A DNA stretch of 51,528 bases from a virus (taxonomy: Duplodnaviria > Caudoviricetes). Below the pieces are notes generated by a model that saw nothing but the letters and a program-made list of their open reading frames with translations, was not told where the DNA came from and did no database searches. Shown one piece after another: positions 1 through 51,528 of this stretch (its first letter is position 1; the number at the start of each line of letters is the position of its first letter). The stretch is from IMG/VR virus record IMGVR_UViG_3300017971_000076, positions 1 through 51,528 of that record; one strand, written 5' to 3'. The position numbers and the translations under genes were made by a program.

Positions 1-123
1 CTCCAGTATGTCTACTGGTCGGATGATGACGGCGCGCACGTCATGCTGCAGATTCACGGGGGCTGTGACGTGCGCGGGGGCTACACAATGCCGGCCGCGT
101 TCGACGTGACTGACTGCGACGGA
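1..123. repeat. Terminal direct repeat, copy 1 (circular overlap)
   Basis: Bases 1-123 (ctccagtatg...gcgacgga) are identical to 51406-51528. Confidence 0.97.
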
Positions 124-438
124 ACTGCGATCTTCGACAACGCCCGGGCGACCATCTACTGCGATAATTGCGGGAAGTATTGGGACACGGACAACGGGTG
201 TCATTGGCTCCCGGATGGGTGTAGTGGGCAGGGGCACACGGAGTTACAAGACTACCCGGCAACCGACGAAAAGCCAGACTACCCTGCGCCGATTGTGCCC
301 GACCAGCTACGCCCACCCATGGAATTGCCTAAACGGCCGGAGCCTTGCGTGGGGGTTGTGTGGGTCGACGAAGACCGCAACGGCCATTGCCCCTATTGCG
401 GTGGGCTGTTGCACGTCGCCCCTTGGCCAGCAAGTTGA
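43..438 (+). CDS. Hypothetical early protein, Cys-rich/acidic, probably 5'-truncated
   Basis: LQIHGGCDVRGGYT motif, CxxC pairs; frame stays open upstream (LTSQTLQYVYW...) back to a TGA at 51388 with no good start/RBS. Confidence 0.6.
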   Translation: MLQIHGGCDVRGGYTMPAAFDVTDCDGTAIFDNARATIYCDNCGKYWDTDNGCHWLPDGCSGQGHTELQDYPATDEKPDYPAPIVPDQLRPPMELPKRPEPCVGVVWVDEDRNGHCPYCGGLLHVAPWPAS

Positions 439-614
439 ACGGCATGGGGTGAGAGTAACGCACCGACAGACAGAGCGTACCTCAACGAAAAGGGAGGTGG
501 ACACCATGACGCGCGGTTAAACACCGCAAGCCCCGAAACGCGTAACCCGGGGGTCGCAGCCGGGCGGGGCGCTTGTTTCCATGTTTCCGTTTCACACCTT
601 TGGAGAATGCACCG

Positions 615-908
615 ATGGCACATTTCTATGGGTCCTGCGAAGGCAAAGCCAAGACTCAGGCGACCCGGCTAGGGTCGCGCGCTTCCGGCATGGTGACGCA
701 ATGCGCCTCATGGTCGGGCGCGGTTCGATGCACGGCCCACGTCGACGAAAATGACGTGGATTGCGTTACGGTTGAGCTAATTCCGTGGCATGGCAATGGG
801 GTCGCGCGGCTTCTCTACTACGGCCCAATGAGTGGAGCGCAGCCGGTCACGGAAGACGAATTGCCAACCGATCCGATCAGCAGAGCGAAAAGGGAGGTGG
901 CGGCCTAG
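615..908 (+). CDS. Hypothetical early phage protein (MAHFYG...ATRLG type)
   Basis: GGAG RBS then ATG at 615; stop overlaps next start. Confidence 0.75.
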   Translation: MAHFYGSCEGKAKTQATRLGSRASGMVTQCASWSGAVRCTAHVDENDVDCVTVELIPWHGNGVARLLYYGPMSGAQPVTEDELPTDPISRAKREVAA

Positions 909-1093
909 TGTCGGGAGTTGAACAGCGCAAAGACGGCTGGTGGGTGGTCGGCTTGCAGGGCGTGGAGCCTTGCGGGCCGTACTACACCCGGGCCGAAGCG
1001 GAATTAGACCGGCGCGGAATGGAGCGCACGTTCAAGCACGAGCACCGCGCCGGGTTTATCACCTGCGAATCACTGAGAAAAGGCAAGCTATGA
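908..1093 (+). CDS. Hypothetical early protein
   Basis: Strong GGGAGGT RBS before GTG 908; ATGA overlap with next gene. Confidence 0.65.
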   Translation: MSGVEQRKDGWWVVGLQGVEPCGPYYTRAEAELDRRGMERTFKHEHRAGFITCESLRKGKL

Positions 1094-1509
1094 CTGAGGC
1101 AGAATACAAGGCAATCCGCGCTCGAATCGACCGCCTGTATAAATGGCTGAATTCGATTCAAGACAAGCGTACCGGCTGGGTGAGTTATCGTCCCAGCGAC
1201 AAGCCGGCCAGTGTGCCGGACGTGACGAACGAAGAACAGAGCGCAGTGGAAGTGTACGAGTTCCTGCGCGACAAGCCCGACCGATACTTTCTCTACATCA
1301 ACGAGAAGAAGGCAAAGGCAACCACCTGGAGTGGCGAGAAGCTTGGCAAGGTGGTTTTCGGTCGCGAGTATCGCGATAACTTCGGCGGTGTTCGCGTGCC
1401 GATCGACGTGTACGCAATCAACGGGCTGCGCTATTACGGCACCTATTACAAATCGTCGGGCGACTACGCCAGAATCAAGCGCTGCAAACATCAGCAGGGG
1501 GCCGCATGA
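1090..1509 (+). CDS. Hypothetical early protein
   Basis: ATGA-coupled start at 1090 and stop/start overlap at 1506-1509. Confidence 0.75.
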   Translation: MTEAEYKAIRARIDRLYKWLNSIQDKRTGWVSYRPSDKPASVPDVTNEEQSAVEVYEFLRDKPDRYFLYINEKKAKATTWSGEKLGKVVFGREYRDNFGGVRVPIDVYAINGLRYYGTYYKSSGDYARIKRCKHQQGAA

Positions 1510-1733
1510 AAATCCCAACAAACTCGCTCCCGGACCGCAAGCCGAAGCGACCGCGCGGCAATCCCGCGGCGCAGAGATACAACCGCTACAAAAAGCGGCT
1601 GGAGGCCATCGACTTCACGCCAATGACGGCGCACACCTTAGCCGGAATCCTGCTCTACTTGGCCGACGGAACAGCAGAGCGCAGGGAAATTGTACTGAGA
1701 ACCTTCGGAGAACTGGCTAATGGTGACGCATAA
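1506..1733 (+). CDS. Hypothetical basic protein
   Basis: Translationally coupled within plus-strand operon. Confidence 0.6.
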   Translation: MKIPTNSLPDRKPKRPRGNPAAQRYNRYKKRLEAIDFTPMTAHTLAGILLYLADGTAERREIVLRTFGELANGDA

Positions 1734-2148
1734 AGCCTGCACTCGTTGCGGGCACACTAAGCCACTGGGGGACTTCGCCCTCAAAGGCCCGGCTAGGCCC
1801 GGTGGCGCCCAGAGAGTGGCGGCAGTGTGTAAACGCTGTTTCAATACCCAACAACAGGAGAGGCGGGCCGCGGAACGGCGGGAAAGGCTTCGCAGGCTTT
1901 GTCCAATGTGCGGCAACACTCAATTGCCAACCCATACCCGCGGGCCGCTGCTGTACGAGCTTAGAGCGCAGCGGGAAAGCAAGAGGTTGCTGTCCGTTGC
2001 GATTGAATTACACGATTTGTATCTGCTCGGCGTAATCGACCATCCGCTATTTCGCGACCTAGCGAAGCGGAACAAGCGGAACCTCGTGTCGGTGTGTGGC
2101 CGGCGGTGGATTAACAGACGACGTGACGCATTAGAGAAAGGTAAGTGA
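1720..2148 (+). CDS. Hypothetical zinc-finger protein
   Basis: CTRC, CKRC and CPMC pairs; GGAG RBS. Confidence 0.6.
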   Translation: MVTHKACTRCGHTKPLGDFALKGPARPGGAQRVAAVCKRCFNTQQQERRAAERRERLRRLCPMCGNTQLPTHTRGPLLYELRAQRESKRLLSVAIELHDLYLLGVIDHPLFRDLAKRNKRNLVSVCGRRWINRRRDALEKGK

Positions 2149-2723
2149 TGAACAGAGAGCGATGGCTGACGGAGTGCGTTAGCGCGCTTCGTCCAATGTT
2201 CCGCGAAGCTGGACAGCCGATCCCCAAGAAGATCCGGGTCTCGTGCTCGTGGCCGTCCAGAGGGGCGCGGAAGTTAGACGGAGAGGCGTGGAGTAACGAG
2301 CACAGCCAGGATGGCTGTTTTGAGATTTTCATCTCGCCACTCTTGGACGATCCGATTGAAGTGTCGGCCGTGCTCGTTCACGAGCTAGTACACTGTGCGG
2401 TCGGATTTAAGGAAAAGCACGGCAAGCGCTTCGGCGCCCTGGCGCGGGCCGTTGGGCTTGAGGGAAAGACGGCCACTTCGGTGGCCGGTAGCGAGCTGAA
2501 AGCCGGGCTGAAGGAAATCGCCAAAGGGATCGGCCGGTATCCACACGCCCGGCTTGCGTATGCCGAGGACGATGGAAAGAAGCAATCAACTCGCATGAAG
2601 AAGCTGTCATGCCAGGACTGCGGGTATACAGTGCGCACGACGCAGAAGTGGATTGAAGTCGGGCTCCCGGTGTGCCCGTGTGGCTCCACCTTGTCTCCGG
2701 AGGACTTAGAGGAGGGGGAATAG
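2145..2723 (+). CDS. SprT-like zinc metalloprotease with C-terminal zinc ribbon
   Basis: VLVHELVH (HExxH) followed by HGKRF; C-terminal CQDCGY...CPCG. Confidence 0.85.
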   Translation: MMNRERWLTECVSALRPMFREAGQPIPKKIRVSCSWPSRGARKLDGEAWSNEHSQDGCFEIFISPLLDDPIEVSAVLVHELVHCAVGFKEKHGKRFGALARAVGLEGKTATSVAGSELKAGLKEIAKGIGRYPHARLAYAEDDGKKQSTRMKKLSCQDCGYTVRTTQKWIEVGLPVCPCGSTLSPEDLEEGE

Positions 2724-2785
2724 CTTCCCGCACTTCCCAGCCCAGTCCGCGTTAGGACAAACGTAGAACTGCCCGACGCGGACCA

Positions 2786-3547
2786 TCAGGCAGCCGCATT
2801 CCTTGCACGCCCTAGGGGTCTCTCGATCTCTAGGGCGTGTTCTTTTGCTATCTCGGAACAGTAGGCGCTGCACCTCTCGATCAGGGTGCATGGTCGGCTG
2901 ATTCTTTTGCATACACGTAGAGTAGTTCCGGACCCCGCGAAAGGATCAATAACAGCGTTCTCTCGTAGATCGGCTGTCGAAAAACGGATACACCGCTCGA
3001 CAAGACCCTCGTGTAATTGCGTAGGGCACCAGGAGCGACGTTGCTTTGAGTTTCCAACCACTCTCGGGAAATCAAATACATCCCCCGGAACACGTCCTCT
3101 TGGATCGGCTCGTTTGTCGCCACATTTCTGTCTCCAGGACTGGACTCGGATTTGATCGGGATAGAACTTTGCATGTTCATCGTGCAGCAGAAGCAGTGGC
3201 CGGTAGTTGTTGCCGAGTTGCTTCTGTTGATGCTGGCCAAAGGTGAAGGTCTGCACACACTGCCGGACCCGGAGCCAACGGAAGAGGTCGAGTAGCCGGT
3301 TGACGACCGCGCCAACCTGCGCGAACCATCGTGCATTGTAGCTTACCCACACAATGTCTGCCGAGTGGATGAACCGCCTCAACCAAGACTCGAATAGGTT
3401 AATGTATTCCCAGTCGGGCAGCTTGTCGTTCCCCTCTGTATACTTCAGGCCGATGTTGTCCGGCGGGTCCGCGAACAGGCAGGTGGCGTGCGGGAGGGTC
3501 GGCAGAACCTCCAGGCAGTCGCCGTGAATTAGGCGGTTGTTCGTCAA
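2786..3547 (-). CDS. DNA N6-adenine/N4-cytosine methyltransferase (beta class), orphan
   Basis: IHGDCLEVL start, catalytic motif variant ADPPD, C-terminal SAM-binding DPFAGSGTT. Confidence 0.88.
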   Translation of the reverse strand: MTNNRLIHGDCLEVLPTLPHATCLFADPPDNIGLKYTEGNDKLPDWEYINLFESWLRRFIHSADIVWVSYNARWFAQVGAVVNRLLDLFRWLRVRQCVQTFTFGQHQQKQLGNNYRPLLLLHDEHAKFYPDQIRVQSWRQKCGDKRADPRGRVPGDVFDFPRVVGNSKQRRSWCPTQLHEGLVERCIRFSTADLRENAVIDPFAGSGTTLRVCKRISRPCTLIERCSAYCSEIAKEHALEIERPLGRARNAAA

Positions 3548-3879
3548 CGATCATCTCCGTCGCCATGTAGTACATTACGTTGCTTGCGATCAATGAGCAT
3601 GTTTATGTTACCCACAGCCACGTCTCTCATCTTGAGACCGAGGTCTGAACATAGGGCCGCCACGTACCAAAGCACGTCCCCAAGCTCTTTCTTTATTTGG
3701 GCCCGCCGGTCGTCCGTCACCAGTCCGCCGTCGTCGCGGTAGATTTTCTTTACCTTGTTGGCCACTTCGCCGGCCTCCCCTGCGAGAGCAAGTGCCGAAT
3801 AAATTACAGGCAAGTTGTCCGGGTAATTGGCTACAGTGCGAGCTTCGGTTTGGTAAGTATCAAATGTGCAAAATGTCAT
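3544..3879 (-). CDS. MazG-like nucleotide pyrophosphohydrolase
   Basis: LAGEAGEVANKVKK...ELGDVLWY all-alpha NTP-PPase motif. Confidence 0.92.
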   Translation of the reverse strand: MTFCTFDTYQTEARTVANYPDNLPVIYSALALAGEAGEVANKVKKIYRDDGGLVTDDRRAQIKKELGDVLWYVAALCSDLGLKMRDVAVGNINMLIDRKQRNVLHGDGDDR

Positions 3880-4445
3880 TCTTCCTCCTCTCCATAATTG
3901 ATCCCCGGCTGGTAGCCGGTATGGTTCAAATTAACACATTGTCCCAGGTCGGCTAGCTGTGCCCGGAGCACGCGGACTCCGTACTGGGCAAGTTGAGTTC
4001 CGATCCGGCCTGTCAGCGAGCGGTTGATAGCCGTGCGGTCTTCCATCAGTTCCGCGAAGGTCTTACTGGTCACGAGGGCGCAGAGCACGGCGCACACTTC
4101 ATCGGCCAGCGAATCCTCAACGCTGTCGGTCTCGATCAGGGCCCGGGTGACGGACTCAACGTCTCTCGCGAACTCGTATCGGACCATGCAGCCCGCCACG
4201 ACGGACTTCCCGTCCGCCGTAGTGAGCGTCTTGGTCGGTGGGATTGCGGTCTGCACATTCCCTGGCCGGCTGTAGTAGCTTGTCCAGAACGGCCAGAGGA
4301 CCACTAACCCGGGGCTCCGCACGCGAACCACAGAGCCCCGGGTAATCGTCACGGCAATGTCCGTACACTCCAGGTGCTTTACCTGGGGAATCCATTGCCC
4401 GATCCATTCGGCCAGCCGGCCGATCCAAGCGAAAGCTCCCGTCAT
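3876..4445 (-). CDS. SPFH/Band-7 domain protein
   Basis: PGLxxxWP, TLTTADGKSVV, INxxL...YGVRVLRAQLAD pattern of stomatin/HflKC-like domains. Confidence 0.75.
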   Translation of the reverse strand: MTGAFAWIGRLAEWIGQWIPQVKHLECTDIAVTITRGSVVRVRSPGLVVLWPFWTSYYSRPGNVQTAIPPTKTLTTADGKSVVAGCMVRYEFARDVESVTRALIETDSVEDSLADEVCAVLCALVTSKTFAELMEDRTAINRSLTGRIGTQLAQYGVRVLRAQLADLGQCVNLNHTGYQPGINYGEEEE

Positions 4446-5086
4446 GCTTTCGCCGGTGGCCGGAGTTGAGCGCCGGTACGGTCATGTGCCCTCACAATGC
4501 GCGTTACGTCCGAAAATACCGTACCTAGCGGGTCTCGCCAGAGTTCGTGTCGAGAGTTCCACGGCCTCGGGAAGAGAGAGGCGTAGCCTCCGGCTGTACG
4601 GAAAGCATTCACGTTCTCATCGCTGTCGTCGATTAACAGCGCGACTTCGCTGGCAAGTAGATGCTTCTGAGGTCCGATCAGGAATTGTCGGTGCATCCAT
4701 TTCGGCATGTGCCTGTGAATCCATTCCATTTTGCCAGTCACGCAACCGGGATCGCGCACGGGGCTGGTAAGCAGGCAGATGTTCCGCCTCGCAACCGCCC
4801 GGCAAAATGCCAGAAGCGGCCGGAATTCCGGAGACTCCGGTGCGTCTCGCCATACCTCCGGCCCCGTAAGTTTGTCCCAAAATGCCTCCGCAGACTCGAA
4901 AGCGAGGTCGCTCCCGGTGATTGGGGTGAGGAGTGAATTTGCTGCCTTTACGATATCGAAGCCCCATTTAGGATCGTACTTTTCGAGTTCATTCGGCTCC
5001 ACTTTGCAGCCAACTCGCGACAGCGCGTGCATCGTGAATATGTTGCACACGTCGTCCAGGTCAAGAAAGATGTGAGTAATCAGCAT
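4442..5086 (-). CDS. HAD-family 5'(3')-deoxyribonucleotidase (NT5C-like)
   Basis: IFLDLDDV motif I, LTSP motif II, K..WI, LLIDDS motif IV, PWN; ATG at 5086. Confidence 0.85.
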   Translation of the reverse strand: MLITHIFLDLDDVCNIFTMHALSRVGCKVEPNELEKYDPKWGFDIVKAANSLLTPITGSDLAFESAEAFWDKLTGPEVWRDAPESPEFRPLLAFCRAVARRNICLLTSPVRDPGCVTGKMEWIHRHMPKWMHRQFLIGPQKHLLASEVALLIDDSDENVNAFRTAGGYASLFPRPWNSRHELWRDPLGTVFSDVTRIVRAHDRTGAQLRPPAKA

Positions 5087-5097
5087 AGGGGTCTTTC

Positions 5098-5520
5098 TTA
5101 TGCGGCTTTCTTGGTGCAATTAACGCAATCACAGGTATCAGGTCGTTCAACCGCGGCGTGCGCGGCTTCTGGCGGCCGACCACTAACAAGCAACTCGTGC
5201 AGGTAGCCGAATGCATTGAAGATCAATGCGCAGACAGCCTCTTCCGTGAAAATTTCGTGGCCGTCTTTCCTGTCGTGTACGTTGTATCCACGGTGCGCCA
5301 TCCACCAGTCCATGAAGTGCCGGAAGGCCGATTTGATGTACACATCGAAGCCGATTCCCTTTTGCCAGTTATCGGAGGCCCGCATCTTGCCATCAGCCTG
5401 TTTGCGGTGCTTGTGCAGATACTCGGCATACGCCCCCATGGCCACCGGCGAGAAGAATCCTTCATAGTCCAGCTTGTTCGTGTCGTCGTCACGGGTGGCT
5501 CCGGTGTCGAAAGTTCTCAT
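5098..5520 (-). CDS. dATP/dGTP diphosphohydrolase-like protein (DUF5664-like)
   Basis: FDTGATRD..KLDY, DNWQKG, SAFRH, CALIFN motifs. Confidence 0.75.
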   Translation of the reverse strand: MRTFDTGATRDDDTNKLDYEGFFSPVAMGAYAEYLHKHRKQADGKMRASDNWQKGIGFDVYIKSAFRHFMDWWMAHRGYNVHDRKDGHEIFTEEAVCALIFNAFGYLHELLVSGRPPEAAHAAVERPDTCDCVNCTKKAA

Positions 5521-5708
5521 TGGGTGCCTTTCTCCTCTGGGTGTAAACGGTAAAAGCTATAGTAGTCCGCGTAGTCTCCGCCTTCCTTAATGTGCTTTAG
5601 CCATAGTTCTGGTTCTGCGAAGCTAAAGATAAGTGCATGTCGAAATTCGTTCTCAGTAAGAATCGCCATACGCCTTCTTGTTTTTACGTCGAATCTGTCG
5701 ATCTTCAT
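5517..5708 (-). CDS. Hypothetical protein
   Basis: ATGA-coupled on both sides. Confidence 0.6.
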   Translation of the reverse strand: MKIDRFDVKTRRRMAILTENEFRHALIFSFAEPELWLKHIKEGGDYADYYSFYRLHPEEKGTQ

Positions 5709-6802
5709 GCCGCCTTCCTCCTGTATTTCTTTGCTGCGTAGTTCACGCCTGAACGAGTCACGAAAATCGGAAGGGCAGCCGTCAGTCCATAGCGCCGATC
5801 AATCACGATCCAGGTCTGTGTCGGATGCTGAAAATCGGCCTTAATCTCCACGGAATACTCGCTATACCCCATCAGCGACCCGCATGAAATCCAAGTCGGA
5901 TAGTTCACGAGATGAGTGTGCCAATGGCCGAAGATATCGAAATCGACTTCCCCAGCTTTGTTCCACTGGGCAATCGCTTTATTTACTGGGATCGTAATTC
6001 CGCCTACACCACCTTGGTATCGCAGGCCGTCGCCGTGATGGAATCGCACCTTGCGGCCCATGATGGTCTGGGTGTTGTGATAGCCTTTCCCGACATCGAA
6101 ATGGACGCGGGGATTACTGGCGTAAAACCTAGCCAGTGTCATATAGAGCAGCCACTCAAAGCTGTTTTTGTAGCTGGTCTTGATTCGCTTGCGTGGAGTA
6201 GTGCGCCCGTGGTTGCCCACACACGTCGGAATGAAGATCGGCAACTTAGTTTCGCGCAATAGCAGATCAATTCCGGAGCACAGCATCTCTTGAAGGAACA
6301 CACAAGCCTCGGTAGGGCTCAGCGCATTCGATTCCTCAAGCTCCTCTAAAATGTATCCGGAAAAGAGGTCGCCAAGCAGTGGATGCCAAAGCTCCGTCAC
6401 TGGAGCCAGGGTGTTTTGCCAGTCCAGTAATCGCAGAATCTTGGCATAGAAGCGCTTGATCTTCTCTTCCGCGAGAGTAAGGTTGTGAGCGTTCTTGAAG
6501 TTCACTTGATCCGGTTCGATTCGTTCCTCAACGTGCCAATCCGTGGCCGGCACTACAGCAGCCACGCCGAGCGACTTGCCTTTCTGTTGTTTCTGGCGCT
6601 CAAAATTCTGAACCACTGGTTCTGGTTCGATTGCAAGTAACATCTGAACCTGCGCTTCAAAGTTCCTCGCGGCAGCGAGAGCGTCCGCGTACTTGCGCCG
6701 CCACTTTCGCGCTTCAGCGATGGCATTATTGCGCTTAAGCTCCAGGTCAGACCTTTCAGCTATATCCAGTAGCTTTTCTGCGTCACGCGGTCGTTTCATC
6801 AC
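5705..6802 (-). CDS. Calcineurin-like metallophosphoesterase with N-terminal coiled coil
   Basis: DWH, GD, GNHG, HHGD, GHWH metal-binding motifs in order. Confidence 0.9.
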   Translation of the reverse strand: MMKRPRDAEKLLDIAERSDLELKRNNAIAEARKWRRKYADALAAARNFEAQVQMLLAIEPEPVVQNFERQKQQKGKSLGVAAVVPATDWHVEERIEPDQVNFKNAHNLTLAEEKIKRFYAKILRLLDWQNTLAPVTELWHPLLGDLFSGYILEELEESNALSPTEACVFLQEMLCSGIDLLLRETKLPIFIPTCVGNHGRTTPRKRIKTSYKNSFEWLLYMTLARFYASNPRVHFDVGKGYHNTQTIMGRKVRFHHGDGLRYQGGVGGITIPVNKAIAQWNKAGEVDFDIFGHWHTHLVNYPTWISCGSLMGYSEYSVEIKADFQHPTQTWIVIDRRYGLTAALPIFVTRSGVNYAAKKYRRKAA

Positions 6803-7043
6803 TAATTAGCTCCTTAAGTTTTTCAATTACCGTCTTCACGCCACGATCAATCTGAAGGTCATAGATTAACTGCTTTGCAATCGGCTGCAACGCAACCCCG
6901 GGGTGACGGATAATCGCTTGTACAACCTCTCGGACGTACTGCCGATCCTCTTCCGGGAGGTTGTCGTACCACGATACTTTCGATGATTTGGAATGAATGC
7001 TAGCCACAAGTTCTGAAGCCGGCTTCCGTCTTTGTTTCGCCAT
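6783..7043 (-). CDS. Hypothetical protein
   Basis: GGGA RBS, operon position. Confidence 0.65.
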   Translation of the reverse strand: MAKQRRKPASELVASIHSKSSKVSWYDNLPEEDRQYVREVVQAIIRHPGVALQPIAKQLIYDLQIDRGVKTVIEKLKELISDETTA

Positions 7044-7059
7044 ATTGTCCCTTTGTCCT

Positions 7060-7440
7060 TTACTGAAGTCTCGTTACGAGTAACTCCACCCTAGGGTGGT
7101 CACGGTCGATCTCGAATACAGGCCGCTCGCGCTGCATGTGTTCGTAGTCGTCGTCGGGCAGCAGTCCAGCGTCCACGAGCCCGTCATAGGCCGCCTTCAG
7201 GCTCGCGATGGCGTTGTCAGTGTCTCGTCGCCTCTGATTCGGCCAGTAGAAGGTTGCGGCTACAGAGGCTCGTTCCCAGCCGACCAGGCATTCATCCTGG
7301 ACGGCTTCGCGTGCTATCCGTCGGTAGCGCTTCGTTGCCGCGGCCTTCGCGAATCGCCCGCCAGGCGTAGCAACCGCGCAATTCGGGCTGAGTACCCGCG
7401 CAGGGAGCGGTAGTACGATCGTTACGGTTTCTGTATCCAT
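7060..7440 (-). CDS. rusA: RusA-like Holliday junction resolvase
   Basis: LPLP..LSPN, RRRDTDN..K...DGLVDAGLLPDD, PRVEL motifs. Confidence 0.85.
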   Translation of the reverse strand: MDTETVTIVLPLPARVLSPNCAVATPGGRFAKAAATKRYRRIAREAVQDECLVGWERASVAATFYWPNQRRRDTDNAIASLKAAYDGLVDAGLLPDDDYEHMQRERPVFEIDRDHPRVELLVTRLQ

Positions 7441-9680
7441 GGGTAGTGTTCTGCTGTCCAGTAGCGGAATGTCCGGCCGTCCGGCTCGCGCACAATCCTG
7501 CCCGCCTCAATCATGTCCGCGATCAGGGCGTCTCGGCTCTTCCTGTTGAGGTATTGTGTGTTCTGGGTAATTGTCCGGTGGCGGCAGCCCTTCCTGCCGT
7601 GCTTTTTGATGATTTTGCAAATCTTCTGCTTATCCACTTCGATCTGGCTACACACAATCTCCGGGGCCGTTTGTTTCGTGAACTGCAATAGCAAGTGTCG
7701 CACGAGCCGGCAGGCATACTCTGCAATCGGCTCAGTGATTTCCGGTGCGTCATAGTTCACGCCAGCAGCAATGATTAGCGCCACTTTCCGTGCGTTCTCC
7801 TCGGCTTTACGCCAAAGTGCAGCCACGCTGGAAGCCTTGATCGCAGGGTCGTGCGCTTCATCATCCAGTGCCACAAACAGGCGATCCGCTCCCTCAGTGC
7901 GCGGCACGACAATCTGTGTTGGCGGAAGGTCGGTTGCTTGCGTGAGAATCGGATCGAACCGCGCGAACTCGCTGATGCTATGCCCGTCCGTGGCTTGTGG
8001 CTGTCGGGCGTACCATTTTGCCACTTGCTCGCAGAGTCCCCGGGGGGGCTGGTCGCCACTTTTGCCTCGCGCCCGTGTCTTGCGCGGTATCTGGTCGTCG
8101 ACCCGGAACAGCAGGCACCTAGCAAGCCATCCGTCATCCAACTCTCCGGCGGAAATGCCCTCTAAGAATCGGATCGGTGTCGACGTGCCGTACAGGCAGC
8201 AGCAAGGCTGAATGATCTTCCGCTTTTTGTCTTCGTCGGAATATTCTCGGCCCGTGAATGTAGAATCAGACGCGGAATAAAGCCGCATCAGTAGCGATAC
8301 GATAGATGCGTGATACTGATTCTGTCCGCGCTTGATTGAGCGGAGTAGAAATCCAATCTCATCCCATAAGAATAAAGTGGCCGGATGCTTCGCTACGCGC
8401 TCCTCCAGGGCTGAGTCAGATGCCGTGGACTCCCCGCCCAGTAAGTCTAGGCAACCTGAATACGTGCAGAGATTACGAATCCGGGAGGGTGCCGAGGCTT
8501 TCCCGGCGGACGAATCGGCGATCCCCATGCAATACAGGTTAGTGCGTGTCCCGATCTCATCTTTGATTTTCCTGCCGAACAAAGCTCCACCGAACGTGAG
8601 CGCGCAGGCCAAGGTCAAGAGCGGCTGCTTGATTAACGATGTGGTATCAATCCATTCGCATATTTCGCCAATTAGCCCCGGTGGGTGGCTTAATGTGAAG
8701 GCCGGCACTGTGCTTACGCAGGGCTGCTTTGTTGGAGCTTGCTTGGCGAAATGGTTCGCCATCATCGTTCTGGCCCAACCATACGCCTCTTGCGGCACAT
8801 CCTCGCGGAGATGTGCGTACATGGGGTCATTCCATATCCACAAGTGCGGCAGGTCGTTCGGCGGATTATCTCTGGCCTGGCTTACCTTTCGGCGGAAATC
8901 CTTCTCGTCCTTCGGGACACTCAGGTCCCACGGCGGCTGGCAATGCGGGTTGTAGAGCCGGGCCAGAACGTCGTAGGCTTCGGCCTCGGAGAGCCCGATT
9001 CCGTTGATCGCGCATTGGGCTGCCCAGAAGAGGTCGTTGTGCCCGGCCTGCCCTTGGACGGCTATATCACACGTCGGGATGTACGCCTCGGCGACACGCA
9101 TCCTCGCGGCACTGTCGCCTGTTGGGGCGTGGGGCGGGAGCGGTGTGACCGGCTTAACGAGTAATGGGCGGGTCGGCGGGCGCATGAAGTCCGGGTATTC
9201 GGCGATCGCGATCTCGCCTGGGGCGCAACCGTCGGCCCAGGCATACTGTCCACCGTTTGGGTGGATGGACGGCGCTACTACGACATAGAAGTCCGTGCTA
9301 CGAATGTCGATCCCGTGACGGAAGCCGTTCTTATTGGCCGGTGGGTTGTCGGTGCGGTAGAAGGCGTGGAACCCGCCGCGCGGGGTCTTTTGCACTACTG
9401 TGGCGGGGAGTTCTGGGAATTCCTTCAGCGATTCGTAGCCGTTCACGTCCCCGGCTTTGGTTACATCTACATCCACCACATAGACGCCACTCTCTGCGCC
9501 GCATGCAACGGCCATGTTCGCGTTCGGCCATACCGTCCACCACGTCCGAATCTGATTGGCATCTCGCGTGGCGTCTTTGACGCCGTGCTTTGTGATGGGA
9601 ATCTTCTGCCCTGGCCGGCACGGAAAGACGTGCCAACCGAACTCGGCGTACTTCAGGGCTGCTTCAAGGAAGGGGTTCAT
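7422..9680 (-). CDS. Bifunctional primase-polymerase fused to DUF3987-type helicase-like domain
   Basis: N-term VFPC..K.P, VVDVD, TPRGGFHAFY, APSIHPNGGQY; C-term ADSSAGK Walker A and LWDEIG Walker B. Confidence 0.9.
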   Translation of the reverse strand: MNPFLEAALKYAEFGWHVFPCRPGQKIPITKHGVKDATRDANQIRTWWTVWPNANMAVACGAESGVYVVDVDVTKAGDVNGYESLKEFPELPATVVQKTPRGGFHAFYRTDNPPANKNGFRHGIDIRSTDFYVVVAPSIHPNGGQYAWADGCAPGEIAIAEYPDFMRPPTRPLLVKPVTPLPPHAPTGDSAARMRVAEAYIPTCDIAVQGQAGHNDLFWAAQCAINGIGLSEAEAYDVLARLYNPHCQPPWDLSVPKDEKDFRRKVSQARDNPPNDLPHLWIWNDPMYAHLREDVPQEAYGWARTMMANHFAKQAPTKQPCVSTVPAFTLSHPPGLIGEICEWIDTTSLIKQPLLTLACALTFGGALFGRKIKDEIGTRTNLYCMGIADSSAGKASAPSRIRNLCTYSGCLDLLGGESTASDSALEERVAKHPATLFLWDEIGFLLRSIKRGQNQYHASIVSLLMRLYSASDSTFTGREYSDEDKKRKIIQPCCCLYGTSTPIRFLEGISAGELDDGWLARCLLFRVDDQIPRKTRARGKSGDQPPRGLCEQVAKWYARQPQATDGHSISEFARFDPILTQATDLPPTQIVVPRTEGADRLFVALDDEAHDPAIKASSVAALWRKAEENARKVALIIAAGVNYDAPEITEPIAEYACRLVRHLLLQFTKQTAPEIVCSQIEVDKQKICKIIKKHGRKGCRHRTITQNTQYLNRKSRDALIADMIEAGRIVREPDGRTFRYWTAEHYPWIQKP

Positions 9681-9832
9681 TGATATTCCGATTCGATAAA
9701 CACTGTTTCTGCTGCGAAGTGCTCAGGGCTGCTGTATGTTTGTGTGACCGGACCACCTTCGTAACCAGCAACAGCAACTGGCAAATCTTCGTCATATCCC
9801 TGTAGTTCTTCGATCAGTTCACGAATAGTCAT
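9677..9832 (-). CDS. Hypothetical protein
   Basis: MTIRELIEELQGYDEDLPV; ATGA-coupled. Confidence 0.65.
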   Translation of the reverse strand: MTIRELIEELQGYDEDLPVAVAGYEGGPVTQTYSSPEHFAAETVFIESEYQ

Positions 9833-11442
9833 AGTGCGGTATCCTGAAGGGGTTGATTGTACGCAACGATCTCCCAAAACTTACCGTTCTTCCGAACGGT
9901 TATCGTCTTTGTGTGTTCCATAATCCCTTGTGAAAGGAAGAGATTTTCGAGCGCATCGCTAACACTGACCTTGCCGCTTTTCGGCCTCCCGAATCGCTCA
10001 GCCCACCATTGCTGCGCCTTCTGGCCAGCATATCCTGGATGATCCAAACAGACCCATTCCCGGTACATCGACAGCCCACAACGGTATTGCACCCGTATCG
10101 AATCCGGCGAGCCGAGCTTCTTGTGTCGGTTGACATGCACGGCGTCCACCTGGCAGATGCGCGGCTGTGTTGACAGGATCGACCTGTCGGATGCTTTCCG
10201 ATCGTGTAAACGTCGCTCTCGCTCTTCGCCTTCCAGGCGGTCGATCTCCTGCCTCGGAATCTCCCAACCACACTGCGGACAGACACGCACGGCGCGGCTA
10301 AACGACTCGCGACAGTTGCCGCACGTCGCCATCACAACTGCCTCGCCACCCAATAAGTCGATCGGCCCATGTTGCTCGATACAGCCGCCGAAATCCAACA
10401 CTAGACAATCCTTCTTGTCCTCGTGGATTCGGAGCCCTCGGCCGACCATCTGTGAGTAAAGCCCGGCTGAGAGCGTGGGGCGCAGAAGCACAATGCAGTC
10501 GACGTGTCGGGCGTCGAATCCCTCCGTGTAAACATTCACGTTGCAGAGGGCGTTGATCTTCCGTGCTTTGAAGTCCCGGACGATCTTGTCGCGGTCTCGC
10601 TGCTTTGTCTTGCTCGTTACGATCGGCGCGTGAATCCCGTGTTTCTGAAGCTCAAAATTCACTCGCTGGCAGTGCTCAATGTCGACGCAGAAGAAAATCA
10701 CGGCCTTACGGCCCTCGGCCTTAAGAAGGCGCACAGCCTCCGATACGGCGTCCGTCACGATCTGGTCGCGGTTTGTGATTTTGGCCAGGCTCTTAATCGT
10801 ATAGTCTCCGCCAACCTTCTTGGCACTCGCCAGGTCTGGTTGCGTCTCGGCGACCTTGGACCGCAAGTTACAGAGGAAGCCCTGCTTGATGAGGTCCGTC
10901 ACCTTGACTTCATAGCAAATCTCGTTCAGGATATGGTCACGGTGACAGATGGGCCCGCCGTCCAGGCGGAAGGGGGTCGCGGTCCAACCGATAACACGGA
11001 GTTGATCGTTCCACTTACGGCTTTCATGGATGAACCGCCGATATTTCCCTTCGCCTTTCAGCGGTATCCTATGTGCCTCATCTACCATAATCACGTCCCA
11101 AGGCGTAAAATCGCCGGCCCGCCAAAAAATCGAATCAATGGAGGCGTATAATACTGAAGCCTCCCAATCTCGGCGTTTTAGCGCCGCCGAGAAAGCACCC
11201 ACCTTAAGTCCGGGAGCGATTGCCTCCAGCGCCGCGGCGTTCTGCTCGATTAGTTCCTTTCGATGCGCGAGAATCACGCAACGGAACCACGGTGCGTCTT
11301 GCTTCCATTTCTGGATCGCCCACGCAATGCATGGCGACTTACCGGAGCCCGTCGGCATCACGACGCACGGGTTCGTCGCCAGCATGCAGATGTGATTATG
11401 CAGCGCTGTGAGGCAATCGTTCTGGTATGGGCGTGGGGTCAT
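9829..11442 (-). CDS. SF2 DEAH helicase (RadD/YejH-like) with zinc finger
   Basis: PTGSGKS, DEAH, TATP, EGFD, QMVGRGLR, CGNC/CPQC. Confidence 0.93.
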   Translation of the reverse strand: MTPRPYQNDCLTALHNHICMLATNPCVVMPTGSGKSPCIAWAIQKWKQDAPWFRCVILAHRKELIEQNAAALEAIAPGLKVGAFSAALKRRDWEASVLYASIDSIFWRAGDFTPWDVIMVDEAHRIPLKGEGKYRRFIHESRKWNDQLRVIGWTATPFRLDGGPICHRDHILNEICYEVKVTDLIKQGFLCNLRSKVAETQPDLASAKKVGGDYTIKSLAKITNRDQIVTDAVSEAVRLLKAEGRKAVIFFCVDIEHCQRVNFELQKHGIHAPIVTSKTKQRDRDKIVRDFKARKINALCNVNVYTEGFDARHVDCIVLLRPTLSAGLYSQMVGRGLRIHEDKKDCLVLDFGGCIEQHGPIDLLGGEAVVMATCGNCRESFSRAVRVCPQCGWEIPRQEIDRLEGEERERRLHDRKASDRSILSTQPRICQVDAVHVNRHKKLGSPDSIRVQYRCGLSMYREWVCLDHPGYAGQKAQQWWAERFGRPKSGKVSVSDALENLFLSQGIMEHTKTITVRKNGKFWEIVAYNQPLQDTAL

Positions 11443-11490
11443 TAGGCGGCTTCTACTTATCCATGACCCCTTGGTACTCAGTAAACTGCA

Positions 11491-12801
11491 TCACTCAACC
11501 CCCTCTCTAATTTCAGCCCACTTGCCACCTTCCCAAAGGATCGCCACTCGCCCGCCCTCGTGCTCGCATACGGTGGCTTCAGCCAGATCGCACCGCGCGA
11601 TCGGCTTCAGTTCCGAGAACTCCTCACCGTAAATCCCCTTCCATGCGTGCACAAACCCGCCAGGCTTCCCTTTCCAGACAATCCGTGAGTCCTCTTCGGG
11701 GTAGCGAGCCAGAATGTCGTCTGGGATGTAGCCGGTGATGCGAGCGCCGAACAGGTCTCCGGCCGCGCCTATCGTCTCGTTCCCCGTCAGGCTGGCCGGC
11801 ATTCCCATAAGAGCATGGCTCGTGATGCAGCCCGGGGCGCTGCCGTGCTTCCAGGCCGCTCCGTCTTCGTTGCGGAATTCGACCGACTGGTGGCCGGCAT
11901 CGTCCGCGTTATAGGTACCCGGCTCCGCGAATGGTAGCAGGCCAGGCAAGGTGATGTGGTCGCGACACGGGCTATCCGTATCGATTTGCACGTTGTATCG
12001 CTCGCACTCCCATTGCCCGCCGTCGCCCGTAGTGATTGGCACAGCATGGCAACAGTGCCGACAGGAGAGCAATGGAACGGGTAGAGCTACCTCGCCGGTG
12101 CCGTGGCAAATTGCGTGCGCGTCGCACCAACGGCATTTGTAGTAGTCTGGGCGGCCGGAGAGCCGAGGAGGCGGAAATGGCGATTCGATAATCCTCTTCG
12201 CCTTATCTACCAGTGCTTTAGCCTCGGCTTCGCCGTAATAAATCCGCTCCACATAGATCGCGTCATTATCCTTACACACCGCGAAGTAAAGGGCCCGTTT
12301 CATGCCGGTTTTGTGCATGTAGATCACGCACTGTGCGTAGTGTATCGGCTTCGATTTCTTTACGCCCTGTTTACACAGGTCGCGAAAAGATTTGGCGCTG
12401 TGCGTCTTTCCCTCCAGGACATGCCAGGTTTTTGGGGCTTCGGGGAGCCCGAGGACGCAGCCGTCCAGATAACCTTTCAGGTGCCCGCCGAAGTCGGTCA
12501 CGAGGAATTGCCGGCCGGTCTGCGGGTCCACGGCGTGAACCTCGCAACCGATCGCGCGAAGGTTCTCGACGATCCGGTCTTCCTCCCGCTGGCCAGTCTC
12601 GAATAAGCGGTACATCCGGCCGTCGAAACTCGGCCTACAGCATTGCCGGTAGCAATACCACAGATATCGCTCGCACGGGTGGCCGATTTGCGAGGCGGAG
12701 ACCGTCCGGCTCAGGTAGCCGTTGTCGCCCCGAGCCTTATAGTGGTCGTAGATCGCCTTGACGGTCTGCGACTCAGCTTGCATGTCTGCGATGTTACCCA
12801 C
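11491..12801 (-). CDS. Cas4-like PD-(D/E)xK exonuclease
   Basis: SQIGHPCER, GYLDG, LEGKT, QCVIY, CRWC...C; AGGAGG RBS before GTG 12801. Confidence 0.85.
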   Translation of the reverse strand: MGNIADMQAESQTVKAIYDHYKARGDNGYLSRTVSASQIGHPCERYLWYCYRQCCRPSFDGRMYRLFETGQREEDRIVENLRAIGCEVHAVDPQTGRQFLVTDFGGHLKGYLDGCVLGLPEAPKTWHVLEGKTHSAKSFRDLCKQGVKKSKPIHYAQCVIYMHKTGMKRALYFAVCKDNDAIYVERIYYGEAEAKALVDKAKRIIESPFPPPRLSGRPDYYKCRWCDAHAICHGTGEVALPVPLLSCRHCCHAVPITTGDGGQWECERYNVQIDTDSPCRDHITLPGLLPFAEPGTYNADDAGHQSVEFRNEDGAAWKHGSAPGCITSHALMGMPASLTGNETIGAAGDLFGARITGYIPDDILARYPEEDSRIVWKGKPGGFVHAWKGIYGEEFSELKPIARCDLAEATVCEHEGGRVAILWEGGKWAEIREGVE

Positions 12802-12903
12802 GGGATCGCCTCCTAAGACAGACAAGGCATACTGCTATGCCGCACACAAAGCCGGCAACACCGATTAAGGCAGCAGCAACGATAGCCTCTTCAATGATCG
12901 GGC

Positions 12904-13008
12904 TTATGGCTTGAACAGGCTCCTATAGCAAGCGCCACAGACGAAGCCAAGCGCGAACTCGACAACAGCAAACGCAACCATGGTTGTGAGAAGGTCATCA
13001 ACGGTCAC
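12904..13008 (-). CDS. Small single-TM protein (34 aa)
   Basis: GTGA-coupled start; MTVDDLLTTMVAFAVVEFALGFVCGACYRSLFKP. Confidence 0.5.
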   Translation of the reverse strand: MTVDDLLTTMVAFAVVEFALGFVCGACYRSLFKP

Positions 13009-13184
13009 GATACGGGTTCCTTTCTGATCTTCTCTGCCAGTTCTTTCGGGGCCCAGATGCTTGCGATTCCGACCCGACAGAGACTCTTCGGTCCCCGCGG
13101 AACTTTCACAGACGTGCCTGGAAAGGCACGGATGATTTTCTCGGCATCTTTCAGCCAGACGTTAGACAGCCACACTTTCATCAT
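13005..13184 (-). CDS. Hypothetical protein
   Basis: GAGGAG RBS, coupled to neighbours. Confidence 0.6.
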   Translation of the reverse strand: MMKVWLSNVWLKDAEKIIRAFPGTSVKVPRGPKSLCRVGIASIWAPKELAEKIRKEPVS

Positions 13185-13363
13185 TTGCTCCTCGCGGTTG
13201 CGCCCCACACATCAGCCAGGGCTTGTAGCCCCACGCAGGTTGGAAGTCGCGAAGCAGAGGGCTCGCGCTTCACGTCGAGTCCAGGCCGCCCTTTGCGCTG
13301 CCTGTGTCTTTCCGCGTAGGCACGCATACGCGCCTCTTTGGTCGGTAATCGTTTCAGGTTCAT
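13181..13363 (-). CDS. Hypothetical basic protein
   Basis: TAATG-coupled start at 13363. Confidence 0.5.
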   Translation of the reverse strand: MNLKRLPTKEARMRAYAERHRQRKGRPGLDVKREPSASRLPTCVGLQALADVWGATARSK

Positions 13364-13785
13364 TACTTCTCTTTCAGGGTCACGGCGACTTTTCTGGGGG
13401 TGACTACGACGTGTTCGGCGATCGCCTTCCAAACCTCCGGCGATTCTTTGCGATACCATTTATAGCCGGCAACGTCTAACTCTTGCCGTGTGGTGGTTTT
13501 GATGGGCGGGTGATACTTGTTGCCGTCCCGGAGCCCGAGTCGATTGAGCGTGCGGGCGATTTCCTCCGTGTCCGCCCTGTAGGCCAGGCTGCGCTTCACG
13601 GTCAACTTCACACCATCGCCAACCGGGACCGTCTTCTGGCCCTCTTCGTCGGTCGGTACCAACTCGGCAATCTGTGTCTCGATTCCGGTGCGAACCTCAC
13701 GTGCCAGGGCTTCTGCGTCCCTTGCGTCCCGCAGTTTCCCTACCAGCGTTCTTATGGTTTTGGCTTGCTCTTGTTCGTCAGTCAT
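13363..13785 (-). CDS. Hypothetical phage protein
   Basis: Clean ORF in recombination/replication operon. Confidence 0.75.
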   Translation of the reverse strand: MTDEQEQAKTIRTLVGKLRDARDAEALAREVRTGIETQIAELVPTDEEGQKTVPVGDGVKLTVKRSLAYRADTEEIARTLNRLGLRDGNKYHPPIKTTTRQELDVAGYKWYRKESPEVWKAIAEHVVVTPRKVAVTLKEK

Positions 13786-13990
13786 ATTTTCCCCATTTCA
13801 GGAAGTTCCTGAGCGCGATACTGGCCAGCACGCACTCGATAAAGATCAGGTCAGGTTTCACAATCCGAACGCCCTCAACGATCCAGCAGCAGCCCCCGGC
13901 GATCCCGAGTAAAAACCCTACCCGGGATCGCGCGCCGAGCCTCCAGTGGCCGGCGATAATCAGGGCGTTTCCGAGCCAGCCGAATGGCAT
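13778..13990 (-). CDS. Small multi-TM membrane protein
   Basis: GAGGA RBS before ATG 13990; three hydrophobic segments ending ...RNFLKW. Confidence 0.65.
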   Translation of the reverse strand: MPFGWLGNALIIAGHWRLGARSRVGFLLGIAGGCCWIVEGVRIVKPDLIFIECVLASIALRNFLKWGKYD

Positions 13991-14052
13991 TAGTCCTCTT
14001 TCGTAAGGAAGCAGAAGGGTGGCCCTCCGTGGCCACCTGACCAACATCTGTC

Positions 14053-14730
14053 TTAAGCGGCCTTTCTCTCCCACGGGGCCTGTTGCGGGGGCTGTTGCTG
14101 CGCTGGAGCCGCCACAGGGGCCGCCGGCCCTGCCGGGGCAGGAGCGGGGCCGGCGGCGTGCGGCGCGACAGCGGCGGGCTGTGTGGGCGGACCCGGAGGC
14201 GGTGCGTGGGCCGGTTGCGGTAGGCCAGCATCGCCGGTCTGCGGCTGCGCCTCACCAGGGGGCAGGTATTTCTGGACTTCGTTCTGCGCGCCATACTTCT
14301 TATCTGTCGTGACACGCACCCGAACAGCCACGACCTGATTCAATAGCTGAGACGTGTCCGTAAGTTCAGCGGCCCCGATCGCACGGCCGATGGCCCCGAA
14401 CGCTTTCATTCCGATCGCCAAGCACTCGGCGTTCGGGTGCTGAATCATAATGCGATCAAAGAGTTTCCGGCCCTTCTGCTGGCCGTCCAGCACGCCCATG
14501 GCGAGATTGATGTAGTGGCCGTCGCCCTTCTTGGTCTGTTTGATCTCGGCGGACTCAATCAGCACGGGATACGTGCCGGGCGGGATGGCCGAAAAATCAT
14601 CCTGCGGCGCGATCATATTCGGGTCGATCGGCTGGCCGAAGATTGCCGTCAGGTTTCCGTGTTGCTCCATCGCCATTGGCGCTGGGGCCGGCATCGACGG
14701 CGGGACTGGCATGGACGGGGGTGGTTGCAT
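14053..14730 (-). CDS. DUF669-like single-stranded DNA-binding protein
   Basis: IPPGTY.V.I, TKKGDGHYI, GRKLFDR, NEVQKY; Pro/Ala-rich tail ending PW; follows AAA_24 gene. Confidence 0.8.
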   Translation of the reverse strand: MQPPPSMPVPPSMPAPAPMAMEQHGNLTAIFGQPIDPNMIAPQDDFSAIPPGTYPVLIESAEIKQTKKGDGHYINLAMGVLDGQQKGRKLFDRIMIQHPNAECLAIGMKAFGAIGRAIGAAELTDTSQLLNQVVAVRVRVTTDKKYGAQNEVQKYLPPGEAQPQTGDAGLPQPAHAPPPGPPTQPAAVAPHAAGPAPAPAGPAAPVAAPAQQQPPQQAPWERKAA

Positions 14731-15028
14731 TTGGATTCTCCAGGGGTTCAACAAGACCGTTCAGGTAACATACGTAACACGGCACAATCAGGCACTCCGA
14801 CAGGTAGATCGGCCGTACTTCACCGCCACAATATGGACAGCGTTTATACTCAGCAATGTCCCAACTTGTTTGGATTGCATACCGCCGTTTGGCTCTTTCA
14901 TTCCTGCACGCCTTGCACGGGTTGCGTCGCTTTGGTTCACCATCTGCATCCGGCGCTCGTTCATGGCGAAGGTAGAACTCACTCACTGGCTTTCGTTTTC
15001 CACAGCGACTACAAGTCTTGAACTTCAT
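14597..15028 (-). CDS. Hypothetical zinc-finger protein
   Basis: KTCSRCG.KP.SEFY, CKAC, CPYC, CYVC; 3' part overlaps DUF669 start. Confidence 0.55.
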   Translation of the reverse strand: MKFKTCSRCGKRKPVSEFYLRHERAPDADGEPKRRNPCKACRNERAKRRYAIQTSWDIAEYKRCPYCGGEVRPIYLSECLIVPCYVCYLNGLVEPLENPNATTPVHASPAVDAGPSANGDGATRKPDGNLRPADRPEYDRAAG

Positions 15029-15110
15029 GCTGTTTCCGGGCGGCCCGTGTGCTCCGGTAGTCCGACCTATCGGTTCGCAAGGAAAAAAGTTCGCACACGG
15101 GCCGCGTATT

Positions 15111-15899
15111 TCATTGGGCGGACATTGCCGCCGCGACGGCATTCTGGAACGCCGCCCACGACAGCGGCAACTCATACGGCAGGTGGCCGTAGACTCCGCG
15201 ACCTCCGCCTGGATGCGCAGGTCGTTTTTGCGTATAGAGCCAGCGGGAGCCGGGGTTAATTTCGATCCCACGCTTTTTGACGTTCTCTTTATGGAAGCCC
15301 AGCTTTTCCTCCCTGACAGCCACTTTGTTGTTACAGAAGAGAATGCTGTCGGCCCAACGAAAAAGCAGGTTGGAGACCTTTTCGTGCGTATCCAACTGAT
15401 ACTGGTCGTATGAGTCACCCTCGGGATCATCGAATCGCCGAATCTTGACATGGCCAACTAAAATGGAAGTCATGTTGAGATCGCGCCGAAGTGCGTCTAG
15501 CCAGGCCGTGATTTTCTGCCAGACACCTACGGCCTCATCGGTCCCTTTTCCGAATCCACCGCCAACGTCATTGATCGACGCGACCTTACCCTTTGCGCAG
15601 ATTTCCGCATGTATCATCAGCGCGAGCGTACTCACGGAGTCGATTACGGCTGTCTGGAATTCATGCTGGCTCTCATGCAGGAATTGCAACCAGCCAAATA
15701 TGTCTTGAACGGACTGGCAGACCGGAACCTTATCCACGTCCAATTCGTCAATCCCTTCTTCGCCTGCGATCGGGAGGAATACGGGATTGTTTGCTTCAGC
15801 GGCAAAGGTTGATTTACCGATCTTCTCCACGCCCAAAAGAATGATGCGCGGTGCCCGGATGCATTTCCCGGATGTGATTTGACTCAGATCGTAGGCCAT
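15111..15899 (-). CDS. AAA_24 / Sak4-like ATPase (recombination protein)
   Basis: GVEKIGKS Walker A, VIDS Walker B, ILVGH, WADSILF. Confidence 0.88.
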   Translation of the reverse strand: MAYDLSQITSGKCIRAPRIILLGVEKIGKSTFAAEANNPVFLPIAGEEGIDELDVDKVPVCQSVQDIFGWLQFLHESQHEFQTAVIDSVSTLALMIHAEICAKGKVASINDVGGGFGKGTDEAVGVWQKITAWLDALRRDLNMTSILVGHVKIRRFDDPEGDSYDQYQLDTHEKVSNLLFRWADSILFCNNKVAVREEKLGFHKENVKKRGIEINPGSRWLYTQKRPAHPGGGRGVYGHLPYELPLSWAAFQNAVAAAMSAQ

Positions 15900-16024
15900 T
15901 ACTCTGGCTCCTTATGTTCCCAAATTGTCAACCCGTCGCTGTCTTCAGTGCCGTAGTCGTCCGCCAGCAATCGCCATCCGTCCTCCAGTCGTTGATTCCA
16001 ATCGACCATCTCATCCTCCGTCAT
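15899..16024 (-). CDS. Small acidic hypothetical protein
   Basis: ATGA/TAATG coupling on both sides. Confidence 0.55.
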   Translation of the reverse strand: MTEDEMVDWNQRLEDGWRLLADDYGTEDSDGLTIWEHKEPE

Positions 16025-16254
16025 GGGATTGCCCTTCGTTGCCGCCGGCGTTGAAGGCGCTCTTGGCGAGGCTCTTCTCGGTGGGCAAAAGAGAAAGCTG
16101 CCAGATCCTCTTCCCGGATGCGTCGTCGCGGTCGTCGAGTGCCGGACGGCGAGACGTTTACACACGCCAAATCCCCGCGTTCAACGAGGCGTCTGACGGT
16201 GCGCACCGAGCAAGAGAGTTGCCTGGCAGCTTCTTTGAAGGTCAAAAGTCGCAT
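16021..16254 (-). CDS. xis: Excisionase-like HTH_17 protein
   Basis: LLTFKEAA..L..S.RTV.RL...G.L...RRI...DL signature; near integrase. Confidence 0.85.
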   Translation of the reverse strand: MRLLTFKEAARQLSCSVRTVRRLVERGDLACVNVSPSGTRRPRRRIREEDLAAFSFAHREEPRQERLQRRRQRRAIP

Positions 16255-16315
16255 GATTGCCGTGTCAAACAGGGTTGAAGCTCAGTGTCGACACTTCAAT
16301 CTTATCCAGCCGGCT

Positions 16316-16368
16316 TGTCACAACTGTGACAGGTTTCTGTCACAAATCGCGACTTTTGGTCACAAATC
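16316..16368. promoter_or_regulatory. TGTCACA repeat cluster (operator/activator boxes) upstream of xis-replication operon
   Basis: TGTCACA-AC-TGTGACA palindrome 16316-16331; GTCACAAATC repeats at 16339 and 16359; TAAGAT -10-like hexamer downstream on minus strand. Confidence 0.6.
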
Positions 16369-16780
16369 AGACCGAGACTTCTTCTAGAAGGATACTGCCA
16401 TGCCGCGTGATGATCGCGAACAGAATATCCGCATCAAGAAGTCGCTCAGAGAGGCGAGAACAGGCTTTGCGAATCGCGTTATCGCTCACAGGCTTCCCCC
16501 ACACAGCATCTTGAACGACCTCAAAGGTCGCCTGACTGTGTTCGTGGAGATAACGTAAGAGAGAGAAGTCAATCTTAGATAGCCGGAGACTCTGCTGCCC
16601 GTACTGAACCGTGCGTGTCTTAGGGTCGAATCGCAGATGCGGCCTGTCGATCCGCACGCCGGCCAGCCTGGTGTCCGGGATGTCGATCAGAAGCATTCCG
16701 TCTGTGCGCCGTATCGCCGTCCGCATAAGATCGACGGCTTCAGTATCAGAAAGCAGAAATTGCATAAGAGGCGGTGGCAC
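16367..16780 (-). CDS. OmpR/PhoB-type winged-helix regulator without receiver domain
   Basis: LRFDPKTRTV...LRLSK.DF.LL.YL...VWG...N.IR..CSRL..RL pattern. Confidence 0.75.
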   Translation of the reverse strand: MPPPLMQFLLSDTEAVDLMRTAIRRTDGMLLIDIPDTRLAGVRIDRPHLRFDPKTRTVQYGQQSLRLSKIDFSLLRYLHEHSQATFEVVQDAVWGKPVSDNAIRKACSRLSERLLDADILFAIITRHGSILLEEVSV

Positions 16781-16838
16781 GCACCGCTAGCGCAGAGGAC
16801 GAAACTGGGAAAGCGGGGCAGAGCGCAAAGAGGTCGTG

Positions 16839-17093
16839 CTAGTCGCGCGGCTCTTCACGCAACTCACGGAAGTGAATATGAAGTTCGCAGTCGAGAGCGC
16901 GAGCAATAGATTCGAGCGTGGAGAGCTTCACGTCGCACGGCTTATTGCCGAGCACGAGAGAGATAGTGCTGCCGGCTAGGCCAGTGCGTTCTGCCAGTTC
17001 ACGCTGAGAGATATTGGCCTCAAAGAGGGCCCGCCGCATCTGTCGTTTTAGTTTCGGGTCGATAGGCATTTTGATTCCTGCCGTAATCACCAT
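16839..17093 (-). CDS. XRE-family HTH repressor
   Basis: ISQRELAERTGLAGSTIS...LSTLESIARAL; AGGAGG RBS. Confidence 0.9.
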   Translation of the reverse strand: MVITAGIKMPIDPKLKRQMRRALFEANISQRELAERTGLAGSTISLVLGNKPCDVKLSTLESIARALDCELHIHFRELREEPRD

Positions 17094-17118
17094 TCCGTGC
17101 CCTCCTGTATCTCAATGT

Positions 17119-17147
17119 AGTCTAATCCGGGTGAAACATCCTGTCAA
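17119..17147 (-). promoter_or_regulatory. Sigma70-type promoter for XRE regulator
   Basis: TTGACA-17 nt-TAGACT on minus strand. Confidence 0.75.
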
Positions 17148-17149
17148 GG

Positions 17150-18307
17150 CTAATCCTGCACCGATCCATCAAATAACCACTCGCGTACAGTATTCGCTAT
17201 TTTCTGTAGCCTCCCTAGTTCATTGAGATTGAGTTGCGAGTAGACCCGCTTCTGAAGCGATCTTGGGGCGTGCCCCATCGTAAGGTCGATCATGGCTTGA
17301 TCGGGCACGAGGTCCACGACAGTGGCGTAGGTGTGGCGGAGAGAGCCGATTCCGGCACCAGGGAGATGCTTGTCTGCCAGCAGCTTACACCACGCCCGCT
17401 CTAGGGCTTCCCGCCCGCTGTGTGCGCGTCGCCGCCTGGTCAGCAGAAGTCGCCGCTCCGTCTGGTCGACCGGCTTACGATGGTTGTCTCGGTAATCCAG
17501 GATCGCCGTAACAGTCTCGGGCCAAAGGGCCGCCATGCGACGGCGCTTCGTCTTGACTCGCCGGAAATCATGGTAGGGAATCTCGCCGTCCAGGTGGAGC
17601 CGGTCGAGCGTCACGGCGACCGTATCACTCTGATAGAAGCCGCAGTTGATCCCTAGCAGGATCGCAACCCGCATACTGGGCTCTGCGACCCGAAGTGCCG
17701 CCAGAATTACCTCCCGGTCCAGAAAGCGAGATACACCGCGCTCCTCTCGCTCGTACTCGATTGCGTGGATTCCAGGTGCCTTGAATCTCGGGCCATAGCG
17801 AACCTCTCGGTCGTACAGCCCCATCTCACGACCCCAGCGGAAGACAGTCCGGACGGCCGTGATGCGATTTCGCATCGTCGATGGGCCCCAGCCCCGGCGC
17901 TCCATGGCGCTCTGGACCGCTGTGAAGTGCTCTGGCCCGAGAGACGCGATCGGCACCCCGGCGAGCCGGGTATCCTCCAGGAGTTGACTGGCGGCCTGAT
18001 AGTCGTGGCGAGTCCTGGGTGAAAGCTGGCCAGTGACGATCCGGTCGTCTACGTCCATGAGATGCCTGGCGACCAGTTCCCCGACCGTCATGCTGCCGTT
18101 CTGAGTCGGCGGGATTAGCCCGGCCAGCAGGTGGTCGCGCTCCTGGAGCCAGAGTCGCAGCGCCCGGTCGGGATCGGTCAGCGGGCCGAAGTAGTGGACA
18201 CGCCCCCTGACCTTTTTACTCCACTGGCCGCTCGGATGGACCGTCAGAGGCCAGTCGGGGCGGGCTAGCTTCCACTCTCGGTACTCAGCGACTTCGGGGC
18301 GCACCAT
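17150..18307 (-). CDS. int: Tyrosine integrase (Planctomycete-type)
   Basis: N-term PLTVHPSGQWSKKVRGRVHYFG arm-binding region; KT, LRHT, MGH and C-terminal Y; GGAGG RBS before ATG 18307. Confidence 0.9.
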   Translation of the reverse strand: MVRPEVAEYREWKLARPDWPLTVHPSGQWSKKVRGRVHYFGPLTDPDRALRLWLQERDHLLAGLIPPTQNGSMTVGELVARHLMDVDDRIVTGQLSPRTRHDYQAASQLLEDTRLAGVPIASLGPEHFTAVQSAMERRGWGPSTMRNRITAVRTVFRWGREMGLYDREVRYGPRFKAPGIHAIEYEREERGVSRFLDREVILAALRVAEPSMRVAILLGINCGFYQSDTVAVTLDRLHLDGEIPYHDFRRVKTKRRRMAALWPETVTAILDYRDNHRKPVDQTERRLLLTRRRRAHSGREALERAWCKLLADKHLPGAGIGSLRHTYATVVDLVPDQAMIDLTMGHAPRSLQKRVYSQLNLNELGRLQKIANTVREWLFDGSVQD

Positions 18308-18382
18308 GTCAACCGCCCTCCAAGGAAGTATACTACATTTCCGAACCAATTCACACTAATTTAGCATAACTAGGAAGTCTCC

Positions 18383-18629
18383 GGGTGTAAAGAGGGTGTT
18401 ATTGGATTTCCGCCGGGCGTGGCGGTTGCCCTGCAAGTCGTCGCCAGGAAAGGACTTAGGGTAACACCCCGGAAACTAGGCGGCCTGGTAGTGGGTCATT
18501 TGCGGGGAAAATGGCATGTGTCATATCCTACTTACTGGCCGTAGGTTACGTCAATCCCGACTCTTGTTGTCTTGGTCAATTGGGGACAATAGGGGACACT
18601 GGGGGACAGATTCGGGTGTAGTTACACCC
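18383..18629. other. Putative attP region
   Basis: Non-coding, adjacent to int; five GGGTGT(A/T)(A/G) arm-like sites, three GGGGACA repeats at 10-bp period, two 25-bp bending-protein-like palindromes. Confidence 0.75.
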
Positions 18630-18635
18630 GCGCAG

Positions 18636-18666
18636 AAAAAGAGCCGGCCATGGACGTGGCCGGCTC
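18636..18666 (-). terminator. Intrinsic terminator ending the late/lysis operon
   Basis: GAGCCGGCCA/TGGCCGGCTC 10-bp stem followed by T-run on minus strand. Confidence 0.8.
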
Positions 18667-18690
18667 AGTCCCGCCCCACCCGCAATACGC

Positions 18691-18957
18691 TCAGTCTGGC
18701 CTCCTGAGCGCCGCAAGCAGTTCTCGAATCTCCTTCCGCTCAGCAGCCAAAGCCTCCAGGAAGGCATCTCGCTGCTCTGTCAGGGCCTTCGTGTGGGCCG
18801 GGCCGACTCTCGACAGCACATAGTATATTGTCCAGCCGAGGACCGCCAGGGCCCCGCCCTGAAGCATCTCCGGGGCGATTTGCGGAATCCCCGGGGCCCC
18901 CTCGGTCGCCAAGAGCACAGCCATTCCCCATATCGGCCCACACGCAAGCCATCTCAT
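18691..18957 (-). CDS. Holin-like small membrane protein
   Basis: Hydrophobic N-term and GGALAVLGWTIYYVL segment, charged C-terminal helix; last gene of late operon. Confidence 0.6.
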   Translation of the reverse strand: MRWLACGPIWGMAVLLATEGAPGIPQIAPEMLQGGALAVLGWTIYYVLSRVGPAHTKALTEQRDAFLEALAAERKEIRELLAALRRPD

Positions 18958-18958
18958 C

Positions 18959-19951
18959 CTATTCCCTCCCGTAGAATTCGCGCAGCCGGTCGATCGGCTG
19001 TACCCCAGAAAGCGTCTCGCCCAGCCGGTTCACGTAGGCCGGCAGGCCACCGATCTCGTACATCTCGGCGAACGTCGTATTCTCGTCATAGTCAATCACT
19101 TGGATGTCGACCCCCTCCTGGACCAACTGAACTACAATCTCGTTCATCTGCGGACAGAATCGGCACCAGTCGGCCCTGAAAAAGAAATTACCGGAACCCT
19201 CCTGGCTGCCAATCGCACTCAGGGCCCCCTTGCGAAAATCCTCGCAGCGCACGGCGTAGCCGATCCCGCCATCGGAACCCCACAAGATTCCGACAATCTT
19301 GCCGTCCTGGAAGATCGCGGAGCCAGACCGGCCACCTTTAGGCGGCGGGACGAACGTGAAGCTTGTCCGGCCGCCGTTGTACTTTGGGCTCATGTTCGCG
19401 CCCCCCTTGACATGCCCCTCCCATAGCGATTGCCATGAGAGCCCTGGGCAGCCGATCGAAATAATCGCGGTATCCTCTTCCGGGGACGCCTCGCCGATAG
19501 GAATTGCGTTCGGTAACTCGCCCTCCTTGAACGCACTCACCGGAATCTTAAGGATCGCCGCATCAACTTTCAGGGCCTTCACGACCGTCGCCTTGTACTC
19601 GCCAGTGATATGGCCGTCCAACCAGAACTCGACAATGAATGTCTTCGTTCGCCCGACGACGTGCCGGCAAGTGAGTACGTAGACGTACTTGTCGTCAATC
19701 GCAAAACAGCACCCACTCCCGCCGGAACCTCCGCCGCGTACACGGCAGGTCGCTTTCAGGTATTCGTAAAGCTGATCGAACGGCTCCGGCTCTGGATCGA
19801 CGATCGGGTCGCCGGGCTCTGGGATCGGCAATTCCTGCGACGGACAGCCGCCCTTCGGGCACTTATCACAATCATCATCCGGGCATGCGCCGTCCGACAT
19901 GGGCACACAACCCGGCAACGCTAACAGCAGAATCAAGAGCAGTCGTCTCAC
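18959..19951 (-). CDS. Lipoprotein: trypsin-like serine protease fused to thioredoxin domain
   Basis: AGGAGG RBS + GTG 19951; signal peptide LLLILLLALPGC; triad TCRH / DAAIL / GRSGS; C-terminal ADWCRFC...YVN thioredoxin fold. Confidence 0.85.
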   Translation of the reverse strand: MRRLLLILLLALPGCVPMSDGACPDDDCDKCPKGGCPSQELPIPEPGDPIVDPEPEPFDQLYEYLKATCRVRGGGSGGSGCCFAIDDKYVYVLTCRHVVGRTKTFIVEFWLDGHITGEYKATVVKALKVDAAILKIPVSAFKEGELPNAIPIGEASPEEDTAIISIGCPGLSWQSLWEGHVKGGANMSPKYNGGRTSFTFVPPPKGGRSGSAIFQDGKIVGILWGSDGGIGYAVRCEDFRKGALSAIGSQEGSGNFFFRADWCRFCPQMNEIVVQLVQEGVDIQVIDYDENTTFAEMYEIGGLPAYVNRLGETLSGVQPIDRLREFYGRE

Positions 19952-19961
19952 AGGTACCTCC

Positions 19962-20387
19962 TTACACAGCAAATGAAATCTGACGTTGCTGACGGGCCTC
20001 GCGCAGCGCCTTCAGGATCTTGATACCAGCCTGGACGGCCTGGATGATCGCGAAAATCATCATGGGGTTGAATGCACACTCAGTAACCTCTTGAAGCTCC
20101 TGCGAACATTGGAGGCTCTGCTCGGCCGTGAATCGCCCCTCAATAACCGCCAGGACGACGCCGTGAATCAGCGCCCACGCCTCATCTCTGGCAACCAAAT
20201 CGGCAGCGAAATCAAGAATCGTATCGTCGATCTCGATTACGGTACGTTCGGCGAGCACAACGCCCGTCTCGATAGCCGCCATAGTCCAGCGGCGCACGTC
20301 CTCGCTGTCACTCAGGTCGTCTGGGAAGTTAATCAGATCGCGGACGGGCACACGTCTCAACAACGAAAGCAATTGCAACAATCTCAT
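19962..20387 (-). CDS. Hypothetical protein with amphipathic N- and C-terminal helices (lysis region)
   Basis: GAGGAG RBS before ATG 20387; C-term FNPMMIFAIIQAVQAGIKILKAL. Confidence 0.7.
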   Translation of the reverse strand: MRLLQLLSLLRRVPVRDLINFPDDLSDSEDVRRWTMAAIETGVVLAERTVIEIDDTILDFAADLVARDEAWALIHGVVLAVIEGRFTAEQSLQCSQELQEVTECAFNPMMIFAIIQAVQAGIKILKALREARQQRQISFAV

Positions 20388-20391
20388 AGTG

Positions 20392-23300
20392 CTACTCCTC
20401 AGAAAGAAACAGGTTTGCCACCTCAACGTAATACTTAGCCAACTCTTGGTCTATCGTTCTCGCGTTATTGCGCTTTGCCGCAATGATCGGCCAAAGTTGC
20501 TTGCGCTCTTCGGCTGTCCCTTGCAGGAAAACGTCCAACGATTCGCGCAGCGATAGTCTCTTGACTGACGCCTGGAGCGGTGTCAGCCTCGATTCCGCCA
20601 GAATCCCTTTTCGCTCTGTGCCGGCGAACCCTTCCAGTCCTTCTGGCGTAACTTCCTCGTCGGCCCGAAATCGCCGAACTAGCCCCTTGCGCCTCTTGCT
20701 TCTCTCAGCTTTCTCTCGCGTCCTGGAGCCAGTCGGGATTTTGTTCGCGAGGTACTGCATCGCCAACTTCTGTGCGTTGCTTCTCGTGATGTACGCAGGG
20801 GCAGACGTGATTCCGAGACCGCTCGTAACAGCCGCCTGGACAGCCGGTTCCTTCGCTTCGCGCATCCGCATATAGTTCTTGACACTGAACGGTATATACG
20901 CTTCGCCGACATGCTGCACGCTGTCAATTAGCTGGGCCATCAACGGGTCATCTGCGTTCCGAATTTCCGTTCCGTAATAGTCCTCATTGCTCCACATATC
21001 CAGGAAAGTACCCCACATCGGATGCACCTTGTGATGCGCTGTTCGCATCGGATCATGCGTCCACGAATACACGTCACGAGAGTAGGTCGGCAGGCCAATT
21101 CGCTCAACGCTTCCATCGGGGTTCCGATTGCCGGTGGGCGGGAAAAAGTAATCCCGCAACTCCCTGGGGGCCTCTCCCGTAAGCAGGTAGGTCAATATAG
21201 CTCCGAGGGTCGCATACGAAATTGCCGCCCCAATCACGTAAGCCTGCTTGCCGCTAATCAGTTCCCCGCCGAGTGCCTTCCGTTCCTTAGTGGTAAAGAT
21301 GTCCGTAACTGCGCCGCCGTACTCACGGATACTACCGAGGTTCCAGCCTACTGACCGCACGGCCAACATGGACACATCTTTGACGTACTGGTTCCAAAAC
21401 AGATTGTCGTAGGCTAGCTGGCCAAGGCGGTTATCGACTGAATCCCACGCCTGCGTCAGTTGCTCCGCAACTTGCTCCTCGGAAAGCGTTCCCCATCTGC
21501 TGTACACGTCGCGTGCCAAGTAATGGAACGTTCCTAGCTTTAGTCGCGGCACCATGTACTGCATGATAGGCGCTGCCGTCGCCTCTAGCGTCGCGAAAAT
21601 GCTCTGTACCGGGAGCTTGACGGCAGAGGACGCCTTTTCCATTGGGGCCCCGTACCGTAAGTTGTAAAGCGTATCCCTGATTGATTTGATCGACCTGTTG
21701 TAGTATCTGGGGTCCATGCTGGCCCGGCCGCCTGCCCCGATGATATTTTCAATCAAGTACGCCAGTTCGTCGTTCTTAATCTTGTCAAGATCGTTGCGCA
21801 TCGCCTTGATTAGCTTATCGCCCTGCCACAGCGACTTGAAGCCGGCAAAGGGGGCCGTGACCAACTCTTTGGCTCCCTGCGACACGTTACCGCGGAGCAT
21901 CTTGAGAATCGACACGCCAGTCTGCGTGGCGATCGCGTCAGTCATAACATTGAGTGCATGGAACCCGGACAGCGACAGGCTAGCTTGATTCATTGCGTTA
22001 CCGAACGCTCGCGCGGTGTTGTACAGCGTGCGAACAGCGACGTTCGGGTTGGCCCTCAACCCAGGAGATAACTGGTTATCAATCATGCCAGCGACCTCAT
22101 TCGGCATCGCCCACCGCCCCAATACCCTCACGCCCTGTTGTGTAATCGTCTGCTCCTGCGTCCCAAGCACGAGCGAGCGGTCCAGCATTAGCAGCGGGCT
22201 CAGCGGCTCGTTGGCAGCCAGGAAGTCTTGCCACATCCCAGTTACCTCCGGCGCAACTTCCCGCATTTTCTCCGGCGCTGCAAGCCACGCCTCCAAGATA
22301 ACAGCCTCCTGCTCCTCTGGCGTCTTGGAGTATTCGACGAACCCTTCCGTCTCTGGTATCGATCTCTCGACGCGGAGTGACGACAGCGCGTCCAACTCCC
22401 GCCGCACCGCCTTACCGCCATTCTCGACCATGTAATCGTACAGGCCGTAGATTTCGCCAATATTATGCCCGATCTCGTGTGCGAGTGTCGCTACGGGGGT
22501 CCCCGTCCGCGTCTTGATGATCCGCCGCCCCTTCTTTGTCGTGACGGTCTCACCGAAAGACTCCAGCTTCGTTACCCGTCTTGTCGCTACTCCCAGAGAG
22601 TTTGCGACTGACGTGAGTTGATCAACGAGTAGTTTGTCGAACACTTCGGTGACTGTCACGTCTCCGGACGTTTGCACTAAAAACGACGGATCATCGACAA
22701 ACCTGAACCCACTCGGCAGATAATCTTTCTCCAGGCTGGCCGGCACGAACACAGCTAGGCCGTGTTGCTTCAGCAGCCCCATTGCCTCCGTCTTCGCCGC
22801 ATATTCGTTCATGTGGTGAATCCGCATGAACGCCAACTCAGCCGGGTTGTCAGTCACTAGTTCAAGGCCAGCCTCACGACCTTCCTTTACAGTCGGGATA
22901 ACCCGCTTACGGAGGAAGCCAGACTTCCGATAGGTCTCCCGGAAAATCTGACCGAGCACCGTGTCCGCTTCTGGGCTGGATTTCCACAGGTGAGGGAAGT
23001 AGTCTTCGTTGAATTTCGACAGCTTCCCGACCTTTTGGACACGCTCCCGCGCCGCGTCCAACTCACCTCGGATTACCTTTGCGACGGCGTTCAACTCACC
23101 CGGCTGCTCTGTCCCAGACTCCATGCGGTCGATGAATTCAAGTCGCTCATCGGGTGACATCTTGTAGAACGACCGCTCAATCTTATCGAGCGAATGCTTA
23201 GACGCCTCATCCCACTGGGCCGCACGAGCCATCTGGCCACGCAGGATATGCCCCGCTCGCCTGGCCCGCCGCCCACCGGCTGCGACCGGGGACGCTATCG

Positions 23301-24933
23301 ACACAAGGTCTTCGGCCGCCGCCCGTGCTTTCGAGGCTACGGGCGACTTCTTCCTCTCCCCTGGCTTGGCGGCCGTTTCTGGCGCGTGAATGCCGTCCGC
23401 CGGAAGCGGAGCACCTGACTCCAGGGCCTCCGTCGTTAGGTTGCCGGCGATCCCGATGGCCCTCTGCTGGAGGACCCTGGCCGGCTCAGCGGCTACAGGC
23501 GGGTTCTGACTGACTGCCGTGCCGTACCTCCGGCTGATTGCCGGCTCGATCTCGGCGTGAGTCTTATCAGCTATCCAGAGGTATACGTTACCCTCGGAGT
23601 CTGTCGTACTTCTCGTCCTTGGCTCGCCCTTCGGGGCGCTGGGATACTTCCCTCTGAACTCTGCCGATATTTCTTGCCTGTCCTGAATCGTGGGGTTCTT
23701 TACTACGGTCGTCTTCCCCACCTTAAATACTTCCCATGCCTTTTGCGGCTCGACGGCCGGCGATTCCTGGGCCGCTACCGCCCTGTCAGCGTCCGTCTGC
23801 GGCTCGCTCACGGCCTCCTGGGCCTTGGCCGGCTCCTGGGCCGTCTCGGCCCCTCGGGCCTCTGGAGCGGCCGTAAACGCCTTACTTACTTCCTCCGTGA
23901 ACGCCCTCCGCTGCTTGCGAGACTCGCCGTACTCGGGAGCCAGGCCCCATTTCTTCCAGGTTTTCCGCGATGGGACCCGCCCCTCTTTGGCGTAGGCCAC
24001 GATCTCGCCAGTCACCCGAGCCACCTTTTCGCGACTCATCTGCCGCACGATCCCCGGGGACCCGGCAAATGCCAACGCAATCACCGTCTGAACTGTCGTT
24101 TCATTGACTATCTGCCTGAGGCTGTCTTTCGTGAGGGCCTCGGGGTCCACGTCGGCCACCTTCGCGGCCACGCCGTGGCTGATCTCAGTCACGAGTTCTT
24201 CCGGGACTTCCTGGGCGATTGCCATCCCGAGCCGCTTTAGTCCCTCGCGGACCCCGCCAGCCACGGCCTGCTTCCCTGCAACCATGGTTTCGACGCCCCC
24301 CAGGCCCATTTTCTGCATGACCGCGGCCGGGGCTCCCTCGATAACGCCCTGGCTAACTGCATAGCCGGCCAGTTTGGTGCCCTTCAGCCCGGCGTCCCGC
24401 CCCTCAGTAATGGCCCGGTTCGCCTCCTGGCCGGAGGCCGCGAGAATCGCCGCGGCGGGGCCGCCTGCCATCCCGGCGGCACCCATTGTCGTGAGGGATC
24501 GTCCAGCCCCGCGGACGCCGCTCTGAATAACGTCAGGGACGATCCCGCCACGCTCGCGCTTTCGCTGGACCTGCTCGACCGCATCCGCGAAGCGATTCAT
24601 CCGATCGGCATACTCATCGTGGCCGGTCAATCTGGCAATCGGCGAGACAATATCCGCCCCAGCCTCAATTGCATACGCCTTAACGCCCGGCCAGTTTGAC
24701 TCACCAAGCTCTTTGCTGGCCTGCGCCAGCAGCCGCTCGCGCTCGATAATCTGCTCAGACTGGCGGCGCTCCGCCTCCGTTAACTCCTGACGCTTCGGCG
24801 GCTGCTGCGCATAATAATCCCTGAGATTGCGGCCAACCTCCAGGACATCTTGATTGACGCCCTTTTCGCGCACTTCCAGCGCCCCTTCCCTGAATTGCCG
24901 GCCGAAGTTCAGTACATCGCGATCAATCGGCAT
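20392..24933 (-). CDS. Large internal virion/ejection protein (polyvalent-like), contains HExxH metallopeptidase-like motif
   Basis: 1513 aa, Ala/Gly-rich helical N-term, AHEIGH, position after two smaller ejection-like genes. Confidence 0.7.
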   Translation of the reverse strand: MPIDRDVLNFGRQFREGALEVREKGVNQDVLEVGRNLRDYYAQQPPKRQELTEAERRQSEQIIERERLLAQASKELGESNWPGVKAYAIEAGADIVSPIARLTGHDEYADRMNRFADAVEQVQRKRERGGIVPDVIQSGVRGAGRSLTTMGAAGMAGGPAAAILAASGQEANRAITEGRDAGLKGTKLAGYAVSQGVIEGAPAAVMQKMGLGGVETMVAGKQAVAGGVREGLKRLGMAIAQEVPEELVTEISHGVAAKVADVDPEALTKDSLRQIVNETTVQTVIALAFAGSPGIVRQMSREKVARVTGEIVAYAKEGRVPSRKTWKKWGLAPEYGESRKQRRAFTEEVSKAFTAAPEARGAETAQEPAKAQEAVSEPQTDADRAVAAQESPAVEPQKAWEVFKVGKTTVVKNPTIQDRQEISAEFRGKYPSAPKGEPRTRSTTDSEGNVYLWIADKTHAEIEPAISRRYGTAVSQNPPVAAEPARVLQQRAIGIAGNLTTEALESGAPLPADGIHAPETAAKPGERKKSPVASKARAAAEDLVSIASPVAAGGRRARRAGHILRGQMARAAQWDEASKHSLDKIERSFYKMSPDERLEFIDRMESGTEQPGELNAVAKVIRGELDAARERVQKVGKLSKFNEDYFPHLWKSSPEADTVLGQIFRETYRKSGFLRKRVIPTVKEGREAGLELVTDNPAELAFMRIHHMNEYAAKTEAMGLLKQHGLAVFVPASLEKDYLPSGFRFVDDPSFLVQTSGDVTVTEVFDKLLVDQLTSVANSLGVATRRVTKLESFGETVTTKKGRRIIKTRTGTPVATLAHEIGHNIGEIYGLYDYMVENGGKAVRRELDALSSLRVERSIPETEGFVEYSKTPEEQEAVILEAWLAAPEKMREVAPEVTGMWQDFLAANEPLSPLLMLDRSLVLGTQEQTITQQGVRVLGRWAMPNEVAGMIDNQLSPGLRANPNVAVRTLYNTARAFGNAMNQASLSLSGFHALNVMTDAIATQTGVSILKMLRGNVSQGAKELVTAPFAGFKSLWQGDKLIKAMRNDLDKIKNDELAYLIENIIGAGGRASMDPRYYNRSIKSIRDTLYNLRYGAPMEKASSAVKLPVQSIFATLEATAAPIMQYMVPRLKLGTFHYLARDVYSRWGTLSEEQVAEQLTQAWDSVDNRLGQLAYDNLFWNQYVKDVSMLAVRSVGWNLGSIREYGGAVTDIFTTKERKALGGELISGKQAYVIGAAISYATLGAILTYLLTGEAPRELRDYFFPPTGNRNPDGSVERIGLPTYSRDVYSWTHDPMRTAHHKVHPMWGTFLDMWSNEDYYGTEIRNADDPLMAQLIDSVQHVGEAYIPFSVKNYMRMREAKEPAVQAAVTSGLGITSAPAYITRSNAQKLAMQYLANKIPTGSRTREKAERSKRRKGLVRRFRADEEVTPEGLEGFAGTERKGILAESRLTPLQASVKRLSLRESLDVFLQGTAEERKQLWPIIAAKRNNARTIDQELAKYYVEVANLFLSEE

Positions 24934-25996
24934 TCTTCGCGTCCCACCACTCCAGTACCGCAGTCGCCTGGTTCACAGCGTCCGCCATTTGCGCCGGAGG
25001 TTCGACACCAGCAGCAGCACGCTGGCCAACCTCCCGCAAAAACGCCTGGGCAATCTGCACTTCACGCGGCATACCTTTTTCTTCCTCCGTTGCCTTCACG
25101 CCGAGGTTGCGGGCCCATCCAATGTACTCGCGTTTCTTCGGCTTTTTCGGCACAGCTTCCTTTTTCTTCGCGGCAATGCGCTTGCGTAATTCAGACTCCA
25201 AGTCCTCGCGATACACCCCACCTTCCGGTGCTTCGCCAAGAATAATCGCCATCGCTTGGTCCACTTCCTCTGGTGTGCGATAACGCTCTGACTCCATACC
25301 GAGCTTATCTTTCGTCTTAATCTTGTCTGCAATCAACTTGTGTCGAATATCGAGAATCTTCTCCTCTCGCCTCCTTGCAGCCTGCTGCTCAATGTATTCT
25401 TTTGTTTGATCGTAGCGCAACATGAGCTTCTTATTGCCGTCCTGGTCGATCGTGTACCACGAGCCATCCGGCTCCTGGAACGTATCCCCGGGCCCACGAC
25501 CTTCCGGGTACTGCGGGGCACTTGGATCGCGGGGAATACCAGTCGGCTTGATTGTATCAATTTGCGTGTCAATCTCCTGCGCAAGCAGCGCCTTTTCCTG
25601 TTCGGAATATCGCTTGTTCTGTGTGAGTTGCTGCTTGGCATTTTGAAGCCTTGCAATCTCAGCCCGCTGCTTTGGCGTATACTTGAAGTCAACCGGAATC
25701 GCCCGCTTTTGAGCTTCCTCCTGCTCGATCAACTTCCGCTGATACTCCATCTCTCGCGTTTTCGCCTCGGCGGCTAGCTCGCGATCAGACGGGTAGTGCA
25801 GCCGGCCATAGTCGGCCATCATTGGGCCGCGGCTAGTCCGCGTTCGGCCGCCGCCACCACCGCCGCCGCCTCGCGGGGCCCCTTGGGGATCGACTCGCGG
25901 TGCCTGCGGTGTCCTGGCCTCAGTAGCGCCGGCCAAGGCGGCAAGTTGCGCCAGGGCCGTAATGTCGCCCTCTCCGTGCTTGACTCGAATCCCCAT
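24923..25996 (-). CDS. Putative ejection/internal virion protein
   Basis: Helical Gln/Glu/Arg-rich with Gly linker; podovirus gene order. Confidence 0.55.
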   Translation of the reverse strand: MGIRVKHGEGDITALAQLAALAGATEARTPQAPRVDPQGAPRGGGGGGGGRTRTSRGPMMADYGRLHYPSDRELAAEAKTREMEYQRKLIEQEEAQKRAIPVDFKYTPKQRAEIARLQNAKQQLTQNKRYSEQEKALLAQEIDTQIDTIKPTGIPRDPSAPQYPEGRGPGDTFQEPDGSWYTIDQDGNKKLMLRYDQTKEYIEQQAARRREEKILDIRHKLIADKIKTKDKLGMESERYRTPEEVDQAMAIILGEAPEGGVYREDLESELRKRIAAKKKEAVPKKPKKREYIGWARNLGVKATEEEKGMPREVQIAQAFLREVGQRAAAGVEPPAQMADAVNQATAVLEWWDAKNAD

Positions 25997-26595
25997 TATG
26001 CGATCCTCATGTTCCCGAGAGCGTTGTAGGCTTGCGAACCACTTTGCCCGCCGCTACCGGACCCGAGCTGATTGATGAGTGAGACAATCATGTCGGATTC
26101 CGGATACTCGTCCTCGCGGCGCTCGATCCACCCCAACTTGGTGCCTTGGAGGCTGTCGGCCAGGCGGTTCAGTGCGGACTGCTTTTCGCGCTCAATACCC
26201 AGGCCGAGTGTCGGAGAAATAGTTGTATTCCCCATACCAGTCCTGGCAAGCTGCTGCATTATGTCCGACCGCTGCCCGGCGTAATCGCTCCGGATATCGG
26301 CCTCGCGCTGGCCAGTGGTCTGGTCGATAATCCCGAGCCCCTGCTGGTAACGTGCCTCGTTCGCAGCCTTCGCTTCTGCCCAGCCTTGGTTGTACTGGTT
26401 AATGAGTTTGCTGAGACTGGCCCCCGCCGCCTTGGACTGCTTAAGTTCGTTTTGATATTTTCGCTTCTCGAATTCCCATTGCTCTTCCGCGAGTCGCTGC
26501 TGCGCGTCTGCACCAGGATCAAAGCTCGACATAACGAGCCCCCAGGGACCGACAGTCATTGAAGTGCCGAACCCAGTGTCCATAATCGCCATCAT
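25996..26595 (-). CDS. Putative ejection/DNA pilot protein
   Basis: Gln/Ala/Gly-rich helical protein; podovirus gene order. Confidence 0.55.
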   Translation of the reverse strand: MMAIMDTGFGTSMTVGPWGLVMSSFDPGADAQQRLAEEQWEFEKRKYQNELKQSKAAGASLSKLINQYNQGWAEAKAANEARYQQGLGIIDQTTGQREADIRSDYAGQRSDIMQQLARTGMGNTTISPTLGLGIEREKQSALNRLADSLQGTKLGWIERREDEYPESDMIVSLINQLGSGSGGQSGSQAYNALGNMRIA

Positions 26596-26622
26596 CTACC
26601 CCTTATTTAATTTGCCCCAGCT

Positions 26623-27573
26623 TTAACCCCAGCCGGAAAAGCTAACATCTCGACTGTCTACATTGACATACACATACGCCGCTTCATTACTACCGTATGG
26701 CTCGATAGTGAAGCTCTGCTCTGCCTCCTCCTTACTTCCATCATCTCTCGTAATTGTTGCGCTGAAGGTGACACTTACCGTCGCATTCCCACCCTCATTT
26801 GCGTCCAACGTAATCCAGTACACCTTCCCTTCTACTGGAGAATTGCAGGTTGCAGTGATTGTTGTGTAAGTAGCTGTGCATGTGAACTCGCTAATGTCGT
26901 CATACGTACTGTCGTCCGACCACCAAGACGGGTCGGCGTCACCATACTTCACGGCACCAAATTGCGGCCAATCAACTTGCTCTGGAGACGGTGTACGTGA
27001 GACCTTAATACGGAACTTTGGGTTCGATGGCTTGCCGATTGAGTGGCCCGTCAATTCGAGCGCGACAACAATCGAACTTATCGGCGACAAGGCAACTTCA
27101 GCCGCTATCGGAATCTCTCCTTCAGTCTCGACGGCATTTCCGAATACATCCCCGTCTGACACAAGCAACACGACGCTATCGCCAACATGCTCCACGCCGA
27201 TATTGAAATAAAACGATGGCTCATTACCCCAGAAGTCGTCGCCAAGGTCAGAGTAATCCTTCGTTACTGAATCCGCATACTCGCCGGCAGGCTCCTCCTT
27301 TAATTGCACGGTCGCTCCAGTACTCTTTAGAGTTGCCGACCATACCTGGCTGCCAGTAGGCTCTATTGTTCCGTAATCTTCATGGTCAGTAAGCTTCCCA
27401 GTAATGCCTGTCACTTGAGTCCCGGGCACAACATACTGCGGTACAGTAAGGGCTATACCGTAATCTGGCGTATACCCCGGCGGATTCGGCCCAGGAAACG
27501 ACCAATCTCCCCAGCCCGGCGGCACGTCGAGCGACGACTCATCAGCGACTTTGGCGACGTATGCTCCAGCCAT
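26623..27573 (-). CDS. Putative tail-associated acidic beta-rich protein
   Basis: TGATG-coupled to tail fibre; Ser/Thr/Asp-rich. Confidence 0.6.
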   Translation of the reverse strand: MAGAYVAKVADESSLDVPPGWGDWSFPGPNPPGYTPDYGIALTVPQYVVPGTQVTGITGKLTDHEDYGTIEPTGSQVWSATLKSTGATVQLKEEPAGEYADSVTKDYSDLGDDFWGNEPSFYFNIGVEHVGDSVVLLVSDGDVFGNAVETEGEIPIAAEVALSPISSIVVALELTGHSIGKPSNPKFRIKVSRTPSPEQVDWPQFGAVKYGDADPSWWSDDSTYDDISEFTCTATYTTITATCNSPVEGKVYWITLDANEGGNATVSVTFSATITRDDGSKEEAEQSFTIEPYGSNEAAYVYVNVDSRDVSFSGWG

Positions 27574-30500
27574 CAGTTCTGAATGTGCGCCTCCACGTTA
27601 CCTGTGCTATTGGCGGTCGGGTTAAAGTTCGTCCCGTTGTTCGATACGGTCGCAGAGTTGGCCTGCACGATCGACCCGATACTCGCGTAGATTCCGGTGC
27701 CCGTGTTGTACGTTACTTTCGTGTCCGCCGTCTTCGCTTCCACGGCCGACAATAAGCGGAAGATCATCCCGTACCCGGTGTTCCCGCTGCACACGCAAGC
27801 CTTGGCGATTACGTTACCCTGCGTGGCGTCGATTCCGTTACCGGGCGACCCCGAGAAGACCGCCCACGGCACCCGCGCGCTACCGTAGTACACCCGCAAG
27901 TTGTAAGTCGCTGCACCACAAGCCTTTACGTAGTCGCCGTACAGGTTGCCGTCCGGATTGACGTTGATCCCGATATCAAAGCCAACCACGCCGAACGCCG
28001 ATCCGAGCCCAGCATGCGCCCGTTCAGTAACGTCCAGGCCGGTTGTGCTCGCAGTACTGTCACCGACCAGAACCATCTTATTCAATGAGCCGATCGAATA
28101 GCCTTGACTCACGGTCATGCCGTCGTAGCCGGAATAGTCCAGGATCGTCTTGACGATCGTGACAGTTCCGGCGACCGCCCCACTCGGCGCAGACGTGTGC
28201 TTGTGTGTCGTGAGGACCGTGATTCGCGTGTTGACCGCATCGACATTCGTGATTTTCCAAACCCCGGCAAGCGTCTCCGGTCGCGTTCCGCCAGACACAT
28301 CGTACGGCACCAGTAAGTAATCATTGACCGCCGCGTTCGACACGTCAGACACATTCAAAACCACCGACCACGCGCCGGCCGCACCGGCCGAACTCTGAAT
28401 CGAAGACAACGTAATGTCGTATGTGTTCTCGCCAGTAATTGTGATGTTATCGCCCATTACATGGTCGAACGAAGCTGTTCCGGCCGTGAGCGTATAGGTG
28501 CCGTCACCCAATTGAATCGTAACCGTCGCACCCACAATCATCGAACTGGAAATCTCACTCATCGCCTTGTCGATCGTCGCCCAGGGGTCGCCGGACGAGC
28601 CGTCTCCGGTCGTATCGTTGCCGCTCGTGGAGATGTAATAAGTCGTGTTCGTTGTGATAGCACCCTGGCATCCGAGGGCCGTGTGGGTAGCGAGCGTATG
28701 GTCCGTGAGTACGTTCGCGATCGTGTTCGGCAATGACAGGTGTTCAGCCGCTACGTAATCCGAGAACCCGTCGTGGTGTGCTCCACCATCCATTGCGGCC
28801 CCGGCCGCCGTCACATTCGTCGTGTCCGTCACATCAGCCGAGGCTTCAATAGTGTCTAGCTTCGCGCCGTCGACCGAAAGGTCGCGCCCGTCGATCGTGA
28901 CCAGCGCGTCGACCGTCAGATTGCCGGTCAGGTTCCGCGTTCCATCCGCCAGCAGATAGATCGTGTGGTCGTCGTCCCCGACCCCGTTAAGCGAACCGTG
29001 GTCGATCTCGCTATCGTTCGTGGTGAGCGTGATATAGTCGCCACCATCCGTGTACGTAAGCCCGGTGCCCGTCCGTAGTACGCCATCATTCGAGGCGGCC
29101 CCCAGGTAGTCGGCCGTTGCACTCGAATCGACTGCCGCCTTTCCGATCGCATCGTATGCCGCGTCCCAATTCGCCGGAGTCACCGATGTGGTAGAGTACC
29201 CCGTGGACCGCAAAATCTTCCCGTTATCGCGCGTCCCAATGACCGAGATGTCATTTTCAAGGTAGGCCGCGCTCAGGATACCGGCCGCACTACCTTGCTG
29301 CCCAAGATTCGTCCAAGTCATCCCGTCGTCCGTCGACACATGGACGCGCCCGGAGTCATTGAAGCCGGCAATCAACACGGTTCCCGTGTAGGTAAAATAG
29401 CCAAACTTCGTCTCCGATCCGACCTGTCCCTCGTCGGTCCACGTCGCACCCCAGTCCGTTGATTTAAGGAGCTTCCCGCCGTTGCCGGTCCCAGCCAACA
29501 CCGTACCGCTCCCGAGATACACGAAGCACCGAACACCAGCCACGCCATGCTGCTGTCCAAGGTCGGACCACGTTGCACCATAATCAGTCGATCGAAAGAC
29601 CTTGCCAGTAATCGTTGTCCCGGCGAGAGCAATCCCGCTCCCAAGGTAGATTATCGAGTACACCTGAGTAGATGTACCGGAGTCCGGCGAACCAAGGTCG
29701 CTCCATGTGGCCCCAGAGTCAGTGGACCGCAGAATCTTACCGCTGGCCGACGTGCCCGCAATCACGATCCCACTGCCGCAATCCGCGATACAGTAAATCC
29801 AGGAGCAACTGTGCTGCTGCCCCAGGTCGCTCCAAGTCGCGCCTGAGTCTGTCGACCGTACGATATGGCCGTTCGAGCCTGTCCCACCTACAACAATCTC
29901 GCCCCCAAGGTTGCATAGACTACGAACTGAAGTCTCGCCCGTGGCTTGTTGTCCGAGATTAGACCACGTTGCCCCGTAATCAGTAGACCGGAGTACGTAA
30001 CCGCCAGCATACGTCCCGGCTAACGCGACTCCGCTGCCGACATATTCCAGGCACCAAACCTTGGTCTGGCTATACATCGTGCCAAGGTCGGTCCACGCTG
30101 TTCCCGTGTCACTTGACCAAAGATACGGTTCTGCTCCATGGTCGCCCCAGCCGTATGCCTCATCTAGCAGTAGACCATCGGCGGAGATGTCCCGGCCGTC
30201 GATTGTGATTCCGGCGTCCACGGACAGGTCGCCCGTCAGATTGCGGGAGCCGTCCGCGAGTAGGTACTGTGTATGATCGTCGTCCGTCAGTCCACCGATC
30301 GAACCGTGGTCGATACCGGATTGATCGAGGCTAAGCGTATCGTCCGTCAGGACGATTGGAGCCGTAACCACAAGGTTCGTGTGTGTCGAAATGTCGATCG
30401 TATCAAGACTAAGTGTATCGTCCGTCAGGATAATCGGAGCCGTAACCGCGAGATTCGTATCGTCAGAGATGTCGATCCCGCTCAAGCTCGCACCGGTGTG

Positions 30501-30815
30501 CGTGTGCCCTGGGTCCGCTCCGCTCGTGACGTTTACACCGCTGATTATCCCGGTCGTCGACAGGTTGTCGTCACCGAAACTGATCGCCCCGGTATCGCTC
30601 GTTATAGCCGCGCCGTTGATCGTGATGTTATCGACCGTCAGCAGCGTTAAGGCAGTCAACTCCGTGCCCCAGGCCGGAGTCGAACCGACGCCCGCGCCGA
30701 CAAGTACCTCGCCCGACGCACCATCCGTCAGGATGCTCGTGTCCTCAGCGGCGCGCTGGAACGCCTGGCGAACCTCGGTCGGCACGTTCGGATGTGGGAT
30801 GCGACGGCGCACCAT
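27573..30815 (-). CDS. Tail fibre/receptor-binding protein with BNR/Asp-box propeller and C-terminal beta-helix
   Basis: Repeated RSTDxGATWxDLG; YYISTSGND.TGDGS...PWATI start of right-handed beta-helix. Confidence 0.85.
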   Translation of the reverse strand: MVRRRIPHPNVPTEVRQAFQRAAEDTSILTDGASGEVLVGAGVGSTPAWGTELTALTLLTVDNITINGAAITSDTGAISFGDDNLSTTGIISGVNVTSGADPGHTHTGASLSGIDISDDTNLAVTAPIILTDDTLSLDTIDISTHTNLVVTAPIVLTDDTLSLDQSGIDHGSIGGLTDDDHTQYLLADGSRNLTGDLSVDAGITIDGRDISADGLLLDEAYGWGDHGAEPYLWSSDTGTAWTDLGTMYSQTKVWCLEYVGSGVALAGTYAGGYVLRSTDYGATWSNLGQQATGETSVRSLCNLGGEIVVGGTGSNGHIVRSTDSGATWSDLGQQHSCSWIYCIADCGSGIVIAGTSASGKILRSTDSGATWSDLGSPDSGTSTQVYSIIYLGSGIALAGTTITGKVFRSTDYGATWSDLGQQHGVAGVRCFVYLGSGTVLAGTGNGGKLLKSTDWGATWTDEGQVGSETKFGYFTYTGTVLIAGFNDSGRVHVSTDDGMTWTNLGQQGSAAGILSAAYLENDISVIGTRDNGKILRSTGYSTTSVTPANWDAAYDAIGKAAVDSSATADYLGAASNDGVLRTGTGLTYTDGGDYITLTTNDSEIDHGSLNGVGDDDHTIYLLADGTRNLTGNLTVDALVTIDGRDLSVDGAKLDTIEASADVTDTTNVTAAGAAMDGGAHHDGFSDYVAAEHLSLPNTIANVLTDHTLATHTALGCQGAITTNTTYYISTSGNDTTGDGSSGDPWATIDKAMSEISSSMIVGATVTIQLGDGTYTLTAGTASFDHVMGDNITITGENTYDITLSSIQSSAGAAGAWSVVLNVSDVSNAAVNDYLLVPYDVSGGTRPETLAGVWKITNVDAVNTRITVLTTHKHTSAPSGAVAGTVTIVKTILDYSGYDGMTVSQGYSIGSLNKMVLVGDSTASTTGLDVTERAHAGLGSAFGVVGFDIGINVNPDGNLYGDYVKACGAATYNLRVYYGSARVPWAVFSGSPGNGIDATQGNVIAKACVCSGNTGYGMIFRLLSAVEAKTADTKVTYNTGTGIYASIGSIVQANSATVSNNGTNFNPTANSTGNVEAHIQN

Positions 30816-33154
30816 CAGGCAACCCTCCGCCGGCCAGAGTTAATCACATCCATTGTGGACTGCTCGTATGCCCAGGCCCGGCCCGAGGTCCCCGTGATTC
30901 TCAAGATCGCGGCCTGACCGCGCCCTAGCCGACGAACCGAACTATTAAGCCCACCGCTCCAAGTCCCCGAGGCTACCGACGAGGCCGAGGTCGCCCCCTC
31001 GAAAGTCGTCGCCGGACGAATCGACCACGTTACGTCAGCACTATCGGCGGCAAGCACACCATCCAGGGAAAGAATCGTCCCGAAAGTCCCATCTGCCGCC
31101 AGTGGAATCGGGCCGATCTCAACGTATGACGCAAAGGCCGTCCCGCAATCGTTTTCGGCGAGCCCAGAAAACCTCCGGAGATAACCGTCGCGGCCGCCCA
31201 ATATAACCGCCGAATCTTCAACATTCGTGCCCTGGAGCGCGCAGGCCGCTAAGGGCTCGTGGCTCGACGAATGTGTAATGGGCCAGAACGTCTTGTTCGT
31301 CCAATCGAACCAGTAGTGCGTCCTAGCATTCGATGAATCCGGCGACAGAAAGATATGGACGCCATGGTTCTCTGTGTCGAATTCCAGGAGTACGGTAGTC
31401 GTCTCCGGTTGCAGGTTCTTAAACTCCTCCGGCAGCACTTCCCGTGATAACGGAATCGGCTCCGAATTCCCGCCGGGCGGCAAGGCGTATAAGCCGTCCA
31501 AAGTCAGGAAGATCAACTCTCCGGCCGGGCCGATACACCGAGCCTCCGGGCCGATGATCCCGACTGTGTGACTGACCGAATCCAGGTCCGGCGCGTACAC
31601 CGGGTCGCCGCGCATCATCCAGACTTCAGTGCGACAGCCCAGAATCAGGTAGTCGTCGCTGTGCGCGATCAGCGAGGTCAGCGGGTCGCCCGGCGTCCCG
31701 GCTTCGGAAGCCGTACCGGCCACGGCCCGCTGACTGTCGGTCTGCGAATAGTCCCAATCGTCCTCATCACTCTGCCGGGCCGCATACCAGACGTGTGGGG
31801 CCGTGTCCGCGCCACCGAGGATAATCCGGTCCAAGAACCTGGTAATCAGCGGACAGCCGGTCGGCACCTGTAATGTCGGGGCACCCTCTGCCGTAAGAAT
31901 CGACAGCGTTCCGGCACTCGGGTCATAGACCTTCGGAGCGCGCTCTACCCTGTACGTACAAGTCCCGTCACCTGGGGCCGAGGTCAGTGTGAGTGCCCCG
32001 GCCGCGATCGACGAAATTTTGTATGTCCCCGCCACTGTCGCACCACCGACGTTCGACACGACCACTACGTCGTCATACGCGCTGATGGAGTGGGCCGTCC
32101 AATCGGACACGCTTGCCGCGTCCAGATCGCTGCCGCTCACCGTCCCGTCCGTGCCCGTCACCCGGAGCCCGTAGTCCGCGATATACAATTTCTGCCCGGA
32201 CTGTACGCATTGCAGGCCCACGTCACTCCGGAGCGTCAGATTCGTGGACAACTCCGTCATAGTGCCATAGGTGTCCTCGTAATACAGCTTCCCGCCCGCC
32301 GAGCCCACGAGCATCGTGCGTGAGCCGCTGAGTGTGCTGGTCGAGAAATACTGGACCCGGAACGTGTTGACCAGACAGATGCCGCCGCTCTCTGTACACT
32401 CCATCCCGAACCCGACGCGGGCGCCCGTATGGGCGTCGACCGTCCCGGAAAGGATTTTCGTGCCGTGCCAATACACATCCACGTCATTGCCGCTCACGAC
32501 CGCCGAGAGCCACCCCGGGGCCGGTGTCGTAATTGTGCCCGTATCCGAGTCAGTAGTCGTCGCGACCGAGCCGGTATAGGACTTCAGCGTCCCGGACCAC
32601 GAGCCGTCCGAGCCAGTCATGGTCAGTTCGATTTGCACGCCGTCCGTTGCGTAGGCCGGCGTCGTATTATCGAGCCGCAGATAGAGCCGATACTTCCCGT
32701 GGAATGCGTTACTGTACGGCGCGATGAACATCTCGACCGTGTACGCGCTGGTCGTGTCGATCGACAGGGCGTCCCGAACCACTTCGCCCTCGCTCGTGGC
32801 ATAGCTGATTGACGCCATTGCGGACGGCAGGATGTCCGGCGTGTCCGACGCCCACGACGCCTGGGCCCAGGCCGCCGCCAATGAGGAGCCCGCGAAGTTG
32901 TCGCTCCATGCCGTGAAGTTGTCCCCCAGCGCGAGCGTCATGGGGTAGAGCATCCGCACGTCCGACCCGAGGTCCGTGATGTGCGACTTAATGAGCCCTG
33001 GCCGGCTGCCGCCGCGCATCCGCTCCTCAAACGTACCGATCGGCCAGACATTCGACATGTCCGGCGAGGTATAGGGCTTTTGCTGCCTAAAGGCAGCCCG
33101 ACGGTTCAAACCGGCCAGCGGGAACGGAATTCGGAGACGCCGCTTTTTAGCCAT
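30815..33154 (-). CDS. Tail stabilisation/nozzle protein (P22 gp10 / T7 gp12-like)
   Basis: 779 aa beta-rich; N-term IPFPLAGLN; position and size. Confidence 0.7.
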   Translation of the reverse strand: MAKKRRLRIPFPLAGLNRRAAFRQQKPYTSPDMSNVWPIGTFEERMRGGSRPGLIKSHITDLGSDVRMLYPMTLALGDNFTAWSDNFAGSSLAAAWAQASWASDTPDILPSAMASISYATSEGEVVRDALSIDTTSAYTVEMFIAPYSNAFHGKYRLYLRLDNTTPAYATDGVQIELTMTGSDGSWSGTLKSYTGSVATTTDSDTGTITTPAPGWLSAVVSGNDVDVYWHGTKILSGTVDAHTGARVGFGMECTESGGICLVNTFRVQYFSTSTLSGSRTMLVGSAGGKLYYEDTYGTMTELSTNLTLRSDVGLQCVQSGQKLYIADYGLRVTGTDGTVSGSDLDAASVSDWTAHSISAYDDVVVVSNVGGATVAGTYKISSIAAGALTLTSAPGDGTCTYRVERAPKVYDPSAGTLSILTAEGAPTLQVPTGCPLITRFLDRIILGGADTAPHVWYAARQSDEDDWDYSQTDSQRAVAGTASEAGTPGDPLTSLIAHSDDYLILGCRTEVWMMRGDPVYAPDLDSVSHTVGIIGPEARCIGPAGELIFLTLDGLYALPPGGNSEPIPLSREVLPEEFKNLQPETTTVLLEFDTENHGVHIFLSPDSSNARTHYWFDWTNKTFWPITHSSSHEPLAACALQGTNVEDSAVILGGRDGYLRRFSGLAENDCGTAFASYVEIGPIPLAADGTFGTILSLDGVLAADSADVTWSIRPATTFEGATSASSVASGTWSGGLNSSVRRLGRGQAAILRITGTSGRAWAYEQSTMDVINSGRRRVA

Positions 33155-33692
33155 CGCTAACTACTTCCGCCTTCTTTAAGTAGGCCAAGAGTCTTTCCAC
33201 CAATTCAGGGCCATCACCAAGAAGCCCGACTGCCTTATTGCACTTCCCGCACAACCAACCACGAAACTCGCCCGTCTCGTGGTCGTGGTCCATATTCAAT
33301 TTCTGAGTACATTCCTCTTCTGGTACTCCGCAAACGAAACACTTACCAGTAAATGAAGCCAGCAATTCATCTACTGTAGCTATGCATGGTGTATGCCCAT
33401 CTTTACGGGCAGCCCCAATGGACCTATAGAGCTTCGCCTTCATGCGCGCTACGGGATCGTGTCTTCTGGCGGCATCCCTTTTCTTTTGATACTTCCTTTT
33501 TGCTCTGTTGCGTACTTCAGGATTAGCAAGGAAATACTCTCTTGATTTCTTAGTGCGACAGCTACGACGTGCACTCAAAAGACCGAAGCTCCCGTCTTTT
33601 CTTTTCGTTGCCTTGCCAAATTCACACGCATCCTTAACTACCCCGCACATTGTGCATTTCTTGGGCTGCGTTTCGTCAATTCTCCTTGCCAT
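33147..33692 (-). CDS. Endonuclease VII-like (His-Me finger) homing endonuclease
   Basis: CFVCG...DHDHETGEFRGWLCGKCNKAVG signature; ATG 33692. Confidence 0.88.
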   Translation of the reverse strand: MARRIDETQPKKCTMCGVVKDACEFGKATKRKDGSFGLLSARRSCRTKKSREYFLANPEVRNRAKRKYQKKRDAARRHDPVARMKAKLYRSIGAARKDGHTPCIATVDELLASFTGKCFVCGVPEEECTQKLNMDHDHETGEFRGWLCGKCNKAVGLLGDGPELVERLLAYLKKAEVVSDG

Positions 33693-33702
33693 ATATCTAC
33701 CC

Positions 33703-33743
33703 AAAAGAAACCCGACGGCCCCGCACAACGCTGGACCGCCGGG
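33703..33743 (-). terminator. Intrinsic terminator-like hairpin
   Basis: 11-bp GC stem with G-U pairs followed by TTTCTTTT on minus strand. Confidence 0.6.
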
Positions 33744-33764
33744 GTGTCATTCTTAGCCAGCGCG

Positions 33765-34217
33765 TCAGTCGATCACTTCCTTCGGCGCGCCATCCTCATT
33801 CCGTAAAAACTCTTCGTCGTTCTCGATCTCGCCTTCCGGCAGGAAGAACATATCCAGCGCGAGAAGGTCCTGGGGCGTGAGCGCAGTCGCATCCGATTCG
33901 ATCAGGCTGTCCAGAACCTCGGCCAGTCGCATCGGAGCCAGGGCCACGTCACACTCCGTCACCATGATCTCGGCATTCTGCCGCTGGAACTCGGCGTACA
34001 TCTCCGTGCCTTCCTCGATTCTGGCCGGCTCGCCGGGCTTGGTGCCTGTGAGGTCACGGATCAGCGCATCACGCTGCTGCGTCACTAGATCGCACTCCTC
34101 GCCGATCATTTTCGCGTACTTCGCTACCTCATACGCAGCCTTTGGCTTCATCCGCAATGCAACCAGCCGACGCCAGGCGCCCAAAGAATTCAGCAGCAAA
34201 CCGAAAGTCGTCTTCAT
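33765..34217 (-). CDS. Hypothetical protein (possible fibre chaperone)
   Basis: GAGGAG RBS; follows fibre-like gene. Confidence 0.65.
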   Translation of the reverse strand: MKTTFGLLLNSLGAWRRLVALRMKPKAAYEVAKYAKMIGEECDLVTQQRDALIRDLTGTKPGEPARIEEGTEMYAEFQRQNAEIMVTECDVALAPMRLAEVLDSLIESDATALTPQDLLALDMFFLPEGEIENDEEFLRNEDGAPKEVID

Positions 34218-34235
34218 ACGTCTCTCCTCGAAACA

Positions 34236-34280
34236 GGAAAAAGGGGGCCCGGTGCCTCGCGCTCAACACGAGGCACCGGG
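34236..34280 (-). terminator. Intrinsic terminator-like hairpin
   Basis: CCCGGTGCCTCG/CGAGGCACCGGG 12-bp stem then CCCCCTTTTT. Confidence 0.65.
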
Positions 34281-34293
34281 TACAGAACCTTAA

Positions 34294-36348
34294 TTACGTA
34301 CCAAGTCCCTCAGCGGCGTAAACCGGAATGTACCCCGGCGTACCGTTGATATCCACACGAATTACATGAGACACGTTGCCAGTCGGCGTGACTGCATTTG
34401 CCTTAATGCCATTCGTATAACCGGAATCTGCCGCGGCAAATCCAAGGACATTATCGGCCCCGTCAACATACAATGCCGAACCCCAAAGGTCACCGCGCTG
34501 ATCGGTAGCCGTAGCAACGAACGCCGCCAGTACGCCGGTCTGCGTAACCGTATAGGCGCCAGTGGTATTCAACTCGGCGTACACACCAGCCAAGTAACCT
34601 TGAGCGATAGTCAGATCGCCGCCAACTTCCGTGCGAGCACGGACAGCACAGGCCGCGTGTCGAGCGTCATTCAGTCCGAGGTCATTTGCGCCGGCCATCT
34701 CCAGATAGGCATACATGCCCGCAAGATAGTCGCCGTCGAAATCAACGTCGCCGACAAGTTTCGTCTGAGCGCACATACTTGCCAGCGACAATGCGCCGGT
34801 GTGCTCGGCGATAACCGCCAGCCTAGACAGTACGCCGCGCCGGTTCCCAGTCAGAGCCGAACCGCCATCGTCACTATGGAAACGATTCGCAGCCGTAGCT
34901 CCACCAAGTGAAATACCGCTACCGGCCGTATTAGCATGCTTGCCAACGTAGATGCCGGTCGTACAACCAGCCGCGTCAGCCCAAAATGCCTTCGGCCACT
35001 TAGTCGTACCGCCAGAGATATTTGCCATAAAGGCCGCCATCTCGCCGGTCTCGGTGTACGTCCGTGTTGAATTCAAGGTTGCCTCAAACCCAGAATAATA
35101 CGAACTCGCCGAAATGGTTGTCGTGCCGGACGCCCCCTCCTCGATAGCAGCCCGGATGCCAGCCACATGCCCCGCAAGAGTTCTCGCGCCAGTACCGGCA
35201 AGCTCAAGGTAGCCCGTAATAGGCGACGATACTGAGCTAGTATTCGAGATGTCAATCCCGTCGTTCGCCTTCAACTGACCACGCAAAGCGTTGATCGTGA
35301 TGGCGTTCGACTGGTCAATTGTCAGGCACACACGGGAAAGAGTGGCCCGATAATCAGCAGCATCTAACGCAGCACCAGCATCGTCAAACAAGAAACTGAC
35401 TGGTCGATTGTTTCCGCTAGCGAGCGTGACACCTTTACTGGCCGAACTAGAATAGGTGCCAGTTTGTACCACCTTTCCGGTGAACGCATCACAAGAACCG
35501 AGAATCACATCAGCGCCACTCAGGCCGACGTAAAGGCCGTACTGCCAACTGGAAGTCCCGCTGGAAATGTCCGCCAAAAACGCAGCAGTAATACCACTGC
35601 CCCCATACGTCCTTGTCGAATTCAGCGTAGCCTCAAAGCCAGCAAGATACGTCCCGACGGTCGTAGTACCGGACGCCCCTTCCTCAAGGGCGGCACGAAC
35701 ACAAGCCACATGGCCGTTAAGCGTTCTGGCTCCAGTGCCGGCCAGTTCGAGGTAGCCAGTGAACGGCGAAACTACTGAACTCGCGCTAGACACGTCAATG
35801 CCATCAAGCCCCTTGATCTGCGCTCGCATAGCGTTCAAGGTAATGGCATTGCTTTGGTCTTTCGTTAGCAGCACGCGAGACAGCGCGGCACGATAATCAG
35901 CAGCCCCCAGCGCGGCCCCAGCATCATCGAACAAGAAACTAACAGGCCGATTGTTGGTACTCAGTAAAGTGACGCCGTTACTTGCAGTGCTCGAATACGT
36001 TCCAGTCTCAATCACCTTTCGCGTACAGGCAGCCACCACTTCCTCGTAGCTATCGCCGTCCGCAGTAAGAAGTGTCCCGGCCGCATACGCAACAGAACCA
36101 ACGTCGCCAAGATCCGATAACTCCATTGAACCAGGCGGAATCACGGCGTTGAAATCACAACTCGTAACCGACCCCTCATTCACATAGAGGGCCGTTTCCG
36201 CACCGCCGTCCGTATGCTGGAAGATACACCCTGTCTGATAGCCGTCCGTCCCGTCCGTAGGAACAGTAGCTCCAGAACTAAACAACATCCCACGATTATC
36301 AACAATCGGAGGATTCATACGCAGCAGACTACAAACACGATCAATCAT
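34294..36348 (-). CDS. Virion fibre/appendage-like protein with internal triplicated domain
   Basis: Gly/Ala/Thr/Ser-rich; two near-identical ~170-aa repeats plus a diverged third; C-term GYIPVY. Confidence 0.7.
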   Translation of the reverse strand: MIDRVCSLLRMNPPIVDNRGMLFSSGATVPTDGTDGYQTGCIFQHTDGGAETALYVNEGSVTSCDFNAVIPPGSMELSDLGDVGSVAYAAGTLLTADGDSYEEVVAACTRKVIETGTYSSTASNGVTLLSTNNRPVSFLFDDAGAALGAADYRAALSRVLLTKDQSNAITLNAMRAQIKGLDGIDVSSASSVVSPFTGYLELAGTGARTLNGHVACVRAALEEGASGTTTVGTYLAGFEATLNSTRTYGGSGITAAFLADISSGTSSWQYGLYVGLSGADVILGSCDAFTGKVVQTGTYSSSASKGVTLASGNNRPVSFLFDDAGAALDAADYRATLSRVCLTIDQSNAITINALRGQLKANDGIDISNTSSVSSPITGYLELAGTGARTLAGHVAGIRAAIEEGASGTTTISASSYYSGFEATLNSTRTYTETGEMAAFMANISGGTTKWPKAFWADAAGCTTGIYVGKHANTAGSGISLGGATAANRFHSDDGGSALTGNRRGVLSRLAVIAEHTGALSLASMCAQTKLVGDVDFDGDYLAGMYAYLEMAGANDLGLNDARHAACAVRARTEVGGDLTIAQGYLAGVYAELNTTGAYTVTQTGVLAAFVATATDQRGDLWGSALYVDGADNVLGFAAADSGYTNGIKANAVTPTGNVSHVIRVDINGTPGYIPVYAAEGLGT

Positions 36349-36420
36349 TACTCACTGCCCCTTAAACGGAAACCAAAGAACATCCAGCTACCACGCTGCC
36401 CCTTGCGCCCCTCCATGCCG

Positions 36421-36732
36421 TTACGACGTAGGCCACGGACCTGCAAACTGGCCCGGACCACACTCAATCTCTTCCATTGTCTCGTACCCGACAACTGCGT
36501 TGCCGGACGAGATAGCGTTGATCGCCCCGCGGGCCTTCGGGCCCTTCACCTTCACCCAAGCCCCAGGTTCCAGCAGTCCAATGCCGGTCGCGTCCGCGGC
36601 ATCCTCGCCGAACCCGAGGTATACGTCATGGTTGCTCTGAACCTGAATCAGGATATGGTCGCGATTTGCGTCGGCTGCAACTAACTGCTCACTGCCGCCG
36701 CCGCCCGTCAACGTCTTCGTGCCCGCTGCCAT
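36421..36732 (-). CDS. Small structural-type hypothetical protein
   Basis: Beta-rich 103 aa, TAATG coupling. Confidence 0.7.
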   Translation of the reverse strand: MAAGTKTLTGGGGSEQLVAADANRDHILIQVQSNHDVYLGFGEDAADATGIGLLEPGAWVKVKGPKARGAINAISSGNAVVGYETMEEIECGPGQFAGPWPTS

Positions 36733-37037
36733 TATCGCCTCTTTTTCTTCTTCGGTTTTTTTGATTGCGTCAATGCTTCAGTCAGCTTATCCAGGCCGGT
36801 TTTCGGCATTAGTCGTCCACGACGCGATTCTGCCGCCTTGCTTCGCTTCTGTGCCGGGGTCAACGGTTTCGGCTTCTGACTCGATTTACGAGCTTTCCTA
36901 ATGGCCCTCATCGACTGCGACATCTCTTGATTGACCCGCACACGATCCTCGATACGTTTCTGTTCCTCTGGCGTCCTGCGCATGATCGTCGCAGCATTGA
37001 TTGTCTGCTCGCTGTATTTCTTCTTTTTTTTAGCCAC
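36732..37037 (-). CDS. Highly basic hypothetical protein
   Basis: Lys/Arg-rich termini; coupled to neighbours. Confidence 0.6.
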   Translation of the reverse strand: MAKKKKKYSEQTINAATIMRRTPEEQKRIEDRVRVNQEMSQSMRAIRKARKSSQKPKPLTPAQKRSKAAESRRGRLMPKTGLDKLTEALTQSKKPKKKKRR

Positions 37038-37822
37038 TAAATCGTTTCCTCTTTGTACGTGATTGGATACGTCCCGCCCGTATCGCCGTGCCTCACGCGC
37101 CCATCCCCATCGAATTCACGGTGGCCCATGTGCCCAAATGAGGCTGCGCCACGTTTTCGGTCGTCCATGATTGCGTTCAATAACATCCGCTCGTACATCG
37201 CCGTATGAATGGACGCCTCGTCATTCATTTGCTGCTCAGCGACGGCCAGGCAACTCTCAATCAGCAACTCACTGATCGCCATCCCGCCGAGGGCATACGG
37301 GTACGAATCAGACAGCGCACCGGAGTACGCCTCGTACTTGTAGGACAGCACGTAATCGCTATCCGGCTCAGGCCAGAACAGCGCCTCCCACCGTTGCCCC
37401 GCCGTCCGATCCTCCGCCTTTCGGCGAACCGCCACGTACTGCGGCGGCCCAGTACGATCGTAGATGGACCGCATCTCCAGTAGGTCGTCAAGGCTGACGC
37501 TCTTGACTGGAGCATAGTGCGTATCCGCTGCGAAGTTCATCTTGCCGATCAGGCGATGAAAATCGTCCGGCAGATCGTAATCGTAATCATCATCCGCGAG
37601 AGTCAGTGTCGTAGACGGCCGCACCCATGACCACTCATACCCGAGCACCCTTGGATCGCTGCTCACCGGGAAATAGACGCGCCGAACGCCGGACTGCACG
37701 ATATCTTCGACTTCAGTAGCCTGATCGCTTGTCCAGTCACCGATCGTTCGACCATACCCAAGGAAGAAGCCAGTACGCTGCTTCAGTTCCGTCCAGCCAA
37801 CACTTAAACCCGACTCTGCCAC
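37037..37822 (-). CDS. Head-tail adaptor (tail tubular A / gp4-like)
   Basis: YDYDLPDDF...P.YV...FWPEPDSDY.L.Y pattern. Confidence 0.75.
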   Translation of the reverse strand: MAESGLSVGWTELKQRTGFFLGYGRTIGDWTSDQATEVEDIVQSGVRRVYFPVSSDPRVLGYEWSWVRPSTTLTLADDDYDYDLPDDFHRLIGKMNFAADTHYAPVKSVSLDDLLEMRSIYDRTGPPQYVAVRRKAEDRTAGQRWEALFWPEPDSDYVLSYKYEAYSGALSDSYPYALGGMAISELLIESCLAVAEQQMNDEASIHTAMYERMLLNAIMDDRKRGAASFGHMGHREFDGDGRVRHGDTGGTYPITYKEETI

Positions 37823-37825
37823 AAA

Positions 37826-37898
37826 ATCCCCCGCGAGGACTCGAACCTCAAACCTAGTAGTTACAAACCACTTGCTCTGCCTGTTGAGCTACAGGGGA
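37826..37898 (-). tRNA. trnT: tRNA-Thr (anticodon UGU), no encoded CCA
   Basis: TCCCCTG TA GCTC-AACAGGCA-GAGC A AGTGG-TTTGTAA-CTACT AGGTT TGAGG-TTCGAGT-CCTCG CGGGGGA T folds into a full 73-nt cloverleaf. Confidence 0.85.
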
Positions 37899-37904
37899 CC
37901 ACCA

Positions 37905-37941
37905 GGGCCCTCCGGGCGAAGAGAGAAAACCCGGAGGGCCC
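37905..37941 (-). other. Perfect 12-bp hairpin immediately 5' of the tRNA
   Basis: GGGCCCTCCGGG / CCCGGAGGGCCC inverted repeat with 13-nt loop. Confidence 0.7.
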
Positions 37942-37960
37942 GACCCCGATCCTGCCCCAC

Positions 37961-38770
37961 CTACGAAACCAGAACCACTCCATTCGCACCGCGAATGTTC
38001 CAACTACCGGCAACCCATTCCAAGACGCACTGGTCGCCCACGCCGCCAAGTTCAAGGCCATCCAGGTCTTGAGTGCCGTCCGCCGGCTCGTTGCCGTCGT
38101 CGTTCTCGATATCGATACGAGCCTCGTTACTCGTCACAGCCGTGGTGATAATCTCGACCTTCTTACGAAGACCCTCGATCGTGCCGTCCACGATCTCCTC
38201 AGCCGGCGAGGCGGTCGAACAGGCCGCACCGATCAGGAGCGACGTACCACCGACCATCATCACGAACGCCGTGTTGTCGACCAGTTGGACGACTTCAACG
38301 CCACCGGACGGAGGACCCACCTGGAGCTTCGCGTAAACCAGCCCGGCGTCTGTCGAACGATCGACCGTCTGCATGGGCTGCGCAGAACCCTCGCCGTCCA
38401 GACCTTCGTACCGGAAGTAGCCCTGATACGAAGTGGTCACGTCGAACGTCAGGAGCCCCGTGCCGAGCGTGCAACTCGCCTTCGCGTAGATATTGCACAC
38501 GCTACCCGGTAGGTAGATTTCGATGAGTTGACCGCCAGTCACGGCGGCGTACTTGCGAGCCGCCACGCCAGCGAAATACTGCGCGTTAGTCGTACTCGGA
38601 AGCTCGACACGGTTGAACCGTCGACCGTCTTTAGCCGACGCCGTTCCGTAGTCGTAGTTATAACAAACGGCCTGACCCTCTTCCAGAGCGGTCGAACCAC
38701 CAAACCACACCCAAGCAGAGAACGTAGGACTCTGCTTTTCGTGGCCGTTAATCGCGTGAGAAACCATCAC
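37961..38770 (-). CDS. Capsid decoration/cement-like protein
   Basis: Directly after major capsid gene; beta-rich, FAGVA...GQLIEI pattern. Confidence 0.6.
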   Translation of the reverse strand: MMVSHAINGHEKQSPTFSAWVWFGGSTALEEGQAVCYNYDYGTASAKDGRRFNRVELPSTTNAQYFAGVAARKYAAVTGGQLIEIYLPGSVCNIYAKASCTLGTGLLTFDVTTSYQGYFRYEGLDGEGSAQPMQTVDRSTDAGLVYAKLQVGPPSGGVEVVQLVDNTAFVMMVGGTSLLIGAACSTASPAEEIVDGTIEGLRKKVEIITTAVTSNEARIDIENDDGNEPADGTQDLDGLELGGVGDQCVLEWVAGSWNIRGANGVVLVS

Positions 38771-38819
38771 TTTACCTCATGGGTTGAATTCGCAAACTTA
38801 AAACGCACAGACCGTCAAA

Positions 38820-39854
38820 CTACGCCTTGTAGAAGACCGCCTGCTTCCGAAGGTCGGTGCAGACCATTTGCAACGTGGCGTCCAGGTCGACTCGGCGAAC
38901 CAAGTGCTTATTCGAGACCATATACGGCTTCGTCAGTTGATTCTGCCATCCGGCCATCACGCCAATCGCCAACGTCTTCCAATCCAGCATGTAAACCGGA
39001 TCGCCGGTATCGCTGTCCAGATACGGTGCGTAAGTTACCGGCGTCGACTTGAACGTCACCCGGCCGTCCTTACTAGCCAGATCGTTCCCGAGGTTCATGT
39101 TCTGCTTTTCCAGCAATTCCTCCATGATCCCGAGCACGTCGTCATTCGTGTAAATGCCGTTGCCCATGTTGGACAAATTCGGCACGGCGTGCGACACCGG
39201 AGAGCGGAAGCGCGTCTTGCGATGCCCCCTTCGCATGGAGCGAATAAGGTCCTCTTTCGCAATCGCAGTGTAGTCGTTCGACCAGTTCGCCCAGCGGGTA
39301 TAGGTGGTCGAGTCGATGTTGCCACGGCCATCCGAAAAGCCACTCGGGTTCTCAGCGTTGAAGCCCTCGGTCGCATTCCGAACGATCCAGTATTCCAGTC
39401 CATACGGCGTCCGCTCGTCCGTCGAGTCGTCCGGCTTACCCCATAGGAACTCTTCCAACTTCTCGTAAAACGAAACCATCATCCCGACGTAGCGGGTTTT
39501 GATCAAATTAACGATCGCGTGTCCGCCACGCTGGAACGCCTTCTCTCGCTGGTCGTAGATATAGTGTGCATTGACGTGACGCGGGGGAACGGTCCCCTGC
39601 TTCATCGTGTCCGTGAGCGAAGAGCCGTCCGTCTCGAACAACTGGACAGCCCGCGCACTATGGTTGTGATCCATCTGCGCGTCCCAACGCCAGTCGTCAC
39701 CACCATCAAACGTCTTGACATGCTTTTTCCACAACTCCCGAACCGCAACGTGGTCTTGCAGATCCGTCTGCATGTCCACGAAAGCGCCCTTTTTGATGAG
39801 GTTCTCTTGCGTCAAGAGAACCGCATCGTCGATATCCGAATACGGAATCCCCAT
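38820..39854 (-). CDS. Major capsid protein
   Basis: 344 aa after scaffold; PYGLEYWI, VYMLD, ending CTDLRKQAVF typical of HK97-fold coats of this layout. Confidence 0.8.
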   Translation of the reverse strand: MGIPYSDIDDAVLLTQENLIKKGAFVDMQTDLQDHVAVRELWKKHVKTFDGGDDWRWDAQMDHNHSARAVQLFETDGSSLTDTMKQGTVPPRHVNAHYIYDQREKAFQRGGHAIVNLIKTRYVGMMVSFYEKLEEFLWGKPDDSTDERTPYGLEYWIVRNATEGFNAENPSGFSDGRGNIDSTTYTRWANWSNDYTAIAKEDLIRSMRRGHRKTRFRSPVSHAVPNLSNMGNGIYTNDDVLGIMEELLEKQNMNLGNDLASKDGRVTFKSTPVTYAPYLDSDTGDPVYMLDWKTLAIGVMAGWQNQLTKPYMVSNKHLVRRVDLDATLQMVCTDLRKQAVFYKA

Positions 39855-39884
39855 TTTCTGCCCCTTAGTTTACTGCGAAGAGCG

Positions 39885-40898
39885 TCAGCCGAATCGCTCG
39901 TCGAGCATCGCGGCCGTCTCTTCTTCGACGGACTGTTTCGGCTTGGCTTTCGAGCGATTCACGCGCTGGAGGTGTGCCCCCTTGCGTCTCGCCAGATCGC
40001 CAGCCAGACGTTTCTCGTGCAACTCTTGATATTTGTCCGCCAGAACGGACCTTGCCGCCGTCTCAAACAATTCTTCACGCGGCGGCGCTTGTTGCCCCTG
40101 GGCCTGATAGCCGGCCAGGAGAACGCTCATGTGTTCCGCAATCTGTTCGCGTTTTACGAACTGCGGACTTCCCCGGTCTAGCGAATTATGTCCGCCAGTG
40201 CCGAGGGTATCGACGAAATCCTCGCCGAGGGATTCGACCTGCTTGTCAAACCACTGCTCGACTTCCCGCGCAGCCGCCATCTGGCTCGACTGCGCGATTT
40301 GCTCTTGCTGTTGCTTAAAGCCCTCGATTTGCTGCTGCTGGCCCTGAAGTACCTCGCGCATCTTGTCGAACATCTCGACCACTTCGGGCTCATACCGCTC
40401 CGGGTCAAGCTTCAGCGCAGCAAATGGGTCAACATCATCCTGTTTGGCTTCCTTGCTGTCAGCTTGCGCAATAGCCTGCTCTGCCGTCGACACGACCCGA
40501 TCCAGGGCCGCCTCGTCGGGGAATGACAGCGCCTTACCAAGCGATAACCCAACATTGATTGCACGAGATAGAACTTCGTCGCTAAAGTTCGGGACAGGGC
40601 TTGGCTCCAATTGCTCGCTGCCCTGCTCCTCGCTCTCGCCGTCCGCTTCACCATCCTGTATGTCGTCGACATCCCCGTCGTCCGGCTCGGATTCAGAAGT
40701 GATACCGCTCTCTCCTGAATCTTCCTCGCCGGTATCGTCCGACACCTGGTCTTCTTGTGTGTCGCCGGTCTTGGTATCAGTCTCGCCGCCCTGCTCGTCA
40801 CCCTGCTCATCGCGCAGTTCCTTCAGTTCCTCTTCGTGCTCAGCCGCAACCTGCTCGGCCGCCTCTTCGATCTCGCGGGCCAGTTCTTCGCTTGGCAT
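39885..40898 (-). CDS. Capsid scaffolding protein
   Basis: Very acidic disordered N-term, coiled coil, between portal and capsid. Confidence 0.75.
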   Translation of the reverse strand: MPSEELAREIEEAAEQVAAEHEEELKELRDEQGDEQGGETDTKTGDTQEDQVSDDTGEEDSGESGITSESEPDDGDVDDIQDGEADGESEEQGSEQLEPSPVPNFSDEVLSRAINVGLSLGKALSFPDEAALDRVVSTAEQAIAQADSKEAKQDDVDPFAALKLDPERYEPEVVEMFDKMREVLQGQQQQIEGFKQQQEQIAQSSQMAAAREVEQWFDKQVESLGEDFVDTLGTGGHNSLDRGSPQFVKREQIAEHMSVLLAGYQAQGQQAPPREELFETAARSVLADKYQELHEKRLAGDLARRKGAHLQRVNRSKAKPKQSVEEETAAMLDERFG

Positions 40899-40907
40899 AT
40901 CTCTCTC

Positions 40908-41123
40908 CTAGTTCTCGACTGCAAAATGGTCAATTTGCGTAATATCGGTTCCGGAAAGCCACTGGAAAGCACCGAAACGATCCGTGATTCCCTGGCGCAC
41001 ACCAACCATGCCTTCCTTGAGATACAACGCGAAACCAAACAAGATTTCCATGACACACCTATCAGGGCAGGCTTCCGAATAGAACCTAATCCCATCCGGC
41101 GTAACGCAATTTACATGCGTCAT
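40908..41123 (-). CDS. Hypothetical protein
   Basis: GAGG RBS; fills operon gap. Confidence 0.45.
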   Translation of the reverse strand: MTHVNCVTPDGIRFYSEACPDRCVMEILFGFALYLKEGMVGVRQGITDRFGAFQWLSGTDITQIDHFAVEN

Positions 41124-41127
41124 TTCG

Positions 41128-41502
41128 TTAGCCTCTCTTGTTGTACATCCCGCGCACCTTCAGGGCCTTCCGCTCGTGCGCTGCGGACGTGTAAACGGGA
41201 TCTCCGTCAGCCGTGACTTCCGTAGGGCAGCCGCGATCGCGGAGATGCTTCCGAAGCTCGCCGGCTTGACTGGCGTTCACACCGGAGGCGTAACACACCC
41301 GCGGCCATGCCTTTGACGGACGAACGCTGCCGCCGCGGACCGAAATCACGGCCCCGACCAACTCAGCCCGGTAGTCACGTTCCAGGATCTTGAGACGACG
41401 GCCTTCTCTAAGCTCAATCTCCCGCGGGGTTTCCCCCATCGGAAAGACATACTCGTAGACCGTTCCGTCTCCGCCTCTCTCACTGTAGCAATACGTCGGC
41501 AT
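41128..41502 (-). CDS. FmdB-like small protein (degenerate zinc ribbon)
   Basis: MPTYxY...YE...PM N-terminus; between portal and scaffold. Confidence 0.6.
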   Translation of the reverse strand: MPTYCYSERGGDGTVYEYVFPMGETPREIELREGRRLKILERDYRAELVGAVISVRGGSVRPSKAWPRVCYASGVNASQAGELRKHLRDRGCPTEVTADGDPVYTSAAHERKALKVRGMYNKRG

Positions 41503-41512
41503 ATCTCTCCCT

Positions 41513-41563
41513 TGGCAATCTCCACCCTAACAAGGAACGGGCAAAAGTTATCGCTGCCCCACC
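41513..41563 (-). promoter_or_regulatory. Repeated late-promoter-like element, copy A
   Basis: GGTGGGGCAGCGAT-N11-GTTCCTTGTTAGGGT; extended -10 TGnTAnnnT; RBS and ATG just downstream. Confidence 0.7.
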
Positions 41564-41577
41564 TGCAAGAACTAGTT

Positions 41578-43317
41578 TCACCCGGTTTGCCGCCCCAGGG
41601 CCGCGACTTCACTCTCCTGGGGCCGTCCACCGAGGAGGGCTTGCTGGAGGATTTGGCTCTTGCCGCCGTCCGTGGCTCCCGGCCGGTTGACCCGCTCATA
41701 GGTCCGGGTCGTGTTGGCCGGCATCCCGGGCTTCTCGCCGCCACTCATCACCTGGTCGACCCAGATAATCAGCCGGTTCAGTTCCTCGAAATCGGCGTAC
41801 TTCGCGATCAGGGCGAAAAGTTCTTGGATATCGAGTTGGCCGCCCGACATCTCGATTGCCGGCATGAAGGGCACCACAAACTCGGCGAGGATCAGCCGGA
41901 GCTTCTGTAGCTTCGTGGCCGGAGAGTCGTCCTGGAATGAGGACACGTCGATATCCAGGTCATAGATACCGAACGAACCGAGCCGAGAAGAACGGTCCCA
42001 CGGGACGACGATGGAGATGTTTGTTCCCGGGACGGCCTTACGCAGCTTCCGCCGCCTAATCGGGTCGTGCCATTCGTAGTAGGCCAACGACCGGAATACG
42101 TCTTTCGAGAGGTCGACCACCTGGCCAGCCATGTCGCGAAGCTGCGCGTTTGATGCCTCGGCAATCAGCTTGTCCTGCCCCAGCGTTTCGGCCTGCGGCG
42201 CGAGTCCACCAAGTGAATCCAGGTTACTAGAGAAGTAACTGAAAAGGTCGCGACATTGCAGGAAGAACGCTAGCGTCGGCTGCTCCACACCGCCAACCTT
42301 CATTGACAGGGGAGGCGGGCCGTTATACGTAATCCCCTCGCCGTCATTGGCGTCACGAAACCGCGTTGCCGCCTCATTATCACCCTGGAAGCCCACTACG
42401 GTTTTCTGCGCGTCAGCTTGGTCGCCTAACTTGCGATAAAGGACGTTCGCCAGTTCATGGAGGTCGCGCCAGGATGCGATCGGAGGCAGAGGCAATAGGT
42501 TCCCCGGGACATCATCGAACCCGAGACCGAGGTATGGTCCAATCTCCGGACCAGTCCACTCCCTGACGTTCAGTCGACGATTCTTCTTCGGCGCGTACGT
42601 GACTATCAGCCCTTCTTTCGGAAGCCAAACGTCCCGGAGGAAGATTTTCTTATGGAACAGATCGGGAGTCGAGTCCTGGGATATGCTCTCAGCACGCTCG
42701 TCGCCGGTGTCGCCGATCGTCGTGTACTCGTCGTGCTTCAGGTCCCGCTTCCATTTCTTCGGAAAGAAATCGCTCTCCATCACGTCTTCCAGGTCGAGCC
42801 AGTAGTCGTTGCCGATGTACTGGATTTGCGACATCTGCTTCGCAGCCATGTCAATCACCAGGTCGTCCAGCGTCACCAGGTCGACGAACGACTCGCCATA
42901 GTCGTGCCCGAGGACTTCCCCGACCTTATGCAGTCCAATCTTAAGCCAACCGGACGAGAAAAGCGCTTCGGTAACCAGTCGGCGCATCGTCTGCTGTAGC
43001 TTAATCTCCGCCGGTATCTGATTGACGGCCAGTTCCAGATTCGCGGCCACCGGCTCGTACCCGGCCTCGGTCGTGCTAATCATGGCGCGAGGGGCACGGG
43101 CCGCCAACATTCGGACAAAGATCGTCACCGCCAGCTTCAGGAACGGGGCCGGCACACGCTTAGAGGCACCTCCCTTGAAATAGTGCGACCCGACGAACTG
43201 CTTGATCGCCTCAACCCGCTTCCTCCGCGGGAACTCCAGTTGCCGAACCGACCAGTCGATGCTCTCGCGCAACCGCTTGAACTGCACCATATCCAGCGGG
43301 TTACTCATCTTTGCCAT
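41578..43317 (-). CDS. Portal protein
   Basis: ~580 aa helical protein immediately after TerL. Confidence 0.8.
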   Translation of the reverse strand: MAKMSNPLDMVQFKRLRESIDWSVRQLEFPRRKRVEAIKQFVGSHYFKGGASKRVPAPFLKLAVTIFVRMLAARAPRAMISTTEAGYEPVAANLELAVNQIPAEIKLQQTMRRLVTEALFSSGWLKIGLHKVGEVLGHDYGESFVDLVTLDDLVIDMAAKQMSQIQYIGNDYWLDLEDVMESDFFPKKWKRDLKHDEYTTIGDTGDERAESISQDSTPDLFHKKIFLRDVWLPKEGLIVTYAPKKNRRLNVREWTGPEIGPYLGLGFDDVPGNLLPLPPIASWRDLHELANVLYRKLGDQADAQKTVVGFQGDNEAATRFRDANDGEGITYNGPPPLSMKVGGVEQPTLAFFLQCRDLFSYFSSNLDSLGGLAPQAETLGQDKLIAEASNAQLRDMAGQVVDLSKDVFRSLAYYEWHDPIRRRKLRKAVPGTNISIVVPWDRSSRLGSFGIYDLDIDVSSFQDDSPATKLQKLRLILAEFVVPFMPAIEMSGGQLDIQELFALIAKYADFEELNRLIIWVDQVMSGGEKPGMPANTTRTYERVNRPGATDGGKSQILQQALLGGRPQESEVAALGRQTG

Positions 43318-43319
43318 CG

Positions 43320-45137
43320 CTACCCCCAACCCTCAGAACTTAATAGCTCCCTACCGCGAGGTCGCTGCTCCTTTTCCCGTTGCTTCATGCGCCACGCCAG
43401 AGAGCCATACGGCGGCTCCGGGTTTTCCTGTTTCTTTGGTTTTTCTCTGCGCTCCGCCATACCATGGCAGGCCAATGCGTCGGCCATCACCCGGTCGCCG
43501 TGGTTCTTTTTCGCGCCGGTCGGGTCGACCTTATCGTTTGCCCGCGAATGCTCCACGCCGCCCTTGTTATCGAAGATGTATTCGAGCGTTTCCTCCAGCG
43601 CGATCTTCGATCGGTTAACGAGCGAGAATTTCTCTACGCCGGCGCGATAGTTCCCCATCAAAACGAGTTTCGTCTCGTTCGTGCTGGCCCAGCCGGGCAC
43701 GTCCGAAACTTTCTTACTGATCGCCTCTTCGCGCCGGCGGTAGTGGATGTTGCCGTAGCCCAGTTCCATGACGCGGGAGCCGAACTGCCGCCCAACGCCG
43801 TTGTTCTCCCAGATCAGATACGCCTTATTCAGCCACGTCGCCAGTGCCACGGCCTGGCGGGCAAACTCCTCCGGGCGGATGTACGGGTTCGCGTACTCGG
43901 CGACCTTCTCGTTCGTCACCGCGTCGTAGGCGCAGAGACAGGAGTTGCTACTGCCCGTCCCGGCCGATACGTCGCCGCCAAGCACGATCTTGTGGTCGAG
44001 CGTAATCTTGCCGGACTTGTTCAGTAGACACCAGAGATGCAACCGGCCTTCGGGGTTCTCACGAAAACGGATCGGCTCCGCCGTCACGGAGTCGTACTCC
44101 AGGTCGCCCACCAGGATCGGCGGACAGGCGAACCGACGAATCGCCTCCTGGATGGTTGCCGCCGAGAAATACTGATAGCCGGAGCCGAGGTAGTCGATAT
44201 CCAGTTCGGTCGCGATTTCGCGAGCCGACGCCGCCCGGTCGCACTCCCGGTCATACCACGGCGAGCGGAGCTTGCCGTCCAAGGTCGAGCGATAGCGTTT
44301 CGGGAAACCCTCTACATCAATCACCTTCAGGGTGCCGTCCTTGGTCGTCGTGTAGAGCCCCCTGTTCTTGAGCGGATGTTCCGACCAGTGGAAACGGAGC
44401 CTCTTGATCCCGGTCTGCCGCACGTCGTAATAGGCGTTGCCGGTCCCGTTGGGCGTCGAGTTGAAGACCCGGCAGTTCGTGGCGTCCCGGGTCGCGTTCA
44501 GGACTCGGTGTCCCTGGTCGACGGCCGCGAACTCGTCCAGCAGGATCGCCGTTCTCCGGTCGCCCCTGGCAAAGTTCTCAGTAGTCGACTCCCCGTCAAT
44601 CACCGAGCCGGTATACGGGTTCAACATGTGCAGCTTGCTGCGATACGCACGACCGTACCCGGGCGGCATCAACCACCGCGGCATATTACGATGCAGGAAG
44701 TCGATCTTCCAGAAGAGCGCCTTCGGGTTATCGGACTTATCGACGTAATCCTCGACCCGGGAGCCCATAAGGAATGAGAGGTCGTCATGGAAGTGCCACG
44801 CCCATTCAAATGCAAGGATACATAGCCACGAGGCCCCCATGTCTCGCGACTTCTCGACAAAGATGTCGTGCTCGTTGATCGCGCGGATGATCGTCGACAA
44901 GCCATCTCGCTGAAACGGATAGAGGATCATCGGGACCTTGGCGAACGGCTGTCGGCGCGGGTCGTAGGTCCAGACGAAACCGTTCACGTAAAAGATCGGG
45001 TCGCGCTTACAGGCATCCCAGACTACCTCGGCGTACTGCGGGTCGTCCATGACGCGGCGGTGGACCGACTGTCGCCAGCGCATACTCTCCACGAGGTCCG
45101 CGGGGACATGCTTCGCGAAGTCGGTACAGAATTTCAT
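43320..45137 (-). CDS. terL: Terminase large subunit
   Basis: LYPFQ, EKSRDMGASW Walker A, LLDEFA Walker B, NSTPNG, GGDVSAGTG and HGDRVMADALA nuclease acidic motifs. Confidence 0.93.
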   Translation of the reverse strand: MKFCTDFAKHVPADLVESMRWRQSVHRRVMDDPQYAEVVWDACKRDPIFYVNGFVWTYDPRRQPFAKVPMILYPFQRDGLSTIIRAINEHDIFVEKSRDMGASWLCILAFEWAWHFHDDLSFLMGSRVEDYVDKSDNPKALFWKIDFLHRNMPRWLMPPGYGRAYRSKLHMLNPYTGSVIDGESTTENFARGDRRTAILLDEFAAVDQGHRVLNATRDATNCRVFNSTPNGTGNAYYDVRQTGIKRLRFHWSEHPLKNRGLYTTTKDGTLKVIDVEGFPKRYRSTLDGKLRSPWYDRECDRAASAREIATELDIDYLGSGYQYFSAATIQEAIRRFACPPILVGDLEYDSVTAEPIRFRENPEGRLHLWCLLNKSGKITLDHKIVLGGDVSAGTGSSNSCLCAYDAVTNEKVAEYANPYIRPEEFARQAVALATWLNKAYLIWENNGVGRQFGSRVMELGYGNIHYRRREEAISKKVSDVPGWASTNETKLVLMGNYRAGVEKFSLVNRSKIALEETLEYIFDNKGGVEHSRANDKVDPTGAKKNHGDRVMADALACHGMAERREKPKKQENPEPPYGSLAWRMKQREKEQRPRGRELLSSEGWG

Positions 45138-45250
45138 AGAATAAACTTCTCGGCGTACCAAACGGCCGCCTCAACGATAAGTAGACACCATGCTGCATAC
45201 ACAGCCAAAAAGACAGCAAGACCCAAGCATCCGAATAGGATCGCTTTCAT
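45134..45250 (-). CDS. Small membrane peptide (38 aa)
   Basis: ATGA-coupled both sides; MKAILFGCLGLAVFLAVYAAWCLLIVEAAVWYAEKFIL. Confidence 0.55.
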   Translation of the reverse strand: MKAILFGCLGLAVFLAVYAAWCLLIVEAAVWYAEKFIL

Positions 45251-45858
45251 TCGCTGCTCTCTTCTAGTTCCGTCAGCATCGCGTCAATCTCCTCTACACT
45301 CCGCTGACTGGCTCGTTTTGATAACCGTTGTTCCTCCTCTTCCGTATCACCCTTGGCCTCCACCTGCCCAAGGCGCTGCATGAACTCTTTAGGTTGCTCT
45401 TTGGCCTGGATGTACAGGAAAAAGGCCCGGTCGTTCGGGCAGGTCGTCGGCTCGACCCCGACGCGAAGGAACTTACCGGCCGCACTCATCGCCCAAGCCA
45501 ACTGCTCACGGTACGAGAGCGACTTGTCTTCGCACTTGACCGCCTTCGGCCGCTTGTCGGGCTTCGGCGTGTCGGCGTGCGACTCAGGATGCGGGTCGTA
45601 GTCGGCGACATCATACGAGCGAAAGAGCGGCTTGAGGCACTGAAAATCCTTCGCGGCCTCGACGGTGGCCTGGTCGAGCGTCATGCCACCGTCTTTTTGG
45701 AACTCGGCCACGAGCCGCTTGAAGCGGTCGTAGGTAATCTTATCCTTCTTCCCGCCGGCCTCTTGTCGCCAGAGAATTGAATGGCAGCGCTTACGGAACT
45801 CTCGCATCGCGATCGGAGGCGAGAGTCCCGCACCTGCCCCGGTGCGCGCCTTACCCAT
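45247..45858 (-). CDS. Putative terminase small subunit
   Basis: Helical ~200 aa protein upstream of TerL; function assigned by position only. Confidence 0.45.
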   Translation of the reverse strand: MGKARTGAGAGLSPPIAMREFRKRCHSILWRQEAGGKKDKITYDRFKRLVAEFQKDGGMTLDQATVEAAKDFQCLKPLFRSYDVADYDPHPESHADTPKPDKRPKAVKCEDKSLSYREQLAWAMSAAGKFLRVGVEPTTCPNDRAFFLYIQAKEQPKEFMQRLGQVEAKGDTEEEEQRLSKRASQRSVEEIDAMLTELEESSE

Positions 45859-47643
45859 CTACGCCGCGTCCTCCTTCGGAATCACGTCATCCACTTCGCG
45901 AATGATGTTCGCAAGCTGCATGGTGACACTACACGGAATATTACTTACCAGTTGCGCAAGCGTGGCGTAGTGCCGGCAGTTATCGAGGGCGGTCAATATG
46001 CGCTTGCTTCCGAGGACCTTGCCGTCCTTATTCACAGCAATCCAATACGACACACCGCCGTAAGTCTTGCGCTGATCCCAGTACAGACCAAAAGCGGACT
46101 CGCGTGTTTCGATCGTCCCAACGGACTTCAGAGTCCCCAGTATCGCGACGACCTTCTTCAGACGATCGACAGGCCTGATATACGGCCCGCTCTGCTTGCA
46201 AGGTCGCTTGATCCCCAGGAGGTCTTCCATCGGCTTGATCTCGTCTTCGATCTTGCAGACGTACTTCAATGCGTCGTCCCGCTGTTGGATGGCGATCTCA
46301 ACCTCTTTCGAGTGCAGCTCGTCTTTCTCGGCGAGCTTCTTTTCTAGTTTCTCATACTCACCAACCAGCAGATTATGCTGAACTATCGTTCGACCACATT
46401 TCTCGGCGTAACGGTCGCACTCAGTCTTTGCAATTTTAGCCTCCTCCTCAAGCTGCCCGATGATTGTGAGATGCTCGTCATTCCGTGTGTTAGCTTCCCT
46501 GTTGTACGCTTCAAGGGCTTCACAGCGCTTGATGAGTGCTTCATACTCTTTAGCAGCGAAACCAGATGAACCTACGGCCTGTCGTTTTAACTCCTCGCAC
46601 TTCTCTTTAGCACCCTTCAATTCGCTAAGGAGGACCTTAGAATTGGCACACATCACATCGTATTGGCGCTTCCAATACTCGCGACTGTCAGTCATTGTGG
46701 CGAGTTCATTTCTCTCGACCTGAAGTTCATCCTTCGCGGCCTGAAGCTCCTCCTGCCCCTTGTCCCGCAACTTGCGGCTCTCGGAAAGCCTGTTGGCCTG
46801 GGCCACCCGCACACGAGTACAGGCCTCAACTTCCCGCGTCATATCGCGAAGCTCATCTGCAAGCTTGACGCGCTGCTTGATTTCCTCCTGGAGGCTCTGG
46901 CTTTTCTCGACAAGCCTTCGTTCAAGGTCCCTGCACTCACTGCGGCAGTTCTCCAGTTTCCCGCGTGTGGTCGTGAGCTTTTTGGCCAGTTGATCTACCG
47001 TGGTAGAACGACGCGCAGCACAATTCGCCTTGACCGCATTTAGCTCATGGAAGAGTTCATCAGCCCTCTTATTGGCGTCGGCAAGTTCGATCACAGCTTT
47101 TCTGCGAGATTCCTCACAGAGATTCAGGTCCTTCTGAAGGTCCTGGCTTTTCTCGTTGAGCTTCCGGTTGACTTCATTACGGGAACTCAGGTCCTTACTG
47201 GCGTCAGCTAACTGATCCTTGATTCGACGGAAATCCGTCTCGGCGCGAGTGTAGGCATTCCTGTAGTTATCGAGTTGGTGCGTGACACGGACAAGTTCCT
47301 TCTTGGCTTCATCACGTTCCTTCTCTAACTCTTCGATCCTCGTGTGAAGCTTGTCGGAAATCATGATGGCCTCAATGACGGCCTGTCGCTCATTCCACAA
47401 CTCCTCTGTCGCATGGGCCAACTCGCCCCGCAACCTCCTAACCCTAGGGAGGCAGCCGACCAAGAAGCGGATCGGCGCGACGGCGAGCCAGAGAAACCGA
47501 CGGATCGGCCGGAACTGGCGACGTTCCCATTCCGGCCATGCGCTCCATTCATACTCAAACCAGACTTCCTTGACTTTCTCTGAACCATTGGCAGTCAACG
47601 GAATGGCGGCATGATCCGGGGCAGAAACACGGTCTTTACTCAT
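45859..47643 (-). CDS. Long coiled-coil protein with N-terminal amphipathic/hydrophobic segment
   Basis: Heptad-like E/K/L/R-rich region of roughly 400 aa; GGGAGA RBS. Confidence 0.75.
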   Translation of the reverse strand: MSKDRVSAPDHAAIPLTANGSEKVKEVWFEYEWSAWPEWERRQFRPIRRFLWLAVAPIRFLVGCLPRVRRLRGELAHATEELWNERQAVIEAIMISDKLHTRIEELEKERDEAKKELVRVTHQLDNYRNAYTRAETDFRRIKDQLADASKDLSSRNEVNRKLNEKSQDLQKDLNLCEESRRKAVIELADANKRADELFHELNAVKANCAARRSTTVDQLAKKLTTTRGKLENCRSECRDLERRLVEKSQSLQEEIKQRVKLADELRDMTREVEACTRVRVAQANRLSESRKLRDKGQEELQAAKDELQVERNELATMTDSREYWKRQYDVMCANSKVLLSELKGAKEKCEELKRQAVGSSGFAAKEYEALIKRCEALEAYNREANTRNDEHLTIIGQLEEEAKIAKTECDRYAEKCGRTIVQHNLLVGEYEKLEKKLAEKDELHSKEVEIAIQQRDDALKYVCKIEDEIKPMEDLLGIKRPCKQSGPYIRPVDRLKKVVAILGTLKSVGTIETRESAFGLYWDQRKTYGGVSYWIAVNKDGKVLGSKRILTALDNCRHYATLAQLVSNIPCSVTMQLANIIREVDDVIPKEDAA

Positions 47644-47668
47644 ACGGGTCTCCCTTCTGAAACAGAAT

Positions 47669-47719
47669 TGTCACTCTCTACGCTAACAAGGAACTTACTG
47701 AACCCATCGCTGCCCCACC
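47669..47719 (-). promoter_or_regulatory. Repeated late-promoter-like element, copy B
   Basis: GGTGGGGCAGCGAT-N11-GTTCCTTGTTAGCGT, both boxes identical to copy A. Confidence 0.7.
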
Positions 47720-47720
47720 C

Positions 47721-47751
47721 AAGAAAGGGGGGAAGCCCGCCGGAGCGGGCT
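47721..47751 (-). terminator. Terminator-like hairpin after XRE gene
   Basis: AGCCCGC/GCGGGCT stem then pyrimidine tract. Confidence 0.45.
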
Positions 47752-47774
47752 CCGGGGGGCAGCCCAAAGGCGAA

Positions 47775-48149
47775 TCAGGCCGCGGCTTGCTCGACCAGCG
47801 GGGCGACCAACTCTTCCGCGGACATGCCGAGGGCGCCGGCAATGCGAGTCATCCTCGCATGAGCTTCCCGGAACTTCCTCTGAATGCCATCGGACGGAAT
47901 TCCGCCGCCCCGAGTGTAGCTCAGTACCTTTTCCCGGTACTTCAGGTACTTCTTCGACGGATCGAATTCCTCATACTCGATATTGCACCACGACGACACC
48001 GAGTACTCGGATTTACGCGCACACTCCTCCTGCGTCAGTTCGGCCGCCCGGCGGATGGCTCGAACACGTCTGCCGAAGGTCTTCGGGCACTTGTCTGAAT
48101 TGGCAACAACCTCAGCAAGCATTTGGGCATCCGACTTTTCATCGCTCAT
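47775..48149 (-). CDS. XRE-family HTH protein with internal insertion
   Basis: FGRRVRAIRRAAELTQEECA...S.SSWCNIE ... RIAGALGMSAEEL; AGGAG RBS before ATG 48149. Confidence 0.75.
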   Translation of the reverse strand: MSDEKSDAQMLAEVVANSDKCPKTFGRRVRAIRRAAELTQEECARKSEYSVSSWCNIEYEEFDPSKKYLKYREKVLSYTRGGGIPSDGIQRKFREAHARMTRIAGALGMSAEELVAPLVEQAAA

Positions 48150-48750
48150 ACGGTCTCTCCTCTGGGAAGTGGAAGTGAAACATGAACTCATCATCCATTC
48201 CACGTTAGTTGGGTCCCTCGCTTTTCCGTCGTGCCCCACTCCGGGAATCCAGATTTTTTTCAATCTTCTTTTCTGGATGGCCCCATAACCGGAACCCGAC
48301 CGATCGCCCTTCTCCGGGGTTCTCCATGGAATAGGACGGCTGGTCGAAACGGGACGGCCGACCGGCCGTTATTTCCGATGATCCCGAAACAGATTTCGGG
48401 ACCATCGTCCTCCTCCTCCATGGAGGCTCCCTGGAGCATGGAGACTCCTTGGAGCCATGTGCGCCTGCGTGAGGACGAAGCAGTCCAAGGCAAGGGCGTC
48501 CGGCCGAGAATCCTCGAATTTACCCCCCCCGGTTGGTTTTGGCACTGAATTCTAGTTGATCTGGGGTAAACATTAGCACCTAAATGAAGTATTACACTTA
48601 ACTTAACACCAAAATTCTCGTTAAGTTCTTTTGCTGCAATGACTTAGATCATGCCCCCCAGATGGACCGATTGGGCGCGGCGGTAACCAGAAAAGCGGGG
48701 ACGTGAACTCTGGAGTGGCTTCGGATTTTTATAGAATGACGAATGGGTGC

Positions 48751-48910
48751 TTGACACATTGACAGTTCGGCGAGGAGGGAGCGAGTAAGTACGGAGTACT
48801 TACTACTAACTACTTAATATTACTTATCTTAGCTCTCTTCTCTCTCCTATTCCCGGGCGTATAAACGGCAAATTATGTGTCATTTGACACCGGACTGACA
48901 TTAGACAGTT
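48751..48910. other. Putative replication origin
   Basis: TGACA/GACAGTT iterons flanking an AT-rich core with a 9-bp palindrome (48784-48804). Confidence 0.5.
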
Positions 48911-49587
48911 AAAATTAGGACTTATGGAGGGTGTGATTCGTAAGGAACAACGGGTCCCTCTGGGGGCCCCATGTCGTTGAGGATTGAATTTTAGTGTGTC
49001 GGGAGAGGGGAGCTAAGTCTATGCGGAGAAGTGAGTCGGATGGGGGGGATGGTAAGGATTTTGACGATTGTGGGGCCCCTCCCGGGAACATTCCGACTGT
49101 GCTGATGTGTGAGCACCATACACATGATGTGGCCTAAGCCTAGACGTAGCAAGAGCTTACACATCATAGCGTTGTGACGTGGTGGTGTAGTGATGTGGGG
49201 GCATCGCCCACATTGGACGGCTAGGCTTGCATTGGCCATGGGTATGTGTTACATTGGCGGGCGCAGTGTAACGCTAGCGTACACTCCGCGCCATCACAAT
49301 GACAACAGCCCGGAGTTAACTGCGCTCTCATCTCGACCACACATCACCCCAAACGCTCCCACGTCCACTCTCAGGCCATTCTCTCGAATCCGACCCAGAA
49401 TACCTTCCCGGGCCTAACATCGCCTGAGACGGAACGTCAGAACCTCACCACACCGGCCCGGGCGTTGCCCAGTCTGCCCAGTTTGCCCTAATCGGCCATC
49501 ATCATCGGCCTTCTCATCACAATCATCACAATCCACACATTTCGATGTGTCGGATGAAAATCCGGGCCGATCGGTCTGTTTTTTTAT

Positions 49588-49616
49588 TTGACACGCGAAA
49601 TCAGCGCGTTTATACT
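49588..49616 (+). promoter_or_regulatory. Strong sigma70 early promoter
   Basis: TTGACA-17 nt-TATACT with upstream T-tract (UP-like); spacer carries ACGCG...CGCGT inverted repeat. Confidence 0.88.
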
Positions 49617-49673
49617 TCAATCAGCCCGATGAATCGGGGCACGCACCACACCACACGAGATGAGGGAAACACG

Positions 49674-50291
49674 ATGAACCGCGGAATCGACTACGGCACA
49701 GGGGAGACGAACATTGATGGCGAATCCGGGATTCGCTACGGCGTTATTCCAAGCAATGACGTGTTACAAGCTTGGGCGGACAGCGCAGAATCCAGCTACG
49801 GCCCGCCATCCTGCCCGAAATGCGGGAATGTTGCGACCGCAATTGACGACCCGACAATTCCCGATCTTAGTGTCCTCATTCCGGACGGTTGGGAGGACAA
49901 TGGGCGCGAATACGCCTGCCTGAATTGCGAATACTCATTCGATTCCGATGAAGCATACGGCGAAGAACCGCTATCGTGGTACGTCGACGATGGCGAGTAT
50001 CTGGCCGAACAAAGCGCGGATGATTGCAACGTATTCGTAGTTAAGTCGCCCTACTACACCCGCGCTCAATTCTGCTCGCCCTGCGCTCCCGGCGCGTGCT
50101 ACCTTCGCAACCCCTGCCCGGATGGCGATAAAGCTTATTGCTTCGCGCCAGACTGGTTTGACTGGTTTGCGGAGTGTGGCGAAGAACCGGCCGGAGAGTA
50201 CAACGGCGAGAAAACCTCTTGCCCGTATCCTGTCTATCGGGTGGAAGACGACGAGTGTGTCTACAGACCATACGGCCATGAGGGGGAATGA
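49674..50291 (+). CDS. Acidic Cys-rich early protein
   Basis: GAGGG RBS, first gene after early promoter; CPKC, CLNC, CSPC motifs. Confidence 0.8.
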   Translation: MNRGIDYGTGETNIDGESGIRYGVIPSNDVLQAWADSAESSYGPPSCPKCGNVATAIDDPTIPDLSVLIPDGWEDNGREYACLNCEYSFDSDEAYGEEPLSWYVDDGEYLAEQSADDCNVFVVKSPYYTRAQFCSPCAPGACYLRNPCPDGDKAYCFAPDWFDWFAECGEEPAGEYNGEKTSCPYPVYRVEDDECVYRPYGHEGE

Positions 50292-50476
50292 CAATGAACC
50301 TAGCTCACACTGTGATACTCGAATCAATCGAAATCAACGGGCAGACTGAGACTCGCAATTTACCCGAACCGCAGAGCATTGACGAACTGTATCGGCATTT
50401 TGCTACGGATAAGGGTCGGCCGATTGTCTACCTTCGCACGGACGGGGTTGCGTTCATCTCGTATTTGGGAGGCTAA
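50288..50476 (+). CDS. Hypothetical early protein
   Basis: ATGA coupling. Confidence 0.6.
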   Translation: MTMNLAHTVILESIEINGQTETRNLPEPQSIDELYRHFATDKGRPIVYLRTDGVAFISYLGG

Positions 50477-50480
50477 TTCA

Positions 50481-50732
50481 ATGAGGTTCCACCGTTCACA
50501 CCTTCTCACCCATGGCTCCGGCGCGTTGCGTTCGTGGTCGATTGAGTGGCGCGGCCGGAAGGGGCGGGTACGTTGTATCCGCCTGTCAATCGGCGGGTAT
50601 GGCAATATCCGCCCGCCCGCCGGACTCTGGCGATGGTATCCAAGCGTGACGTACTATCGGCGCGTTGCGTTACATCTTAACTGGCTGCAATTCGGGATTT
50701 CCTTTCTGCCGAACCGATACGGGGGTGGATGA
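50481..50732 (+). CDS. Hypothetical basic/aromatic early protein
   Basis: GGGAGG RBS before ATG 50481. Confidence 0.55.
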   Translation: MRFHRSHLLTHGSGALRSWSIEWRGRKGRVRCIRLSIGGYGNIRPPAGLWRWYPSVTYYRRVALHLNWLQFGISFLPNRYGGG

Positions 50733-51064
50733 TGAGCGAGTACACCGATTCCGTTGAGCGCTACACTGAGGGGCTGGAGTTTATTTCAACCGGCCCTTGC
50801 CCGGGCTGCGACGTATGCCGAAGCGATTACGGGTATGACACCCAAGAGGCGTTCGATGAGGCATACGAGAATGGCGATATCTGCGCGGAACCTCATTTCT
50901 CGTGGGGTGGCTGCGACTTGTGTGGTTCGCGGTTGGGGGGCGATTTCGAGGAGTGGCACGCCCGGGACAAGGAAAGCGGAGAGTTGATCCACGGCCCTCG
51001 CGCTTGCGTCGATTGCGTGGCCTATCTGGCCAATGGGGACGAACCCGAGTTATGGGGGGAATGA
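50729..51064 (+). CDS. Acidic Cys-rich early protein
   Basis: CPGCDVC, FSWGGCDLCGSRLGG, CVDC; Asp/Glu-rich. Confidence 0.78.
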   Translation: MMSEYTDSVERYTEGLEFISTGPCPGCDVCRSDYGYDTQEAFDEAYENGDICAEPHFSWGGCDLCGSRLGGDFEEWHARDKESGELIHGPRACVDCVAYLANGDEPELWGE

Positions 51065-51068
51065 CGCG

Positions 51069-51197
51069 ATGAGAAAGCTACTTCGTAGACTTCGTAGGGT
51101 GCTTGTCTTGGACAGCCAAGCACGAGAACAAGCGCGACGGAAGCGTATCATCTGGCGGGCCATGCAACGGCCCGACTACCGCCCTTGCGGGTACTGA
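51069..51197 (+). CDS. Small basic hypothetical protein
   Basis: MRKLLRRLRRVL... 42 aa filling operon gap. Confidence 0.4.
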   Translation: MRKLLRRLRRVLVLDSQAREQARRKRIIWRAMQRPDYRPCGY

Positions 51198-51209
51198 GAA
51201 GGGAGCACC

Positions 51210-51431
51210 ATGCGCTACTCACTTAAGATCAAATGCGACAACGACGCTTTCGCAGGCGGTAATATGGGAGCGGAAATCGCCCGGATTCTCCGTCAACAAG
51301 CCTACCTGATTGATGGGGTCCAGGTTCCGCTGATTGGCGTGACTGTGATTCGTGACTTGAACGGCCAGAGAGTAGGCCATGCAACCATGACTGACGTCGC
51401 AAACTCTCCAGTATGTCTACTGGTCGGATGA
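51210..51431 (+). CDS. Hypothetical early phage protein
   Basis: GGGAG RBS; DNDAF...EIARILR...RDLNGQRVG. Confidence 0.7.
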   Translation: MRYSLKIKCDNDAFAGGNMGAEIARILRQQAYLIDGVQVPLIGVTVIRDLNGQRVGHATMTDVANSPVCLLVG

Positions 51432-51528
51432 TGACGGCGCGCACGTCATGCTGCAGATTCACGGGGGCTGTGACGTGCGCGGGGGCTACACAATGCCGGC
51501 CGCGTTCGACGTGACTGACTGCGACGGA
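51406..51528. repeat. Terminal direct repeat, copy 2
   Basis: Identical to 1-123. Confidence 0.97.

Follow-up and report, generated by a model that had tools for sequence, protein, structure and literature searches.

The window, that is the whole stretch of 51,528 nt analysed here, carries a phage genome whose late operon ends in three genes, A, B and C. Sequence and arrangement of these genes support a conserved, co-transcribed and periplasm-directed module. Its central member, B, is a predicted lipoprotein in which an HtrA/MarP-like serine protease domain is fused to a C-terminal thioredoxin-fold (Trx) domain. We give an even chance to the reading that A-B-C is a mosaic peptidase-based lysis cassette, present in its minimal version in the window phage and with B as the exported effector. 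The combination of an exported protease-Trx protein, membrane proteins and no recognisable wall-cutting enzyme suggests that the phage may burst its host by a protease-based route not described so far.

The genome is complete (51.4 kb), as stated in the preliminary description: it exhibits a 123-nt terminal repeat, and CheckV puts its completeness at 100%. A, B and C are the last three genes of the late operon, all tightly packed on the minus strand and followed by a strong terminator (Table 1). The gaps of 4, 10 and 1 nt (between the gene of a 1513-aa protein and A, between A and B, and between B and C) and the 10-bp terminator stem bear out the terminal late-operon trio described earlier. 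No minus-strand promoter-like site was found between the 1513-aa gene and C, and the three genes are probably expressed late. Their start codons were chosen by Shine-Dalgarno (SD) sites; a 337-aa ORF starting with TTG is a longer reading of the B frame.

Table 1. Features at the end of the late operon and in protein B (positions in the window)
Feature	Position	Strand	Details
Gene of 1513-aa late protein, 5' of A	20392-24933	-	stop codon 4 nt before gene A
Gene A	19962-20387	-	ATG at 20387, SD GAGGAG, 141 aa
Gene B	18959-19951	-	GTG, SD AAGGAGG, 330 aa
B residues 1-15, predicted lipoprotein signal peptide	19907-19951	-	MRRLLLILLLALPG, followed by C
B residues 16-57, Cys- and Pro-rich linker	19781-19906	-	disordered in model
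B residues 58-246, HtrA/DegS/MarP-like S1 protease domain	19214-19780	-	
B codon H97 (triad)	19661-19663	-	
B codon D130 (triad)	19562-19564	-	
B codon S209 (triad)	19325-19327	-	
B residues 254-330, minimal thioredoxin/glutaredoxin-type fold	18962-19192	-	WCRFC
B codon C263 (CxxC)	19163-19165	-	
B codon C266 (CxxC)	19154-19156	-	
Gene C	18691-18957	-	ATG, 88 aa
Intrinsic terminator, end of late operon	18633-18666	-	hairpin at 18666-18641 with 10-bp stem (8 GC) and 6-nt loop, T run
Spacer between integrase and C	18350-18690		341 nt, presumed attP region
Tyrosine integrase, 3' of terminator	17150-18349	-	phrog_1, 1.7e-20

The N-terminus of B (MRRLLLILLLALPGC) comprises a short basic n-region, a hydrophobic h-region and a lipobox ending in Cys, and processing as a lipoprotein is predicted. 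A Cys occupies the lipobox column in 15 of the 20 close homologues, in agreement with the earlier assignment. The linker that follows is poorly defined in the predicted structure (pLDDT <50 for residues 12-47). The Cys-rich character attributed to it is real in the window protein but is not a family feature, since the extra Cys residues are confined to B and one other of the 20 homologues (P0008).

The protease domain matches the Pfam Trypsin_2 profile (PF13365) with an E-value of 9e-15 (56.1 bits; cut-off 27.6). The triad appears in the order His-Asp-Ser and is intact as previously noted: across 23 sequences H97 and S209 never vary, and the conservation of D130 is at least 90%. The B family profile retrieves HtrA1, HtrA2, DegS and DegP from the PDB at E ~1e-10, while the best Foldseek matches of the B model are Rv3671c and DegS-deltaPDZ (E ~1e-12; TM-score 0.75-0.78 normalised on the target). 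The predicted fold is confident overall (pLDDT 83) and shows the double beta-barrel, with AF2 pLDDT values of ~86-97 over residues 60-240. B carries no PDZ domain detectable with Pfam and has a Trx fold at its C-terminus, which places it outside the HtrA family proper (S1C).

In the model this C-terminal domain has the order strand-helix-strand-helix-strand-strand-helix. The strand 256-259 precedes the helix 266-278, so that the CxxC motif lies at the start of helix 1. An LP(A) loop of the cis-Pro type is formed by L303 (invariant) and P304 (at least 90% conserved). The match to the Pfam Thioredoxin profile is below the cut-off (E 3.4e-4; 21 bits against 23.5) and a PF00085 match is precomputed for 14 of the 20 close homologues. 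The B family profile matches PDB thioredoxins at E ~1e-9 which, together with the modelled fold and the WCxxC motif found in 20/20 close homologues, supports the WCRFC thioredoxin domain of the preliminary description. The reductase activity on envelope disulfides that had been ascribed to it is not supported: in 20/20 homologues the position just before the second Cys of the motif carries an aromatic residue or His (C-x-[F/Y/H]-C). This composition is closer to DsbC, PDI or glutaredoxin than to thioredoxin, a Pro at this position being the mark of reducing thioredoxins; moreover, the periplasm has no obvious electron donor. No match to B was obtained among 50,697 GenBank phage records.

A and C are small membrane proteins. 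A has an acidic, helical N-terminal part, a C-terminal hydrophobic helix (~109-125, hydropathy 1.84) and a basic tail. What had been called an amphipathic-helix protein thus has one C-terminal hydrophobic helix, and it matches no family. Two relatives, G402 and G405, have orthologues of it; a homologue in L066 shares 29% identity. In 2 of the 5 virus records (G404 and G403) the slot of A is occupied by an unrelated Gly/Ala-rich two-helix membrane protein (A') of 87-104 aa. The N-terminal hydrophobic segment of C is either the first of its transmembrane helices or a signal peptide. A second one starts at an invariant QGGAL and is followed by a conserved charged helix, FPAH..ALK.QRDAFL, whose basic flank and charge distribution suggest a cytoplasmic location. 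Averaged over the family, hydropathy is highest at residues 3-17 (1.93) and 35-49 (1.67), beyond which the tail is hydrophilic; there are no conserved Cys residues. The C family comprises at least 114 metagenomic proteins (140 cluster representatives), for which no names are on record. One of them, P0113, lies on an 8.76-Mb contig.

C and A' exhibit the generic features of holins and pinholins: they are small, have at least one transmembrane helix and a charged C-terminus, and are encoded beside an enzyme gene. The 'holin-like' label given to C earlier suits its two hydrophobic segments and charged tail, but not as a family assignment. A and C of the window have no match in Pfam or PHROGs at E up to 0.1 and match no holin family. 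The best PHROG holin matches (E 0.21-0.28) concern only the A-slot protein and the C orthologue of relatives and are not significant. An Atlas cluster with 28% Holin_BhlA members (score 0.86) is a lead only. Assignment of A, A' or C to a holin family was accordingly rejected, nothing significant being found in Pfam or PHROGs and Atlas providing leads only. For the B Trx domain and C, the score of a predicted complex was 0.00, which carries no weight for or against an interaction.

B is followed by C in 5/5 virus records and in 8/8 further metagenome loci, i.e. in 13/13 cases. B identity in the more distant relatives is 47-58%, within the range of the structural genes. The pair is also kept in G404, whose C gene and early genes have no integrase between them. 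This recurrence leads us to reject a variable moron near attP, the B-C pair being core and coupled to the late operon. The slot in front of C is mosaic, as in lysis cassettes, a view supported by the 26 loci in which the gene directly 5' of C could be compared. It encodes the B fusion in 6 of them, a free Trx lipoprotein in 12 and, in the other 8, a 318-330-aa Cys-motif protein, a tiny Cys/Pro-rich lipoprotein or another gene. The free Trx lipoproteins precede C in phages more distant from that of the window. In L075-L077 the gene before C encodes a lipoprotein whose mature part is Cys/Pro-rich and ~22-25 residues long. As a rule, C directly follows a Trx-containing or a peptidase gene. The free-standing phage Trx lipoproteins score 33.8-43.7 bits and reach the Pfam Thioredoxin cut-off, and exported trypsin-like proteases are found as separate genes in 8 loci. 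Fusion of Trx and trypsin domains has occurred independently in either order, in phage as well as cellular proteins. TerL of this phage is at most 24% identical to that of cultured phages.

In more distant relatives the cassettes carry as many as three peptidases and two proteins with a Trx fold, and no glycosidase or amidase. One of the peptidases, CysP, is a C39-like cysteine peptidase with an invariant papain-like set (Q41, C53, H128 and D144-N146). Its best Foldseek matches are the peptidase domains of ComA and PCAT1 (E 1.6e-4 to 1e-3); it has no Pfam match and is absent from the window group. A second candidate, of 196-245 aa, is papain-like and lacks a signal; it is likewise absent from the window group. 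This family has a marginal PDB match to 3kw0, a 'cysteine peptidase' (E 0.0023), and Peptidase_C92 (PF05708) was discarded as its identity (0/5 records at E up to 1).

No muralytic family was detected in the window with Pfam (55 ORFs) or PHROGs (25 ORFs), B included, and within these limits the earlier claim that no such enzyme can be recognised holds. B itself belongs to no known endolysin family. Six-frame searches for SLT, Phage_lysozyme and Amidase_2 were negative in 5/5 records, and the 96 ORFs specific to the four relatives gave only recombinase, SprT and HTH families with Pfam, none of them muralytic. Six endolysin families were absent from all five more distant records searched. B-C recurs in 13/13 loci, and the relatives searched yielded no canonical endolysin family, two points that the preliminary description had proposed to check. 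The 1513-aa protein has Atlas neighbours with LPD38, LPD39 and MuF_C (scores 0.92-0.97), and appears to resemble large polyvalent (injected) phage proteins. It matches no Pfam or PHROG family and no PDB sequence. Its HEIGH zinc-protease motif was considered as a hidden lysin and rejected, being present in 2/5 orthologues only. A muralytic domain might be concealed in the unannotated late proteins of 1513, 1080, 779 and 684 aa. Small conserved unknown proteins are, by eye, of coiled-coil or beta-rich structural types.

The host may be a planctomycete, as suggested by co-binning in a metagenome-assembled genome (MAG), by the Atlas neighbour cluster and by cellular Trx-protease fusions. A near-identical phage contig is binned in one Planctomycetaceae MAG. 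B and C are each found in 1 of 401 sampled Planctomycetota genomes, which is this same MAG, C being restricted to the phage contig. A search for attB with the 351-nt integrase-proximal spacer in the 401 genomes returned the phage contig itself and one 46-nt match at 80% identity. A TerL-based search for integrated prophages gave matches in 8/401 genomes; a single one is syntenic, a 10-kb fragment of the same MAG that ends short of the cassette. Trx-trypsin fusions with the reversed domain order occur in 19/341 sampled Planctomycetota genomes, including the MAG with the phage contig, and one genome with a cellular fusion is named Pirellulales. The earlier caveat that similar proteins exist in planctomycete genomes was therefore correct.

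We infer a lysis function for the module and membrane-timing roles for C and A. B would be made late, exported by the Sec/lipoprotein pathway and tethered to a membrane by its lipid anchor and a flexible linker of ~45 residues. It could then act through its HtrA/MarP-like serine protease domain as a periplasmic effector that degrades the envelope. Candidate substrates are peptidoglycan peptides, envelope proteins or tethers, and a host autolysin that would be activated. The CxxC domain would be functionally coupled to the protease and is more probably a thiol-disulfide switch, an isomerase or a foldase than a free-running reductase; its clients may be the protease itself or Cys-rich periplasmic partners. 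C and A, or the two-helix substitute of A, might time the event or set it off, in the manner of holins, pinholins and antiholins.

Several points count against this lysis reading. We know of no trypsin-fold protease that is an established endolysin. The protease is only one among up to three peptidases in the more distant relatives. The signal-less papain-like peptidase would be a more orthodox endolysin candidate; its absence from the window group cuts either way. Finally, the lysis reading provides no explanation of how a protease exported in advance stays harmless before the time of lysis.

An unlikely alternative is that B and C form an accessory lysis module acting on the last barrier, while a cryptic endolysin encoded elsewhere cuts the peptidoglycan. 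They would provide a third step, spanin-like or LysB/LysZ-like, and the barrier might be the outer membrane, envelope proteins or wall tethers. The lipobox and proline-rich linker of B are reminiscent of an o-spanin, as are the small Cys/Pro-rich lipoproteins preceding C in L075-L077, and many late proteins are without annotation. Host-Dsb-dependent intermolecular disulfides are described as near-universal in two-component spanins (PMC6139136); such a dependence would offer a job to a phage-borne Trx domain. Additional lysis enzymes devoted to unusual envelopes are also described, e.g. lysZ (PMC13123898). However, B (330 aa, two enzyme domains) is far larger than any o-spanin, and the charge distribution of C suggests a cytoplasmic helix rather than the periplasmic one of an i-spanin. 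Furthermore, no endolysin candidate emerged from Pfam and PHROGs in the window or from Pfam in the ORFs specific to the four relatives, and the small conserved unknowns look structural by eye.

A non-lytic role in the periplasm is more doubtful. Here a surface receptor or an envelope protein would be the target that B and its membrane partner break down or alter; the outcome would be lysogenic conversion, exclusion of superinfecting phages or protection of the progeny after release. The cassette does adjoin the integrase/attP region, a classic site of conversion genes. B is predicted to be exported and membrane-tethered, homologous fusions also exist in cellular genomes, and 'periplasmic serine protease' or HtrA-like proteins of unknown role occur in other phages. 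However, the cassette is tightly coupled to the late operon, with no minus-strand promoter-like site of its own. It is a core element that diverges like the structural genes and persists where no integrase separates C from the early genes. If its role were non-lytic, the whole clade would be left without candidate lysis genes.

The version put forward in the preliminary description is a special case of the lysis reading: disulfide cross-links in a Cys/Pro-rich proteinaceous layer of the planctomycete wall would be reduced by the Trx domain before the protease digests this layer, with no need for a peptidoglycan hydrolase. The wider clade, with its multiple peptidases and Trx-fold proteins and no glycosidase or amidase, fits this scheme, as do the exported Trx-protease fusions of planctomycete chromosomes and the near-identical contig in a Planctomycetaceae MAG. 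Nevertheless, peptidoglycan was reportedly shown in planctomycetes in 2015, so that a wall-cutting step should still be needed. Genome papers do attribute the stability of planctomycete walls to a proteinaceous layer (PMC3035269, PMC4334474). The aromatic or His residue in the CxxC motif of all 20 homologues, instead of the Pro of reducing thioredoxins, the lack of an encoded periplasmic electron source, the single Planctomycetota genome with B and C among 401 and the failure to find an attB in them make this version improbable. Its extension to the clade is given equally little confidence: an entire clade of temperate phages, with Planctomycetota as their probable hosts, would have given up glycosidase/amidase endolysins, and secreted proteases (trypsin-like, C39-like and other papain-like) together with phage-encoded periplasmic Trx-fold proteins would open up and digest a protein layer of the envelope that is cross-linked by disulfides. 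The window phage would represent the most compact, fused form, and the cellular Trx-protease fusions would be host remodelling enzymes. A capsid or virion maturation protease was rejected because B has a conserved lipoprotein export signal, the lipobox Cys of 15/20 homologues excluding a cytoplasmic role in capsid maturation.

To our knowledge, all tailed phages of walled bacteria characterised so far breach the wall with an enzyme from one of a handful of muralytic families. The clade considered here comprises at least 26 viral contigs with a C gene and consistently has exported proteases and Trx-fold proteins at the lysis position. The B-C adjacency, the swap of the gene preceding B in two relatives, the C family, the Trx-C pairs and the separate peptidase genes are new. 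Should the lysis reading be true, these proteins would constitute a new class of effectors for phage lysis and practical reagents to open such cells. They would also bear directly on an old question, namely whether the planctomycete envelope owes its cohesion to a protein layer or to peptidoglycan. A small set of constructs, comprising B-C, the free Trx with C, and the peptidase genes, would allow a direct test of the idea.

The closest cellular counterparts of B are the planctomycete Trx-trypsin fusions (P0277-like, 530-700 aa), which also combine a signal peptide, a WCxxC thioredoxin and Trypsin_2 in one protein. However, these have the opposite domain order, a long linker and ~26% identity over part of the protease; they are encoded on the chromosome, with no C-family gene beside them. 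With DsbA-type lipoproteins and TlpA/ResA/CcmG, B shares an exported, tethered Trx fold with WCxxC and an LP(A) loop, but its fold is minimal (~77 residues) and fused to a protease, and no DsbB/DsbD-type partner is encoded. The best profile and structure matches relate it to HtrA and MarP (Rv3671c), with the same His-Asp-Ser triad and a predicted position outside the cytoplasmic membrane. Rv3671c is reported to be regulated by a disulfide and to activate the wall hydrolase RipA. Unlike these proteases, B has neither a PDZ domain nor a four-helix anchor, carries a C-terminal Trx fold and a lipoprotein anchor, and is encoded by a phage gene of the late operon.

Among phage systems, LysB is an added lysis enzyme of mycobacteriophages. 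Like LysB and LysZ (the latter described in PMC13123898), B may be a dedicated enzyme for an atypical envelope layer. However, the phages with LysB or LysZ keep the canonical endolysin LysA, and these enzymes are esterases or target glycopolymers and are not proteases. Phages 21 and P1 combine a pinholin with a Sec-exported endolysin (SAR or signal-peptide type), and the activation of P1 Lyz involves thiol-disulfide chemistry. Spanin function is also described as involving such chemistry (PMC6139136). In contrast to SAR endolysins, B would be lipid-anchored, and the membrane proteins A and C match no holin family. Although B, a trypsin-fold protease with a Trx domain, belongs to no known muralytic family, the module resembles holin-endolysin-spanin cassettes in its terminal late position, in the enzyme lying among small membrane proteins, in predicted export before lysis and in mosaic replacement.

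The late operon of this genome ends with three genes, A, B and C, packed behind the gene for a 1513-aa protein at spacings of 4, 10 and 1 nt. No promoter-like site was found on the minus strand between the 1513-aa gene and C, and a terminator hairpin follows C, so that the three-gene operon end first described is upheld. The 1513-aa protein has a single predicted membrane helix near residue 1231 and a HEIGH zincin motif (residues 819-823) common to just two of five orthologues. It resembles polyvalent injected proteins, its ESM Atlas neighbours being large polyvalent-protein clusters with LPD38, LPD39 and MuF_C. The product of gene A carries one C-terminal hydrophobic helix.

Features of the lysis-candidate region and of the remainder of the genome
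Feature	Position	Strand	Remarks
Early ORF	13778-14074	-	98 aa
Tyrosine integrase	17150-18349		profile annotation
Terminator hairpin	18666-18641	-	10-bp GC-rich stem and T run, 3' of C
Gene C	18691-18957	-	88 aa, Shine-Dalgarno site
Gene B	18959-19951	-	330 aa, GTG start, Shine-Dalgarno site
Gene A	19962-20387	-	141 aa, Shine-Dalgarno site
1513-aa late protein	20392-24933	-	directly precedes A, B and C
BNR/sortilin-repeat tail protein	27573-30815		profile annotation
Tandem pair in the preceding gene	30324-30477		76 nt
Endonuclease VII domain protein	33147-33728	-	Pfam 5.6e-19
Repeats within the 684-aa tail gene	35116-35955		297-nt unit repeated
SU10-type adaptor	37037-37822		profile annotation
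tRNA-Thr	37825-37899	-	anticodon TGT
Major head protein	38820-39854		profile annotation
Late gene	41128-41502	-
Direct repeat, copy 1	41512-41563		52 nt
Large terminase	43320-45161		profile annotation
Late gene	45859-47643	-
Direct repeat, copy 2	47668-47719		52 nt

B clearly qualifies both as a PA-clan protease and as a thioredoxin (Trx)-fold protein. It begins with a lipoprotein signal (MRRLLLILLLALPG/C) and matches Pfam Trypsin_2 at 9e-15, over the cut-off, and Thioredoxin at 3.4e-4, slightly under it. When B is combined with 22 homologues in a profile, this retrieves HtrA1, HtrA2, DegS and DegP (~1e-10) as well as thioredoxins (~1e-9) from PDB sequences. The AlphaFold model (mean pLDDT 83) comprises a disordered linker (residues 12-52), the protease domain (58-246) and a minimal fold (256-328) of order strand-helix-strand-helix-strand-strand-helix; the structures closest to it are those of Rv3671c and PDZ-less DegS (E ~1e-12). 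Lacking a PDZ domain, B nevertheless does not count as a true HtrA. The alignment shows no variation at H97 and S209, and conservation of 90% or more at D130, C263, C266 and P304. All 20 close homologues carry WCxxC, with F, Y or H preceding the second Cys, together with C69 and C82, while C95, which sits two residues ahead of the catalytic His, is found in 18 of them. The lipoprotein signal, triad and WCxxC of the preliminary description are therefore confirmed, but its Cys-rich linker is downgraded since it is confined to B and one homologue.

Close homologues of B (47-98% identity) are all metagenomic, several lying on 50-53 kb contigs. The order large protein, A or A', B, C is found in the five virus records of the window group (the window and four related records), followed by the integrase or, in G404, directly by early genes. 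The gene preceding B is A in three records and, in two, encodes the unrelated A', a protein of 87-104 aa with two Gly/Ala-rich hydrophobic helices. C also follows B in 8/8 further metagenome loci having B and downstream sequence (three loci duplicating virus records being left out), and the B stop and C start overlap in most of these. The pairing of a protease-Trx gene with a small membrane gene, whose recurrence at this position had been proposed as a check, does recur in these virus records and metagenome loci, and B and C form the core pair of a mosaic slot.

C exhibits two hydrophobic segments (family-mean hydropathy 1.93 for residues 3-17 and 1.67 for 35-49) followed by a conserved charged helix; the first of the two might just as well be a signal peptide that is cleaved off. 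These segments agree with its earlier designation as holin-like, but searches gave it no match to a known holin family. Its own family counts 114 members in a 5.8-billion-protein set and 140 representatives in a 50%-identity library, all except two of which are 44-167 aa long. Another membrane protein with two hydrophobic segments (54-72% identity in relatives) is encoded by the early ORF of the table, which overlaps other candidate ORFs.

The genome had been taken as complete, and its ends are indeed identical over 123 nt (1-123 and 51406-51528), IMG/VR recording direct terminal repeats and a CheckV completeness of 100%. Profiles also identify HTH regulators and an early block of primase-polymerase, helicase, exonuclease, AAA_24, DUF669, methylase, MazG and SPFH genes. 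No close cultured phage was found (TerL shares no more than 24% identity with that of any GenBank phage). The endonuclease VII gene lies amid the tail gene block, and the late-region location of its homologues differs among relatives. The tRNA gene is situated within the structural module, between the adaptor and 269-aa genes. Internal repeats occur in the 684-aa tail gene (72% identity) and in the 1080-aa BNR/sortilin-repeat gene. The two copies of the 52-nt repeat (77% identity) lie ~10-25 nt 5' of the starts of the two late genes listed and may serve both of them as a late promoter or regulatory element.

Neither Pfam searches of 55 window ORFs (glycosidase, amidase and peptidoglycan peptidase families, E up to 0.05-0.1) nor PHROGs searches of 25 ORFs (muralytic families) identified a cell-wall enzyme. 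Six-frame searches for SLT, Phage_lysozyme and Amidase_2 gave 0/5 each in the window and its four related records, three of these four being complete (E up to 1), and six muralytic families gave 0/5 each in five more distant records (85-98% complete). The 96 ORFs of the relatives without a window homologue, a set leaving out two boundary-crossing ORFs, matched solely resolvase/recombinase, SprT-like, HTH, zinc-finger and DUF families. The claim that no endolysin is recognisable thus holds at the profile-HMM level, which is no proof of absence. A cryptic endolysin elsewhere, with A-B-C as an accessory last-barrier module, is unlikely; the conserved unannotated late proteins look coiled-coil or beta-rich, and structural.

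C homologues are encoded at 26 IMG/VR loci and, in 13/13 examined in detail, occupy the same genome position, between a large late protein and integrase/early genes homologous to those of the window. Directly 5' of C, 6 loci have a B fusion and 12 have the gene for a thioredoxin lipoprotein that stands alone (107-172 aa, with WCxxC); two of these lipoproteins were run against Pfam and match Thioredoxin at 3e-11 and 4e-8. The other 8 loci have at this place a protein of 318-330 aa with a QDTGDC motif (in two loci a membrane protein matching Trx weakly comes before it) or a small Cys/Pro-rich lipoprotein, or are devoid of any Trx. The small lipoproteins (L075:2351-2620, L077:4722-4934), whose mature part is ~22-25 residues long (CEAPCNDGCPDGRCP...), are alike in outline to o-spanins.

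The free-Trx cassettes encode a separate exported trypsin-like protease (8 loci), a 126-aa N-anchored protein and a secreted, C-terminally anchored protein containing a Pro-rich segment, in whose sequence a possible Trx-type LPTVR stretch without CxxC can be read by eye; one member tested gave no Pfam match. An exported C39-like cysteine peptidase of ~185 aa (L071, L073, L075, L078, L079, L081, L083-L086; e.g. L073:2778-3326) has no Pfam match, but in Foldseek its model (pLDDT 75) is nearest to the C39 peptidase domains of ComA and PCAT1, and Q41, C53, H128 and D144 (the Asp/Asn position) are invariant. Directly 5' of this C39-like gene, or, in loci that lack it, directly 5' of the gene for the secreted anchored protein, lies a signal-less family of 196-245 aa (14 loci: L068, L071, L073-L081, L083, L084, L086; e.g. 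L071:2244-2885). In this family His43 and Cys170 are invariant, PDB offers a marginal match (the 'cysteine peptidase' 3kw0, E 0.0023) and Peptidase_C92 gives none; it is possibly an orthodox-type endolysin of these relatives. The extra genes are absent from the window group, four families giving nothing better than E 0.6 and the signal-less family nothing better than 0.04. Comparison across loci therefore indicates that C and a periplasmic Trx fold are constant and the peptidases variable, the window cassette being the most compact form in the clade.

Beyond the anatomy of the cassette, we infer what follows. Lysis has to be encoded at some place in any tailed phage genome, and the mosaic enzyme slot flanked by membrane proteins is the sole candidate. 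We therefore give an even chance to A-B-C being a lysis cassette with B as effector. The grounds are that the cassette belongs to the late operon and has the signals of co-transcription, that the exported protease-Trx lipoprotein is intact, that its small membrane partner is obligate, and that no further lytic enzyme could be detected in any complete relative. B might cleave peptidoglycan peptide links, envelope proteins or tethers; it could also activate host autolysins by proteolysis, as MarP reportedly does RipA. CxxC motifs of the aromatic/His type are of the DsbC, PDI or glutaredoxin kind. As the motif of B is of this kind and no electron donor is encoded, its Trx domain appears less likely to be a stand-alone reductase. 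Reduction and digestion of a protein wall, the model of the preliminary description and nested inside the lysis reading, is given little credence. The Trx domain would fit better if it acted on the protease as its redox switch or foldase (compare the near-invariant Cys near the catalytic His), or if it catalysed disulfide formation or exchange in Cys-rich periplasmic lysis partners. The latter role would match the Dsb-dependent disulfides that, according to PMC6139136, are almost universal in spanins.

A planctomycete host is plausible in view of several observations. An unintegrated copy of the phage, 93-94% identical, sits on a contig belonging to a MAG whose title is uncultured Planctomycetaceae, the only one of 401 sampled Planctomycetota genomes with B, and likewise with C. 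A second phage is represented in this MAG by a syntenic 10-kb fragment (G001:C166:1-10330, L059), whose TerL, adjoining 583-aa, scaffold-like, major head, 269-aa and adaptor genes are 26-38% identical. An Atlas neighbour cluster of C (score 0.90; 'Bacteria 67%, commonest Planctomycetota') is a lead only. No attB was found. As the preliminary description cautioned, similar proteins exist in planctomycete genomes: exported Trx-trypsin fusions of opposite domain order (Trx first; 530-700 aa) occur in 19/341 sampled Planctomycetota genomes, for the most part on large contigs that are chromosomal (G096:C1:2244116-2245249, G044:C1:3881493-3882899 and 17 other genomes; loci L088-L093). One match lies within the phage-holding MAG, and one source organism is named Pirellulales bacterium. 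A non-lytic periplasmic role of B, such as exclusion or receptor destruction, is improbable.

B has no match among 50,697 GenBank phage records, and searches of the open-access literature turned up neither a protease-thioredoxin lysis system nor an account of how planctomycete phages lyse their hosts. A-B-C could not be placed in any known endolysin or holin family. In its working, the cassette would be comparable to a pinholin with an exported endolysin, and we infer that it would be a lysis cassette with a new class of effector.
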